This document shows, in pieces, positions 1-64,000 of a stretch of DNA of 64,000 nt. Position 1 is the stretch's first letter; every line of letters starts with the position of its first letter. The notes beneath the pieces were generated by a model that was given only the letters and a program-made list of their open reading frames with translations, did not search any database and was not told where the DNA came from. Made by a program: the position numbers and the translations under genes. The stretch covers positions 34,224,001 through 34,288,000 of the forward strand of contig CM060733.1 in NCBI GenBank assembly GCA_030704615.1, written 5' to 3'. This DNA is from Takakia lepidozioides. Lineage: Eukaryota; Plantae; Bryophyta.

Positions 1-353
1 TGTACATTCTGTTAAAGCAAATGATGGTTAACAAGAACTGTAGACATTCCAAAGATATAGACTTGGTGAGACTCTGCCCATTTTTTATCCACACTGTACA
101 ATCAACAAACATTTGTTTCTTCATTACCTTCTTCACCGTGTACCTTGCCAACATGAACACCTCACTGCCTATATAACTGCCAAGCTGAAAGTAGTGAACA
201 TTCCGATCCACCCTCCCTCTTGATCTTGACTTTCCCTCTCTGCTGCTTTCCCCACCCTCAAAGCCCTTTGCTAGGAAGGGATTAGGGCTCCACATACCCA
301 CTTCCTCGAAACAATTGTAACAGCTCAATTAAAAAATTAACAAATGGATAGCC

Positions 354-1463
354 TTACAAGGAAGTCAAATGTGTAGAATCATACACATGGGGCCTATCTA
401 CAAAAATGTGCATGTCAATGCTCTCAGGGCCAGTGGACTTACATAGGAAGTAGAACACAGAGATCATGATAGCATCAAACAGGTACACAAAGGAATGCAT
501 GAATACAAGTAGGGGAGCTTCCCACATTTTGGAGAGAATGTTTTCAGACGACAGACTGGTCTTGGCGAGGATGTGATACTCAAACAAAATGTCCAATAAG
601 GTCCCATTCACGTTGGTCACAAGGAATAACAAAAGCGCCACTTGCATTTTCCCTTTGATGATAGACATGCTCTTGACAAGGGCCCCACCACCATAGCACT
701 CCTCTAGAACAGAGATGACATATGCCAGGTTGCACACGACATCCATATACGCGAATCCCAAAGACAATGCGAGTCCAAAAATGATGGCTCCCACAAACCC
801 TGCTGCAATAGCGGGAGAACTCGCTGCAATGCCAGAGCCCAAGCAGAGTATCAAAAGGCTGATAAAGGCAGCTGCAAACGCCAGAAAGATTGAGCAAGAC
901 CAGCAGAAAGTCACCATCAGGCGCTCCCACACCTTGCGAACCATACCTAGAATGGCTCCAAATGAAACTTTCTTGCCCGTATACGTGCACGCAACAATGT
1001 ACGCTACTCCTGCCTTGAACAAAGGTGAGAATATCGCAGAAATTGGCATAGCAATTACGTTGGATAATATGATCTCCGACATTCTTCCATAAAAAATCTT
1101 ATGGGACGGATTTTGGATCCTCAGCTCTGCGGCAAACTCAAGCTGTTTAGCCAGCCAGTGCATGAGAGGGATCTTTAGCAGAACATGAGAGAGAACAATA
1201 ACAGAGAGAGGGGTGGCAAGAGCTGCTGCCATTGAAGTCAACAGATTGGAATGTTTTCTAAGGATCCTGGTAGAATGTTGGAGGATGTCCAGCATTTGGA
1301 GCGACGGAGGAACTTCGGTATAGCCGGGCATCCCACAACTCTCCCTATCCTCTTTACTCTCCAAAAGCCTGTCTGCCACGTAACTTTCTCCTGCATCCTG
1401 TTCTCTTGCGTCTGATACGCTTTCCGCCATTCCCATTTCTCTTCCTTCCAAGTGCCTCTCCAT
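354..1463 (-). CDS. Intronless plant multi-pass membrane protein of unknown function (PTHR33133-like uncharacterised family)
   Basis: Open 369-aa ORF with about 6 hydrophobic segments. It shows the family-like pattern LDIL...RIL near the N-terminus and LAYVISVLEECYGGGALVKS and VFYFLCK near the C-terminus. Family recognised from memory, not by search. Confidence 0.75.
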   Translation of the reverse strand: MERHLEGREMGMAESVSDAREQDAGESYVADRLLESKEDRESCGMPGYTEVPPSLQMLDILQHSTRILRKHSNLLTSMAAALATPLSVIVLSHVLLKIPLMHWLAKQLEFAAELRIQNPSHKIFYGRMSEIILSNVIAMPISAIFSPLFKAGVAYIVACTYTGKKVSFGAILGMVRKVWERLMVTFCWSCSIFLAFAAAFISLLILCLGSGIAASSPAIAAGFVGAIIFGLALSLGFAYMDVVCNLAYVISVLEECYGGGALVKSMSIIKGKMQVALLLFLVTNVNGTLLDILFEYHILAKTSLSSENILSKMWEAPLLVFMHSFVYLFDAIMISVFYFLCKSTGPESIDMHIFVDRPHVYDSTHLTSL

Positions 1464-3464
1464 CTTGCACCTTGATCTCCAGACGCTTCCGAAACAACTA
1501 CCAAGGAGTAAAGTTTCTCATGTCTCTAGATCCTCAAAGCAGAACCCACCTTCCAAAATCAGATCAATGCACAACACACTGCAGATATCCCTCTCTTCGA
1601 TCAAACCCACCTTCGTCTCCTCCAAACGGAAGATCCTTGACAAGCTCCTCGTGCAATAATGTGAGCGGGCATCAAGCGGGTCAACACGTCAACACTGGCA
1701 CCGTCACGAGAGAGCTCCGAGAGGCCTTACAACCCTAATTGCTAACGTACGAGGCATCTCACTACACACTATGTACGTACAAAGTACTACTATACATTAC
1801 ATATTGCACAACTGGGCTGAATTTCTACATTCAACACAATTTATAACTTATTTTCTTCATATCCATTTAGCTTATTGTTGGCTCTGCTTTATTGGCAGAC
1901 TTTGCGGAGACATGCAAGTAAATGGAGAGAATGTGGTCAAAGGACCTTACACTGTGTCAAGGCTCTGATTGGTGTGTTGTGCTGAGTCATGCTGCCTAGT
2001 CTTACCTTCCTCTTATGTTGTGCCAAAACAAAGCAAGAGAGCCTATTGCCGTTTGAGGCTTGTTGTAAAGAGGAGACTAGGCATCAGTGTCAAAATCGCT
2101 AAGGGCGAAGACCCTGGTGTGCCTTCGCCTGGTGTCACCTCCTCTCCTTTGTTCACAACTCGTTCCTGATGTGCCTTCTCTAGGTAAACCTCTCTCAAGT
2201 TATATCTATTATATTGATCAACTTATGAGAAACAAATGGATGAATATTTAAGTTTATCATGGATGAAAGTAGATTTCAAATTTATTGACAAAGAAGAACA
2301 TAGATAAACATTCCATAGATACACATTCTATATGTCACTGGATTCTTGAATGGCCGCTCTCGCATCACTTTCTGCACTAGTAGCTTGCTCTCCCTGCTAT
2401 AGGGTTATTTGAGGGTCTGGCCCTCTCTTCTTGACTCAGTATGGTCTTCTCCTTGATTGCCTCCTTCATCATATTAGGAGGACGATTGTCTCTTGTTCAC
2501 TGTTCCAGATATCTCCTACACGGTTTGTCGTGTGATTAGGCCTCATGGAAGTGTTGGGGCTTGTAAAGGGTTTAATTTTTTCCCTTCAATAATTCTGAAA
2601 TAAAGCTCCAAGGGCCATATTCCACTAGCCCCTTGTTCTAGTGGACAACTGACGGTTGAACCACCAGTCATTTAAGTTAGCGCAATTGGAGAATGCTTTG
2701 AGTGCCACCCATATGATACTGGTCAAATTATGTTATGGATATGGTATGTTGTTCTCCCCCATTGTCCCATTAGCAAGCCTTCCCGGCAAGGTTATTGTGA
2801 AAGAGATTATTTTCTCCTGGCCACGAAGTCCTGTCTACAAGAAAGAAAGAGAATCTCTAAGCTAGGAAGCAGAGAGACTGAGCAAGAGAGGCCAAAAAGA
2901 CCTCCAAGTTGCAATAGCCCTTACAAGAACTACATGGAGAAATTGTCAAAAGAAAGCTGAATCTTAAAATTTCCCTTCCTAAACGATTTATGGTGCCTCC
3001 AGTTGACTTCTGGCTCCTCAACCTCCAAGGGAGAGTGCTTAATGCTGAGAGAACTTCCAACTTGCTAGGATATTGTCATTCCACCATATTGAAGAGGCAG
3101 ATTGTCTGGTGCAGCTTCTTCCTTCATTCCTCTCTTCCTCTAGTTCTCCTTCTTTTCCTCCATTTCTTCAAAGACTAGTCACCTAGTCACGACTCTCCGG
3201 CTCATGTGACAGTCACCACTTCAATCGCAGTCTAATTATATTTAACTTAGTCGAATAAACACCGCAACTACTTGTAACAACGATCCTAAAACTTCATCTC
3301 ATTTGTCTTTTAGATAGATGGTCATAAATGTATGTGTTCGATGGCAGAAGCCATAGTACTAGTCTTTCTATTAAGCATGGTAGTTTGTTTTGATCTATTT
3401 CGTAGCGTTATTGAGATCTCCCAAACCGCAAAGCCTCCGCCCGTGGTCTTGATACCTATGGAAA

Positions 3465-3689
3465 TGTTGAGAAACTTAACTAGACTATACTGATATATTG
3501 AGCATAGTGAACAGGCCTGACTTAATAGGCAAACGGAAGGTCATTAACCTATGGACCGCAATGAACCGCATCTAAGCGATAACATGAGTCAAACACACAC
3601 TAAGAGACAAAACTAAATGATTGCAACAAGCTAACCAGCACTAAGCTAGTCGAAACTTAAGCCGCTGATTTAGGTCGTCTTTTCCAACA
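3465..3689 (-). mobile_element. Ty1/copia 3' LTR (225 bp)
   Basis: Reverse complement reads TGTTGGAAAAGACGAC...TTTCTCAACA and aligns with the LTR at 6084-6304. PPT GAGAGGGGG at 3690-3698 (minus). Flanked by TTTCC (3460-3464, minus). Confidence 0.9.
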
Positions 3690-4002
3690 CCCCCTCTCGA
3701 CCTGATCAAGGAGAGTGTTGCATCTGAGACATGTAATCATACTTGTGCGAGAGAGAGCACCCTAATATAACTCCGATGTCTCTCGAACTTTTGTCTACCA
3801 ACTTGTTTCGTGAATATATCAGTAGGTTATTCTTCTGTACAGATGAATTTCAGTGCTATCTCCCCCTCTAGCACCCTTTCACGAATGAAATGGTGCTTAG
3901 CTTCTATGTGCTTGGTGCATGAGTGGAAGATGGGATTCTTAGCGAGCTTAATAGCACCTTGATTATTGCAGTGAAGATGCACATCCAGCCTAGTAGGAAT
4001 GT
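3690..4002 (-). pseudogene. Copia RNase H C-terminal half plus PPT
   Basis: HLHCNNQGAIKLAKNPIFHSCTKHIEAKHHFIRERV...*PTDIFTK is the standard copia RNase H motif set, with an in-frame stop. Confidence 0.9.
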
Positions 4003-5100
4003 GTGCTTCGGAAAGATTGGACTGAATGTGATGATCAGAATGTGCGAGATGAATAGAAGTAGAAGGAAAGATGGAAGGTATGGAAAGATATCTGGAAGAA
4101 ACATAGGGCAACTAAAATCTCAGCTTTCTTGTGGAAATTGGCTCATAGGATCTTACCAGTCAATGTCAAGACCTTGTTCAACAACTCCTCTTGCGGTTTA
4201 TGCATGGCTCAGTCGGAGACCATTGAACATTGCCTGGCTGACTGCCCTTTTCCTGCCAGAGTTTGGAGAGCTGTGATGTGTTTCTACTCTAATTGGGATA
4301 CCTTCCCATCCCCCATCTCTTCTTCTCTGCTGCTCTTGAATTTCCAGCCTTCTTTTAGTCCTACTTCATGCCCAGTTCGGGCCTGCAGTCTGAGGGCTCT
4401 AACCCTGTGGAACCTGTGGAAGGCTAGGTGTTCTCAGATGTATGAGGGAAGACCCCCTAGGGCAGGTCTATTCTGTTTAATATATATCAAGACCTGCTTA
4501 CTGAGGGGAGGAAGGCTTGGGGAACCTTGTGTGCAGTTGTTTCTAGGTCTTCTGAAGAACGTGGCAGGCAGCTCATCAATGACTTTTACCAGTCCTGGGG
4601 GAAAAATGACACTATCGGAACCATGCTTCCCAACTTGCGATTCTGCTGGAAAATCAGCACTCCATCTCATTGGACTGTCCCCTAGTGAAGGAGACGATGC
4701 GGATTTTAATTGGAGACACAAGAAGCCTCGTGTGACCAAGTTAAGGACCCAGTTGAGGTTTTAGCTTGTAGTACTTGGCCCTCTTTCATCTTTTCTCCTG
4801 GCTTCCTGTCATGGAGAATAGAGCTTCCTTGAACTATCTGAAGTCTTTTTAATCTTCCCTGCCCGTCATCATTCTTAGGCTTGGTTTTATGTTACTTATT
4901 AGGCCTAGATTTCTAGTTCCAGTTTTCTCTTGGTGCACGAGATGCGACCCCCCCATCCACCTTTTTTTTTTTTTCTCTGCTTGTAGCTTGAATGCTGTGG
5001 TTATGGGGATGTTCCCCCTCAGTGAGCCTTACGGCCTCCCTGGTGGTTGTTTTTTCCACCTTTTTGTGAACATTTATCTGATTTAATTTGATTAAAAGGG
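4003..5100 (+). mobile_element. L1-type LINE, 3' part of ORF2 (zf-RVT) and 3' UTR
   Basis: WKDIWK...KISAFLWKLAHRILPVN...CGLC...ETIEHCLADC...LWNLWKARC is the zf-RVT/C-terminal domain of plant LINE ORF2. 3' end approximate; no clear poly(A). Confidence 0.8.
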
Positions 5101-5499
5101 CCTCTATCCCCTTTTATTTTATTTTTTTAAATGTTCAATGATTATCTTGAGTAATGTAAAAACCTAATGCAGGCGTCCGATTTGACGGTTTTCACCGAAT
5201 TCAGGCAGTGTCGGCTCTTTGAGTTTTTTTGAGACGGATGACACACAAGCCGTAATTTGTCTCATGTCCTCACCCACCAACAATAATTCTAATGGCATTT
5301 GAGCTTTGTGACACTATAAGTTATGTGTGCTTCAGCAAGACTTTTTTCCCTTCATTTAGTCTCAAAATCTCTTTATTTTAAATTTAAATAAAAAATACAA
5401 TTTTGTTTTAAATCAAAATACACTTTATATAAACTAGTATGGCATGTCACCGGCGCCATTGAACACATACACTTATGACCATGTGTACCAAAAGACAAA

Positions 5500-6083
5500 T
5501 GAAGGGCCAATATTCTAGAAATCCCCAATTTGCTATTTTTCATAAATTTTCAGTGACAAAAAATACTTGAAATTCCATATTTCTCAGAGCGTAGGTCCAA
5601 AGATTATGAAACCACCTCGTGTACCCCTACTCATCAAGGGTTTTTCAGCGGTATCATGACCACGGAAAGAGGCCTTGCGATTTAGGAGATCTCAACGACA
5701 CTACAAAACAAACAAAAAGTCTGACGCCTCCCGAAGGAAGCATAAATTATGGTGTCTCTTCACCACAAGGGCTACTGCCTTCCAGCTGAAAGGTGGATAC
5801 CTTCATGACACACCATACCGTGGTTTGAACCCAAAATCACATCCAACATGGTATGTGCCCATTACAAAACAAACAAAAGAAACTACCTTGCTTAATACAT
5901 CGACTAGTGTGACCTGCGACGTTGACACATATTATACAATCATTTTACATCCTAGAGAAATCCAATTTGCTACTTTTCATGAATTTCAAGTGACAAAAGA
6001 CACTTGAAATTCAACATCCCCACACCACAGATCCGAAAAATATCAAACCTCCTCCATGCACCCCTACTGATTGAGGTCTTTCC
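5500..6083. repeat. Diverged tandem repeat (two units; the second continues at 3459->3360 across the copia insertion/inversion)
   Basis: CCAATTTGCTA...TTTCA(A)GTGACAAAA...ACTTGAAATTC...CCCCTACT recurs at about 5520-5630 and 5960-6070. The reverse complement of 3360-3459 matches the continuation of unit 1 (GGTATCA.GACCACGG...GGAGATCTCAA). Confidence 0.65.
5718..5862 (-). mobile_element. tRNA-derived SINE, 5'-truncated copy
   Basis: Homologous to 17330-17511. Flanked by a 16-bp direct repeat TACAAAACAAACAAAA (5702-5717 and 5863-5878). Retains the B box GGTTCAAACC on the minus strand. Confidence 0.8.
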
Positions 6084-6304
6084 TGTTGGAAAAGACGACT
6101 TGAATCAACGGCTTAAGTTTTGACTAGATTAGTGCCGGTTAGCTTGTTGCAATCATTTAGTTTTGTCTCGTTGTGTGTGTGACTCACGTTATCGCTTAGA
6201 CGTGGTTCATTGCGGTCCATAGAGTAGCGGTGTCGCTTGTCTATTTAGTCAAGCCTGTTCACTATGCTCAATAGATCAGTATAGTCTAGTTAAGTTTCTC
6301 AACA
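6084..6304 (+). mobile_element. Ty1/copia 5' LTR (221 bp)
   Basis: TG...CA termini, preceded by TTTCC and followed directly by the PBS. Confidence 0.9.
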
Positions 6305-6317
6305 TGGTATCAAAGCC
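6305..6317 (+). promoter_or_regulatory. Copia primer-binding site (initiator tRNA-Met)
   Basis: TGGTATCAAAGCC differs by one base from the canonical TGGTATCAGAGC. Confidence 0.85.
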
Positions 6318-6630
6318 AGGAGGCTCTCTAGAACAATGCTTGAATAAGTGAGTAGTCAAGACGGTACAGTGACTGTGAGAGTTCCAGTTAGATACTAACA
6401 TCGGTTGATTAACTCTAAGCTAATACTCTGGTTTCTAAGTGAGAATTCCTTAGAACAATTCTTATTTCATATCGATCAGTTGTTTTGTTCTACACTAACA
6501 CTGTAATTTCAAAGTGAGAGTTCCTTAGAACAGTTCTTATTTCATATCGGTTGTTTTGTGCTACGCTAACATGCTGGTTTCTAAATGAGAGTTCCTTAGA
6601 ACAGTTCTTGTTTTTTTTTTATCGAACTCA

Positions 6631-6872
6631 ATGGAGCCGGCACGATTAATTTCCGAGAGTGACAAGTTGGAAGGTTCAAAGAACTATATATCCTGGTCCA
6701 TTCGTGTGAAGAATATCTTGAAACGTGATGAAGTGTGGGATGAAATTGGCTTTGATCCTCCACATGCAGGTGCAAAAGGTGGCGTTGGTGCTCCTTGTGA
6801 AGTGGTCAATGCTAATGTACAAGCTCAAGCACCGGACGTTGCTGTTAATCCTCTTGCACCGGTCAATGTTGC
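6631..6872 (+). pseudogene. Copia gag N-terminus, interrupted by the gypsy insertion
   Basis: KLEGSKNYISWSIRVKNILKRDEVW is a copia gag N-terminal motif. The frame resumes at 14007. Confidence 0.85.
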
Positions 6873-7522
6873 TGTCACGGACATAGCTCGGAGGAACTTA
6901 CCAGGAGTAAATACCAGAAGTTATCAAGTTACCATGTTATCAGAAGTTACCATGACTTACCATAATTTACCATTACTTATCAAGTTATCGGGAGTTTACC
7001 AAATTATTAAGAGTAACTTAGGAAACTGCTCAGGAAGCTTCCTTTGGAGATACCTCATTTGTTTAAGGAAGCTTCTCTATCAAGAAACCTTTATTTAATT
7101 TTGGAAACTTCTCCATCAAGAAACCTCCATATGGGAAGCTTCTTAGGGAACTTCTTAGTAGCCAGTATATATAGGAGGCGAAACTGAACACTCTTCAGTA
7201 TCACCAACACAAGTTCAAGCTACTCTTATTCCCAGTCCAGTACTCCAGTCCAACTTCCAGAATCTAGTCCAGTTTCTAGTATCTGGTATTCCAGTCCAGT
7301 TTCTAGCATTCCAGTATTCAAGTCGAGTTCCAGTATCTTGTACTCTTATCCATTGTTATAAAGATCATCTTGATATCATGTTTACCCACCATGCATTCGG
7401 CCACGCCGACCTTGATTTCTTGTCTAGTCTTGTACCTCTAGTCTGATCTCTTGTTTGTGTTCAGTCATGTTCTCGTCCTTGACAGTTTGGCGAGACTAAA
7501 GTTTGATCCTTAGTTAGTTAAG

Positions 7523-10500
7523 ATGGAAGACACATTTGCGAAAATGATCACCACATTGCAGAGTCTTCAGCTCCAGATGCAAGAACTTCGTACCTCTTCC
7601 GCCCAATTGCAAGCTGATCAGTCTCAAGATCTTGACAACGCTCTCCATAATTTGCAACAACAAATTTCAGAGTTAAAGGAGTCGAACAATGGATCTTCAA
7701 CCATACGAGTCCCTACTGCAACAACTCCTACTGCAACGGTTCCTCTTCAACAGATTACGAGAGAACCAAAGATCAACATGCCCGAGAAATTTGATGGGAC
7801 GAGATCAAGTTTTCGCGGTTTTGTTTAACAAGTACGACTGTTCCTACGACTACATCCACAACGCTACCCCGATGAAGGTATTTAAGTGGAATTCGTGGGC
7901 ACCCTTCTATCAGGCACTGCCCTATCTTGGTTTGCACCGCTATAAGAAAAAAAAATCGCATTTACTATATAATTTTGAAGCATTCATGTCCGAGTTCACT
8001 GCAACGTTTGGAGAGAATGATAGAGAGAGAGTTGCAGAGACAAAGATGCGAAATCTTCGACAAGGAGCATGTCTTGCTTCCGTTTATGCTGCCGAATTTC
8101 GACAACTTGCATGCGACCTCGACTGGAATAAGAAGAACCTCATTAGTCAGTTTCGATGTGGGCTAAAAGATGATGTAAAAGATTTGTTGCTGACAATATC
8201 AAACGTGAGCACACTGAGTGAATTCATCACCCAAGTCATTGCATGTGATAATCGTTTGTTCGAAAGACGTCAAGAGAAGCGATCTGGATGGTCGACGATG
8301 CATCATGTCACTGCTACTACGGCACCAAATACAACGATCCATCAGACATCCAGTATTGATCATATGCAGATTGATGTTGTCCGATTCAAGCCATTGATGC
8401 CACAAGAAAAACAAAGACGGTGCTCGAATGGATTATGCCTCTATTGCGGAGAAGAAGGTCACATAGCATTAAACTGCCCTAACAAGAGAAGATTTAAAGC
8501 TCGGGACACAACTCAAGTGTTCGATACGAGGAGGTCGGAAAACGAAGATGTCCAGTCACAGTAGGGACCATGCGGCTGGACACCACAAATTCCTTACCGA
8601 AAAAAAATCTCTTTCTACCTCCAGACCCTGCACCTTGCATCACAGTTCCGGTAAAAATCAGAGTGGAAAATCGAGATATCTCTGTAGAAATACTTTTGGA
8701 CTTAGGAGCTTCAGCTTGTTTTATGGACAAAAACTTTGCGAAACAACACAATTTAACGCTCGTAAAGAAGAAACTCTCGGCCCCCGTTGAAGTCATCGAT
8801 GGACGACCGTTAGCATCAGGAAATGTGGACCATGAAACTCGACCACTTGAAGTGAAGCTTAAAGATCAAGCATCACATATTGTTTTCAATGTCATCCAGT
8901 CTCCAACGAATCCTGTGATCCTTGGACTTCCCTGGTTCGTACTTCCCAATCCCGACATCGTCTGGCGATCGCGAAAAATTTCTGCAAGACAAAAATGTAG
9001 AAATATCAAAGGTATTCAACCCCTGTTCCTTTGGAGCTAGAGCTTTCATGAGAGCTACCAAAAAGGAGGCGGCATTTGTATTTTATACGACTCCTATCAA
9101 GACCACAACAGACAAAGGTACTTCAATATTACCCGCTCAATATCAATATTTCAAAGATGTCTTCGAGAAGAAAAATGCAGACATATTGCCAGAACATCGA
9201 CTTTATGACTGTGAAACTGAGTTACAAGAAGGAGCCCAACCACCATTCGGCCCAATCTATAACTTATCCCAGACGGAGTTGGCTGCATTACGTGAATACA
9301 TTGATGAAAATTTGTCGAAGCACTTCATCCGACATTCAAAAGCACCTGTGGGGGCACCTATCTTGTTTGTGAAAAAGAAGGACGGACCATTATGCATGTG
9401 TGTCGACTATCGTGGTCTCAACGAAGTAACATCAAGAATCGTTATCCGTTGCCGCTAATTTTTGGGCTTCTCGACCAGTTGGAACGAGCGAAGATTTCAC
9501 CAAAATTGACTTGAGATGAGCTTATAACCTTATACGGATAAAAGAATGAGACGAATGGAAAACAACTTTTCGAACAAGGTATGGACATTTTGAATACAAT
9601 GTTATGTCTTTCGGTATTACAAATGCTCAAGCAATTTTTCAACATATGATAAATGACATCTTTCGAGAATTTTTAGATGACTTTATAGTCATCTATTTGG
9701 ACGACATTTTGATAATTTCACAGAATGAAGAAGAACATGGCCGCCATGTATGTCTTGTCTTTGATAAATTAAGGGAAAGAGGACTATATGCCAAGTTAGA
9801 TAAATGTCTTTTCCATTAATTTGAGGTCGAATTTATGGGCTACATTATTTCCGACAAAGACGTCTTTATGGATCAGAAGAAAATACAAACCATCATCGAG
9901 TGGATTAAACCAACTTTGGTCCGAGATATACAATATTTTCTGGGCTTTGTAAATTTCTACAAAATCTTCATCAATGATTCCTCCAAAATTGCTGCACCAT
10001 TGACACGACTCACAGGGAAGGACAAATTTGTATGGGACGAGGAGGCTGACCAGGCATTTGAAAGGCTGAAGCATGCATTTACAACAGCTCCAATACTGGT
10101 ACATGCAGACCCATCTAAGCCATTCTTCTTGGAAGCAGATGCATCAGACTTTGCACTTGACGCTATACTCTCTCAATACGGTACGGATGGCCGACTTCAC
10201 CCTGTTGGTTTTCATTCTCGCAAATTTTCCGCTGCAGAGATCAATTATGAAATCCATGACAAAGAACTTCTAGCGATCATTGATGTTTTTGAGGAGTGAC
10301 GTCATCTACTGGAGGGAGCTACACATCAGGTCACTGTCTACACTGATCACCAAAACCTCGAATATTTTATGAGTGCTCGTATTTTGAATCGACGTCAAAC
10401 AAGATGGGGTATGTCACTAGCAAGGTTTGATTTTATCATTACTTATCGCCCCGGACATCTTCAAGGGAAACCCGATGCTCTTTCTCGACGATCGTATCTT

Positions 10501-12745
10501 GCGCCGAAAAAAGGGGAGGCAGCTTTCGACCAACATAAATCCACCATCTTGAAACCAACAAATCTCCAATTGAATATGTTATCCCTGTCCACCTATGACG
10601 ATGCAGAGATCATAAAGGAGATTCAGGAAGCACTGAAGAGCGACCAATTTGCTACGACACTACGAAGTCAACTAAATCAACCTCGAGACAACCCACGTGT
10701 TACAAACGACTTCGAATTCAAAGATGACTTACTTTATTTCAATGGACTTCTCTATGTACCTCCAGGACCTACACAACTTCGAATTCGTCAAACATGTCAT
10801 GATTTTCCGGCTGCAGGACATTTCGGCTTCAACAAAACAATGGAATTGATATCCATGGACTATTGGTGGCCGCAGATGTGGAAACTCGTGAAAGAATTTT
10901 TAAAATCTTGCGACACGTGTGCTATAGCGAAAAACCCTATTGTTATCAAACCGGGCCCTACCATAGAATGAGGGGCTAGAGACCTCCTGGGGATGTCTGC
11001 AAAGCAGAATTAGCTACGCTTGTATCTAAATCACTGGCACTTACACTCACTTCTTCAAACATCAAGGCAGGGTTTAGGGGAAAATGTATTTATCCTTTGA
11101 TGCTCATGCGATGGACAAAAAGTTTGGTCCATCATCAATATTTGTAGGTCGCACTGTTCTTAATTACTATGACAATGAAGATGATGAAAGAGATGCTTCA
11201 GAAGAACATGAAGGTATAGATGAGGACAACCGTGAAGGAGAAGACATCGATGATGTGAGCAACCAACTCACATCATCGACGTCTTCTCTTTAGACTTTCA
11301 TGGCTGTCCTCATCCACATTACAACATAATGCGATATATCTGACTGCAAGGCTGGGTAGTCATGGTTTTCCTGACTTTGACCATGACTTCCCTGTATTTT
11401 TGGACCAAATCAGGCTTCACGTAGTCGTTAAAATGACTGCGTGACTACGTAGTCCTCTTGGTGACTACGGTGGTAGACTTCGTCATGGCTCCGCACTAGA
11501 TGGAAGGTTGGTCAATGATAGTTGACCATCGCGAACTCACCACCAAATAGTCGTTGGAATGACTTCTAGTGCAAGCCTGGTAGCCAAAAGGTTTTTTTTT
11601 TTCTTAAAGTTGCTTATATGGTTGCTTATTAGAGGGCTGGGACTTAGTTTTTTTCTTTTTTCTTCTGCGCGGTTTCTTAGTATCGAGCTGTTGTGCCATG
11701 GAACACGATGATCGCAGGATAGGGCGTACGGACCTTCCAATTTCCAAGACCACCGATTCAATCCTAGTTATTGTAGATCGTTTTACAAAGATGACACATT
11801 TCATTCCATGTAATAAGTCGGTTACCGGCAAGGAAACTGCAAGACTCTTCCTCAATAATATCTACCGCATTCATGGACTCCCGAAGGACATCGTATCTGA
11901 TCGAGGACTACAGTTAACATCAAATTTCTGGAGGGGATTATTTCACATATTGGATACCAAGATCAACCTCTCTACAGCTAATCATCCACAGACTGATGGT
12001 CACACCGAACGTGTAAACCAGATTTTGGAGTAGTATCTTCGATGTACGATAAATTATCACCAAGATAATTGGACGGAAGTCATTGGCTGAGTTTGCCTAC
12101 AACAACACTATACATTCTTCAACCAAGCAAACGTCATTTTTCTCCAATTATGGTCGTCATCCTCGCGCAAACCCTTTCCACATGAAGACTGTTAAAAGCC
12201 GTACTGCAGAAAACCTTACTACTCATCTTGCTACGATTCACAATGACCTTACATTTCACCTCGCAGAAGCTCAAAAACAATACAAGGAGTATGTAGATCA
12301 ACGTCGTCAACTCCAACCCCAAGTTCAAGGTCGGAGAGCGTGTGTGGCTTCTTTGACATGACATACAAACCTCGCGACCATCAATCAACACCTGGAACCA
12401 TTCAAAATTATTCGACAAATAAATCCGGTCAGTTTTCGGCTTGAACTCCCACGAAGTATGCGCATCCATCCAGTCTTTCATGTTTCATTATTGGAGTCGT
12501 ATCATCCATCGAATATTCTAGGGAGAGTCTTCGTACCACCTCCACCAATCGAAATCAATCGGGAAATTGAGTATGAAGTCGACGAAGTCCTAGACTCTCG
12601 CATCAAGTATAAACGTCTTGAGTATTTCATACATTGGAAATGTTACGACATCAGCGAACGAATGTGAGAGCCTTCATCCAACCTCGCCAATGCATCTGAC
12701 AAAGTCCAAGAGTTTCATCGACGATATCCAGCTAAGCCCCGACCT
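7523..12745 (+). pseudogene. gag-pol of the Tcn1-like chromovirus (gag, zinc knuckle, PR, RT, RNase H, IN, chromodomain), many stops and frameshifts
   Basis: PEKFDG; CLYCGEEGHIALNC; LLDLGASACF; YLDDIL; EADASD...YEIHDKELLA; GHFG...CDTC; IVSDRG...HPQTDGHTER; [10 protein letters not shown]; [11 protein letters not shown]...YFIHWK chromodomain. Confidence 0.92.
10940..11731 (+). mobile_element. Foreign insert in the gypsy integrase containing a pogo/DDE_1-type transposase C-terminal fragment
   Basis: About 790 bp replaces the integrase segment between CDTCAIAKNP and DLPISK. Translation near 11000-11150 gives ELATLVSKSLALTLTSSNIKAGFRGKCIYP/FDAHAMDKKFGPS, resembling the DDE_1 tail (ALTxxNIKxGFRxxGIxP). 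Confidence 0.55.
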
Positions 12746-14006
12746 ACACGTCAATAAGACGTCACAACGATGATGTCAGCCAAGTTAGCTTCAAGGTGAA
12801 GACTTCACATTCAATGTACCTGATACACGCTAACGAGGGAGGAGCACCACACATCAGTATATATAGTTACACTTCCAGCACTTTCAGCACTTCCAACACT
12901 CTTGCATCTTTTATTCGCAGCATGAAGTCACAGGAACCAGATACATTGGAGTTGTCGCTTACCCAACTACCAGATCAGCCGTTCCGACTCTCACGACCTT
13001 CAACATCACCCGGACGCTCTTGAGACGATGGGCCACCAATGCGACGCGTACTTCATCATCTGGACCCCGTATGACGGCAAGTGGAGCCTACTCGAAGTCT
13101 GATAATTCTGTTGGAGGTTGAGGCTTCGGACCCAGAGGGCAACGAAATCATGTTTGAAGACAGCTTCGAAAATCAGAATGCTTAAATCACTGCGTGGTCC
13201 CAAGTTCAAGGTGTTGGACACTATCGATGGTTGTAGGGACCTATAAATCATTTGAGTTAAGAACGAAGAGCCGAATTCTTGGCAAGTACTACTCGCCGGA
13301 TTTTGGATTTTCTCCAACTCTAAGCAAATCCAAGATTTTATCGCTCCTCGAGGAACTCGGCGCTAGAGGAGGGGGTGATGTCACGGACATAGCCCAGAGG
13401 AACTTACCAGGAGTAAATACCAGAAGTTATCAAGTTACCATGTTATCAGAAGTTATCATGACTTACCATTATTTACCATTATTTACCAAGTTATCGGGAG
13501 TTTACCAAATTATCAAAAGTAACTTGGGAAACTGCTCAGGAAGCTTCTTTTGGAGGAAACTTCTCCATCAACATACCTCTTTTGTTTAAGGAAACTTCTC
13601 CATCAAGATACCTCTTTTGTTTAAGGAAACTTTTCCATCAAGAAACCTCCATATGAGAAGCTTCTTAGGGAACTTCTTAGTAGCCAGTATATATAGGAGG
13701 CGAGACTGGACACTCTTCAATCTCGCCAACACAAGTTCAAGCTACTCTTGTTCCCAGTCCAGTACTCCAGTCCAACTTCCAGTATCTAGTCCAGTTTCTA
13801 GTATCTGGTACTCCAGTCTAGTTTCTAACATTCAAGTATTCGAGTCGAGTTCCAGTATCTTGTACTCTTGTCCATTGTTATAAAGATCATCTTGATATCA
13901 TGTTTATTCACCATGCATTCGGCCATACCGACCTTGATTTCTTGTCTAGTCTTGTACCTCTAGTCTGATATATTGTTTGTGTTCAGTCACATTCTCGTCA
14001 TTGACA

Positions 14007-15322
14007 GTTGCTAGTGGAGTCGTAGCACTTACTCCACGAGAACTTGCCCGCAAGAAGGTGAAGGTAATATCCATCTTAGCAGCAACGGTAAAAGACAAGT
14101 TTCTCCCAACTGTCAACAAGCTTTATGCGGATCCAGCGAGGTGCTGGGCCTACTTCAAATAGCATTTTCGTGGTGACTTGCTGCAGAGACAACTTCTCCT
14201 CGAACAGAAGTTGCAACAAGTTTCCATGACCGATGGAACTTCAGTGGAGGACTACTTGAAGCAAGTCGAAGATCTTGCAGGCCTCCTTGCTAGTATTAAT
14301 GTTGAAGTAGACGAAGTCAAACTGACGCATATTGTACTCAAAGGACTTCCACTTAGCGTTCATGAAGAAGCGATGCTTGCGGCCCAGTTACCCGGAATGC
14401 AGTACTACGAGGCAGAGGCAGGTCCTTCAACAACCCCAATAGAGGGCAGAACCGGTTCATAGGTTCACCTCGACCCAGCTTCAACCAAGGAAGATGTCAC
14501 AATACCAACTGCAACTGCTATGGAAAATCTGGCCAATGGGAAACTGACTGCGGTCTCAAAAAGATTGAGGAGCAAATAGTGACTTTTCAGTTCAAGGCTG
14601 CAGGAATTTGCGTCGCTCTAAGTTCCAAGCTAATGTGGCTGAAGTTTTTGATATTGACGAGGAGGAGGACCTTGATGAGTTCTGAATATCACTCTAGCGA
14701 AATCTCTACGAATATTGTAGAACAAGACCATGAGACCCGTGACCGGTTTATGGACTTTGGAGCAACTAATCACGTCACTGGTGACAAAGAGCAGTTCAAT
14801 AGTTTTGCTTCTCGAGTCTCTGGTACCTCATCGGGTGTAACTACCGCCAGTGGCGCTAAGCTGTCTATGGGTGGTAGAGGAACTGTCAATCTTTCTGATA
14901 ATAAAGGGCTAAAAAATGTTCTCTACGTGCCTGCAGTCACCAAAAGCTTTATGTCAGTTGGCAAAATTACAGACGAAGGTTACCTTGTGTTGTTTAATTC
15001 TAAATCATGCTAACTAACACTAAGCCCGATCTTACCTATGTTGGCCAGGTTCATGTCTGCACGACCCCAACAGCAACATCTGGAAGCAGCGAAACACAGT
15101 CTCCGCTACCTCAAGGCTACTCTCGAGTCCTTTGGCATTTTTTACTCTCGAAATTCCAATCTAACTTTACAAAAGTTTACTGATGCCGAATACTTGGGTT
15201 GTGTACAAAAGTAGAAACTCGCCGCTCCACTGGTGGCTATGTATTCTTACTCTCTGGGGGACCTGTGACCTGGGTCAACAAGTGTCAGCCTACTGTCTCC
15301 GACAGCACTATTGAAGCTGACC
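14007..15322 (+). pseudogene. Copia gag (UBN2), zinc knuckle, protease, then a deletion to the RT C-terminus and RNase H N-terminus
   Basis: SVEDYL...HIVLKGLP; MDFGATNHVT (protease); NVLYVP...MSVGKI. At about 15010 it jumps to TKPDL...LRYLKAT...FTDAEY...RSTGGY...[11 protein letters not shown]. Integrase and most of RT are missing. Confidence 0.85.
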
Positions 15323-18300
15323 GAGTCCCAGTTGGCTGCTGACAGGTTCAAGTGGCTCCACTTTTCAGACCACCTAGATAAAAAAGAGGTGGGTCCCATG
15401 GGTCAAACTGTAAAGCAACCATGGGGTACTTAAGAAACCAAGTAAAGGTAGAGTGCAAGGCCCATTGCATTTCCAGCCCTGGCGGCGGGGTTGGATTGGC
15501 AGTCCCCTTCTCATCCAGCACTCTAATAGGGAAGAGGAGATGCTTCTGTATACCCAAACAACCCGCGACACGCAGGTTGCCCTCATAATCTGCCACAAAA
15601 AGCAATCCCAGAAGCCATATTTCCATTGAGGGAGAGAACCAAAAGGACCTTGTTACCACCATTGCTTGATGCAACAGTCCAGATTGGCGGTGTCTCCACA
15701 TCGTCACCGTTGCTCAGCAGTGAAGTGAAGAAATCTGGGATTTCTGCAGTAAGGGAGGACCAGGCCCTGGCACGTCTAGTGCCCACAATTTGAGACACAG
15801 TAGTTGCAGGAAGAAGGCCGCCCTGCTCCTAGATGCTGCCTAGATGAGTAAGGCCACAGTGCTCCCAGAAACCCCACCCTGGTTTTTGAAGGGACAACCT
15901 TTCTGAATTGATTAAGCTGTTCCCAAAAAGGGGCTGACGGTAGGCTTCTGCATAACAGACCGGTCTTCTTTGGACAAGCTTAGCCCTGATAGACTGCCAA
16001 GCCGCCCAAATGGATTGCCATGGGCGAGATCCCAAGTTCACTTTAGCATTTTTCCCCTGAACAATCCATCGAAGGGAGTCGGCCCACAGGTGGGATGAAG
16101 AGGGTTTGGCCCCCATCAGATAGGGCTGGATTAACTTACTCCTCGGGCTGTGACGATGAACAATGGCTCTAGGAATCCATTTAGCCAGAAGGGCCTTGAT
16201 TTGAGTTGCCGGATCCAAAATACCAAGGCCTCCTTTCTTTTTTGGCTGACACAGTTGTTCCCACGAGAGAAGAGCGCGCCTCACAGGGGATTGAGTGGTT
16301 GCACCCCAAATAAAGTTCCGAATGAGAGCTTTGATTTCTTTCACCATCGAGGTACCCGGGTCCCAAACCGTTGCAGAAAACCAGCAGGAGCCAAGAAGCA
16401 CTTGGTTTGCCACGAGAGCTCGACCAGCGATTGATAGCATGGATGAGCTCCAGTGAGCAAGATATCTTTTTAACCTAGAGATGACATTCTGCATTCTGCT
16501 CTGCTAGGACAGATTAAGACCTATCTGGTGCTCAAGTAGGGTGTGAGATTCACCCTCACTGAGCCAATTAAGACCAATGTCTTGCCCCCAAGCGCTACAG
16601 TGGGAAGAGGCAGCCTGACTGTGCATCGCCGAGAGGATCCCCATGGATTTCCGCCAATTAATGCTCAAACCAGAACCCAAGCAAAAAATGTGCAAGGCCT
16701 GTAGCGCACAGTCAATATTCTGTCTATTTGAATTGTCCAGCAGTAAAGTGGTGTCATCAGCATACATGGACAGTTTTACCATTTCGGGTGCAAATGTGGG
16801 CAACTGAAGGCCCACAATGTCCTGCCTGGCTGCAAACATGTGCCCAAGAGAGTCAGCTGCAATGAGAAAAAAGGAAAGGTGCCAAGGGGTAACCCTATCT
16901 TACCGACCTTGAAATAGGGACAGATTGGGAGATGACCCCATTAACCATAACCTTACTGGAAGCAGACCTTAGAAGAATCCCCACCCAAGACAAGAAGTGG
17001 CCATTCAAGCCAGTCTTTTCCAACGCAGCAAGGAGGAAGGTCCAATCAATCGAGTCAAAAGCCTTTTCGAAATCCAGCATTAAGAAAGCAATGGGCTAGT
17101 TGTTCAAGGTAGCCCGGTGAAGTGCTTCGTGGGCAAGTAGAATATCTTCCTAATGATTTTCGGAAGCAGGGGTTGGATTCTCAAAGCCAGCGCTTTGGCG
17201 ATAATCTTATAAGTAGAGTTGAGCAAGGTAATAGGGCGGTAGTTAGCCACCTTATCCCTCTCCCTTTTTTTGTAGATGAGAGTGATAAGACCCTCCGAAA
17301 TCTGAGAGGGCATCAATTGTTTGAGGAGGCCAGCATGTAGCCCAGTGGTAATGGGCACATACCACGTTGGATGTGGTTGTGGGTTCAAACCACGGTCTGG
17401 TGTGTCATGAAGGTGTCCACCTTCCTAGCGGAAGGCAGTAGCCCTTGGGGTGGAAGTGACTCCATAAGTTACGCTTCCTTCGGGAGGCGTCATATTTTTT
17501 AACTTTTTTCCTTTGAGGAGGATATCGTTGGCTATATTGAGAAAGTCATCACCCAAAGTGCCCCATAAGGCTTTGAACAATTCAACAGGCAAACCATCCG
17601 GGCCTGGACGTTTGAGAGAAGGCAAGGCCTCCACAGCTTTCCCGAGTTCAGACACAGTAAATGGTTCTGCTAGATTGGCTTTGTCCTCATCAGACAGGGA
17701 ACAAGGAATGTTCCTAAGGAGAGTGTTTCTGGCCTCCACCACCTCGGGAGTGTGATGTGTTTTTTTGAAGAGCTGCCTGAAGAAGTCAGCTGCAATGCCA
17801 GCCATCTTCTTTGGGACAGTACTTGGGAGACCAAAGCTGTCAGACAGAGAGGGGATCAAAGTAGAAGCACGACGTTGGGCCGCTTTGACGAAAAAATATC
17901 TAGACATTATTTCCCCCTTAAGCAACCAATTGACCCCCACCTTGACGCTAATGAATTGCTCCCTAGAATGCAGAAGTAAGGATAGGTTTTTCTTAGCAGT
18001 GGGTCGTCGTTTCCCTCTTGTATCTCAAACTGACAAACATGTAGGCATTTAGTTAACGCTTTCTCTTTTCTGGAGGACTCTTCCGCTATTTTCCTAGGCA
18101 GTTGCTGACAGTTACTTCTAAGACTCTGAAGCTTTGAAAGAAAGAGGAGGGTGGGGGGGGGGAAGGGGAGGTCAGCAGAGGACCAAACCCTTTGAAGCTG
18201 GAGGATAACCTCCGGGTCTTTGGGTTTAACAGAAACCTCTACCCCTTTACCCTAGCCCCTAGGGTGTGGAGAGAAAGGTGAATAGTAGAGTGGTCAAAGC

Positions 18301-18730
18301 CCGGAGCTATGGGGGCAATTGGAGATCTGACAATCCAGTTTAACAAATGCTCGGAGCAGTAAAATCTATCTAAGCGAGCAAGAGAGAGGTTAGGAGGCAC
18401 CCTATTGTTAGACCAAGTGAACTTGCTAGGGGGGAAGCATCCAACAGACCAACCGCCAAGCAAAGGGAATCCCAAGAATCTCTTTCAGCCACCGAGAGAC
18501 CATGGACATTACCACCAAAACGGTCATTGTCAAACTCCACCATATTAAAATCCCTGCCCATAATCCAGTGTTGAATGTCTAGATGTTGAAGCATTCTCAA
18601 CCTTACCAGGGACCACAAGTCGATTCGCTCCACTTCACTGTTTGGAGCATACACATTCAGCACCCCAACATCCCCTATAGACTGACCCAGGTTCATGACA
18701 ACAAGCTGAATCCTCCCCTGGCCACTAATC
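15323..18730 (-). mobile_element. L1-type LINE ORF2 (APE endonuclease plus RT), 5'-truncated and decayed
   Basis: LNVYAPN, GRDFN, FTWSN...RLDRFY, FDH (endonuclease); PGPDG, NYRPITLLN, LDFEKAFD, MYADDT (RT); GGLGI. Confidence 0.9.
17330..17511 (+). mobile_element. tRNA-derived SINE, full length, inserted in LINE RT
   Basis: A box TAGCCCAGTGG, B box GGTTCAAACC, T-rich 3' end, 10-bp TSD TTTGAGGAGG (17320-17329 and 17512-17521). Removing it restores the LINE frame NDILLK|QLMPSQISEGLITLIYKK. Confidence 0.88.
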
Positions 18731-19159
18731 ATTCCGGATATTGAGGTATAATCCTCAATACTCTTCGATTTTTGTTGATTTAAACCAACTATCAACTGTA
18801 ATTCATTTGTTTCCAGTTGCTCTTTAAATACTTGATAATAACAAATCTATTTCGGAAGCAGACTACCACATTGGACCAGATAGTCTCTCTCACACTTTTG
18901 CACACAGACGTTATGCAAGATCACAACATATTTGACACTACGCGAGCTTATATCACGTAAGTTTCATAAAAAAAAATATATGGGGTAAAAATATATACCA
19001 TCTCAGCTAAAATAAATTACAAAAATTTACACGTGACCTCAAATGACATAAAAAACATGGCGATCTGAATTTAGTCAAAAAACTTGTAACAAAAATTTGT
19101 GATCATTTGTCGCAGTCAGTGCCTATCAAGATATCTGTGATTTTCTTAAAGTATTTTAA

Positions 19160-19940
19160 TAAGTGGGGACCGCCACAGACCGCCAGCCAATCGTAAGTGT
19201 GCCTGGTGGTCCCAGTTCTTTTTAGTTTTTAAATAATTCAGGACTGCCAACCAATCATAAGCGTTGGCCTAGCAGTCTCCATGTTTGTAATTATTAGAAT
19301 AATTTCAAACCGCAGTTTGAAAAAACAAATATTAAAAAAAAACCGGGACCGCCGTGGAATCGCCATCCAACCACAAGCACTGATGTAGCGGTCCAAAATA
19401 ATTTTGATTTTTTATATTAAGAACAAAAATTGGGACGACCAGCCAACCACAAGCGCTGACCTGGCAGTCTCGATGTTTTTTTGTTTTTTTAAAATAATTC
19501 GGTAGCACCACAATGGCGGTCCAAAATAATTTTGCTTTTCGTTCAAAAAATCAGGACCGTCCGAAGATCACCAACCAATTGCAAGCGTTAGCCTTACGGT
19601 CCCAATTATTTTTCTAATTTATTAAAATAATTTGGGACCGCCAGCCAACCACAAGCTATGTCCTAGCGGTTCCAAATGTTTTTTAATTTTTAAAATACTT
19701 CGGGATTCCCACAATGGCAGTTCGAAATTATTTTTATTTTTTTAAAAAATAAATCGAGGCCGCCCGCCAACCAAGCTTTGGCCTCGCGGTCCTGATGTTT
19801 GTTTTTAAAAAAATAAGTTAGTACCGCCACAATGACGGTTTAAAATAATTTTTACTTTTTAATAAAAACAAACCGGGACCGTCAGCGGACCTGCCAACCA
19901 ACCTCAAGCGTCCAACCAAAAGCGCAAGCCTGGCGATCCG
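19160..19940. repeat. Diverged array of GGGACCGCC / GCGGTCC motifs with A/T-rich spacers (possible DNA-transposon subterminal remnant)
   Basis: Units GGGACCGCCAGCCAACCACAAGC...GCGGTCC recur several times with the core in both orientations. Confidence 0.55.
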
Positions 19941-22538
19941 AATTCTGTTGAAAATATGTATATCTAAATCGGGAATATCAACTAAGGTTCCGCGATGCTC
20001 CTCATTACCAATGACGAATGCTAACTGAGTGCTAAATGGAGAGATAGAACATAAGATTTATAAGATAACGTGGATCAGAGCCGATATAATTGCGAAACAT
20101 ACACAAAGTAAGAATTTGCTATGCCAAATATATTAATTAAAAGCTCTAAAAATATGTCAAAGTGAGTATTACTAAATAACACTACTTTGATAGAATAAAT
20201 AATAAAGACTAAATTGGATGAATAAGTTAATATAGATGAAGAGTTATAATTTATGATATATAAATGACAGGCCACACTTCTGCTTCGTCTTTATCCTTGC
20301 ATATATGCACATCATAAAGTAAGTTAGATACTAGTCTAGCCTTAACAACACCTTAAGGCTTGGTTTAAATTCTTAAAAGTTCAAAATGCTCTTTTAAGAC
20401 ATGTTATCAGGCTGGAATTTGTCGAGCCTATGTTTTAAAATTACAGAGTACTGATAAGGCTATGGAACAAGTTGTAACTTAAAAAGGATGGTGGTAAGGC
20501 CCTGGAACAACATATCCAGGCCTGGATCAGCATATAAAAAAGTCCCAACAACTAAGAAATATACAATTTATATAATGACCCCAGACCTAAACTAGGTCTT
20601 GATTTTTTAAGAGAAGCCTCTGCTCTTGCTTGGTGATCAAAGGCTGATTAACATCATACTTACAGCATTACTCTGGATTTTATGTTACAAAAAAATACTC
20701 TTGTTCGTTTTTGCTAGCTATGACATGTTTTGATACAGAGCACTGCAGTAGAAAGAAGTTTTGGGAACCAAGCTTACTGAACAATCTATGTCATGATTAC
20801 AAAAAGCTCTAGAAATGTGGCAAATAAGCTCTGGGCCGTTGTTAATAAAAAAAAAAACTGGTTATCTTATCAAGTAATTATGTGGTTGAGTATCCCGGTT
20901 ATGTGGTTAATAGAAAACTGCTGGAACTTTGGGTTCCAGATGAAAAGTACTATTGCATGATAAATTTAAACATCTAATTGTTTGCTTAGATGCCATACTT
21001 AGCTTATAATTCTAAAACAGGCATAAAAACAGGCTGGTAACACTTGTTTAGCATACTTTCTTATAATATAAAGTTGGATTATTATAAAGAGGGGGTCTTC
21101 TAAATAATCCCACGCTCCCACCCGTATTTTCTTGTTATTGAAATCTACCAGGTAGATTCTTTGTTTTTGAAACGTAATGGAGGTCATCATAAGATTTGAT
21201 TTGAAGTGGAGTCTGACTGATAATGCCTCTTCATAAGGTTGATTTGTCGTGAAAATTGACAACGACCATGTTTGGTCCTATCCATGTTCCAACAAGACAT
21301 AGTATTCTCTCTCTATGTGGCAACTTGGTGGATGCGAACCCCACAAAAGACACGGGAAGAATTAGTTTCTTGCGGGGTCAATGGCCGCTAGCACTCCAAG
21401 AACATGTTGATTGTGTTGTAGTTTATGCAATTGGTAAGTTCTCAAGCAATGTTTCCATGGTTCCAAGTGTCCTCAGTTGAACCACCACTGTCACACCTAC
21501 CTGCATTTCAATTTTCCAATTGACTAATATCTGGAACCAATAAGATCCCCAAGGATATCCCTGATGTGCAGGTTATACCCAAAATCTGTGATAGAGGTTG
21601 AAGTGGTACAGGTTAAAGGTACTACAGCATTTGTGGTAGATCTCGGGGGGGTCACTCTTCATTAGGCTACAACACCATGTGAGATCAATATTTTTCCGCA
21701 CAGGGGGTTTTGAAAAAAAAATCTTGTATGAAATATATGTACGGGCAGGGGTATGATTGGTCAAAATGTTTTAAGTATACGGAGGGGTAATGCATTTATA
21801 TAAACTTTACAAAATTTTATATATACATATAAGGGTGCAAGTCTTTTTTTTGCATTTGTAGATGGGATTTGACCCTAAGACCACTTGAGTTTTGCTAAGA
21901 TGTACTGTGCGGTTGAGATCTCTTCTTTGCTTTTCCCTCCTTTTTCACGCTTAGCAACCCTAGTTTCCCCGCGTCTTTCTCGTGGCGGCGCCAACAGCTG
22001 CAGCAACAGCTCGATCTGTCTAAGTGGTTTCCAACATCTCCAGACTCTATGTAGTGATTGTGCTCCTTCTTCGAGTCCCCGATGGCTGTAGATTTCCTGG
22101 CTAAAGATCTTGTGGAAGATGATTCCCTGAATTGTCAAGTGCATTATCAATAGTAGAGTTCCAGTGCGGACTTTGTTCAACTTTCTTCATTGTGCAGGCT
22201 TTGGCATTTTTGTTCATGTGATCTGCCAACTCGTCAGCCGCAGTAGCAATGCATTAGGTATAAACGCAGGTACCACAGTGCGGCAACTTACTTGAATCTG
22301 AATGCGGCTTGGGGAGGGATTTTTGCATTTGCAGTACTGCTTCAGATTATTCTAGGAGATCTCCACGTGAAGGATTATGACATGAAGTGTTGTGGCCATA
22401 TGTATTAAGATATTGTGGTGGCCTCTACATCTCGAACTTTTAGGTGCAAACATGATTAGCTATTTGTCAGCTTTTTTCATTACAGCTATATGCTTGATAG
22501 GTCCACTGAGATGTGGAAGTTTTGCCTCATTGTTACAG

Positions 22539-23726
22539 AACACCAGAGAAGCAGCATAGGCAATCAAGCACTTTGAGCTTGCGAAGGCCAAGCGGTACTT
22601 GGAAGATGTGCTAGCCTACAAACAAGATATTCATTTCCGCCGTTTCTACATAGCTTAAGCGAAGTCGCGACATTCTAATGGACAGGGACGATGGCCTGTG
22701 AAGTCTGCTACTTTCTTGCTTGGATTGTTGAAGAAAACAGAGAGCAATGCTGAGGTGTTGACTTCATCACCCTTCGCTTCTCTCTCCAATTTTTGAGTGC
22801 TTTTGGAAGCAATCATGCTTCAAGTTATACCCGCTCCTTCTATCAAGTATTTGCAAAAGTTTAGCCTGCCATTAACATCTGTGGCATTTTTCTTGTGTGC
22901 TTGTCATGTGTTTTGGTGACTCGGTCTTGCTGTCGACATGCTCGTCATTTCACACATACAGGTCAACAAGGCCCAGAAGCAGCGCCACCGAACCTACTGA
23001 GCACATGATCGCAGCACTAGTCGTGCGCATCTTACCTTTTCCCTTTAATCTAGCTGGTTCGATTCTCAGCCCAAGCAGAGGTTATTTTTGCCTAGGATGT
23101 GAAAATGTTAGCATATCTTGAAGTGTTTGGTAGACTCGCTATGCCGAGATATATTCCAGTGGTTCTGTTAGCTGGTTAATCTCGCTTGCAGAACATAATA
23201 TCCACGTCGTACAGCAGACAGTCGTCTTAGGTCTTCAGAATAATCACTGGTGACTTCTAGTTCAACTTGCAGCCTACATGTCATCGTCATGCCCTCCTGA
23301 GCTGACTCTCTCAAAGAAGGAGGTTGCTGTGAAGAAAGAGGTGGGTTTTATTACCATGAATCTGTTTCCGTATGCTCTTTTTGTTTGTCTGGACTATAGA
23401 ATAAAGCATTACTTGTGGGGAAAAGTACTCAATTTCCTTCCAGGAGTGGTAGTAAACTTAGGTGCAGAGCCGAAATCTGACAAGGAGTGTACTTGGCTGA
23501 TTGTTGATCTACTCATGCAACAATTGGAAATGTTACTAGCCACCAAACGTTCAGACAATTTAGAATCACATGGACTTCAGAGTTTAGGGTTCTTCCTCTT
23601 GTTGTGTCATCTGCTTATTCTATGGATGGCGATGTTTGACGTGGCAAGTGGACACAGAGATTATTCCTAGGAGGTCCCGTAAACAACAAGCGCACTTGCG
23701 AAAGTGGTGCCTCCTCCTCCTCATAG
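22539..23726 (+). pseudogene. RPL17: 60S ribosomal protein L17 (uL22) unprocessed pseudogene, 5' exons not found
   Basis: Exon 22539-22754: NTREAA*AIKHFELAKAKRYLEDVLAYKQ...[14 protein letters not shown]...ESNAE. Exon ~22916-23019: ISHIQVNKAQKQRHRTY*AH. Exon 23273-23340: YMSSSCPPELTLSKKEVAVKKE. Probable last exon ends SGASSSS*. AG/GT splice sites and several in-frame stops. Confidence 0.9.
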
Positions 23727-24815
23727 ACAAGCATCGACCATAGCTCTCATGTCAGGTTTCAGCCCTTGTCTTGTTTCCTGTGTAGTGTACTCTAGCTGAA
23801 GATCGAGTCATTGCTCTAGTAACAACACGTCCATTTATTTTCTCTCATTGTCCAAATCTATGTGCAATTATCAGTGTTAGAGGACTGTCGGGGACTTAGA
23901 CACTTATACGGGATCTGTAGGGTACCCTTAATTTTTGCACAGACTGAGACCAACAGGAGCCTTAGGGGTGACAGCAGCGCACTGTAGAAGGGGGTTACAC
24001 AGCCCGTCACAGTCGTCACAGTCGTCACAGCCAACACAGCCAACACAGTCGTCACAGTCGTCACAGCCAACACAGCCAACACAGCCCGTCACAGTCGTCA
24101 CAGCAGACACAGCCGACACAGCCCGTCACAGCCAACACAGCCGACACAGCCCGTCACAGTCGTCACAGCCAACACAGCCAACACAGCCCGTCACAGCAGA
24201 CACAGCCGACACAGCCCGGCACAGCCAAACACAGTCGCACAGCCAGTCACAGCTCGTCACAGTTTCACACAGCCAGTCACAGCTTGACACAGCTGTCACG
24301 ATCATAGGGAACGAAGAGTAGGACAGGGAACGACTGTGGGGAACAACACCTGCGAAAGGAACATGTTAGTTCACAGACACGGTTAGTGAGGGAAACGGTT
24401 AGAACCGCGGATAGGAAGATAAAAGGGAGAAACGGGGAATGAAGGGACATCATTTAGAGGAGGACTTCTTGGTGATAGAGGAGAGGGGATCGGGCAGAGA
24501 TGAAGAACAGAAGTGAAGATAGAGAGATGATGAGTAGATGCTTGATATATGCAAGGCTGTAATGATATTGTAGAGGAGATTAGAGACACAATGGCTTCGG
24601 CCTGATACCTTATAAATCATAATCGGATACTTTTACGATACAAACACACTGTGTAGAGAGATCTGAGTGAAGCTGTGGAATGAATGGATGAGTTGATGGA
24701 ATCCAATAGATTGATAAAGCAAACTGATACTTAATTATCAATGGTAAGATAGTTAACATGAATACCAAAAGGGAAACAAATAGGAAACACCCCCATGATA
24801 CACTAGCTGTAGGTC

Positions 24816-25511
24816 ATGACTGATTGTTCTGCGCGGGCTGAGTACTTAGAGATTTCCAACTCTTCAATCTTGGAGTTTCCGCCTCGAATAGCGAAGGGAT
24901 GGGTGAGTAAAAGCCGCGCGACATTTGGCGACCATACTGGGGACCTGGGACATGAACAACCAAATGTGACAGGCATCTGGTGGGATCATGGTGGTTGGAC
25001 CATTAAAGAATTTGAAGTGAATCAAATTCCCTGTGGAACGAAGGAAGAAAGATTGTCCAAACAATTCTTTCAAAGGTTCTTGGAATTGCCAGACGGTTGT
25101 AAAGAAAATATTCTTAAACGAGTGCATGATGCTGATCCAGAATGGGGTCTGGAGAAAGGAGTGATAAAGATTTATCAGGTAGCCTGTAGAGGAAGAGCAC
25201 GTTGGTTACCAACATTGGTTTATGTGATAGCATTGCTATCCATTAAACGAGTAGAGTTTGAAGGCTGGGAAGAAAGAAAGGTGAATGTTTATACTCATAT
25301 GCATGAAGAGCTTGTACTGGTAAAGAATTGGATTCCAAAGGATATTTTGTGGATCAAACTCACACCAAGAACAGCTTTTCAGACTTGTTTGCCATACGGT
25401 TATATGGTAACGGAGACTTCAAGTATAGCCAAGGGTGCATTGAAGCTTGAAAGAAACCCAGGCATATACGAGAGATATTACAGAAGAGAGTTTTGGTTAT
25501 TGCCACATTAA
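24816..25511 (+). CDS. Extra 5' ORF of the gypsy element, unknown function
   Basis: Open 231-aa ORF upstream of gag. The ATG lies inside the 5' LTR downstream of TATAAA at about 24611. No recognisable domain. Confidence 0.45.
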   Translation: MTDCSARAEYLEISNSSILEFPPRIAKGWVSKSRATFGDHTGDLGHEQPNVTGIWWDHGGWTIKEFEVNQIPCGTKEERLSKQFFQRFLELPDGCKENILKRVHDADPEWGLEKGVIKIYQVACRGRARWLPTLVYVIALLSIKRVEFEGWEERKVNVYTHMHEELVLVKNWIPKDILWIKLTPRTAFQTCLPYGYMVTETSSIAKGALKLERNPGIYERYYRREFWLLPH

Positions 25512-25532
25512 AAGAAATGAAAGACATGGGAC

Positions 25533-28500
25533 ATGAGTGATGAAAGAGAAGCTAGACGACAGAGATATTCAGCAAAAAGAGAAAGCTATCTGAAAGCTAA
25601 TTATCCATATCTTTGGGAGAGAGGAATAGACATAGGGGAATCATCTGGACCTCTCACACCATTAAGATCAAAGAGTGCATCACCTATACCGGAAGAACTA
25701 GAGTTGGATGCCACTCCTTCTGTTTCTTTGCAAGAAAGATTAAGGGAATTGGTACAGGAAGAAGATCAATCACGAGGTGAAAGATCTGAGGTACATCCTT
25801 GGATAAAAGACTTGACAGAAATCTTTGATAAGAGTTGGCATGGAACACCAAAAGCAGGAACTCCAGTTTCTGAAGCAGAAGGTGAAGAAGGAGAAGAGGA
25901 TGTGGCAGAGCCAACGGAGAGTTCAGACTCTCCAACACCATTACAGTTGAGTTACATGAGTGAAGAAGAAACCCAAGGGCAGAACTTGGAGGATGAAAAC
26001 AGAGAGAAGAAATTAGAAGAGGAAGAATATGAAGAAGTAGACCCAACAGCTGAGGTTGAGACTACAACTAGGACATCCCAACCCGTTGGACCTGGATCAA
26101 GTGGAGCACTTGGATCACAGGCCAACGAAGGTGTCGGCTCAGGGGGATCAGGCGGGCTGCCTGGATCTGGCTCTGGGGGGACAGGGAGTGTGGGAAGTAG
26201 TGCAACTGAAGCTGGGAATACTGTGAATATCGTGGGGCCAGAAGCAAGGAGTGCTCAAGGGCCACCACTTGGTGGAAGATCCACCACAAAAACAACAGGT
26301 CCAGAAGGACCAGCACCAGCAAGGGTGCCAGCACCTGTCAGTGGGCAGAAGGTAGGGCCACGGATGGCGTTACAACCAACACGGGCAAAACCACCCTTTC
26401 CAATATATTCAGGAAAAGGGGATCCCGATGTACACATTAGCCAATTTGAGCACATGTGTATAGTGAACAATGAGAATGGCGATGATGCCAAGATGAGACT
26501 GTTTCCTTGTTCACTTATCAAGAAAGCAAGTGAATGGTATGCAAGATTCCCTGATAATCATTTCCTAACCTGGAATGGCTTGAATACAGCATTTCGAAAT
26601 AGGTTCAGGACAAGTAAAACTGAGGATGAAGTGTATGGAAGTTTACAACAGCTGAAGCAGAAGAAGCATGAAACTGTTGAAGAGTATATGGAGAAGATGG
26701 AATTGATGATGAAAAAGCTGGCTGCAGTACCAGCGCCCGGGTTACAGAAGACTTGGTTTGTGAGTGGACTAAGACCAGAATTGCAAAAGAAAGTGGATAT
26801 GTTACCCCATAATACAGTGGAGGAGGCATTTGAAACTGCGAACAGAATTGAGCAATTGGGAATGCTCAGGAGAGAGAAAAAAGAAGATGAGGACTCTGAG
26901 GATGAAGAAGAAGAGCAAGAACTAAAAAGAAAGAGTAAGAGAAAGGAGAAGTTGAAGAGGGATAACTATGAAAAAAATTGGAAGAAATCTTGAAGAAGTA
27001 TGCCACAGAGGCTGCAACACATTTGGAGGAAGGGTGTATGGTGTGCAAAGTGCCAGAATGAAGGCCATACCACCACAGAATGCCACATGAAGGAGAAACA
27101 CTGTACTATCTGTAAAATGGATAACCATTCTACTGAGAATTGTTACTACAACAGAAGGACAGCTGCAAGAGAACCTAGGCAAGTAAGGGTGCATCAGGTG
27201 CAGCCCCAGCCAAGAAGAAACAATGATCAGGACCACTATGGTAGGTCTGGTGGTTATAACAATGGCATGGAAGGGAGAGGTAATTCAAGAGGGAATTACC
27301 AAGGAAATTCCAGAGGCAACTATCAGGGTAATCCAAGGGGGAATTACCAGCCCGGGAATCAGGATTATAGAAATAATCCAAGAACAGACCAAGGGCGAGG
27401 ACCCAATGGTGAAGAGCTATGTTACTATTGTAATCAGCCAGGACATCGCAAGGCAGCCTGTTCATTCTGGATAAGACACCAGAATGAGATGAGAGCTCCT
27501 GTGAATGAGGGCCCAGTGGTGGCAGCTCACATGGTTAGGCCATGTGTTGTACCAGAAGTAAGTACAATGATAGTAACAAGAAGTAAAGCCAAACTAATAC
27601 CTCCAGTAGAAGAGGAAGAAGATGAGACTGGAAGTGGCAATGATATGCCTGAAGATGAAGAGACTTGGAAAGATGAGAAGGAACTGCACAAGGAAGTGGC
27701 AGATACTATAAGGGAAATGCAAAAGAGTACTGATATTCCTGTGGCAGATTCCTCTGATTCGGATGGAGAAAATGAAGGGAGTGAGGAAGAAAGGAAAAAA
27801 GAAGATGCAGACATGCAAAGTAATGAAGAGACTTTGGCTGAAGTAATATGTCAGACCAAAGCAGAAATTACCATTGAACAGCTATTAGCTGTGGCACCTT
27901 ATTGTAGGCACAGGCTGTATCAAGCAATCAATCGAATTGCCCAAGAGACAGGAAACACAGACCTGAACAACAAGGTGACCAGTTATAATGTGAAGCCGGA
28001 AGGGCGAGAACCAGTCATGGACTTTGATGATTCTATGCCAGTAATCCAATTGAGAATTGGAAGCACAGAACTAACTGATGTACTGATAGATGGTGGTTCT
28101 GGAGTAAATATCATGACAGACCAATTAAGGAAGAAGCTTGGTCTAAGTAACATGAAACCAGCCCCATTTACAGTAACAATGGCAGATCAAAGAAGTGTGC
28201 AGCCATTGGGATTAATAAGAGGAGTTAAGATACAGATACAGAAAATGATCTTTATGATCACAGTAACTGTATTAGAAATGGATGAAGTCATGGAGGCTTA
28301 CTCCTTATTATTGGGACGACCGTGGCTGAAACAGGCCAGGGTATTCCATGACTGGAATTCTCAGTTACTAACCGTGCATAATGGGATACACGAGATACAA
28401 ATTACCACAAAGAAATCTAGTAGATTACCTGCTACAAGAAGACCTCGAGGAGTCAGAGAGTATGACTGGAGAGGAGGACTGGATGAGGAGCAGGAAGCTA

Positions 28501-31500
28501 CCCTATTTGCTGCACACCCAGAGTGGGAGCAGGTTGCAGAGATGCGGCTGGAAAGCCTAAGTTGTTTGAGAGGTATCTGCTGTGGTGTAGTGACAGCAAC
28601 ACCAACTGAAGAGGAAACCAGCATTTACCCATCACATTTCTATGAAGAGAGAGAAGGAGAAATAGAAATCCTAGAAGAACCAGCCACTGTGAGCTTACAG
28701 GATGAAGTGGTGACTGGTTGGACAATCACAGCTGATGAGCAGGTGAGAGAAGTAAATGTGGGAACTAAGGAGGAACCGAGGATGGTGAAAGTAGGAGCTG
28801 ATTTGGAGCTGGAATTCTTCGAAGAAGCTAAAAGCTTGTTCATCAAATACAGAGATGTATTTGCTTGGAGCTATGAGGATCTAAAAGGGATACCACCTGA
28901 AGTCTGTCAGCATAAGATTGAACTGGAACCAGGGTCAGTACCAATCAAGCAGGCGAGGTATAGAATGAATCCCAACTACGCACAGAAGGTTGGAGAAGAG
29001 ATAAAGAAGTTGGCTGAGGCTAAGTTTATATACCCAATAGAGTATACAACTTGGTTGTCACCCATTGTTATAGTCCCCAAGAAGAATGGCAAACTAAGAG
29101 TATGTGTGAACTATAAGAAGCTGAATGCTTGTACGAAGAAAGATCCTTTCCCTTGCCATTCACAGAAGCAGTATTAGACACTGTGGCAGGCCATGAGATG
29201 TACTCATTCATGGATGGCTTCAGTGGTTATAATCAAGTGCAAGTGGCAGAAGAAGACCAAGGGAAAACAGCTTTCATCACAGACTGGGGGGCTTATGCAT
29301 ACAAAGTCATGCCCTTTGGACTTTGTAATGCACCAGCGACCTTTCAGAGAGTGATAAGTGAATCTTTTCATGAGTATCTGGATGATTTCATGCAGGTATT
29401 CTTGGATGATTTCAGTGTGTACAGCTCTAAGAGTGAGCACTTGCATAAATTGGAGTTATGTTTGGCCAGATGCAGGATGAGAGGTCTGGGCCTGAATCCA
29501 GAGAAGTGTACTTTCTGTGTGAACTCAGGGGTGCTTCTGGGACACATTGTGTGTAAGAAGGGACTCCTTGTGGATCCCAGAAAACGAAGTCCATTAAAGC
29601 CTCTCCACCACCAGTGAATGTTAAAAGTCTACGGAGATTCCTTGGGCAAACCAGTTATTACAGGAGATTTGTCAAAAGGTATGCACAAATAGCAGCACCA
29701 TTGAGCAAACTACTGAAGAAAGATGCAGTGTTTACCTGGATAGCTGAATGTCAACAGGCGTTTGAGGAGCTTACACTGTCAGTAACAACTACACCTGCGC
29801 TGATTAACCCTCACTAGCATGTAGTATTCCATGTTCACTGCGATGCATCAGGAGAAGCGTTGGGAGCGGTGTTAGCCCAGAATGTTACAGGGAATATAGA
29901 TTCACCTGCGTACTATGCTAGCCGGTTGATGAACAGTGCTGAGAGGAACTATAGCACAACGGAAAGAGAAGCATTGGCAATGATCTATGCAGTGAAGAAA
30001 TTCAGGCATTACCTGTTGGGCAAGAAGTTTATGTTCTATGTGGATCACCAGGCTCTGATATACCTGGTAAACAAACCTCTGATAAGCGGAAGAATAGCAA
30101 GATGGTTGATAATCTTGCACGAGTTTGAGTTCGAGGTTGTTTACAAGCCTGGGAGACTGCATCTTGTGGCAGATCATTTGTCACGATTGTCAACAGGAGA
30201 ACCAGCCACAGGAATAGATGATCAATTACCAGATGCGAGTCTCTTTGCAGTGGAGGTGCAGGGAAGTGCAGATGACTGGTTAGATTGGCAGTGGCCAATC
30301 AGATACTACCTTGCTCATGGTCAGTGCCCACCTAGTTATGGTAAGGAGCAGAGGAAGAGAATTGCTATCAAAGCTTTACCTTATACTATGGTAGGAAGCA
30401 GAATGTATAAGTTAGGACCTGATGGAGTACTAAAACGATGCTTGTACCACCATGAAGTAAATAAAGTTTTGGCGGAAGTTCATAAAGGAATGGCTGGAGG
30501 TCATTTTGGAGAAGAGACTACCAGTAGAAAGATACTACTCGCAGGATACTGGTGGCCTACTTTGTTCAAAGATGTACACGAGTATTGTCAGAAGTGTGAT
30601 GAATGTCAGAGGCTAGGACCTTTGCAGAGATCTGGAAAGATGGCCTTGCATCCTACAATGCCTACGGAACCATTTCAGAAATGGGGACTAGACTTTGTTG
30701 GACCAATTAACCCACCATCCAAGAATACACGAAACAGATACATAATTACAGCCACTAATTATACTACAAAGTGGGTGGAAGCTAAAGCTTTGAGGGACAA
30801 CACAGCCAAGTCCACAGCAAGGTTCCTGTACGAGAACATACTTACACGATTTGGCTGTCCCTTAGAATTTATCAGTGATCAAGGAAGTCACTTCATGAAT
30901 GAGACCATTGAGTTGTTGACTAAAGAGTTTATGATTGTGCATAGAAAGAGTACAACATATTACCCACAGGGTAATGGGCAGGCAGAGGCTACCAACAAAA
31001 TACTATGTACTATCTTGGCTAAGATAGTCAATGCAAACAGAACGGATTGGGATACGAAGCTGCTGACAGCTTTGTGGTCATACAGGACTTCATATAAAGT
31101 CACCACTAAGTATACACCATTCCAATTAGTTTATGGTATGGAAGCCTTACTTCCAGTGGAATTCCTGTTACCTACCATGAGAACGGAGTGGGGAAAAAGA
31201 ATGGAATTGCAAGACTCCATCAAGGTCAGGAAACATGAATTATACCATGTGGAAGAAGTACGTGCTGATGCAGCTGATAATATGACCAGAATTCAGATGA
31301 AGCGAAAGGAACAGTTTGATGAAGGCAAGTTAAAGACTTTTAAGACGGGGGATTTGGTTCTATGGTTGCAGAAAAAAAGAAAGATTCAAGCTTCTAAGCT
31401 TAAATCACCGTGGAAAGGACCTTATGTCATACAAAAGATGTATGATAACAACACCGCCATGTTACAAACCATTAACAAAGAAATGCTGGGAAGAGTCAAT

Positions 31501-32610
31501 GCAAATAAATTGAAGGGGTACAGTGGTATCCATGACAAACCCTTGCAGCATGATTTGCATGTTGAACCGCAAGAGCAGTCACGGGCTGCACCAGTGTTAC
31601 GAACGGAGTATGGAACACTTGTCGCTAGGCCCAGCATATATGACCAGGGCGGGCAAAACAAACGTGACACAGCCAACCACAGCCCATCAAGGCAAAACAC
31701 AGCCAATCACAGCCCATCAAGGCAAAGCACAGCCAATCACAGTCCATCAAGGCAAAGCACAGCCAATCACAACCCATCAAGGCAAAGCACAGCCTATCAC
31801 AGCCCAGCACGGCGCAACACAGCCTATCACAACCTACCACAGCGTGTCACAGCCTATCACAGCTTACCACAGTGCATCACAGCCTATCACAGCGTAACAC
31901 AGTATGACACAGCCTGTCACAGCTCAACACAGCCTACTAAAGTTACACGATCCATAGAATCAGTGACAAGTGGACACATAATAACTTCAGGAAAATGGCT
32001 GAAGGAAGAAGAAACGGAAATTACTTTAAAAATAGACACGTGGAGGTCAGGGCGCGACACACAGCCGAGAATGAAGTGCAAGGACAGGTGTCAAAAAGAA
32101 AGAGGACAAGAACGGCCGTCAAAAGGGATGAAAGGCGGGCCCATTAATGAGTACGGAAAAAGGGAAACGGAACGAACGGCAAGTACAGAAAAGCCGAATT
32201 CTTGTCACATGTGTGATCCTAGTGGACTATCCAACAGGGAAAGTCCACTAAAGAAGATAAAATCTAAAATCCAGTCACAGCGGATACAGCCAATAGAAAA
32301 CCAGAGAAAGGATCAAGAAAATGGAGGGAAATTGAGCGCAAGAGGCAGCGTCGTTCTGAGTAACGGGCGTCTCGACAGGACAGGCCATAAATGCTATAAC
32401 TTGGAAACTATGGAGGAACTAACAGACTATACGCTCGCAATATTACTTACGCAGTGGCATAGACACGAAAGGACAGAGCAGAGCTTTTCTCTTGAGCGAT
32501 GCTTGCAAGCCCCGCAGGCTTACAAGAAATTACCCATAGCTTTCTGCGGCAACCATACGTTTATGCTTTATGCACTACAGGCATTCCTGCAGTTGTTACA
32601 GCCAAAATAG
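25533..32610 (+). pseudogene. gag-pol (retrotrans_gag, several zinc knuckles, PR, RT, RNase H, IN with long C-terminal extension), few lesions
   Basis: YSGKGDPDVHI; CYYCNQPGHRKAAC; LIDGGSGVN; MPFGLCNAPATFQ, FLDDF; YSTTEREALA; GGHF, WGLDFVGP, SDQG, YYPQGNGQAE, WKGPY. Frameshifts at about 26990, 29150 and 29585 and a stop at 29815. Confidence 0.93.
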
Positions 32611-32625
32611 TTCTGTGAGTCTAAA

Positions 32626-33132
32626 ATGAAGAGAGTGAGAGGAATGGAGGAAATCAGGGTGAAGAGCACCACGATTCTGCAGAAACAAACAATTGGTACC
32701 CCACTCACCTGGACAGACAAGGAGCTCAGTGTCTACACCAATTTTGCTGTTCAGCGGTTACACCAAGTTGTAAAATACAAACTTCCAGACATGGTAGGAC
32801 AGCATTGTATGCCCCAGATGATTCCACAAAAAGTTCGAAAATTAAAACACCTGAGAGGCGATGAGGATTCTGATACAACTGTTTCTTCACCGAATTCTTT
32901 TGACATGGGAGAAGACTATGCAGTTCAGATGGCAGAGAAGAAGCGAAGGGGGTCTCCTATGCCGGAAATGTTACCTCCATATCAGCCTCCAGAGGGCCTC
33001 ACTTATCCAGGTAGTGATCAACCATCTCCGTCAACCAGAGACAGACCTCGGGCTCGTACACACAGTCCGCCACGAAACTCTCAACGTCAAGAAGGTGCTC
33101 ACTCACAAAGGTTTGCTAGTCGAAATCAGTAA
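32626..33132 (+). CDS. Extra 3' ORF of the gypsy element, in frame with pol after one TAG
   Basis: 168-aa ORF ending just before the PPT, in the same frame as 29860-32610. Confidence 0.4.
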   Translation: MKRVRGMEEIRVKSTTILQKQTIGTPLTWTDKELSVYTNFAVQRLHQVVKYKLPDMVGQHCMPQMIPQKVRKLKHLRGDEDSDTTVSSPNSFDMGEDYAVQMAEKKRRGSPMPEMLPPYQPPEGLTYPGSDQPSPSTRDRPRARTHSPPRNSQRQEGAHSQRFASRNQ

Positions 33133-35464
33133 ACCGTGAGGACACGGCTTTTTGAGGGGGGAAGGGGTAATGTTAGAGGACTGTCGGGGACTTAGACACT
33201 TATACGGGATCTGTAGGGTACCCTTAATTTTTGCACAGACTGAGACCAACAGGAGCCTTAGGGGTGATAGCAGCGCACTGTAGAGGGGGGTTACACAGCC
33301 CGTCACAGTCGTCACAGCCAACACAGCCAACACAGTCGTCACAATCGTCACAGCCAACACAGCCAACACAGCCCGTCACAGTCGTCACAGCAGACACAGC
33401 CGACACAGCCCGTCACAGTCATCACGGCCAACACAGCCCACACAGCCCGTCACAGTCGTCACAGCCAACACAGCCAACACAGCCCGTCACAGTCGTCACA
33501 GCAGACACAGCCGACACAGCCCGGCACAGCCACACAGCCAGTCACAGCCCGACACAGCCAAACACAGTCGCACAGCCAGTCACAGCTTGACACAGCTGTC
33601 ACGATCATAGGGAACGAAAAGTAGGACAGGGAACGACTGTGGGGAACAACACCTGCGAAAGGAACATGTTAGTTCACAGACACGGTTAGTGAGGGAAACG
33701 GTTAGAACCGCGGATAGGAAGATAAAAGGGAGAAACGGGGAATGAAGGGACATCATTCAGAGGAGGACTTCTTGGTGATAGAGGAGAGGGGATCGGGCAG
33801 AGATGAAGAACGGAAGTGAAGATAGAGAGATGATGAGTAGATGCTTGATATATGCAAGGCTGTAATGATATTGTAGAGGAGATTAGAGACACAATGGCTT
33901 CGGCCTGATACCTTATAAATCATAATCGGATACTTTTACGATACAAACACACTGTGTAGAGAGATCTGAGTGAAGCTGTGGAATGAATGGATGAGTTGAT
34001 GGAATCCAATAGATTGATAAAGCAAACTGATACTTAATTATCAATGGTAAGATAGTTAACATGAATACCAAAAGGGAAACAAATAGGAAACACCCCCATG
34101 ATACACTAGCTGTAGGTCATGACTGATTGTTCTGCGCGGGCTGAGTACTTAGAGATTTCCAACTCTTCAATCTTGGAGTTTCCGCCTCGAATAGCGAAGG
34201 GATGGGTGAGTAAAAGCCGCGCGACAATCAGGTGGAAAATAATCGAGGGTTGAGACGTGGTTGGATGGCATGGCAGGGACATATGATTCAAGAGGGTGAA
34301 GTGGTATGCTACTTAATGGAGCAGCTAGGAACCTAGCAACCTGTGGAGGTAGGCAGAGTCTTCCTATATGGAAAGATGATTGACTTAAGATGCCTGAAAT
34401 TTTTTAGGCTAAGAATGTGTTCTTGAGATTATATGTTTATCTCTTGACGCAGGTCTCCAAATCGGGTGTACAGATAAAGCTATTATTTAAGAGCCCTTTC
34501 AGGTTAAGCACAGTATGTGTTTAAGATTATGTGCATTTACCAAACTTCAGTGGGCTTCAGAACCCAGCCCTTTTGAAAATTCCGAGTTTCCTAGAATGAG
34601 TGAACAAGCCTAAAAACCTTGAGCACTCCCTCATTGAAGGCAAAGGACTAGTTATGCAAAACCTAAGATGAGGTTGTGAAGGTCTTGTGGAAAGATGGAG
34701 GTCAGTCTCTTTTTCATTACACACATGTTTTTATTGCCCTTTGTATTTATGGTAGCTAAAGAGAGGTTTGCAACAGTTGATGTTAACATGCCTTTTGTAT
34801 CTAGGAGCTGCTGAGTGACACGTATTTAATCGTCAAATTGGCAGGCGTTGCTACTTATGCTTCTTGCACCTTGTATAACTTCTTCATATGCAACATGTTG
34901 CTATGGTGGTGACATAGTAGGTCTATTTCCTAAGGCCTTTGTTTTTGACATGCAAAACCGGTAGGATACGGAGACCCATTGATTGTCATCCGCCCACCTT
35001 TCCCTTGTATCGAGAAGCTAACTTAGGGAGCGTGGTCTCATGTGCCTTGCAGGATGTCACGACATCGGAACCGGCGGTTCTAAGCGGTATCGTCCTGGTC
35101 AGTCTAGTCGGTATGGTCTTGGTCAGTCTGGTCAGTCTGGTCTATAATGTCAATCGAGTCTAATCCAGTCGAGTCAAATAGGGTAGTTAGGATATTCCCG
35201 GGGGTGGTCTTTAAGTCTAATGTCTAAGTCCTAAGAATTTTATCTAATAATCACATGTCATCTAAGAGGGTATGCAACTGACTGGAGGGCCCGCCATTCA
35301 GTTGTTTGCTTCAACACACATAATGAACACATAAATCCTTCAATCATTTCTGCGGCCTCCAACATCGAGTATATCGACGTGGAAGAACGTCTGGAGCTTT
35401 TGAATGAGGTATATTCATGTGGCTGTGAGTTGAGCAAGACCACTGGGATGCCGGTGGGAGGACT

Positions 35465-35960
35465 GCATGTGGTAAGTGTTCTCAATTCTTTTCAGTGATG
35501 TTGATTTTTCATTGATGTACTCTTTTGATTTAGAGGTTGCCATGAGGTTTCTTCAAATGATTCAGATGTGTTAATGTGTACTTGCAAACAGACTGCACAG
35601 TGCCCATGCAATGTGGAGTTGTGGTAAGTCAAAAATACTTTGGTGCAAGATTGATAGAATATGAGATATGTTAACTTCTAACTAATGTCTATTTGTAGAA
35701 GAATTATAGTTAGAACTTCAGTTTTGGACTGCCTGTGGTAACTGTTCTTAGTTCTTTTCAGCGATGTTGATTTTATTGATGTACTCGTTTGACTTAGAGG
35801 TTGTCATAAGCAAATGATTCAGATGTGTTAATTTGTCCTTGCAAACAGATTGCACGACGTGTCCCTGCAGTGAGTTGTGGTAAGTCAAAAATACTTTGGT
35901 GCAAAATATGAGGTATGCTAATTTCTATCTAATGCCTATTTGTTACTTCAGTTTTGGTTA
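35465..35960 (+). repeat. Tandem duplication (~270 bp) of an intron/mini-exon-like unit
   Basis: GTGGTAA...TTCTTTTCAG.GATGTTGATTTT...TTGCAAACAG...GAGTTGTGGTAAGTCAAAAATACTTTGGTGCAA occurs twice. Confidence 0.6.
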
Positions 35961-36667
35961 GTGTGGCTACAAAATAGAGAGGGGAAAAGGAAGAATAGAG
36001 GAACGAGGTCATAGAAATGGTAATCGTCATGCTAAAAAACTCCTGGAATGTTATATAGTCTACGTTAAACTGATTTTTCATATGAAGATAGGTCTAAATG
36101 CTTATAGAATGATATGTAGAATGTTTCTCATTTTAGAGAGGATATGCTTCTGGATTTGAGATTTTGTTCATGTCATACTATTAACCTTTTGCTTGTATGT
36201 GCAGGTTAACAGTTGTGACTAGATGGATACTTCTACACTAAGTTCACTATTAAATTGGGTTTAGTGTCAAACCATAGACCATAGAACCTTTCAATTCACA
36301 ACCTTTGTCCATAAGAGATTGAAAATTCAGATAACAAAACTTGCGCGGAAGCGCTGTCAAAATTCTAGCAAGAATGAAATAATAATGAGGGACGCGGAAG
36401 CGCTACCCAAATTATTTCACATTGCTCTGAATTGGGAATGAATGTATAATTGAACATATAATGAACAATATATTATATATTACATAGCAGATTTATTGTC
36501 ATAAATAACTACTATGATGATAATGGGATGCATATATTCAATGTATGCATCTCAAAACTTGAGTAGTTATCAACCTTAATGAATATGGATTATCCATTTG
36601 TTAGTTTTATGGTCTGATGGGATGATCTAGTCTTGGAGTTGGTGGTCACAATTTGCATTTTTAGTTA

Positions 36668-36669
<2 letters not shown>

Positions 36670-36710
<41 letters not shown>
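36670..36710. repeat. (TA)n microsatellite
   Basis: About 20 TA units. Confidence 0.95.
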
Positions 36711-36714
<4 letters not shown>

Positions 36715-36814
36715 GTATCTGATTTTCTTCTATCTGGTTAGCAATTATGATTCCATAGTATAGAAATATTATGTGAATGTTGTATAAATTAGAAAGTGGA
36801 AGTTTATGAAAGGG

Positions 36815-36877
36815 GGGAGGAAGAAGAAGAAAGTCCACCGTTCAGCCTGAACGGTGGACTTTCTTCTTCTTCCTCCC
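36815..36877. repeat. Perfect 63-bp palindrome (31-bp arms, 1-nt spacer)
   Basis: GGGAGGAAGAAGAAGAAAGTCCACCGTTCAG-C-CTGAACGGTGGACTTTCTTCTTCTTCCTCCC. Confidence 0.95.
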
Positions 36878-36992
36878 TTTTTTTTTTTGGTTGTATCATG
36901 GTTCAAAACCCTAATTATCTCTTAGGTATTGACTTTTTGATATTCTGTGTAGGGTAAGATCTAAGACAATGGAAGAGATGTAGGAGATAAAG

Positions 36993-39900
36993 GTGTATGA
37001 AGAAGGAGTGCAACAAGGAGTTGTGGATGTACCAGCAGCAGCCACTTTGGAAATCGTACGAAGAGAAATAGAATTGGATGCTCTTGTGGAATTTGAGTAC
37101 AATTTCTTGACAAAGGAGGGGTCCATTTTGAAGGAGAGTCAAGAAGCAAGAAGAGCTGTTGCAATTGACAAGACTGTTAATATCAAAAGACGACAAGTGG
37201 AGCATGTCAACCAAGAAAAACAGATTGAGGGGAGTCAATCTATCCCTTCACATTCCAGAGAGGATGCAAACATTGGTCATGAGAAATTTCCAGGGGATGT
37301 GTTATCACAGGGGGCTCTTTCTCACGGACGTTGTTCCGATAATCGTGACTATCTCATAGCTCAACATACACAAAAGAGAGATCTCAACTCTACGCCTCTG
37401 TCGGTTTCTCGGAAGAAAAGCATCTTAATGAGTGAAACCATGGTGGCCAAATGGGAGAGTGGTATTTTCAATACTATGAAGAAACTACGTGGTTTGGATC
37501 TACCACGAGATGATGAATTCGAGCTCGAGACATTTGATTCATTTGGCATTCCATATGCACGGTTATGGTGTCATGAATGTAAAAAAGAATATGGGTCCAG
37601 GTGCACACTTGATAAAGATCCAAACATGGTGTTGGACAATTTTTTCAGGAAGCACGTCCGAGGTTGCACCAAACACGAAAAGAATTATGTTGCACGTCGG
37701 AAAAGAAAATTGAAAGATGGTGTCCAACTAGTCACTTCCTTAGTTGCTGAAAATGGGCATCCTCCACTTACTTTCCCTCCAATCACAAACAACTTCAAAG
37801 TTGTGATTGATGAAGCAATTTCTGAACTTGAAGCTTTCAACAATGAGAGGGCAGATGCACGTTTTTTGGTAATTGACCATACAATTGATTATAGTGACCA
37901 TCGGCGTGTGAAATTCAGATGTGAGATATGTCGTGATCGTTTCTTTCAGCTTTGTCCTCGAACTGGAAATTTGAGGACAAGCATGATAGAACATCTAAAG
38001 GCCAATCGTCACATTGTGAATTATGGTAAAGAACAGACTGGAGAGGAGGAGGGAGGTGTGGCTCGTACTGGGCTCAGAGGTCGACCCAAGAAACGAACTC
38101 TTCTTCCAAATCAGACCTCATTGTCCACTTTTTTCCGACGTGTGGTTTCTAAGCCTAATGATGGGGCGATTGAGTCAAGTTCTTCAGAGGACTTGCGCCC
38201 AACTATGGAGAGGAGATCGAAAAAGGTTGATGGAGGCGTTTGTGATGAAAGGACTGCGGAGGGTTTTTCACCGCTACCATCATCTTCCGCTGGTTTTTAT
38301 GTGGAGCTTCCCCTGGAAGAGAGCCGATAACATCTTCCTAGTCATTCTCGTTCAACTACTACAACTGCCCCAAGTAAGAGCATAACAACACATCTCAATT
38401 GTTTATGTTGGGGACTATGGGAGGACACAATAAAGATGAATGGAAAAAATTTGTTGCTTGAAACCATTGCTTGATGATCAAAACCGTGGGAGATGTTGGT
38501 GGGCTGAACCACATGCACAAGAGGTGCTCTTCGATGGCAATAGAGAGTGGAAGATCAATGGTTTGTTTAGGCATGAGAAATGCAAAAAGATCTCAAAAGA
38601 TAGTAATCCATTCGAGGGATTTAGCTGCTCATATTGCCAAAGCATTCCTCAAACTACTGATTTCCGTCATCGAGTATATAGAGAGTCAAAGGCAAAAGAG
38701 AAAAGAGGTGGAAGGAAAATAGTCCAAGGACGAAGAATTGGTTATTTGACTCAAACTGAATTGAAGCAAGAAGCTGGTTTGTATGGAAGGAAAGTGAGAG
38801 ATTTGAAGCGGTCATTGTTTTGGGAGAAACAAAAGACTGTGATGTTGTCAGTGCGGATCCGAACCATGAAGGAGGCAAATAAAGAGGCTTGGAAGATAAA
38901 AGATATCAGGAAATTTTGCAACAATATTGTGGATGCTCATAGATCTGGGAAGTTTGGGGGAAAGAAAGCTTTGTGGAGTTGGTTACAGGATATTGGAACA
39001 AATCTGATGAGGAAGAAACAGGGCCACAGATACTGTAAGACATCCACCGCTATAGCTGAAACAGTTAAATTGTGGGGTGGCCCACGATTGCATAATTTTT
39101 TGTGCGATAATTTGATGGGACCATCCATCTCTTCTACAAGACGTGTGGCTCACAAAGCTATAGATTTTGTGCCAGGAGAGCATGAGTTTATATTCAAAGC
39201 TATCGGTCAAATATATAGTGATGCGATGAAAAAGCATGCGATTACTTCACGAGTCCCAGTGATGTTGGTGGAAGATGAAACATCAATCAAAAGATATATT
39301 AGGTAAACTAAATTTCAGAGACCTGATATTATGTTTATATGTCATTTCCATTGGTGCTATACTATTCTGATCAATTATCGTGATATGCATAGCATGCCTA
39401 ACCATCTTCATTTGATTGTGGCAATGTAGATGGAATGCAAAGTCGGATGTGCTAGTGGGCTTCTGTGGGACAAAAGGAGATGAGCATGAGTGCGTATCAG
39501 ATTTCATGGCTCAGGTTGGTGCTAGAAAAGAGGGCTATGAAAACATCGTTGGAGCTTTTACATATGGGGTTAGATGTAATTATGCAAGGGTGATAATTGC
39601 AAACCCACTGCGTGCTCTTCTTCCACGCATTGTACTAGTGGTTCAAGGGACTTGCAATAAGTTTACTTCAGATTTTGTTCGTGATCAATGGCAGAAAATT
39701 GAACACATGTGGAGGACAAGTGTTGAAAGATTCATAAGGCCTATTGTGGGTCATGCGTCTGATGGTGATGCTCGAAGGAGAAGCCTTATGTTGAGTGATT
39801 ACTTGAGCATGGATGGGGTACGGTTTGACATAGATTGGTGTGGCTGGAAAATGTCTGGGAAAATGGTAGAAGGGCATGTGGGTGGCCTACATGATCAAGA

Positions 39901-41650
39901 CTTTATACATAATGGGAAAAAGCTTATTAATCCATTGGATAGCCCAGTTAGGGTTCTGGAGTTGGGAGGCCATATTGTTGGTTTGGGGCATGTTGCTATG
40001 GTGTACTTCAATTTTGCAGTTGATGAGCATGGATTGAAAGAGGGAGACTATTTGAGAGAAGATAGACAAAATTGGGCAGCAGCACAACGGATTGCAAGCA
40101 GGCATGTGCAAATATGTCTTCAAGCTCTACATGATGGGAATTACAAAGGCAAGGCGATCAAACAAGAAGATACAATTGGTACCAAAGCATATTTGGAGGC
40201 GGTGGGAGACTACATTGATATTTTTCTATCTACCACTTTGGGTCTTCACGAGAAGGTTCGATTGACATCCAAAGTTTCATATTTTTTCAGGTTGTGGCGT
40301 CTTTGGCTTCATCATAGCGATGCCCATGAGATGAAGAAGAATTTCATAAGCATGCAGACATTTCTTGACATTCAGATGTCATGTCACTTTGTTGTGCTCT
40401 TGATTAAGTTGTTTCGAGACTACTATCCAACCTTGGGAGTGTCCGTTACATCTCACTGGATCTGATGCAGCAGAAATTTTCTTTAGCAAGGTGGGATGGA
40501 TGATTAGTCAAGAACGAGTTTTTGACTTGAGTGATTTACTTCATAGCTCTGGAGTTTTGAATAGGATTGCAGAGCATGAGTATAGTTCAGATGGGCCAGA
40601 ATACAAACGTGCACACTCCAAACAAGAGCATGTGTGGACATCATTGCACAAAAAACATGCTACGACATTGGAGAAGGCTGCAGATTTTCGAGATTACGGA
40701 GCCATCTCTAGTGATGCAACACTCATTGGTTTTTTGCAACAAGGACTAGAAGACGCCCAAAATCTGTGTAAGCATTTGGGAATGCAACCGAAAAAAGAAA
40801 AGGAGTTGAGAGGGTGGTGGTCAAAACCTTGGTTGCATGATACACAAAAATTGAAGAGAGCAAGCCAAAATGTCAAAGGGACTGACTTGGACAGATCTAA
40901 AACTGATTTGGAAGTATGTGATGATGCTGATTTGGAGATTTCAGATGATGATACTAATTTGGAGATTTGTGGGGAAGGTTCCATGGATGAGACTGTAGTG
41001 GATGGCGCAGAGGTTGATATTCGAGTTGCTGAGAGTGAAATTCGGCATGAGCTAGAGTTGCTGAGAGTGAAATTCGGCATGAGCTAGATGTTGTGGTTGA
41101 TGAGCAACAGGGTGGAAGCCGAGTCGTGGGTATTTCACCTATCGTTGAATTTGATGATCGATTTATTTTCAAATCGACATTGGTGAGTCAATTGAATGGC
41201 AATCCGACATTATCAAAGGATAGGCTCACTCGAGTCAAACAAGGAGTGTACTTTAGCAAAGAGATTATTCCACAAATAATGGTGAACTTTTTGGCATTGG
41301 ATCTGATTGTGCAGTATGGTATGGTGAAGATGGTGGAAAATTTTGGTTGGGTCGAGTTCAGAAGATGACAAGAAATGTCAATTCATCCAAAGAGAAGCCC
41401 AAATGGGTGGAATACAAATTAGGTTTTGATTTGACGAAAAGACCTAGTGGTTTACACTTAGTGTTGAGGTAGTACAAACCTCTTGAGACTAAGGTACGCA
41501 CATATAGATATGACTTGAATGATTCCAACCGAGTAGATATTGAAAGTGTCATTTCATTAGCACACTTGAGTTATAAGCCCAAAAACGGTTTCTATATATT
41601 AGATGAAGGGGATGACAAAATATTCAATGACTTTGTAAATAAAAATATGT
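36993..41650 (+). pseudogene. P-element-superfamily-like DDE transposase with N-terminal zinc-finger-like motifs, one clear intron and frameshifts
   Basis: VEDETSI (D), HASDGD (D), QDFIHNGKKL (DxxH), DRQNW, GSDAAEIFFS (E). CHEC...H...H and CEIC...H...H fingers, RGRPKK. GT-AG intron 39303-39429 joins KRYIR|WNAKSD. Frameshifts at about 38330-38450, 40436 and 41080. Confidence 0.7.
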
Positions 41651-42699
41651 AGATCATGATATAGAAACTCATGACTAGTTTTCTCGATAATTTTTTCGCT
41701 ATCAGGTTTTACTTGTATAATCTTTATTTTTGTCTTCCGTGTGCATAATGTATTGATTGAATTTCATAAATTGATCATGCAACATTGATGTACATGAACT
41801 CAATTATATATTTCAAACTGAAAATGTTTCAAACATATGATGAGTGTCTTTGTGGTTAGAACACAAAATTGATTGTTACAAAGTTCCAAGTTCAAATCCA
41901 ACATGCATGATTTGTATGAGTTCCCTTGTCATTATAATATCTTACTCTTTCACACACACTAATATACACATTTCAAGACATTATTGGATGGTCATCAAAG
42001 ATATCATTATATACCATGTCAATTTCCTCTCCTCTCGCACTCATATTGAAATGCTATTGAACAACAAATGTACGAAGATCTTAAAACTATTGTATTTCTT
42101 GTAACCTTTCATATCTCCCATTGTTAATATAAGTATCATTTTGAATATATCATTGCCAACATATTAGACTAAACTTAAGATCAAAAATGAAAGAAACATC
42201 TTTTTTCATTGTAGTGTATGTGCATGAAGACATGGGCTGCGAAAATTGGTTATCTGTCCACGCTACCAATTACGGTCACATTTGGTAAACCAAATGTCGT
42301 GCATTGTTTTGAGTTCAAACCCAACATGTATGACCCAATATGACTTCCCTAAAATGCTATTGAGCAACAAATGTATGAATATATTTGAAATTAGATGTTT
42401 CTTTGTAACCTTTCATATCTCACATTGTTAATAATGTCAAATCAAATCTATCACATTGTTAATAGTGTCATTTCAAATCTATCACATTGTCAACAAATGA
42501 AACTAAACTTAATGATTGTCCAAAACGGTACAAATTTTGTTTTTCATTGTAATGTATATATTACAAAATGGATGTCATATAGTTCTAAGTTTAAACCCAA
42601 CATGTATATTGACTTGGTATGATAATATGATAATCCCTTGCATTGACTTGGTAAGAATGAGAGCACACCCTTACAGATCTCTTACAGATACAACATACA

Positions 42700-44895
42700 T
42701 TTTGCACTTTGCACGAGCAACTAACACCCCTACATATATACGTCCTACAAAAATATCATAAGCGTCAAGAGTCATTGTACTCCTAAACTTACAAAACACC
42801 ATTCGTATGATTTTGGTTGGAGTTGAAACTTTACATCAGCAATTAACACCTACAGTCATAGGTCCTACAAAAATACCATGAACAACAAAAATCATTACAC
42901 TAGTGAACTTACAAAACACCATCCGTATTATTTTAGTTAGATTTGAAACTTTATATGAGCAACTAACACCTACATTCATAGATCCTCCCAAAATTTCATG
43001 AACAACAAAAATCGTCACACCAGTGAACTTACAAAACAACATCCGTATGATTTTAGTTGGATTTAAAACTTTACATGAACAACTAACACCTACAGTCATA
43101 GGTCCTACAAAAATACCATGAACAACAAAAATCATTACACTAGTGAACTTACAAAACACCATCCGTATTATTTTAGTTAGATTTGAAACTTTATATGAGC
43201 AACTAACACCTACATTTCCCAAAATTTCATGAACAACAAAAATCGTCACACCAGTGAACTTACAAAACAACATCCGTATGATTTTAGTTGGATTTAAAAC
43301 TTTACATGAGCAACTAACACCTACATTCATAGATCATGGAAAGATTTCATGAACAACAAAAATCATTACACCAGTGAACTTATAAAACACCATTTGTATG
43401 ATTTTAGTTGGATTTAAAACTTTACATGAGCAACTAACACCTATATTCATAGATCATGCAAAGATTTCATGAACAACAAAAATCATTACACCAGTGAACT
43501 TATAAAACACCATTTGTATGATTTTAGTTGGATTTGAAACTTTACATGAGCAACTAACACCTATATTCATAGGTCCTACAAAACTTTCATGAACAATAAA
43601 AATCATCACACCAGTGAACTTACAAAACAACATCCGTATGATTTTAGGTGGTTTTAAACTTTTATATGAGCAACTAACACTTACATTCATAGGTCATGCA
43701 AATATTTCATGAACAAAAAAAATCATTACACCAGTGAACTTATAAAACATCATCTGTATGATTTTAGTTGGATTTAAAACTTTACATGAGCAACTAACAC
43801 CTATATTCATAGGTCATGCAAAGATTTCATGAACAAAAAAAATCATTACACCAGTGAACTTATAAAACACCATCTGTATGATTTTAGTTGGATTTGAAAC
43901 TTTACATGAGCAACTAACACCTATATTCATATGTCATGCAAAGATTTCATGAACAACAAAAATCATTACACCAGTGAACTATAAAAACACCATATGTAGG
44001 ATTTTAGTTGAATTTGAAACTTTACATGAGCAACTAACACCTACATTCATAGGTCCTACAAAACTTTCATGAACAATAAAAATCATTACACCAGTGAACT
44101 TATAAACACACATCCGTATGATTTTAGGTGGTTTTGAAACTTTACATGAGCAACTAACACCTACATTCATAGGTCATGCAAATATTTCATGAACAAAAAA
44201 AATCATTACACCAGTGAACTTATAAAACACCATATGTATGATTTTAGTTGGATTTGAAACTTTACATGAACAACTAACACCTATATTCATAGATCATGCA
44301 AAGATTTCATGAACAACAAAAATCATTACACCAGTGAACTTATAAAACACCATATGTATGATTTTAGTTGAATTTGAAACTTTACATGAGCAACTAACAC
44401 CTACATTCATAGGTCGTACAAAACTTTCATGAACAATAAAAATCATTACACTAGTGAACTTACAAAACTTCATAGATCCTCCCAAAATTTCATAAACAAC
44501 AAAAATCGTCACACCTCTGAACTTACAAAACAACATCCGTATGATTTTAGTTGGATTTGAAACTTTCATGAACAACTAACACTTACATTCATATGTTTTG
44601 TAAAAATTTCATGAACAACAAAAGTCATTACGCGGGTGAACTTACAAAATACCATCCGTGTGATTTCAATTCGATGTGAAACTTTACATGAGCAACTAAC
44701 ACCTACATCCGTATGTCCTGCAAAAATGTCATAAACAACAAAAGTCATCACGGGGTGAACTTACAAAATACCATCCGTGTGATTTCAATTCGATGTGAAA
44801 CTTTACATGAGCAACTAACACCTATATTCGTATGTCCTGCAAAAATGTCATGAACAACAAAAGTCATTACGCGGGTGAACTTACAAAATACCATC
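42700..44895. repeat. Tandem satellite, 120-bp unit, about 18 copies
   Basis: CAACTAACACCTACATTCATAGGTC...CCAGTGAACTTA.AAAACA.CATCCGTATGATTTTAGTTGGATTTGAAACTTTACATGAG repeats with a 120-bp period. Confidence 0.95.
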
Positions 44896-47805
44896 TTACC
44901 ACCTAAGGTGCCTTGATAATGTTTACGTTAAACACTAGGCTATCTTAGTCATTACAAAAGAAGAAACAGCCTTGAGTTCTAAAATGTTAGGTACAAAGTG
45001 ACAGACACTGATATGTTATCAAACTACAATATACACATAGAACAACTTCCAAGACATTGGTTGATAATTTGGATGGTCATCAATGTATTATAGACAATGT
45101 GAATTTTCTCTTCTCTCTTACACATTGAAATGCTATGACCACTACTCTCTCATTCACACTGAAAATGTATGACCATTATTTTTACAATAGTCTTTTTGTA
45201 TATATAATTATCACTTAGATGAATTCATAAGTTGCTTGAGGAATCAATTCAATTGGGCAATTTTACTGAAGTTTATAGCCAGCCTTGTATATTGCTCTTA
45301 ATCACACGCCTCAAGACTCAAAGAATAATGTATAATGCTTATGATCAAGGTTTGGTACGTAGAACTATATGCTTACGAGAAAGATGAAAACAAGATTTTC
45401 AATTTGAGCCCAAATACAAAGTATGTAAATGTATGAACAAAGGATTTTTTTAAACGCTTGAAAATATATACAAAATGTCGAGGAGGGGATTTTTTTAAAA
45501 GAAAAATTTGTACAAGATTTTATACACAAGGGATGGATAAATTGATAATTAAAATACATACAGGGGGTCATAATCACTGTCCAATGCTAAGTACAGAGGT
45601 ATTAAAAAACATGTGTTGATCGCACATGTTATGATGTTTATATGAAGAGTGACCCCCCCGAGTGGTAGATAGGATCTTGGCCTGATTGGTTTGTGAAACA
45701 CCAAACTGTTGAAAATCAGGAAAAACAACAACAGGTTTTTCATGAAGACCCACAGCAGACCATGATTATGGGTTTCATAAGCATGACTCTTAACCTATTG
45801 GGCACCTACTTCAAGATTTATGTTCCTTCCCCTCAGTTGGCAGCATTGCGGGAGGAGCTCAAACATGAGTTTGATGCAAGAATTGTTACTGAGTGTGCAA
45901 ACAAAGTGGATGTGGAGGCCAACCTTAAGTTGCAGCAAGACTTGGAAGACTCTAAAGCTGCCCTACAGCTTGAGAAAGATCCTTGTGAAGTTTCTCATAT
46001 TTCATCTAGCTCTAATCCATCAGGATGAAATTAGGTAGATGTCACCTGAAGTTCAAATATGATTCTAGTGATACACAGTGGATTGATGTTGAGACCATAA
46101 TCTCCGAAGTGACTATGACATTTGAACCATCTTAGAATTTGTACTCTTTAGATCTAAGTGATGTTGTGGCTTTGAATGAGTTCGTGGCTAATGAAAATTA
46201 AATTTTTTCTTGGGTCCGACATTTGACTTATGTATGGAATGTACTTGGTTGTGTACATGCTTTGAAATTTTATAATTATTTAAAATGATAATTTAAAATA
46301 TGGTCTAATTAACTGTTGCAAAAAATAATTATAAAGAAAAATAGGATGTTAGGAAACAAAGGGTTTTACAATATTACCTAAAAGATAGGGTGAAAAAAAG
46401 TTGCAAAATTTTAAAAATATACCTTTGTATGCATGTGATATGGAAAAAATACTTATAGTGACCCCCCAGGCCGGTACTTTACTAGAGTATCCCACTAGGA
46501 ATCAGACACATTGGCCGGTTTTTCCCAACTCTTTTTAAATAAACAATGTAAATCGTATCTAGTTGTCTTGAGCATGTTGTCAGCTGTATCCCTCATATGC
46601 TCAAAATCCAATGTGTCGGGGGTGTAGGTGTACATAGTATCCAAATTATTGTTAATTACATGGAAGTTGGCCTCATTCTGCTAGTCCACATGCTTTGTAA
46701 AATCAAGAAAACGAAGGACTTGGCTTTTAGCCCTATCATCCATAAATTTCGAGTAGGATTAATGGGTTCTCCAACCACATCCAACATTATCATTATACGT
46801 CCGAGAAGCCCCTACTCTATCCAATTTGTGTTGTGTTGCAGCTGCCTTTGCCGCCCGGTTAACCCTCATTCTGGCATTATGCCGCTCCTTAACGCTCAGA
46901 GGTGCAGCCTCCATGTGATGAGGCTCATGCTCATTGTAAGGTTCATCATGCCTTTACCGTGGCCAGGCCAAACGACCCCCCCAATTGCCCGCAGCATATT
47001 CTGATTATTGTGGCTACGGAAAATATTCATCATTCGACTCATGATATTCATGACCCTCACCATACTCATCATACATCTCTGGCTCCTGATAGTGACGGGG
47101 GGAACCTTAATTAGGCGGCGGCATGGGGGCAACATATGAATCATTACCATACTAACCATACCCTCCCTGACGTGGAATGCGTGAAGCAGGTCGTCATTGT
47201 TGGAATTGTGGTGAACGTGGATTCTGATTGAAAACAACAACTTCTGGCACACCTTTGCCAGTGCCGCGTCCTGGGCTGCCTCTCATATGCCCTGGGTGTG
47301 AAGATGTCATTCTCACGTACCAGTACAACAAACCTTCCCACTATTTCAGTACAAATTTTGACATAGGGACAACATGAAACAAACATCATTTCTTGCCCTG
47401 CAGGTAATACAGTTATGAAGCCAACGTTTCCAAAGACATACTGCTCTAGAGAGACAGAATACAAGGCTAAAAAGAGCACAGTCTGATGAGTTTACCTCTC
47501 TATGAAAAGTCTACCTACCCTCGGCACTAAACTCAAATTCTATCTTTGAAACATAAAAGACACAAAGACATTGAAAGAAATTGTCTAGGATATCTGTACC
47601 AGAGGATGACCTTCTTCAGGCCATCCGGGGAACATTGTTCATGCATCTCTGTTCATCAAATTTCAAACTTTCAAGGCTGAGCCTAGACCTGTAGAGTGAG
47701 CCCTCACAAAGGTAATGTCTGTTACCTATTGTTTGCATGTATAGATTCTTCGCAATCATCAAATTACAAAGACTTCACAAATACATTTATCTCTCAATCC
47801 TTCTT

Positions 47806-48943
47806 TGTAGGGCATGTGTGGAGCATGCTTCCAGCCCGCTGAAGCGTGTATTTTCAGGTTGGTGGATGCAAGAAATAAAGCAAAGGGGCTGATTATCTGG
47901 TGGTGAGAGTGGGGCATGTGTGGAGCATGCCTTCAGTCCATTGGGCTTTTGTTTTCAAGCTTTAGAGAACTAGAAGAGAAGGTAAGGGGCTGATCTGCTC
48001 TTATGTGTCCCTCCGACACTTGTAGAGCGTGTTCTGAGTTGGGGTTTCAACCTCAAGCTTAGATAGAGCATGGCTCTTGAAGTGACAGGTGTAGGGGGCT
48101 GGAATAGGCTCTAAGACAGATGTTATGGCCAAGGGAAACACTTGAATGAGTGCTCACAAGGGCTGAAAACCAGCAAGGCTTGGTTGTTTGCCATTGAGTT
48201 TGGTGGCGTGTTTGGGGAGTCTAAGTGAGAAAGAAGGCTTGGTTTGTGGCAACCATCTTCCTCATGGCTTAGGGCTACTATTGGTGGTGTGTGAGAGCCG
48301 AAAGAGCAAGAATACCTTGCTGATTTCTTCACAGCCGCCATAGCTCGGTGCAAAGAAGCCTAGAGTCCAAGAGACATAAACCCTAGCTTGGCGTGGCTAA
48401 ACCCCTTGGAGAAATGGCTAAAATGTCATGAGTGGCCTGTGGGGCTGTGACGGGCTGTGACACGCTGTGATGGGCTGTGAGGGGCTGTGACACACTGTGC
48501 CATGTGGCATGTGGGGCTGTGAGGGGCTGTGACAGACTGTGCCCAGTGGCCTGTGGGGCTGTGACGGGCTGTGAGGGGTTGTGACAAGCTGTGCCCTGTG
48601 GCCTGTGGGGCTGTGACGGGCTATGAGGGGCTGTGACAGGCTGTGCCCAGTGGTCTGTGGGACGGGCTGTGACAGGTTGTGCCTTGTGGCCTGTGGGGCT
48701 GTGACGGGCTATGAGGGGCTGTGACGGGCTGTGACAGGCTGTGGCGGGCTATGCCCAGTGGCCTGTGGGGCTGTGAGGGGCTGTGAGGGGCTGTGACAAG
48801 CTATGCCCTGTGGCCTGTGGGGCTGTGACGGGCTATGAGGGGCTGTGACAGGCTGTGCCCTGTGGCCTGTGGGGCTGTGAGGGGCTGTGAGGGGCTGTGA
48901 CCCCTGTGACCTGTGTAGGGCTGTGACAGGCTGTGGTGGGCTG
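47806..48943 (+). mobile_element. 5' leader fragment of the DNMT-gypsy family (copy C), including a GGGCTGTGA microsatellite-like array at about 48435-48943
   Basis: Reverse-complement homolog of about 60270-61840. Confidence 0.85.
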
Positions 48944-50966
48944 GACCTATCAGGGGGCGTCCCTTTCAGCTGCATACGGATTGGAGCATGCTGGGGCTTG
49001 GAGCGGTGCTCACACAGGTGGATGATGAGGGAAGAGAGTTCGTAGTGGCTTACGCTAGCCGCTCGAACAACGCTGCAGAGGCTAAGTACAGCTCATATGA
49101 GGGAGAGTGCTTAGCTGCAGTGTGGGCCGTGACACACTTTAGGTGCTATCTATACGGCAATATTTTCACCCTTGTCACGGATCACCAGCCACTCAAGTGG
49201 TTGATGGAATCAGACAAGCTTACGGGGAAGCTTGCACGGTGGGCACTTATACTCCAGGAGTATGACTTTCAGGTTGTGCATCGACCGGGTTTGGTTAATC
49301 GGGATGCGGATGGATTGAGTCGCAATCCATGCATGAGCCAGTAGGATGATACTGGAGCTCGGTGGCATGGTGAGACGGACGAGGAGATGGTGCCGGGATG
49401 GCACGCATCTGCATTTTTGTGTATCTTGGCATCGGGAGGTCAGATTGGACCTACAACAGGGATGACTGTAGACGGAGTGTCTGAGGACCCTGAGGCTAGT
49501 GATGAGCTAGGTGGTGCCAGAGATATACATGAGGATTCGACTGTGTTGGACTACCTCCGCATGGGAGACACGGCAGCCATTGTGACTGCCAGGGAGAGGG
49601 ATCGGATCCTGCAACGAGCCAAGAGGTTCAAGTGGGAGGGGATACACCTACTTCGAGTGTGGGAGGATGATCGGGTGAGGATTGTGCCTCACCCCACACA
49701 GCGTGCATGGTTAGTGCGGCATGCCCATGAGGAATTGGGGCATTTTGGAGTGCGACGCACTCACAGTTTACTGCAGGGGCAGTATTGGTGGCGTGGTATG
49801 CATACAGAGGTGCAACAGTTCGTGGCTAGGTGCATGGTGTGTGACAGGGTGCGTGCTTCATTCAACGCCCCTACACCACAGTTGCATCCTTTACCAATCA
49901 TGGGATTGGGCTACATGTAGAGTCTTGACTTCGCAGGACCGTTGCCACTGACTATGCGCCACCGCAGATATGTGTTGGTGATGGTGGAGCACTTCTCCAA
50001 GTGGATTGAGTTGGTTCCATTGCCTGACAAGGCTAGTGAGGGGCTGCGTATGTATTCTTGGATCGTGTGCTTAGCCGATTTGGTGCTCCAGCTGAGGTAC
50101 TCACGGACCAAGGGAGAGAGTTTTTGGGGGAGTTTCAGGCTTTGTGTGATAAAGCCTTGATAGACCACCGCACCACTTCTCGGGATCATCCTGAGGCCGA
50201 TGGCTTAGCAGAGAGAGTTGTTCAGACGGTGAAGAGGGGTTTGCGCAAGTATGGCTTGCAGAAGGGACACCTAGGAGATTGGGATCTTCAGGTTCCTTGG
50301 TTAGCCATGGGCTACGGGTTCAACAAACAAGCATCACTTGCCTCCTTCTCACCATATTTCCTTCTCTTTGGCCGAGAGCCGGATTTGCCTGCAGCCATTC
50401 GTAGGGACACTGCTCAAGTCCTTAACCTTGACGACTCGGACGTGTGGGTACGTGCATGTGATCAGCGTGCAGAGTTGTTCAAGAAAGTCATGGCCATGGC
50501 TTTTGAGAACCTTGCCATTGCACAACACCGTGATACGTTGAGGTATGCCACTATACGTGGTGGAGGATATCGTCCTGGGGTTCGGAGGTTTAGCCCTGGT
50601 GACTATGTTTATTTGCAGCAGACTGCTCCTACGACTCTGGATATTACTGCAGGGCGTGTTATTCTGAGGGTTCGAGAGGTGTTGCCCTCAGGGGTCCTGA
50701 TCTTGGAGGGTCAGGATGGCATGACTTGGAAGGACCATGTGCGTAATTGTGCGCCATGTCACCTTCCCAATGTCGATGACAGAGTTGACCCAAACTTGGC
50801 AGTGGTACCTGCAGGTTTGAGGTGCATGCTCTGTGGGTCTGCCAAAGGAGCAGCCACCATGCTGGTGTGTGATCGATGCTCAAGGGGTTGGCATATGGAA
50901 TGCTTGACACCACCTCTTGAGAAGGTTCCTGACGGAGATTGGTTATGTCCACACTGCTTGGGATAG
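48944..50966 (+). pseudogene. RNase H - integrase - PHD finger of the DNMT-gypsy element (inverted 3' half of copy B)
   Basis: RPFQLHTDWS...YSSYEGECLA...TDHQPL; GHFG...CMVC; SLDFAGP, TDQG, HPEADGLAER. C-terminal C4HC3 PHD: CMLC...CDRC...WHMEC...WLCPHC. Confidence 0.92.
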
Positions 50967-51226
50967 TGGCAGTGGACATGACTGGAGGCAGCTAACAAGA
51001 CATGGGAGGCCAAGCTCATAGGAGTCAATACATGAGATCCCAAGCTCAAGTTCACAGGTTGCAAGACGGCGACTAACGATGGGGCAACTCTTGCACCCGG
51101 CCTCTTGATCTATCGAGTTTGAGTGTAGTAGGGATAGTGGTGGAGGACTTAGTGAGGCTATGGTCACTATCACATCTTGTGGCTACCTGGACTTAGAGGG
51201 ACCTAAGCACCAGCTAGGGGGGCGAT

Positions 51227-51733
51227 TGTGTGGACTAGTGACTGCCATAGTGGGCAGCATAGTGGCAGCCTAGTGACTGACTAGTTGTAGCCTAGTGGTG
51301 GACTAGTGGCTGGACTAGTGGTGGACTAGTGGTATACTAGTGTGTGGTGTGCACATGTGTTGTGTGGTTTTTGGACAACGATGTAGTTGTGTAGCGATAT
51401 GTATGCGCACGACAACTGTCAAGTTATTTTACCACTAGTGTGAAACTAGCTAGGAAATAGCTAGCTTTTACATATTGACATTTGGGATTGGCCCAAGTGT
51501 CAATCCAGGGGTCAAGGCAGATTTAGGCCCTGGAGTGGTTATCTTCACGACAAGCGCGGAAGGCTCATCTTTCTCGAGTTGAGCCTCACCGCGCCTAGCT
51601 ATGGCGCCGTAGTGTGGATTCCCCATGGCGTGGGGTGCACTTGGCTTGACTTGTATTTGAGTGATGAGGTTATATATGCATGAGTTTATGCTTCAGATTT
51701 GTGAGCTCGTGCTTGTATTCTTCTTCTTTATCA
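51227..51733 (+). mobile_element. 3' LTR (507 bp) of the DNMT-gypsy family, followed by a second partial LTR at 51735-51923
   Basis: PPT AGGGGGG at 51216-51222, TG...CA termini, near-identical to 62644-63150 (minus), rich in ACTAGT palindromes. Confidence 0.85.
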
Positions 51734-51923
51734 TTGTGTGGACTAGTGACTGCCATAGTGGGCAGCATAGTGGCAGCCTAGTGACTGACTAGTTGTAGCC
51801 TAGTGGTTGGACTAGTGGCTGGACTAGTGGTGGACTAGTGATATACTAGTGTGTGGTGTGCACATGTGTTGTGTGGTTTTTGGACAGCGATGTAGTTGTG
51901 TAGCGATATGTATGCGCACGACA

Positions 51924-54254
51924 GCTTTATCACACAAAGCCTGAAACTCCCCCAAGAACTCTCTCCCTTGGTCCGTGAGTACCTCAGCTGGAGTACCGAA
52001 TCGGCTAAGCACACGATCCAGGAATGCATACGCAACCCCCTCACTAGCCTTGTCAGGCAATGGAACCAACTCAATCCACTTGGAGAAGTGCTCCACCATC
52101 ACCAACACATATCTGTGGTGACGCATCGTCAGTGGCAAAGGCCCTGCGAAGTCAAGACTCCACTTGTAGCCCAATCCCATGATGGATAAAGGATGCAACT
52201 GTGGTGTAGGGGCGTTGAATGAAGCACGCACCCTGTCACACACCATGCACCTAGCCACGAACTGTTGCACCTCTGTGTGCATACCACGCCACCAATACTG
52301 CCCCTGCAGTAAACTATGAGTGCGTCGCACTCCAAAATGCCCCAACTCTTCATGGGCATGCCGCACTAACCGTACACGTTGTGTTGGGTGAGGCACGATC
52401 CTCACCCGACCATCCTCCCACACTCGAAGCAGGTGTATCCCCTCCCACTTGAACCTCTTGGCTCGTTGTAGGATCCGATCCCTCTCCTTGGCAGTCACAC
52501 TAGCTGCCGTGTCTCCAGTGCGGAGGTAGTCCAACACAACCGAATCCTCATGTATATCTCTGGCACCACCTGGCTCATCACTAGCCTCAGGGTCCTCAGA
52601 CACTCCGTCTACAGTCATCCCTGTTGTAGGTCCAACCTGACCTCCCGATGCCAAGATACACAAAAAGGCAGATGCATGCCATCCCGACACCATCTCCTCG
52701 TCCGTCTCACCATGCCACCGAGCTCCAGTGTCATCATGTTGGCTCGTGCATGGATTGTGACTCAATCCATCCGCATCCCTATTGACCAAACCCGGTCGAT
52801 GCACAACCTGAACATGTCTCTCATGCTCCTCCACCGTAGCACGAGAAGCAATTCCTGTAAGCCTCAGGAACCGTCGTATACGTCGTCTCTCTCCTCTAGT
52901 GACAATAGGTCCAATGTCAGGCTCCCAATTGCCCTTCGTAACTGCAACCTTAAGTCCAGCAGACTTAGAGGTAGAGGATGCGTCCCGTGGTTGTTATGCC
53001 GCAACCTCTTGAGCAGTACTCCATGCCTGCTCAGTCAATGACAAGGCCTCATCCTGCCCCATCATCTCATCCTCAAGGACTTCCTCCACCCGAGAAAAAT
53101 CCCCAGCCTCATCCATCACCGCCACCTTGGCTGCCAACTCCCTCTGAACTTCGAGCACCTCCCACGTGTGCCATGGATGTCTGCACCCCGTGGTCCTCAC
53201 ATGCTCGCCCCCACTCACTGCCTGTACTGTCTCGGTAGGCAGAGAGACCATCAAGGGAAGTGTACTCCGCACTCTGTGTTGCTCAGCCATAGCCAAGCTG
53301 ATAATCCAGGTCAAGCAATTGAGATCCACTGCTTGCCCCAACACCTGACGACGTGATGCCTCAGAAAGAAACGACACCGCCGTGGTACCAATGGTAAAAC
53401 CCATCGCCCGCTCACACTCGTCAGCATTAGGCTCCACTAACTGCTGCAACTGAGCATCCCACAGGAGGCTAGGTCCACTATCCCGGAAAGCATGCGATCC
53501 TGGGAAGCTAAGCAGTGTAGGTATTGTTGCTCGTGGTTGACCCACCCTGTTGACCACTGCCAAAGACAAATAGTCATCGTGTCTCACACGCTGAGACTGC
53601 CTCCCAGTGTCCAAAATGCTATCCACTATGAGGTGTGGGAGTCTTCAACAGAGAATAACCCATCTTAACTATCTACGCAAAGAAAGGGGAGTGGTGGTCA
53701 TCTGTCCAAATGCACGCTTGAGCAGTGCGGGTGGCATCAAGTTAGTCCACCATAGCCGTGGACGATGAGCCCGTGACCCCACTGTAGCTACATCTAGTAA
53801 CACTGCTGACCCAAGCCACGACCGGACTTGATGCACACTGGCCATCACCCTAGCCCAAGAATCGCCCATCAGTGGCACAATCTCCAAGATGTATGCTGGA
53901 GATACAGCTTGATGAAGCTGCAAGTGGCGCAAAACCCATACCATCTCCCAAAACAGACCCGACCTCGAATCTCGCAATCCATTGCCATGCCCGGATGATG
54001 AATGCCCTTGGCAGGGCCCAACCTGCCACTACCAGATCAATGGAGCCAACCCGCTCCAAATCATGCGCCCCCAGCAACGAAATGTCTGCTAGCAAGGCCT
54101 ACTGATATCCACGAACTGCAGACACCGGCAACAACTCAGGGTACCGCTGCACCAACTGAGCAACATGGTGAAGTGAAACGCGTCGTGCAGTCTCATCCCT
54201 CTCCACATACAGCCCCTCACAGCCCCTCACAGCGTGTCACAGCCCATCACAGCC
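51924..54254 (-). pseudogene. Internally deleted DNMT-gypsy copy C: second C5-methyltransferase copy (motif II onward), linker, RNase H end and N-terminal integrase
   Basis: YVERDETARR...DLVVAGW...AHRPRLWWTN...RRQVLGQAV, then jumps to EEHERH|QVVHRPG and integrase up to CDKA. A filler insert of about 65 bp lies at 53640-53705. Confidence 0.88.
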
Positions 54255-55357
54255 ATAGGCGCCGAGGTCAACCTCGCCTTGAGCTCTTGAAAAGCTCGTT
54301 CCTGCTCATCTTCCCACTGCCACTCCTGGTCCACCTTGGTCAGCTTGGTTAGAGCCTTTGCAATGGTACTAAATCCCTTGACAAACCGTCTATAATAGTT
54401 TGTCAACCCCATGAAAGCTCGAACTCGGCTCATATCCGTGGGGCGTGGAATTTGTGCAATGGCCTCTACCTTAGTTTGCTGTACCCCCAATCCTCCAGGA
54501 TATATCATGTGACCCAGATACTCAATCTGGTTGTGGAAAAACTTGCACTTCCCCGGATGCAACTTCAATCCGTGCGCTCTCAAGCGCTCCAATACCACCT
54601 GAAGGTGTCTCTCATGCTCCTCCATCGTAACACTAAAGATGATGATGTCATCTATGTAGCACCGAGCAAAGTCCACCCCTGCTAGAATCCTATCCATGAC
54701 TCTCTGAAACTCTGCAGGAGCATTCTTAAGCCCAAATGGTAAGAACCACCACTGGTATAGGCAATCCTTGCCGTGCTCATTGATCCCCCAGAATGCCGTC
54801 TTCTACTTGTCGGCCTCCTTGATTGGCAACTGGTGATATCCGGATCGTAAATCCAAAGTGCTAAAGGCCTTAGCATGCCCGATGGCATCAAAGATCTCCT
54901 CTGGTGTTGGCATGGCATACTTATCGGACTTGGTCTGACGATTTACAGGCCGGTAATCACCGCACATACGTCTCTCCGTCCAATTGCCATAGACATCCTT
55001 CTTGGCTGGCATCACTGTGGCTGAAGCATACTCTCCACCAGAGAGCTCCACCAAACCTGCCTCCCAGAGATCTTGAGTCCTCATCTGAATCAAAGACCTC
55101 TCCATGTCACTGTATCTATAGGGTCTCCGAAAGATTGGCGTGTCAGTGGCCAACTCAATACAGATCTCTTGACCCTTCAGTGCTCCCAAGTCCTTCAAAC
55201 TGAAGGCAAAGCAATTCCTGTAAGCCCTCAGGAACCGCCGTATACGTCGTCTCTCTCCTCCGGTGACAATGGGTCCAATGTCAGGCTCCCAATTGTCCTC
55301 CGTAACTACAACCTTAAGTCCAGTGGGCTTAGAGGTAGAGGACGCGTCCCGTGGTTG
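54255..55357 (-). pseudogene. Reverse transcriptase of DNMT-gypsy copy B (Chlamyvir/REM1-like RT)
   Basis: PIFRRPYRY, PAKKDVYGNWTERRMCGDYRPVN, LDLRSGYHQ, LPFGLKNAP, YIDDI; ends at LTSAP. One CAG->TAG-type stop at 54803-54805. Confidence 0.92.
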
Positions 55358-56610
55358 CTATGCTGCAACCTCTTGAGCAGTACTCCCTGCCTGCTCAGTC
55401 AATGACAAGACCTCATCCTGCCCCATCATCTCATCATTGAGGACCTCCTCAACCCGAGAAGAATCCCCAACCTCATCTATCACAGCCGCCTTGGCTACCA
55501 ACTCCCTCTGAACCTCGAGCACCTCCCACGTGTGCCATGGATGCATGCACCCCGTGGTCCTCACATGCTCGCCCCCACTCACTGCCTGTACCGTCTCGGT
55601 AGGCAGAGAGACCATTGAGGGAAGTGTACTCCGCACTCTGCATTGCTCAGCCAGAGCCAAGCTGATAATCCAGGTCAAGCAATTGAGATCCATTGCTTGC
55701 CCCAACACTTGACGACGTGATGCCTCAGAAAGAGACGACACCGCCGTGGTACCAGTGGTAAAACCCATTGCCCGCTCACGCTCGTCAGCATTAGGCTCCA
55801 CTAATTGCTGCAACTGAGCATCCCACAGGAGGCCAAGTCCACTATCCCGGAAAGCAGGCGATCCTGGGAAGCTGAGCAGTGTATGTAATGCTACCCGTGG
55901 TTGACCCACCTTGTTGACCACTGCCAAAGGCGAACGGTCATCGTGTCTCACACGCTGAGACTGCCTCCCTGTGTCCAGAATGTTATCCACTGTGAGATGT
56001 GCTGGCCGCTGCACCCCATCAAATGCACGCTTGAGCAGTGCGGGTGGCATCAAGTTAGTCCACCATAGCCGTGGACGATGAGCTCGTGACCCCACTGTAG
56101 CTGCATCTAGCAACACTGCTGACCCAAGCCACGACCGGACTTGATGCACACTGGCCATCACCCTGGCCCAAGAATCGCCCATCAGTGGCACATTCTCCAA
56201 GATGTATGCTGGAGATACAGCTTGATGAAGCTGCAAGTGGCGCAAAACCCGCACCATCTCCCAAAACAGACCCGACCTCGAGTCTCGCAATCCATTGTCA
56301 TGCCCGGCTGATGAATGCCCTTGGCAGGGCCAACCTGCCACTACCAGATCAATGGAGCCAACCCGCTCCAAATCCTGCGCCCCCAGCAACGAAATGTCTG
56401 CTGGCAAGGCCTGCTAATATCCACGAATTGCAGACACCGACAACAACTCAGGGTACCGCTGCACCAACTGAGCAACATGGCGAAGTGAAACGCGTCGTGC
56501 AGTCTCATCCCTCTCCACATACAGGTAACGCCGAACTCGTACACCTTCTTGTAACACAGCAGCCAATCCGGTGCTGATCCCGCCAAACAAGTCCAGAAGA
56601 CAAATGCCTT
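55358..56610 (-). CDS. C5 cytosine DNA methyltransferase domain inside the gypsy polyprotein (one internal stop at 56414-56416)
   Basis: Unpermuted motifs: I LDLFGGISTG, II YVERD, III PADI, IV DLVVAGWPCQGHS (catalytic PC), VI YILENV, VIII AHRPRLWWTN, IX ERERAMGF, X RRQVLGQAM. Confidence 0.9.
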
Positions 56611-59535
56611 CATCCGGATACTGCCACACAATAGGTGTGGTGTCCAATGGAGACAATTGAGGTGGTCCTGGTGCAATCCCCACACTCTCCTCCTCTCCTG
56701 ACGGTACAAAAGCCTCCACCCAGGCTTGTTGCACCCGTCGATCAGCATCCCGCTGCAAATCCTTGCTCGTGCCCCACAATGGAGTCTGAGCAACCATGGT
56801 AGGCAACTCCGCCATACCATACATGTCATCCTGCTCTCCGGAGGTGGTACATCCTCTGAATGAGCATTGCCCTCAAGCAACTCTCTAGGCCAACTCACTG
56901 CCGCTGTGAATGCTGCTAGTGTCGGCATCTTGCCTCGCTGGGCAACCGCAACTCCTCCTATGAACGTCACAGGGAGCTGCACACGCCGGCCCTCCCCTGA
57001 CTGCCATGCAGGCCTATAGGAAGCTGACTCCTCCCAAAAATCCAGGGTGAAGCCCATGGGGTACAACACTGCCCCACCAACCAGGACATCGTATGAGACT
57101 GCGTCTGTCACAATGGCCTTGGCTCGCATCACTGAGCCATCTGTAGGGTGATCCGGCCGTAGTCTGATAGCCAACTCACGCCGTGTCATGCCCGAGCCTG
57201 CTCCGATCCTCCCAGAGACGTTTGTATCTGGAAAGGACAAGGCTCCATATCCGCCTCCGTGAGGCCCAAGCCTGCAATAGCAGCTCTGCCCAGCATCAAT
57301 GGCTGAGCTCCCGAGTCCAACAAGACCCGCAGTGGCCGGTACCTCTTGCCTGCCGGTCCACTCAAACAAAAAATGCCATCCTGGTTGTCTAACATGACAA
57401 CTCCAGGTGTCACCATGGTGCGCTCAATGGCTGGCCTAGCTGGCAGCTCCATCAACCTGGCAGCTGCAGCTTGCCATGGCGCCGCCGTGGCAGTCTTGAC
57501 CCTCAAATCCGAGGATCCCTCCGGCACTACACCTCCCACTATCTCCGCAGAAGATGAAGTAACCTCCCCACTCTTACAGAGTGTAGCTGCCAGCCTGAAC
57601 ACCTCAGCTGGTCTTACCCCCGGCGTCGCAATCATGGTAGCCGAGAAGAATGGAGCCTGGCACACAGATGTGGCCGCTCCTAGCAGCACACTAGCTGCCG
57701 TAGCCTTGGCAACACTAGGTAGTGGTGCTACCCGTGTAGCTCTCCCCAATGGCATAATAACCTCCGCCTCGGTAACAGTCGGGCGAGAACTAGGTGCCAT
57801 GGATGGCGTCGACACTGTCTCCGCCAATGTGAATGACTGAGGAAGCCTAGCCTGACGGCTTGCCTCCCCATGCTGTGATCCAACTCCACCTCTGCACCTC
57901 GTGGCTCAGGAACTCGTGCTGCTCCTCGAGTCACGGCTGCAGCAGACTCCACCTGCACTAGTGGTAGTGCTGCTCCACACATGAATCCCATGCCTCCATA
58001 TCTCCTCCCTCAGGAGCAGGAGGTGGACCATCCGGCCTTAGAGTCGGTACCACCTGGGCTGTAGCCATGGCAGCGAGCCTCTGCTCTAGTTGCTGAAGCC
58101 GGTTGGCCATGCCTTGGTCAACACCCTGACCTCTGCGTCCTTGGCCATGTTGAGCTTGCCCTTGGCGTGCACCTTGTGGCTGGCCACCTCATCCTCTCTG
58201 GGCTGCTCCACCTCATCCCCGACCACCATTGTTCCCTTGGAACTGGCCTGGGCGCAACTCAGGATGCAAACCATAACACTGGGCCTCTCCATGCCCGTGC
58301 TTGCCACAATGCCCACACTGCAATTGTGCAGGCTGTGTATGTGTCCGTCCTTTGCCTCCCTCTGGGCAATCCTTCTTGACATGGGGTCCTCCACATGTCC
58401 AGCACACCACATCCGCCCGTTGTTGGCCAGCAAATGAAGGGAGAGACCCGTGCATCTGAGGTCCTCTCTGCCCTTCCCTGAGCTTCACCTGAGCCCCCTT
58501 GTTGCCTTGAGCACGTTGAGGTAGTGGTTGGCTAGGAGCACCACTACCCCGTGGCGTCTCCTTAGCAAATCCCACCATGACCACTCATTCCTCCACCATG
58601 TTGAGCTCTATCCGCTCTGCCAGCAAAAACACATTTGCTAAGGTGGGTTGGGCCGCTTGTAGGAGAGTTGCATCCCGCACCCTTCTCCTCAGCTCCTTGT
58701 CCAATATCCCATACCAGAATTGGACTGCCTGAGCTTCCGTAACCCCTTGGGTTACATTTATCAAGCGCCTCATGCGAGTGTAAGCCTCCCTCAAGCTCTC
58801 GGTCGGCTTCCGTTGGAACTCTTGCAAGCTCCGCAACTTCTCTGTCCTCACCCCTTGGTAGTTCCCTCTCAACTCTTCGAATAACTCCACAACAGGGTTG
58901 AAGGCAGGCACAGGTACTAGTGCTGGTGCGGTAGTGGCTTGGGTGGACGTCGTAGCTACTGTACCACCAGTCCCACTAGTCCCTCTGCTACTTGCTGAAG
59001 CTGCCGGTGCAGCGGCAGGTGCAGCCACTGCCCTCGTGGCTCTAGTGCCCCTAGTGATGGAGACATAGTCGGGTGACCAGTACATCCTCCACTCCTCGAT
59101 CTCAACCTCATGCCCCCGCCTGAACTCATGGTAATCATCCATAGGCGGCCCCTCAAGGTGCTGAAACAGCCCCTTCCATGCCATGAAAGGCGTAAATAGT
59201 TGTGGATTGCGCATTTGCTGCAAATCACACCAACTATCAAACTCTTGGATAAAATCATCCAACTCGATGGTGCCCACCGCCCCAGAGTACCTTCGTGGCC
59301 CCTTGGTAGCTCCATACATCTCCTCCATTGTGTCCCACAACAATGGCAAATAAACAACTTGCACCGCCGGTATGAGTCCTCCTGATTCACAATCCGAATC
59401 AGAACCTTCCGTGGAAGACACAGGAGGTGAAGGTGGCCTAAACCGCACACCTCGTCTCGTGTACCCACTAGTATCGCTAGTGCTCGCACCGGCACTGTCC
59501 CCAGCAACTAGTGGCACCTCCGTGTTGACACTCAA
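56611..59535 (-). pseudogene. gag, two zinc knuckles and aspartic protease of DNMT-gypsy copy B
   Basis: FQRKPTESLREAYTRMRRL...QFWYGILD (gag); CWTCGGPHVKKDC and CGHCGKHGHGEAQC; VLLDSGAQPLML...YDVLVG (protease). Stops and frameshifts present. Confidence 0.88.
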
Positions 59536-60269
59536 CCGGTCATGAACATGTCCCTAACCCCCTCTCCACAAGGTAACCGGGTAGAGAACCTGTTGCGGCT
59601 TATGGTTTGGAATACTAAGTTCCTAACATAGCCTACACCTGTACGTGCATCCACCGCAAGCACTCCTATGGTTGGCTGGTCATCACCTCCAACCTCACCA
59701 CATGAGAAACAATGATGGTCTGGCTGGTCATCACCCCGACCTCACCATCGACAGCATGCTCTAGGACTGGCCGGTGATCAAATCCGGACCAATCACCTAT
59801 AAAAACAAGCGCCCACACAAAACTAGCATGACGCACAGTCAAGCATGCAGGTATGGAGGGGATCCAAACACAAGAAATCAGAACGACAACTCCCCCACAC
59901 CAAAAACAACTCCACGGTGTTGCTCCTGCAAGGACACCCCAGCCCAAACCCGGATTGACTCTTGCCTCCACCTACGGAAAGGTCTTGGCCTAATGAGAGG
60001 GTGGAAACTACGAGGAAGAGAAGCTAAAGCAATGCCTAACCCCAGCATGCCCTCATCCCAATACTCTTCCTCTCCTCTCTTCCCTCACTTGCATGACCAT
60101 GGGAATATCATGAAGATACTCCTCAAACCGCCCTCCACAAGCTTCAAAATTCGGCCTTCCAGACCACATGCCAGTCCTTAGGCAGTCCACCAGTGCCTCC
60201 ACGAGTCAGCACAGGCCGTCCACAGGTCAACACGGGCCACCACAGACCAGCACAGGCCCACACAGCTCG

Positions 60270-61210
60270 CTGGTCACAGCCGTCACAGTCCCACAGGCCA
60301 CTGGGCACAGCCTGTCACAGCCCCTCATAGCCCGTCACAGCTCGCCACAGCTTGTCACAGCCCGTCACAGCCCCACACAACCCGTCACAGCCCCACAGGC
60401 CACTGGGCACAGCCTGTCACAGCCCCTCACAGCCCGTCACAGCCCGTCACAGCCTCAAAGGCCTCAGGCACGGCCTGTCACAGCCCCTCACAGCCCATCA
60501 CAGCCCCAAAGGCCATGGGCACAGCCTGTCACAGCCCCGCACAGCCCGTCACAGCCCCACAGGCCACTGGCACAACCTGTCACAACCCCTCACAGCCCGT
60601 CACAGCCCCACAGGCCTCAGGCACGGCCTGACACAGCCCGTCACAGCCCGTCACAGCCCCAAGGCCTCAGGCACGGCCTGTCACAGCCCCTCACAGCCCA
60701 TCACAGACTCAAAAGCCTCAGGCACGGCCTGTCACAGCCCCTCACAGCCCATCCACAGCCCCAAAGGCCATGGGCACAGCCCGTCACAGCCCGTCACAGC
60801 CCGTCACAGCCTCAAAGGCCTCAGGCACGGCCTGTCACAGCCCCTAACAGCCCATCACAGCCCCAAAGGCCATGGGCACAGCCCGTCACAGCCCCACAGG
60901 CCACTGGGCACAGCCAGTCACAACCCCGCACAGCCCGTCACAGCCCCACAGGCCACTGGGCACAGCCCGTCACAGCCCGTCACAGCCCCAAAGGCCACGG
61001 CACAGCCCGTCACAGCCCGTCACAGCCCCAAGGCCTCAGGCACGGCCTGTCACAACCCCTCACAGCCCATCACACACGCCCCAAAGGCCATGGGCACAGC
61101 CTGTCACAGCCCCTCACAGCCTCAAAGGCCTCAGGCACGGGCACAGACGGCCTGTCACAGCCCCTCACAGCCCATCACAGCCCCAAAGGCCATGGGCACA
61201 GCCCGTCATA
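60270..61210. repeat. About 940-bp (GTCACAGCCC)-based array in the ~3.1-kb 5' leader of the DNMT-gypsy element
   Basis: Dozens of TCACAGCCC variants with recurring spacers GGCCACTGGG, GGCCTCAGG and GGCCATGGG. Confidence 0.95.
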
Positions 61211-62643
61211 GCCCCATCCATGGCCGCTCTGGCAGTTTAGCCATTTCTCCAAGGGGTTTAGCCACGCCAAGCTAGGGTTTGTGTCTCTTGGACTCTAGGC
61301 TTCTTTCCACCGAGCTATGGCGGCTGTGAGGAAATCAGCAAGGTATTCTTGCTCTTTCGGCTCCCACACACCACCATAGTAGCCCTAAGCCATGAGGTGG
61401 TCGCCACAAACCAAGCCTTCTTTCTCACTTAGCCTCCCAAACACGCCACTAAACTCAATGGCAAACAACCAAGCCCTGCTGGTTCCCAGCCCTTATGAGC
61501 ACTCATCACTCTCCTTGGCCATAGCATCTGTCTTAGAGCCTATTCCAGCCCCCTACACCTGCTGCTTCAAGAGTTGCGCTCCCTTCAAGCTTGAAGTTGA
61601 AACCCCAACTCACATAGGCCCTACAAGTGTTTTTCTTTCACTCCAAGTGGAAACCAGCCCTAGACCTTCCGTTCTAGCTATCTAAAGCTTGAAAACAAGA
61701 GCCTCAATGGGCTGAAGGCATGCTCCACACATGCCCCACTCTCACCATAAGAGAATCAGCTCCTTTGCTTCATTTCTTGCACCCACAAACCTGAAAATAC
61801 AAGCTTCAGCAGGCTGAAAGCATGCTCCACATGCCCTACAGGGAAACCGGCCCCTTCCTTCCTTTCTTGCACTCCCACACCTGAAAGTGCAAGCCTTCAC
61901 CAGGCTGATAGCATGCTCCACACATGCAACCTCTTCACACAAGAGATATCAGCCCCCCTATCTTGGCTCCTTGGTTCCTTGATGCTCTCTAAGACAAGAC
62001 TAAGCACTCCATAGCCTTTGCCAAGCTCCTGAAACCCTAAGGCTTACATTTCCAGCCACAAGACACTTCTCTTGTGGTGCAAGAGCTCTTCTTCCAAGCT
62101 CTGAAACCCTAGGTGCACATTCCATGGCCTTGCCGCACCTCTTAGCTCATGTTCCAGCCCTGCTCTCGCCATGACAAGAGCCCTCTCAATGCTGAAGCTT
62201 GAGATTGAAACCCAATCTCACCATACTCCACAAAGTGCACTGATTTGCCCCAAGCCAAATCAGCCCTTTCGCTTGGTCTTGCAATCCTTCACACAATGAA
62301 AGCTCGCATTCCCAAGTCCAGTTCTCAGCTTTGCCACCAAAGCCACTATAACCTGCTCTTGACTGGTCCTCTTCCCAATCGTGCTTGTTCATGCATGTAC
62401 ACAATCTGAAACCATCAAGGTGCTCTGGAATTACCTGCAGTATGGTGCTTTCATCTCTGAAGCTGAAGATCGAATGCCAAGGTTTACCACCTCGTAACCC
62501 ACATCGCCTCCGCTTCTAACAACCAAGAGCTCCACGGTGCTCCTTGCATAACAACTTGATTTCTCTCATTCTCAAGCAAAAACCACAAGTGCTACAACTA
62601 ACTCGTATCTAGCACTCATAGATACGAGCTGATCTTTCTCGAG

Positions 62644-63150
62644 TGATAAAGAAGAAGAATACAAGCACGAGCTCACAAATCTGAAGCATAAACTCATGCA
62701 TATATAACCTCATCACTCAAATACAAGTCAAACCAAGTGCACCCCACGCCATGGGGAATCCACACTACGGCGCCATAGCTAGGCGCGGTGAGGCTCAACT
62801 CGAGAAAGATGAGCCTTCCGCGCTTGCCGTGAAGATAACCACTCCAGGGCCTAAATCTGCCTTGACCCCTGGATTGACACTTGGGCCAATCCCAAATGTC
62901 AATATGTAAAAGCTAGCTATTTCCTAGCTAGTTTCACACTAGTGGTAAAATAACTTGACAGTTGTCGTGTGCATACATATCGCTACACAACTACATCGCT
63001 GTCCAAAACCACACAACACATGTGCACGCCACACACTAGTATATTACTAGTCCACCACTAGTCCAGCCACTAGTCCAACCACTAGGCTACAACTAGTCAG
63101 TCACTAGGCTGTCACTATGCTGCCCACTATGGCAGTCACTAGTCCACACA
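62644..63150 (-). mobile_element. LTR shared by two tandem DNMT-gypsy copies (3' LTR of copy A and 5' LTR of copy B)
   Basis: On the minus strand it is preceded by PHD, 3' UTR and PPT (AGGGGGG-CGAT) and followed by the PBS-position sequence CTCGAGAAAGAT, the leader and gag. Confidence 0.88.
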
Positions 63151-63410
63151 ATCGCCCCCCTAGCTAGTGCTTAGGTCCCTCTAAGTCCAGGTAGACACAA
63201 GATGTGATAGTGACCATAGCCTCACTAAGTCCTCCACCACTATCCCTACTACACTCAAACTCGATAGATCAAGAGGCCGAGTGCAAGAGTTGCCCCATCG
63301 TTAGTCGCCGTCTTGCAACCTGTGAACTTGAGCTTGGGATCTCATGTATTGACTCCTATGAGCTTGGCCTCCCATGTCTTGTTAGCTGCCTCCAGTCATG
63401 TCCACTGCCA

Positions 63411-64000
63411 CTATCCCAAGCAGTGTGGACATAACCAATCTCCATCAGGAACCCTCTCAAGAGGTGGTGTCAAGCATCCCATGTGCCAACCTCTTGAGCA
63501 TCGATCACACACCAGCATAGTGGCGGCACCACGAGCATGCCCACATAGCATGCAACGCAATCCTGCAGGTACCACTGCAAGGTTGGGATCTATCATCCCA
63601 TCCACATGTGGAAGGTGACATGGCGCACAATTACGCACATGGTCCTTCCATACCATGTCATCTCGACCCTTCAGAATCAACACTCCTGAAGACAACACCT
63701 CCATGACCCTTAGAATCACACGTCCTGTTGTGACATCCAAGGTCGTAGACGTTGTCTGCTGCAGATACACAGAGTCCCCAGGGTGGAAACGCCAAACACC
63801 TGGCCGATATCCCCCTCCACGTATAGTGACATACCTCAATGTGTCTCGGTGTTGGGCAATAGCAAGATTCTCAAAAGCCATAGGCATGACTCTCTTGAAC
63901 AACTCTGCCTGCTGGGCACATGCTTGTGTCTACACATCCGGATCATCAAGGTTGAGGACTACTGCAGCCTCCTTGCGAGTAGACGCAGGCCAATCTGACT
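63411..64000 (-). pseudogene. Integrase C-terminus plus PHD finger of upstream copy A (runs off the window)
   Basis: AFENLAIAQHRDTLRY...CAPCHLP...CMLCGHARGAATMLVCDRCSRGWHMGCLTPPLERVPDGDWLCPHCLG. Confidence 0.9.

Follow-up and report, generated by a model that had tools for sequence, protein, structure and literature searches.

Why a transposon should carry an enzyme of the class that silences it has been an open question since 2018, with the known carriers being algae that are hard to manipulate. The question is raised by a 64,000-nucleotide stretch of DNA from the bryophyte Takakia lepidozioides (assembly GCA_030704615.1, contig CM060733.1, positions 34,224,001 to 34,288,000; hereafter, the window), where a reading made from the sequence alone had proposed a Ty3/gypsy LTR retrotransposon encoding a C5 cytosine methyltransferase (DNMT) between protease and reverse transcriptase (RT). 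All of the methyltransferase motifs named in that sequence-only reading were located on the - strand, unpermuted and between protease and RT. The DNA had also been taken to be that of a land plant, and its one host gene indeed matches mosses best; the contig did not turn out to be algal. The element in the window is broken and decayed and belongs to a Ty3/gypsy family found in bryophyte-grade land plants, pieces of three to four members of which lie in 47806-64000, as follows.

354-1517, - strand: host gene outside the element, serving solely to assign the DNA to land plants (best named matches mosses, 45-53% identity)
47806-48918, + strand: remnant of the 5' leader from a family member with an internal deletion, containing 10-bp units in an array (about 48410-48977); 84% to 60731-61840 inverted
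48919-50966, + strand: RNase H (Pfam RT_RNaseH 1.7e-37), integrase (H2C2, Integrase_H2C2 4.8e-16; D,D-x34-E core, by spacing) and C-terminal PHD finger (PHD 3.1e-11); stops and a frameshift break the frame
51213-51225, + strand: candidate polypurine tract immediately ahead of repeat B1, as is the same motif in relatives
51226-51414, + strand: repeat B1, GACA at its end; 98% to B2
51409-51421, + strand: B/A junction GACA-nn-TGTC, a putative integrase attachment site, kept in three other lineages
51417-51733, + strand: repeat A2 by sequence comparison (TGTC start, CA end), with self-primer segment 51567-51579
51734-51923, + strand: repeat B2 by sequence comparison, closing the 3' B-A-B end
51924-52812, - strand: integrase fragment, head-to-head with the + strand copy; 94.6% to 49268-50155 inverted (Pfam rve 8.3e-13)
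52846-54212, - strand: second methyltransferase copy, N-terminally truncated, and RT start, from an RT-deleted derivative; junction stop TAA CAA CCA, with TAA at 52994-52996
54255-55357, - strand: start of ORF2, RT (YIDD 54647-54658; Pfam RVT_1 6.4e-32, stops read as X); private stop 54803-54805; broken off at 54255
55352-55360, - strand: conserved in-frame stop TAG (55358-55360), then CAA CCA, the exact UAG-CAR-YYA context (motif per PMC3542737)
55631-56632, - strand: DNMT3-like C5 cytosine methyltransferase, motifs I-X unpermuted, catalytic PC, ENV and RxR all present (DLFGG 56579-56593, GWPCQ 56321-56335, ENV 56189-56197, AHRPRLWWTN 56054-56083, RRQVLG 55700-55717); private stop 56414-56416
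57306-57326, - strand: aspartic protease active-site motif VLLDSGA; Pfam Asp_protease_2 matches the same motif in relatives
58276-59328, - strand: Gag, frameshifted, bearing two motifs that resemble zinc knuckles (58276-58317, 58366-58404); the Pfam Retrotrans_gag match, 7e-4, does not reach its cut-off
59329-62631, - strand: long 5' leader with a tandem array of 10-bp units (about 60180-61230)
62632-62644, - strand: primer-binding site (PBS), the reverse complement of a 13-nt segment in repeat A (0/2000 shuffles); no tRNA complement
62645-62960, - strand: repeat A, with self-primer segment 62798-62810, common to this and the upstream tandem unit
62963-63164, - strand: repeat B (62963-63151) and polypurine tract (63152-63164) of the upstream unit
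63414-64000, - strand: integrase C-terminus and PHD finger (Pfam PHD 7.7e-11) of the upstream tandem unit, extending past the window edge

The second methyltransferase copy that had been reported is thus present and is 92-96% identical to the first, but it lacks motif I and belongs to a rearranged, RT-deleted piece rather than to a second whole element. RT-skipping joints resembling it occur in contigs of public sequencing runs. As had been noted, internal stops differ between the copies (56414-56416 vs. 54099-54101). The order Gag-protease-RT-RNase H-integrase is present in pieces in the window and as a whole in related loci (e.g., L001, L027, L039, L055, and L074); the window Gag compares at 54-77% with gag stretches of related loci and at 24-27% in the most distant.

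The methyltransferase was considered by profile searches and fold comparison. The domain matched PF00145 (E 6.2e-13, 49.3 bits; cut-off 22), while a PDB profile search returned DNMT3A with E 6.4e-23, as compared to 1.9e-9 to 1.4e-6 for DRM and 2.7e-6 for HhaI. The predicted model (pLDDT 91.5) gave TM 0.72/0.84 against DNMT3A (6f57). By profile search and fold, DNMT3 is a closer match to the enzyme than DRM, DNMT1, or bacterial enzymes are, in agreement with the earlier description of it as DNMT3-like rather than a permuted DRM. Identities as DRM or bacterial Dcm were rejected on the Pfam match, the PDB profile search, and fold. The catalytic Cys is retained in 70 of the 72 loci covering that position, and the catalytic residues of PC, ENV, and motif VIII are kept across lineages despite saturated synonymous sites. 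Comparison of the window methyltransferase with seven related loci gave pS of 0.72-0.80 and pN of 0.17-0.36, and dN/dS for the domain in the L055/L058 pair is 0.12, i.e., not near 1. The methyltransferase domain is under purifying selection.

Amplification of the domain as part of the element, also claimed from the sequence alone, is borne out by related loci and by contigs of public runs. Of 80 related loci, many share this domain order, as do named bryophyte proteins, with named relatives coming from Marchantia, Calypogeia, Riccia, and Sphagnum. In the public-run contigs, depth is alike over DNMT and RT, a measure that serves only for comparing coverage of the two and is not a copy number. 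DNMT and RT trees (the former a quick tree, and both built without host DNMT3 or Klebsormidium rows) cluster the same architectures. Elements of Closterium and chlorophytes contain related enzymes in other positions, with the chlorophyte-type DNMT adjoining integrase, and therefore point to a methyltransferase-bearing lineage that would be old in green plants. No named Klebsormidium protein appears among the named matches listed, and of 32 pattern matches in IMG/VR, none was confirmed.

The sequence-only reading had assumed a single open polyprotein. This did not hold, as both window copies share an overlooked in-frame stop between methyltransferase and RT (TAG at 55358-55360; TAA at 52994-52996). 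An in-frame stop directly after the methyltransferase is likewise found in 58 of the 63 related loci having an RT start beside DNMT, with the 17 of 80 loci without such an RT start being excluded. These 58 stops (43 TAG and 15 TAA) represent 50 distinct junctions; the context filter for this count required YAR-YY, while a separate listing of stops was unfiltered. By contrast, at any of 642 other codon positions, stops were found in no more than 29%, a control that rules out the shared stop as CHG decay of a Gln codon. Because it is conserved in relatives, the shared stop is a feature of the family and not decay. In addition, 33 of 37 long DNMT-only proteins terminate 71-166 residues past the domain, the window tail being 90 residues; P0196, P0283, and P0423 are relatives with DNMT in one frame with RT.

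UAG-CAR-YYA is the type I, tobacco-mosaic-type readthrough motif (PMC3542737). CAR-YY after the stop is kept while flanking sequence changes between lineages; the full CAR-YYA is exact in the window and found in only 7 of the 58 junctions, 47 of which read CAA CCC. Given a conserved stop after the methyltransferase in a readthrough context, Gag-protease-DNMT is likely the major product and RT-RNase H-integrase-PHD the minor, readthrough product. Against readthrough counts the case of Tca2, which has a conserved stop yet showed no measurable readthrough in Saccharomyces cerevisiae (PMC2194720).

As to the ends of the element, assignment to Ty3/gypsy stands, but ordinary LTRs were not found. Instead, the termini are split direct repeats arranged A-coding-B-A-B, which amounts to a permuted LTR composed of B and A, with two complete direct LTRs being absent. 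The B-A-B 3' end is seen in the + strand copy of the window and in six loci, while 13 loci finish in a single B. Since the window copies are truncated, target duplications were scored in relatives, in which the ends are TGTC..GACA and a 4-bp duplication is perfect in five of the eight with both ends and contains one mismatch in the other three. Of 82 proteins examined, 61 had a matched motif, and 60 of these show the D-x34-E integrase spacing. Taken together with the target duplications, the split repeats suggest routine insertion of a circular intermediate by a DDE integrase. In L071, filler and a polypurine tract remnant lie at the A/B joint, which looks as end-joining would leave it. The A-B-A-coding-B isomer predicted by the circle model was seen in none of 19 5' ends. 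Collapse of short reads could explain both this missing isomer and single-B ends. A DIRS reading was rejected, as an rve integrase and target duplications are present.

The PBS likewise points to the element itself. In three lineages, complementarity of 13, 12, and 14 nt was found between PBS and self-primer segment, with the sequences being different and 0/2000 shuffles reproducing each. TATA-like boxes lie about 25 nt upstream of the self-primer segment in L070 and L055, with no clear one in the window. Fold prediction for the window leader paired the primer segment with a different stretch and not with the PBS. Relatives carry a likely self-priming site.

Based on these sequence features, a mechanism can be proposed. 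RNA would very probably start within repeat A and prime reverse transcription on its own 5' end, like the Tf1/Tcn1 group. With comparable assurance, a few percent of ribosomes would pass the stop to yield RT and integrase, giving about 20 DNMT per RT by the general Gag:Pol rule of 20:1 (PMC2194720). Linear B-A-coding-B-A cDNA would then probably be closed into a two-repeat circle that integrase opens at the internal GACA-nn-TGTC, producing A-coding-B-A-B and the 4-bp duplication. Because the first frame ends with DNMT and then a conserved stop, synthesis of the enzyme at Gag level is likely; we lean, with some reserve, toward its methylating, within the particle, the new cDNA of the element itself. 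In detail, protease would free DNMT, whose high local concentration would lead to de novo methylation of cDNA at CG and perhaps CHH before insertion, so that the new copy would arrive marked like host heterochromatin, a pair of steps that we hold to be evenly balanced between right and wrong. In support, moss DNMT3b carries out methylation de novo at CG as well as CHH (PMC6453930). A compositional trace of self-methylation was absent (CG observed/expected 0.51 in the element, 0.50 in the window, and 0.38 in unrelated Gypsy), and mutation contexts gave no sign of it, between-copy differences falling in all three contexts.

Alternatively, the catalytic enzyme could act in the nucleus on chromatin, be it the insertion site or other copies, directed by the PHD finger of integrase or released through cleavage, and so serve as a self-imposed brake or change the host methylome. 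Gag-level synthesis would yield far more enzyme than two cDNAs need, integrase does bear a PHD finger and adjoins DNMT in chlorophyte-type relatives, and both ideas are raised in excerpts of de Mendoza et al. (2018; PMC5890265). Still, in the land-plant branch DNMT lies in ORF1, parted from integrase by the stop, and the same excerpts describe the K. nitens methylome as ordinary and plant-like, such that nuclear action appears unlikely.

With DNMT still at Gag level, pol could be reached past a real stop by splicing, reinitiation, or an internal promoter rather than by readthrough. The commonest lineage has CAA CCC and then ATG, which would allow reinitiation, nearly all of the 47 CAA CCC junctions being followed by ATG, and gene models of Marchantia and Sphagnum, which are predictions, skip the junction. 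Yet this ATG is missing in the window and in L012, L060, L053, L054, L055, and L058, ORF2 remains in frame with ORF1 across lineages, and CAR-YY is retained amid changing flanks, all of which renders this route decidedly unlikely. Similarly hard to credit is retention of the domain in a binding or structural role (binding of cDNA or RNA, assembly of the particle, or methylation of RNA) rather than for DNA methylation. Although Gag-level amounts and the lack of excess CG loss would fit, as would the inactivity of the isolated KnitGypsy DNMT of Klebsormidium in a yeast assay, a result that its authors call inconclusive in the portion of PMC5890265 at hand, the catalytic residues are conserved across lineages and, according to the same portion, related DIRS-borne DNMT3s methylate CG in yeast. 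Finally, that one-off capture or an assembly artefact set a host methyltransferase beside a retrotransposon is refuted by the shared domain order of related loci and bryophyte proteins, similar contig depth over DNMT and RT, and purifying selection, with the trees grouping the same architectures, and is vanishingly improbable despite the scrambling of the local region and the chimeric nature of the second copy.

On a broader scale, it is put forward only tentatively that an ancient Ty3/gypsy lineage, extending over chlorophytes, zygnematophytes, liverworts, and mosses, has retained DNMT3 from a time that predates land plants, and that its land-plant branch shifted the enzyme to Gag-level output via a leaky stop, packs many copies per particle to methylate circular cDNA, and integrates the circle through an internal site. 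If true, bryophyte genomes would harbour a source of de novo methylation that has gone unrecognised, and so would that of Marchantia, in which the annotation lists intact copies as ordinary genes. Marchantia polymorpha has several uninterrupted Gag-protease-DNMT frames (1248-1281 residues), annotated as hypothetical genes, which make the question testable in a model plant. The conserved stop offers a quantitative clue, as it suggests that this branch was selected for much more methyltransferase than polymerase. In practice, LTR finders built around matching terminal repeats may overlook such copies, which can also be wrongly counted among the DNMT genes of the host.

Each of these traits has a counterpart in known systems. 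An in-frame UAG also occurs in type I readthrough of tobacco mosaic virus, MuLV gag-pol, and the SIRE1 pol-env stop, with CAR-YYA upstream of a polymerase frame; in the window family, readthrough is predicted from sequence and protease and methyltransferase precede the stop, so the abundant product would be an enzyme and not only Gag. The self-primed Ty3/gypsy elements Tf1/Sushi and Tcn1 (REXdb, PMC6317226) likewise have a PBS complementary to their own terminal repeat and not to tRNA, but are chromoviruses with ordinary LTRs, whereas the window family has a PHD finger, split repeats, and a D-x34-E integrase, with no chromodomain match; neither PHD nor methyltransferase was found in the main text of PMC6317226. 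Foamy-virus integrase, which cleaves palindromic 2-LTR circle junctions (PMC1180852), sets a precedent, in that a CA..TG junction within a circle is cut by a DDE integrase, although there the cut is at the ligated end-to-end joint, while here it would be at an internal repeat site, with the ligated joint staying in the inserted copy. Host DNMT3 (mammalian DNMT3A/B; moss PpDNMT3b, PMC6453930) shares fold and motif order and is the best structural match, yet the window enzyme has about 22% identity to DNMT3A, no PWWP or ADD match, and is embedded in a Gag polyprotein.

SymbioDIRS-Dnmt3 and SymbioLINE-Dnmt of Symbiodinium and the EpiLTRs (bioRxiv 10.64898/2026.05.21.726589) are also retrotransposons bearing a C5 methyltransferase. 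SymbioDIRS-Dnmt3, for which CG activity was shown, has split repeats like the window family, but DIRS elements use a tyrosine recombinase, as opposed to a DDE integrase with 4-bp duplications. EpiLTR DNMTs, unlike that of the window family, are sister to DNMT4 and accompanied by DAM and chromodomains. Closest is KnitGypsy-Dnmt3 of Klebsormidium nitens (de Mendoza et al., 2018; PMC5890265), which, according to the parts of that paper used here, shares Ty3/gypsy domains, an unpermuted DNMT3-related domain, the DIRS-like A-coding-B-A-B layout, and purifying selection on DNMT; target duplications, self-priming, readthrough, and PHD go unmentioned in those parts. According to the peer-review file, its DNMT is in one ORF with RT and RNase H, whereas a conserved stop lies between them in the window family, which also differs in its land-plant host and very high abundance. 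In line with the earlier supposition, literature searches found no description of a methyltransferase-bearing Ty3/gypsy family in land plants. Nonetheless, because its terminal layout is the same as that of the published Klebsormidium element, the family is most likely a land-plant branch of an already described kind, and not a new system.

Translation of the minus strand across 51800-59700 yielded, in order, Gag, a protease with the motif VLLDSGA, a C5 methyltransferase (DNMT) and a reverse transcriptase (RT) with YIDD, with the methyltransferase motifs following one another as DLFGG, GWPCQ, ENV, AHRPRLWWTN and RRQVLG. A Pfam search of the window frames matched the domain to PF00145 (E 6.2e-13) and assigned the adjoining frames to RVT_1, RNase H, integrase and a PHD finger. 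As such, the placement of a methyltransferase with unpermuted motifs between protease and RT, proposed in an earlier sequence-only reading of this DNA, was borne out. Comparison of the window with itself revealed 47806-64000 to comprise not one unit but rather a cluster of several pieces of this Ty3/gypsy element, namely:

47806-51923, plus strand: internally deleted copy, gag to RT absent
After the plus-strand copy, inverted: integrase piece
52846-54212: second methyltransferase, truncated, 92-96% identical to the first
Beyond the second methyltransferase: main copy, gag to RT
Last piece of the cluster: further tandem unit, 3' end only

The second methyltransferase copy reported in the same reading is thus present, yet only as a truncated piece. 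Because joints that similarly skip RT were also seen in contigs of public runs, a deleted subfamily is the probable source of this copy.

The sequence-only reading also described a single open polyprotein, having missed an in-frame stop codon shared by both window copies after the DNMT (TAG CAA CCA and TAA CAA CCA), beyond which RT continues in frame. A JGI scan, in which 296 stretches were confirmed, returned 80 related loci in which the order gag-PR-DNMT-RT-RH-IN-PHD recurs, with the 63 presenting the RT start beside the DNMT being included in a count of this junction. An in-frame stop was found in 58 of these (TAG in 43, TAA in 15), followed in those 58 by CAR-YY or by C-to-T decay of that motif; of the other five, two read TAC, one is frameshifted with the motif retained and two differ. 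As a control, 642 other codon positions were considered, with a stop being found in at most 29% of the loci at any of them. In L041 and L045, where TAC replaces the stop, the DNMT and RT frames would have been fused. The majority of loci belong to one lineage with the context CAA CCC ATG, which groups with a Sphagnum protein in the DNMT tree, while the remaining lineages, with unrelated flanks, present CAA CCA, CAA CTA, CAG TTA or CAA TCA after the stop. Moreover, 33 of 37 long DNMT-only proteins terminate 71-166 residues past the domain, and six Marchantia frames of 1248-1281 residues all contain GWPCQ and ENV, with the protease motif in five. Examples of intact natural copies in Marchantia are Mp_4g09160 and Mp_5g06330.

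In tobacco mosaic virus, the type I readthrough motif reads UAG-CAR-YYA (PMC3542737), and about 20 Gag are needed per Pol in retroelements (PMC2194720). We infer that Gag-protease-DNMT would be the main product, made in bulk, with Pol generated by readthrough of the stop. The commonest junction context departs from the type I consensus at +6 and supplies an ATG, and Tca2 demonstrates that conservation of a stop does not entail measurable leakiness.

When a profile built from 65 DNMT sequences was run against solved structures, the best match was DNMT3A (E 6.4e-23), followed by DNMT3C and DNMT3B, as compared to 1.9e-9 to 1.4e-6 for DRM enzymes and 2.7e-6 for HhaI. A structure model of the window DNMT, built with X at its internal stop (pLDDT 91.5, pTM 0.91), matched DNMT3 in all rows listed by Foldseek (top TM 0.72/0.84). 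That stop is private to the copy, as had been predicted, since the same codon specifies Gln in 55 of 66 loci and a stop in only four. Of the related loci, 70 of 72 retain the catalytic Cys and 69 of 75 the ENV Glu. The DNMT has been under purifying selection. Among the 28 sequences that met the length filter, synonymous sites were saturated between lineages (pS 0.72-0.80), with pN values of 0.17-0.36 for DNMT and 0.13-0.23 for RT. The dN/dS check proposed earlier for the DNMT gave a value well below 1 for the pair L055/L058 (0.12, with 0.04 for RT), while in close, decayed copies (156 pairs), medians reached 0.57 for DNMT and 0.45 for RT.

The plus-strand copy ends at its 3' side in B1-A2-B2, A and B being the split terminal repeats of the element. 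Repeat A starts with TGTC, repeat B finishes with GACA, a purine tract lies immediately ahead of B1, and the B-A joint GACA-nn-TGTC is kept in the window, in Sphagnum-like loci and in L055 and L058. Among loci matched with the repeats of L070, the 3' end reads B-A-B in six, is a single B in 13 and is cut by the contig end in two. At eight loci with both ends (seven insertions), the target duplication was a perfect 4 bp in five and included one mismatch in three. The A-B joint was exact in five of six loci, with L071 containing filler and a remnant of the polypurine tract. The segment just past A complements the middle of A, the match spanning 13 nt (window), 12 nt (L076) or 14 nt (L055); these self-complementary segments differ in sequence, and each lies beyond all 2000 shuffles. 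Such complementarity resembles the self-priming of Tcn1 and Tf1/Sushi reported by REXdb (PMC6317226) and may serve to prime the element.

In the simplest account of these ends, B+A would act as the functional LTR, linear cDNA would close into a circle and integrase would open that circle at the internal B-A site. Foamy-virus integrase cleaves palindromic circle junctions (PMC1180852). Counting against the circle account, the mirror form A-B-A-coding-B was found at none of 19 5' ends, although short-read collapse may mask that form. In L013 (6012-6126) and L018 (6002-6116), an inverted repeat B lies upstream of gag in place of the expected A, possibly an aberrant or auto-integration product.

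The D-E spacing of integrase is usually 35. Of 82 proteins examined among relatives of the element, 61 gave a motif match, with D-x34-E in 60 of them, and all 11 locus matches likewise showed this spacing; the other Gypsy element of the window has a spacing of 35, as counted by eye.

Relatives present three architectures according to DNMT position. In the element's own branch, the DNMT is followed by the stop and then RT; in a second set, formed by unnamed proteins and by gene models of Closterium that might conceal a stop, it precedes RT in one frame; and in 35 full examples, including Scenedesmus KAF8056149.1, it lies between RNase H and integrase. In proteins P0289 and P0418 (Scenedesmus sp. 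PABB004) and 33 like them, that last arrangement is accompanied by a PHD finger; no description of such chlorophyte-type elements was found in the literature searched. A quick tree of 56 DNMT rows set the stop branch apart at a split with SH-aLRT 90 and the chlorophyte type at another with 99. In the RT tree (48 rows), the chlorophyte type was supported at 99/92 and the window with Marchantia and Sphagnum-like sequences at 95/88, with the whole stop branch reaching only 79/71. The agreement of the trees is consistent with DNMT and RT having long been inherited together; being unrooted and containing neither host DNMT3 nor Klebsormidium rows, they do not demonstrate a single capture.

Judging from its single clear host gene (354-1517), the window is land-plant DNA, as read earlier, and most likely from a moss, because the best named matches were Sphagnum (53%), Physcomitrium (46-49%) and Ceratodon (45%), then angiosperms (29-36%), with no named alga among 36 matches, many of them without names. 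A single public run placed 60,421 contig pieces on 5.4 kb of the element at similar DNMT and RT depth, showing the family to be very repetitive, contig depth giving no copy number. Named DNMT relatives were found in Sphagnum, Calypogeia, Marchantia and Riccia, with identities reaching about 70%, and, at greater distance, in Closterium and Monoraphidium; a 50%-identity library contained 242 clusters at E 1e-30 or better.

Other features were noted in the window:

4063-4764 (+), 6870-13915 (+), 15348-18846 (-): decayed LINE-like frames, with zf-RVT at 4063-4764, and a Gypsy remnant flanked by direct repeats 6.5 kb apart
23875-33867 (+): unrelated, nearly complete Ty3/gypsy without methyltransferase, paired LTRs 94-99% identical in matched parts, extra frame at 24813-25511 ahead of gag
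24005-24304, 31638-31957, 33292-33602, 48410-48977, 60280-61214: arrays of one kind of 10-bp unit with an ACAGCC core, shared by the DNMT element, where they lie in the leader, and the unrelated Gypsy, where they lie in the LTRs and integrase tail, with a piece at breakpoint 54209-54254
36984-41087 (+): four long frames without Pfam match
42630-44896: AT-rich tandem array, about 17 units of 120 bp

By language-model features, one frame at 36984-41087 is similar to transposases of the P-element/THAP9 type (scores 0.91-0.93), TNP-like RNase H and GTP-binding families being assigned to 15-90% of the cluster members. This candidate P-like transposon is offered as a lead, of interest in a land plant.

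A DNMT made at Gag level may methylate the element's own cDNA, to which we assign slightly better than an even chance; that the enzyme instead acts on chromatin is the main rival. The sequence data establish the architecture, the stop, the ends and the selection, with readthrough, priming, circle integration and methylation as inferred steps. Moss DNMT3b performs de novo CG and CHH methylation (PMC6453930).

No land-plant description of a DNMT-bearing Gypsy element was found in the literature covered, which extended to only a minority of subscription journals, theses and Repbase reports, nor, within the same coverage, was any further report of split repeats in PHD-bearing Gypsy elements or any under the element's names. 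The accessible portions of PMC2774666 and bioRxiv 10.1101/363937 contain nothing on DNMT-bearing Gypsy elements, and two later papers term such elements streptophyte, with no land-plant case named in the text available (PMC12344493; bioRxiv 10.64898/2026.05.21.726589). PHD-bearing Gypsy elements occur in Chlamydomonas (PMC9940879, PMC6673714). In Marchantia, Mpmet mutants show de-repression of numerous transposons (bioRxiv 10.1101/363937). The closest described system is KnitGypsy-Dnmt3 of Klebsormidium nitens, with DNMT3 in the Pol ORF, DIRS-like repeats and purifying selection (de Mendoza et al., 2018, PMC5890265); its isolated domain was inactive in yeast, a result its authors considered inconclusive (PMC5890265). 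The element described here appears to work alike, with one tested difference from the published text, in that its DNMT lies outside the RT frame, and it is probably a land-plant relative of KnitGypsy-Dnmt3.
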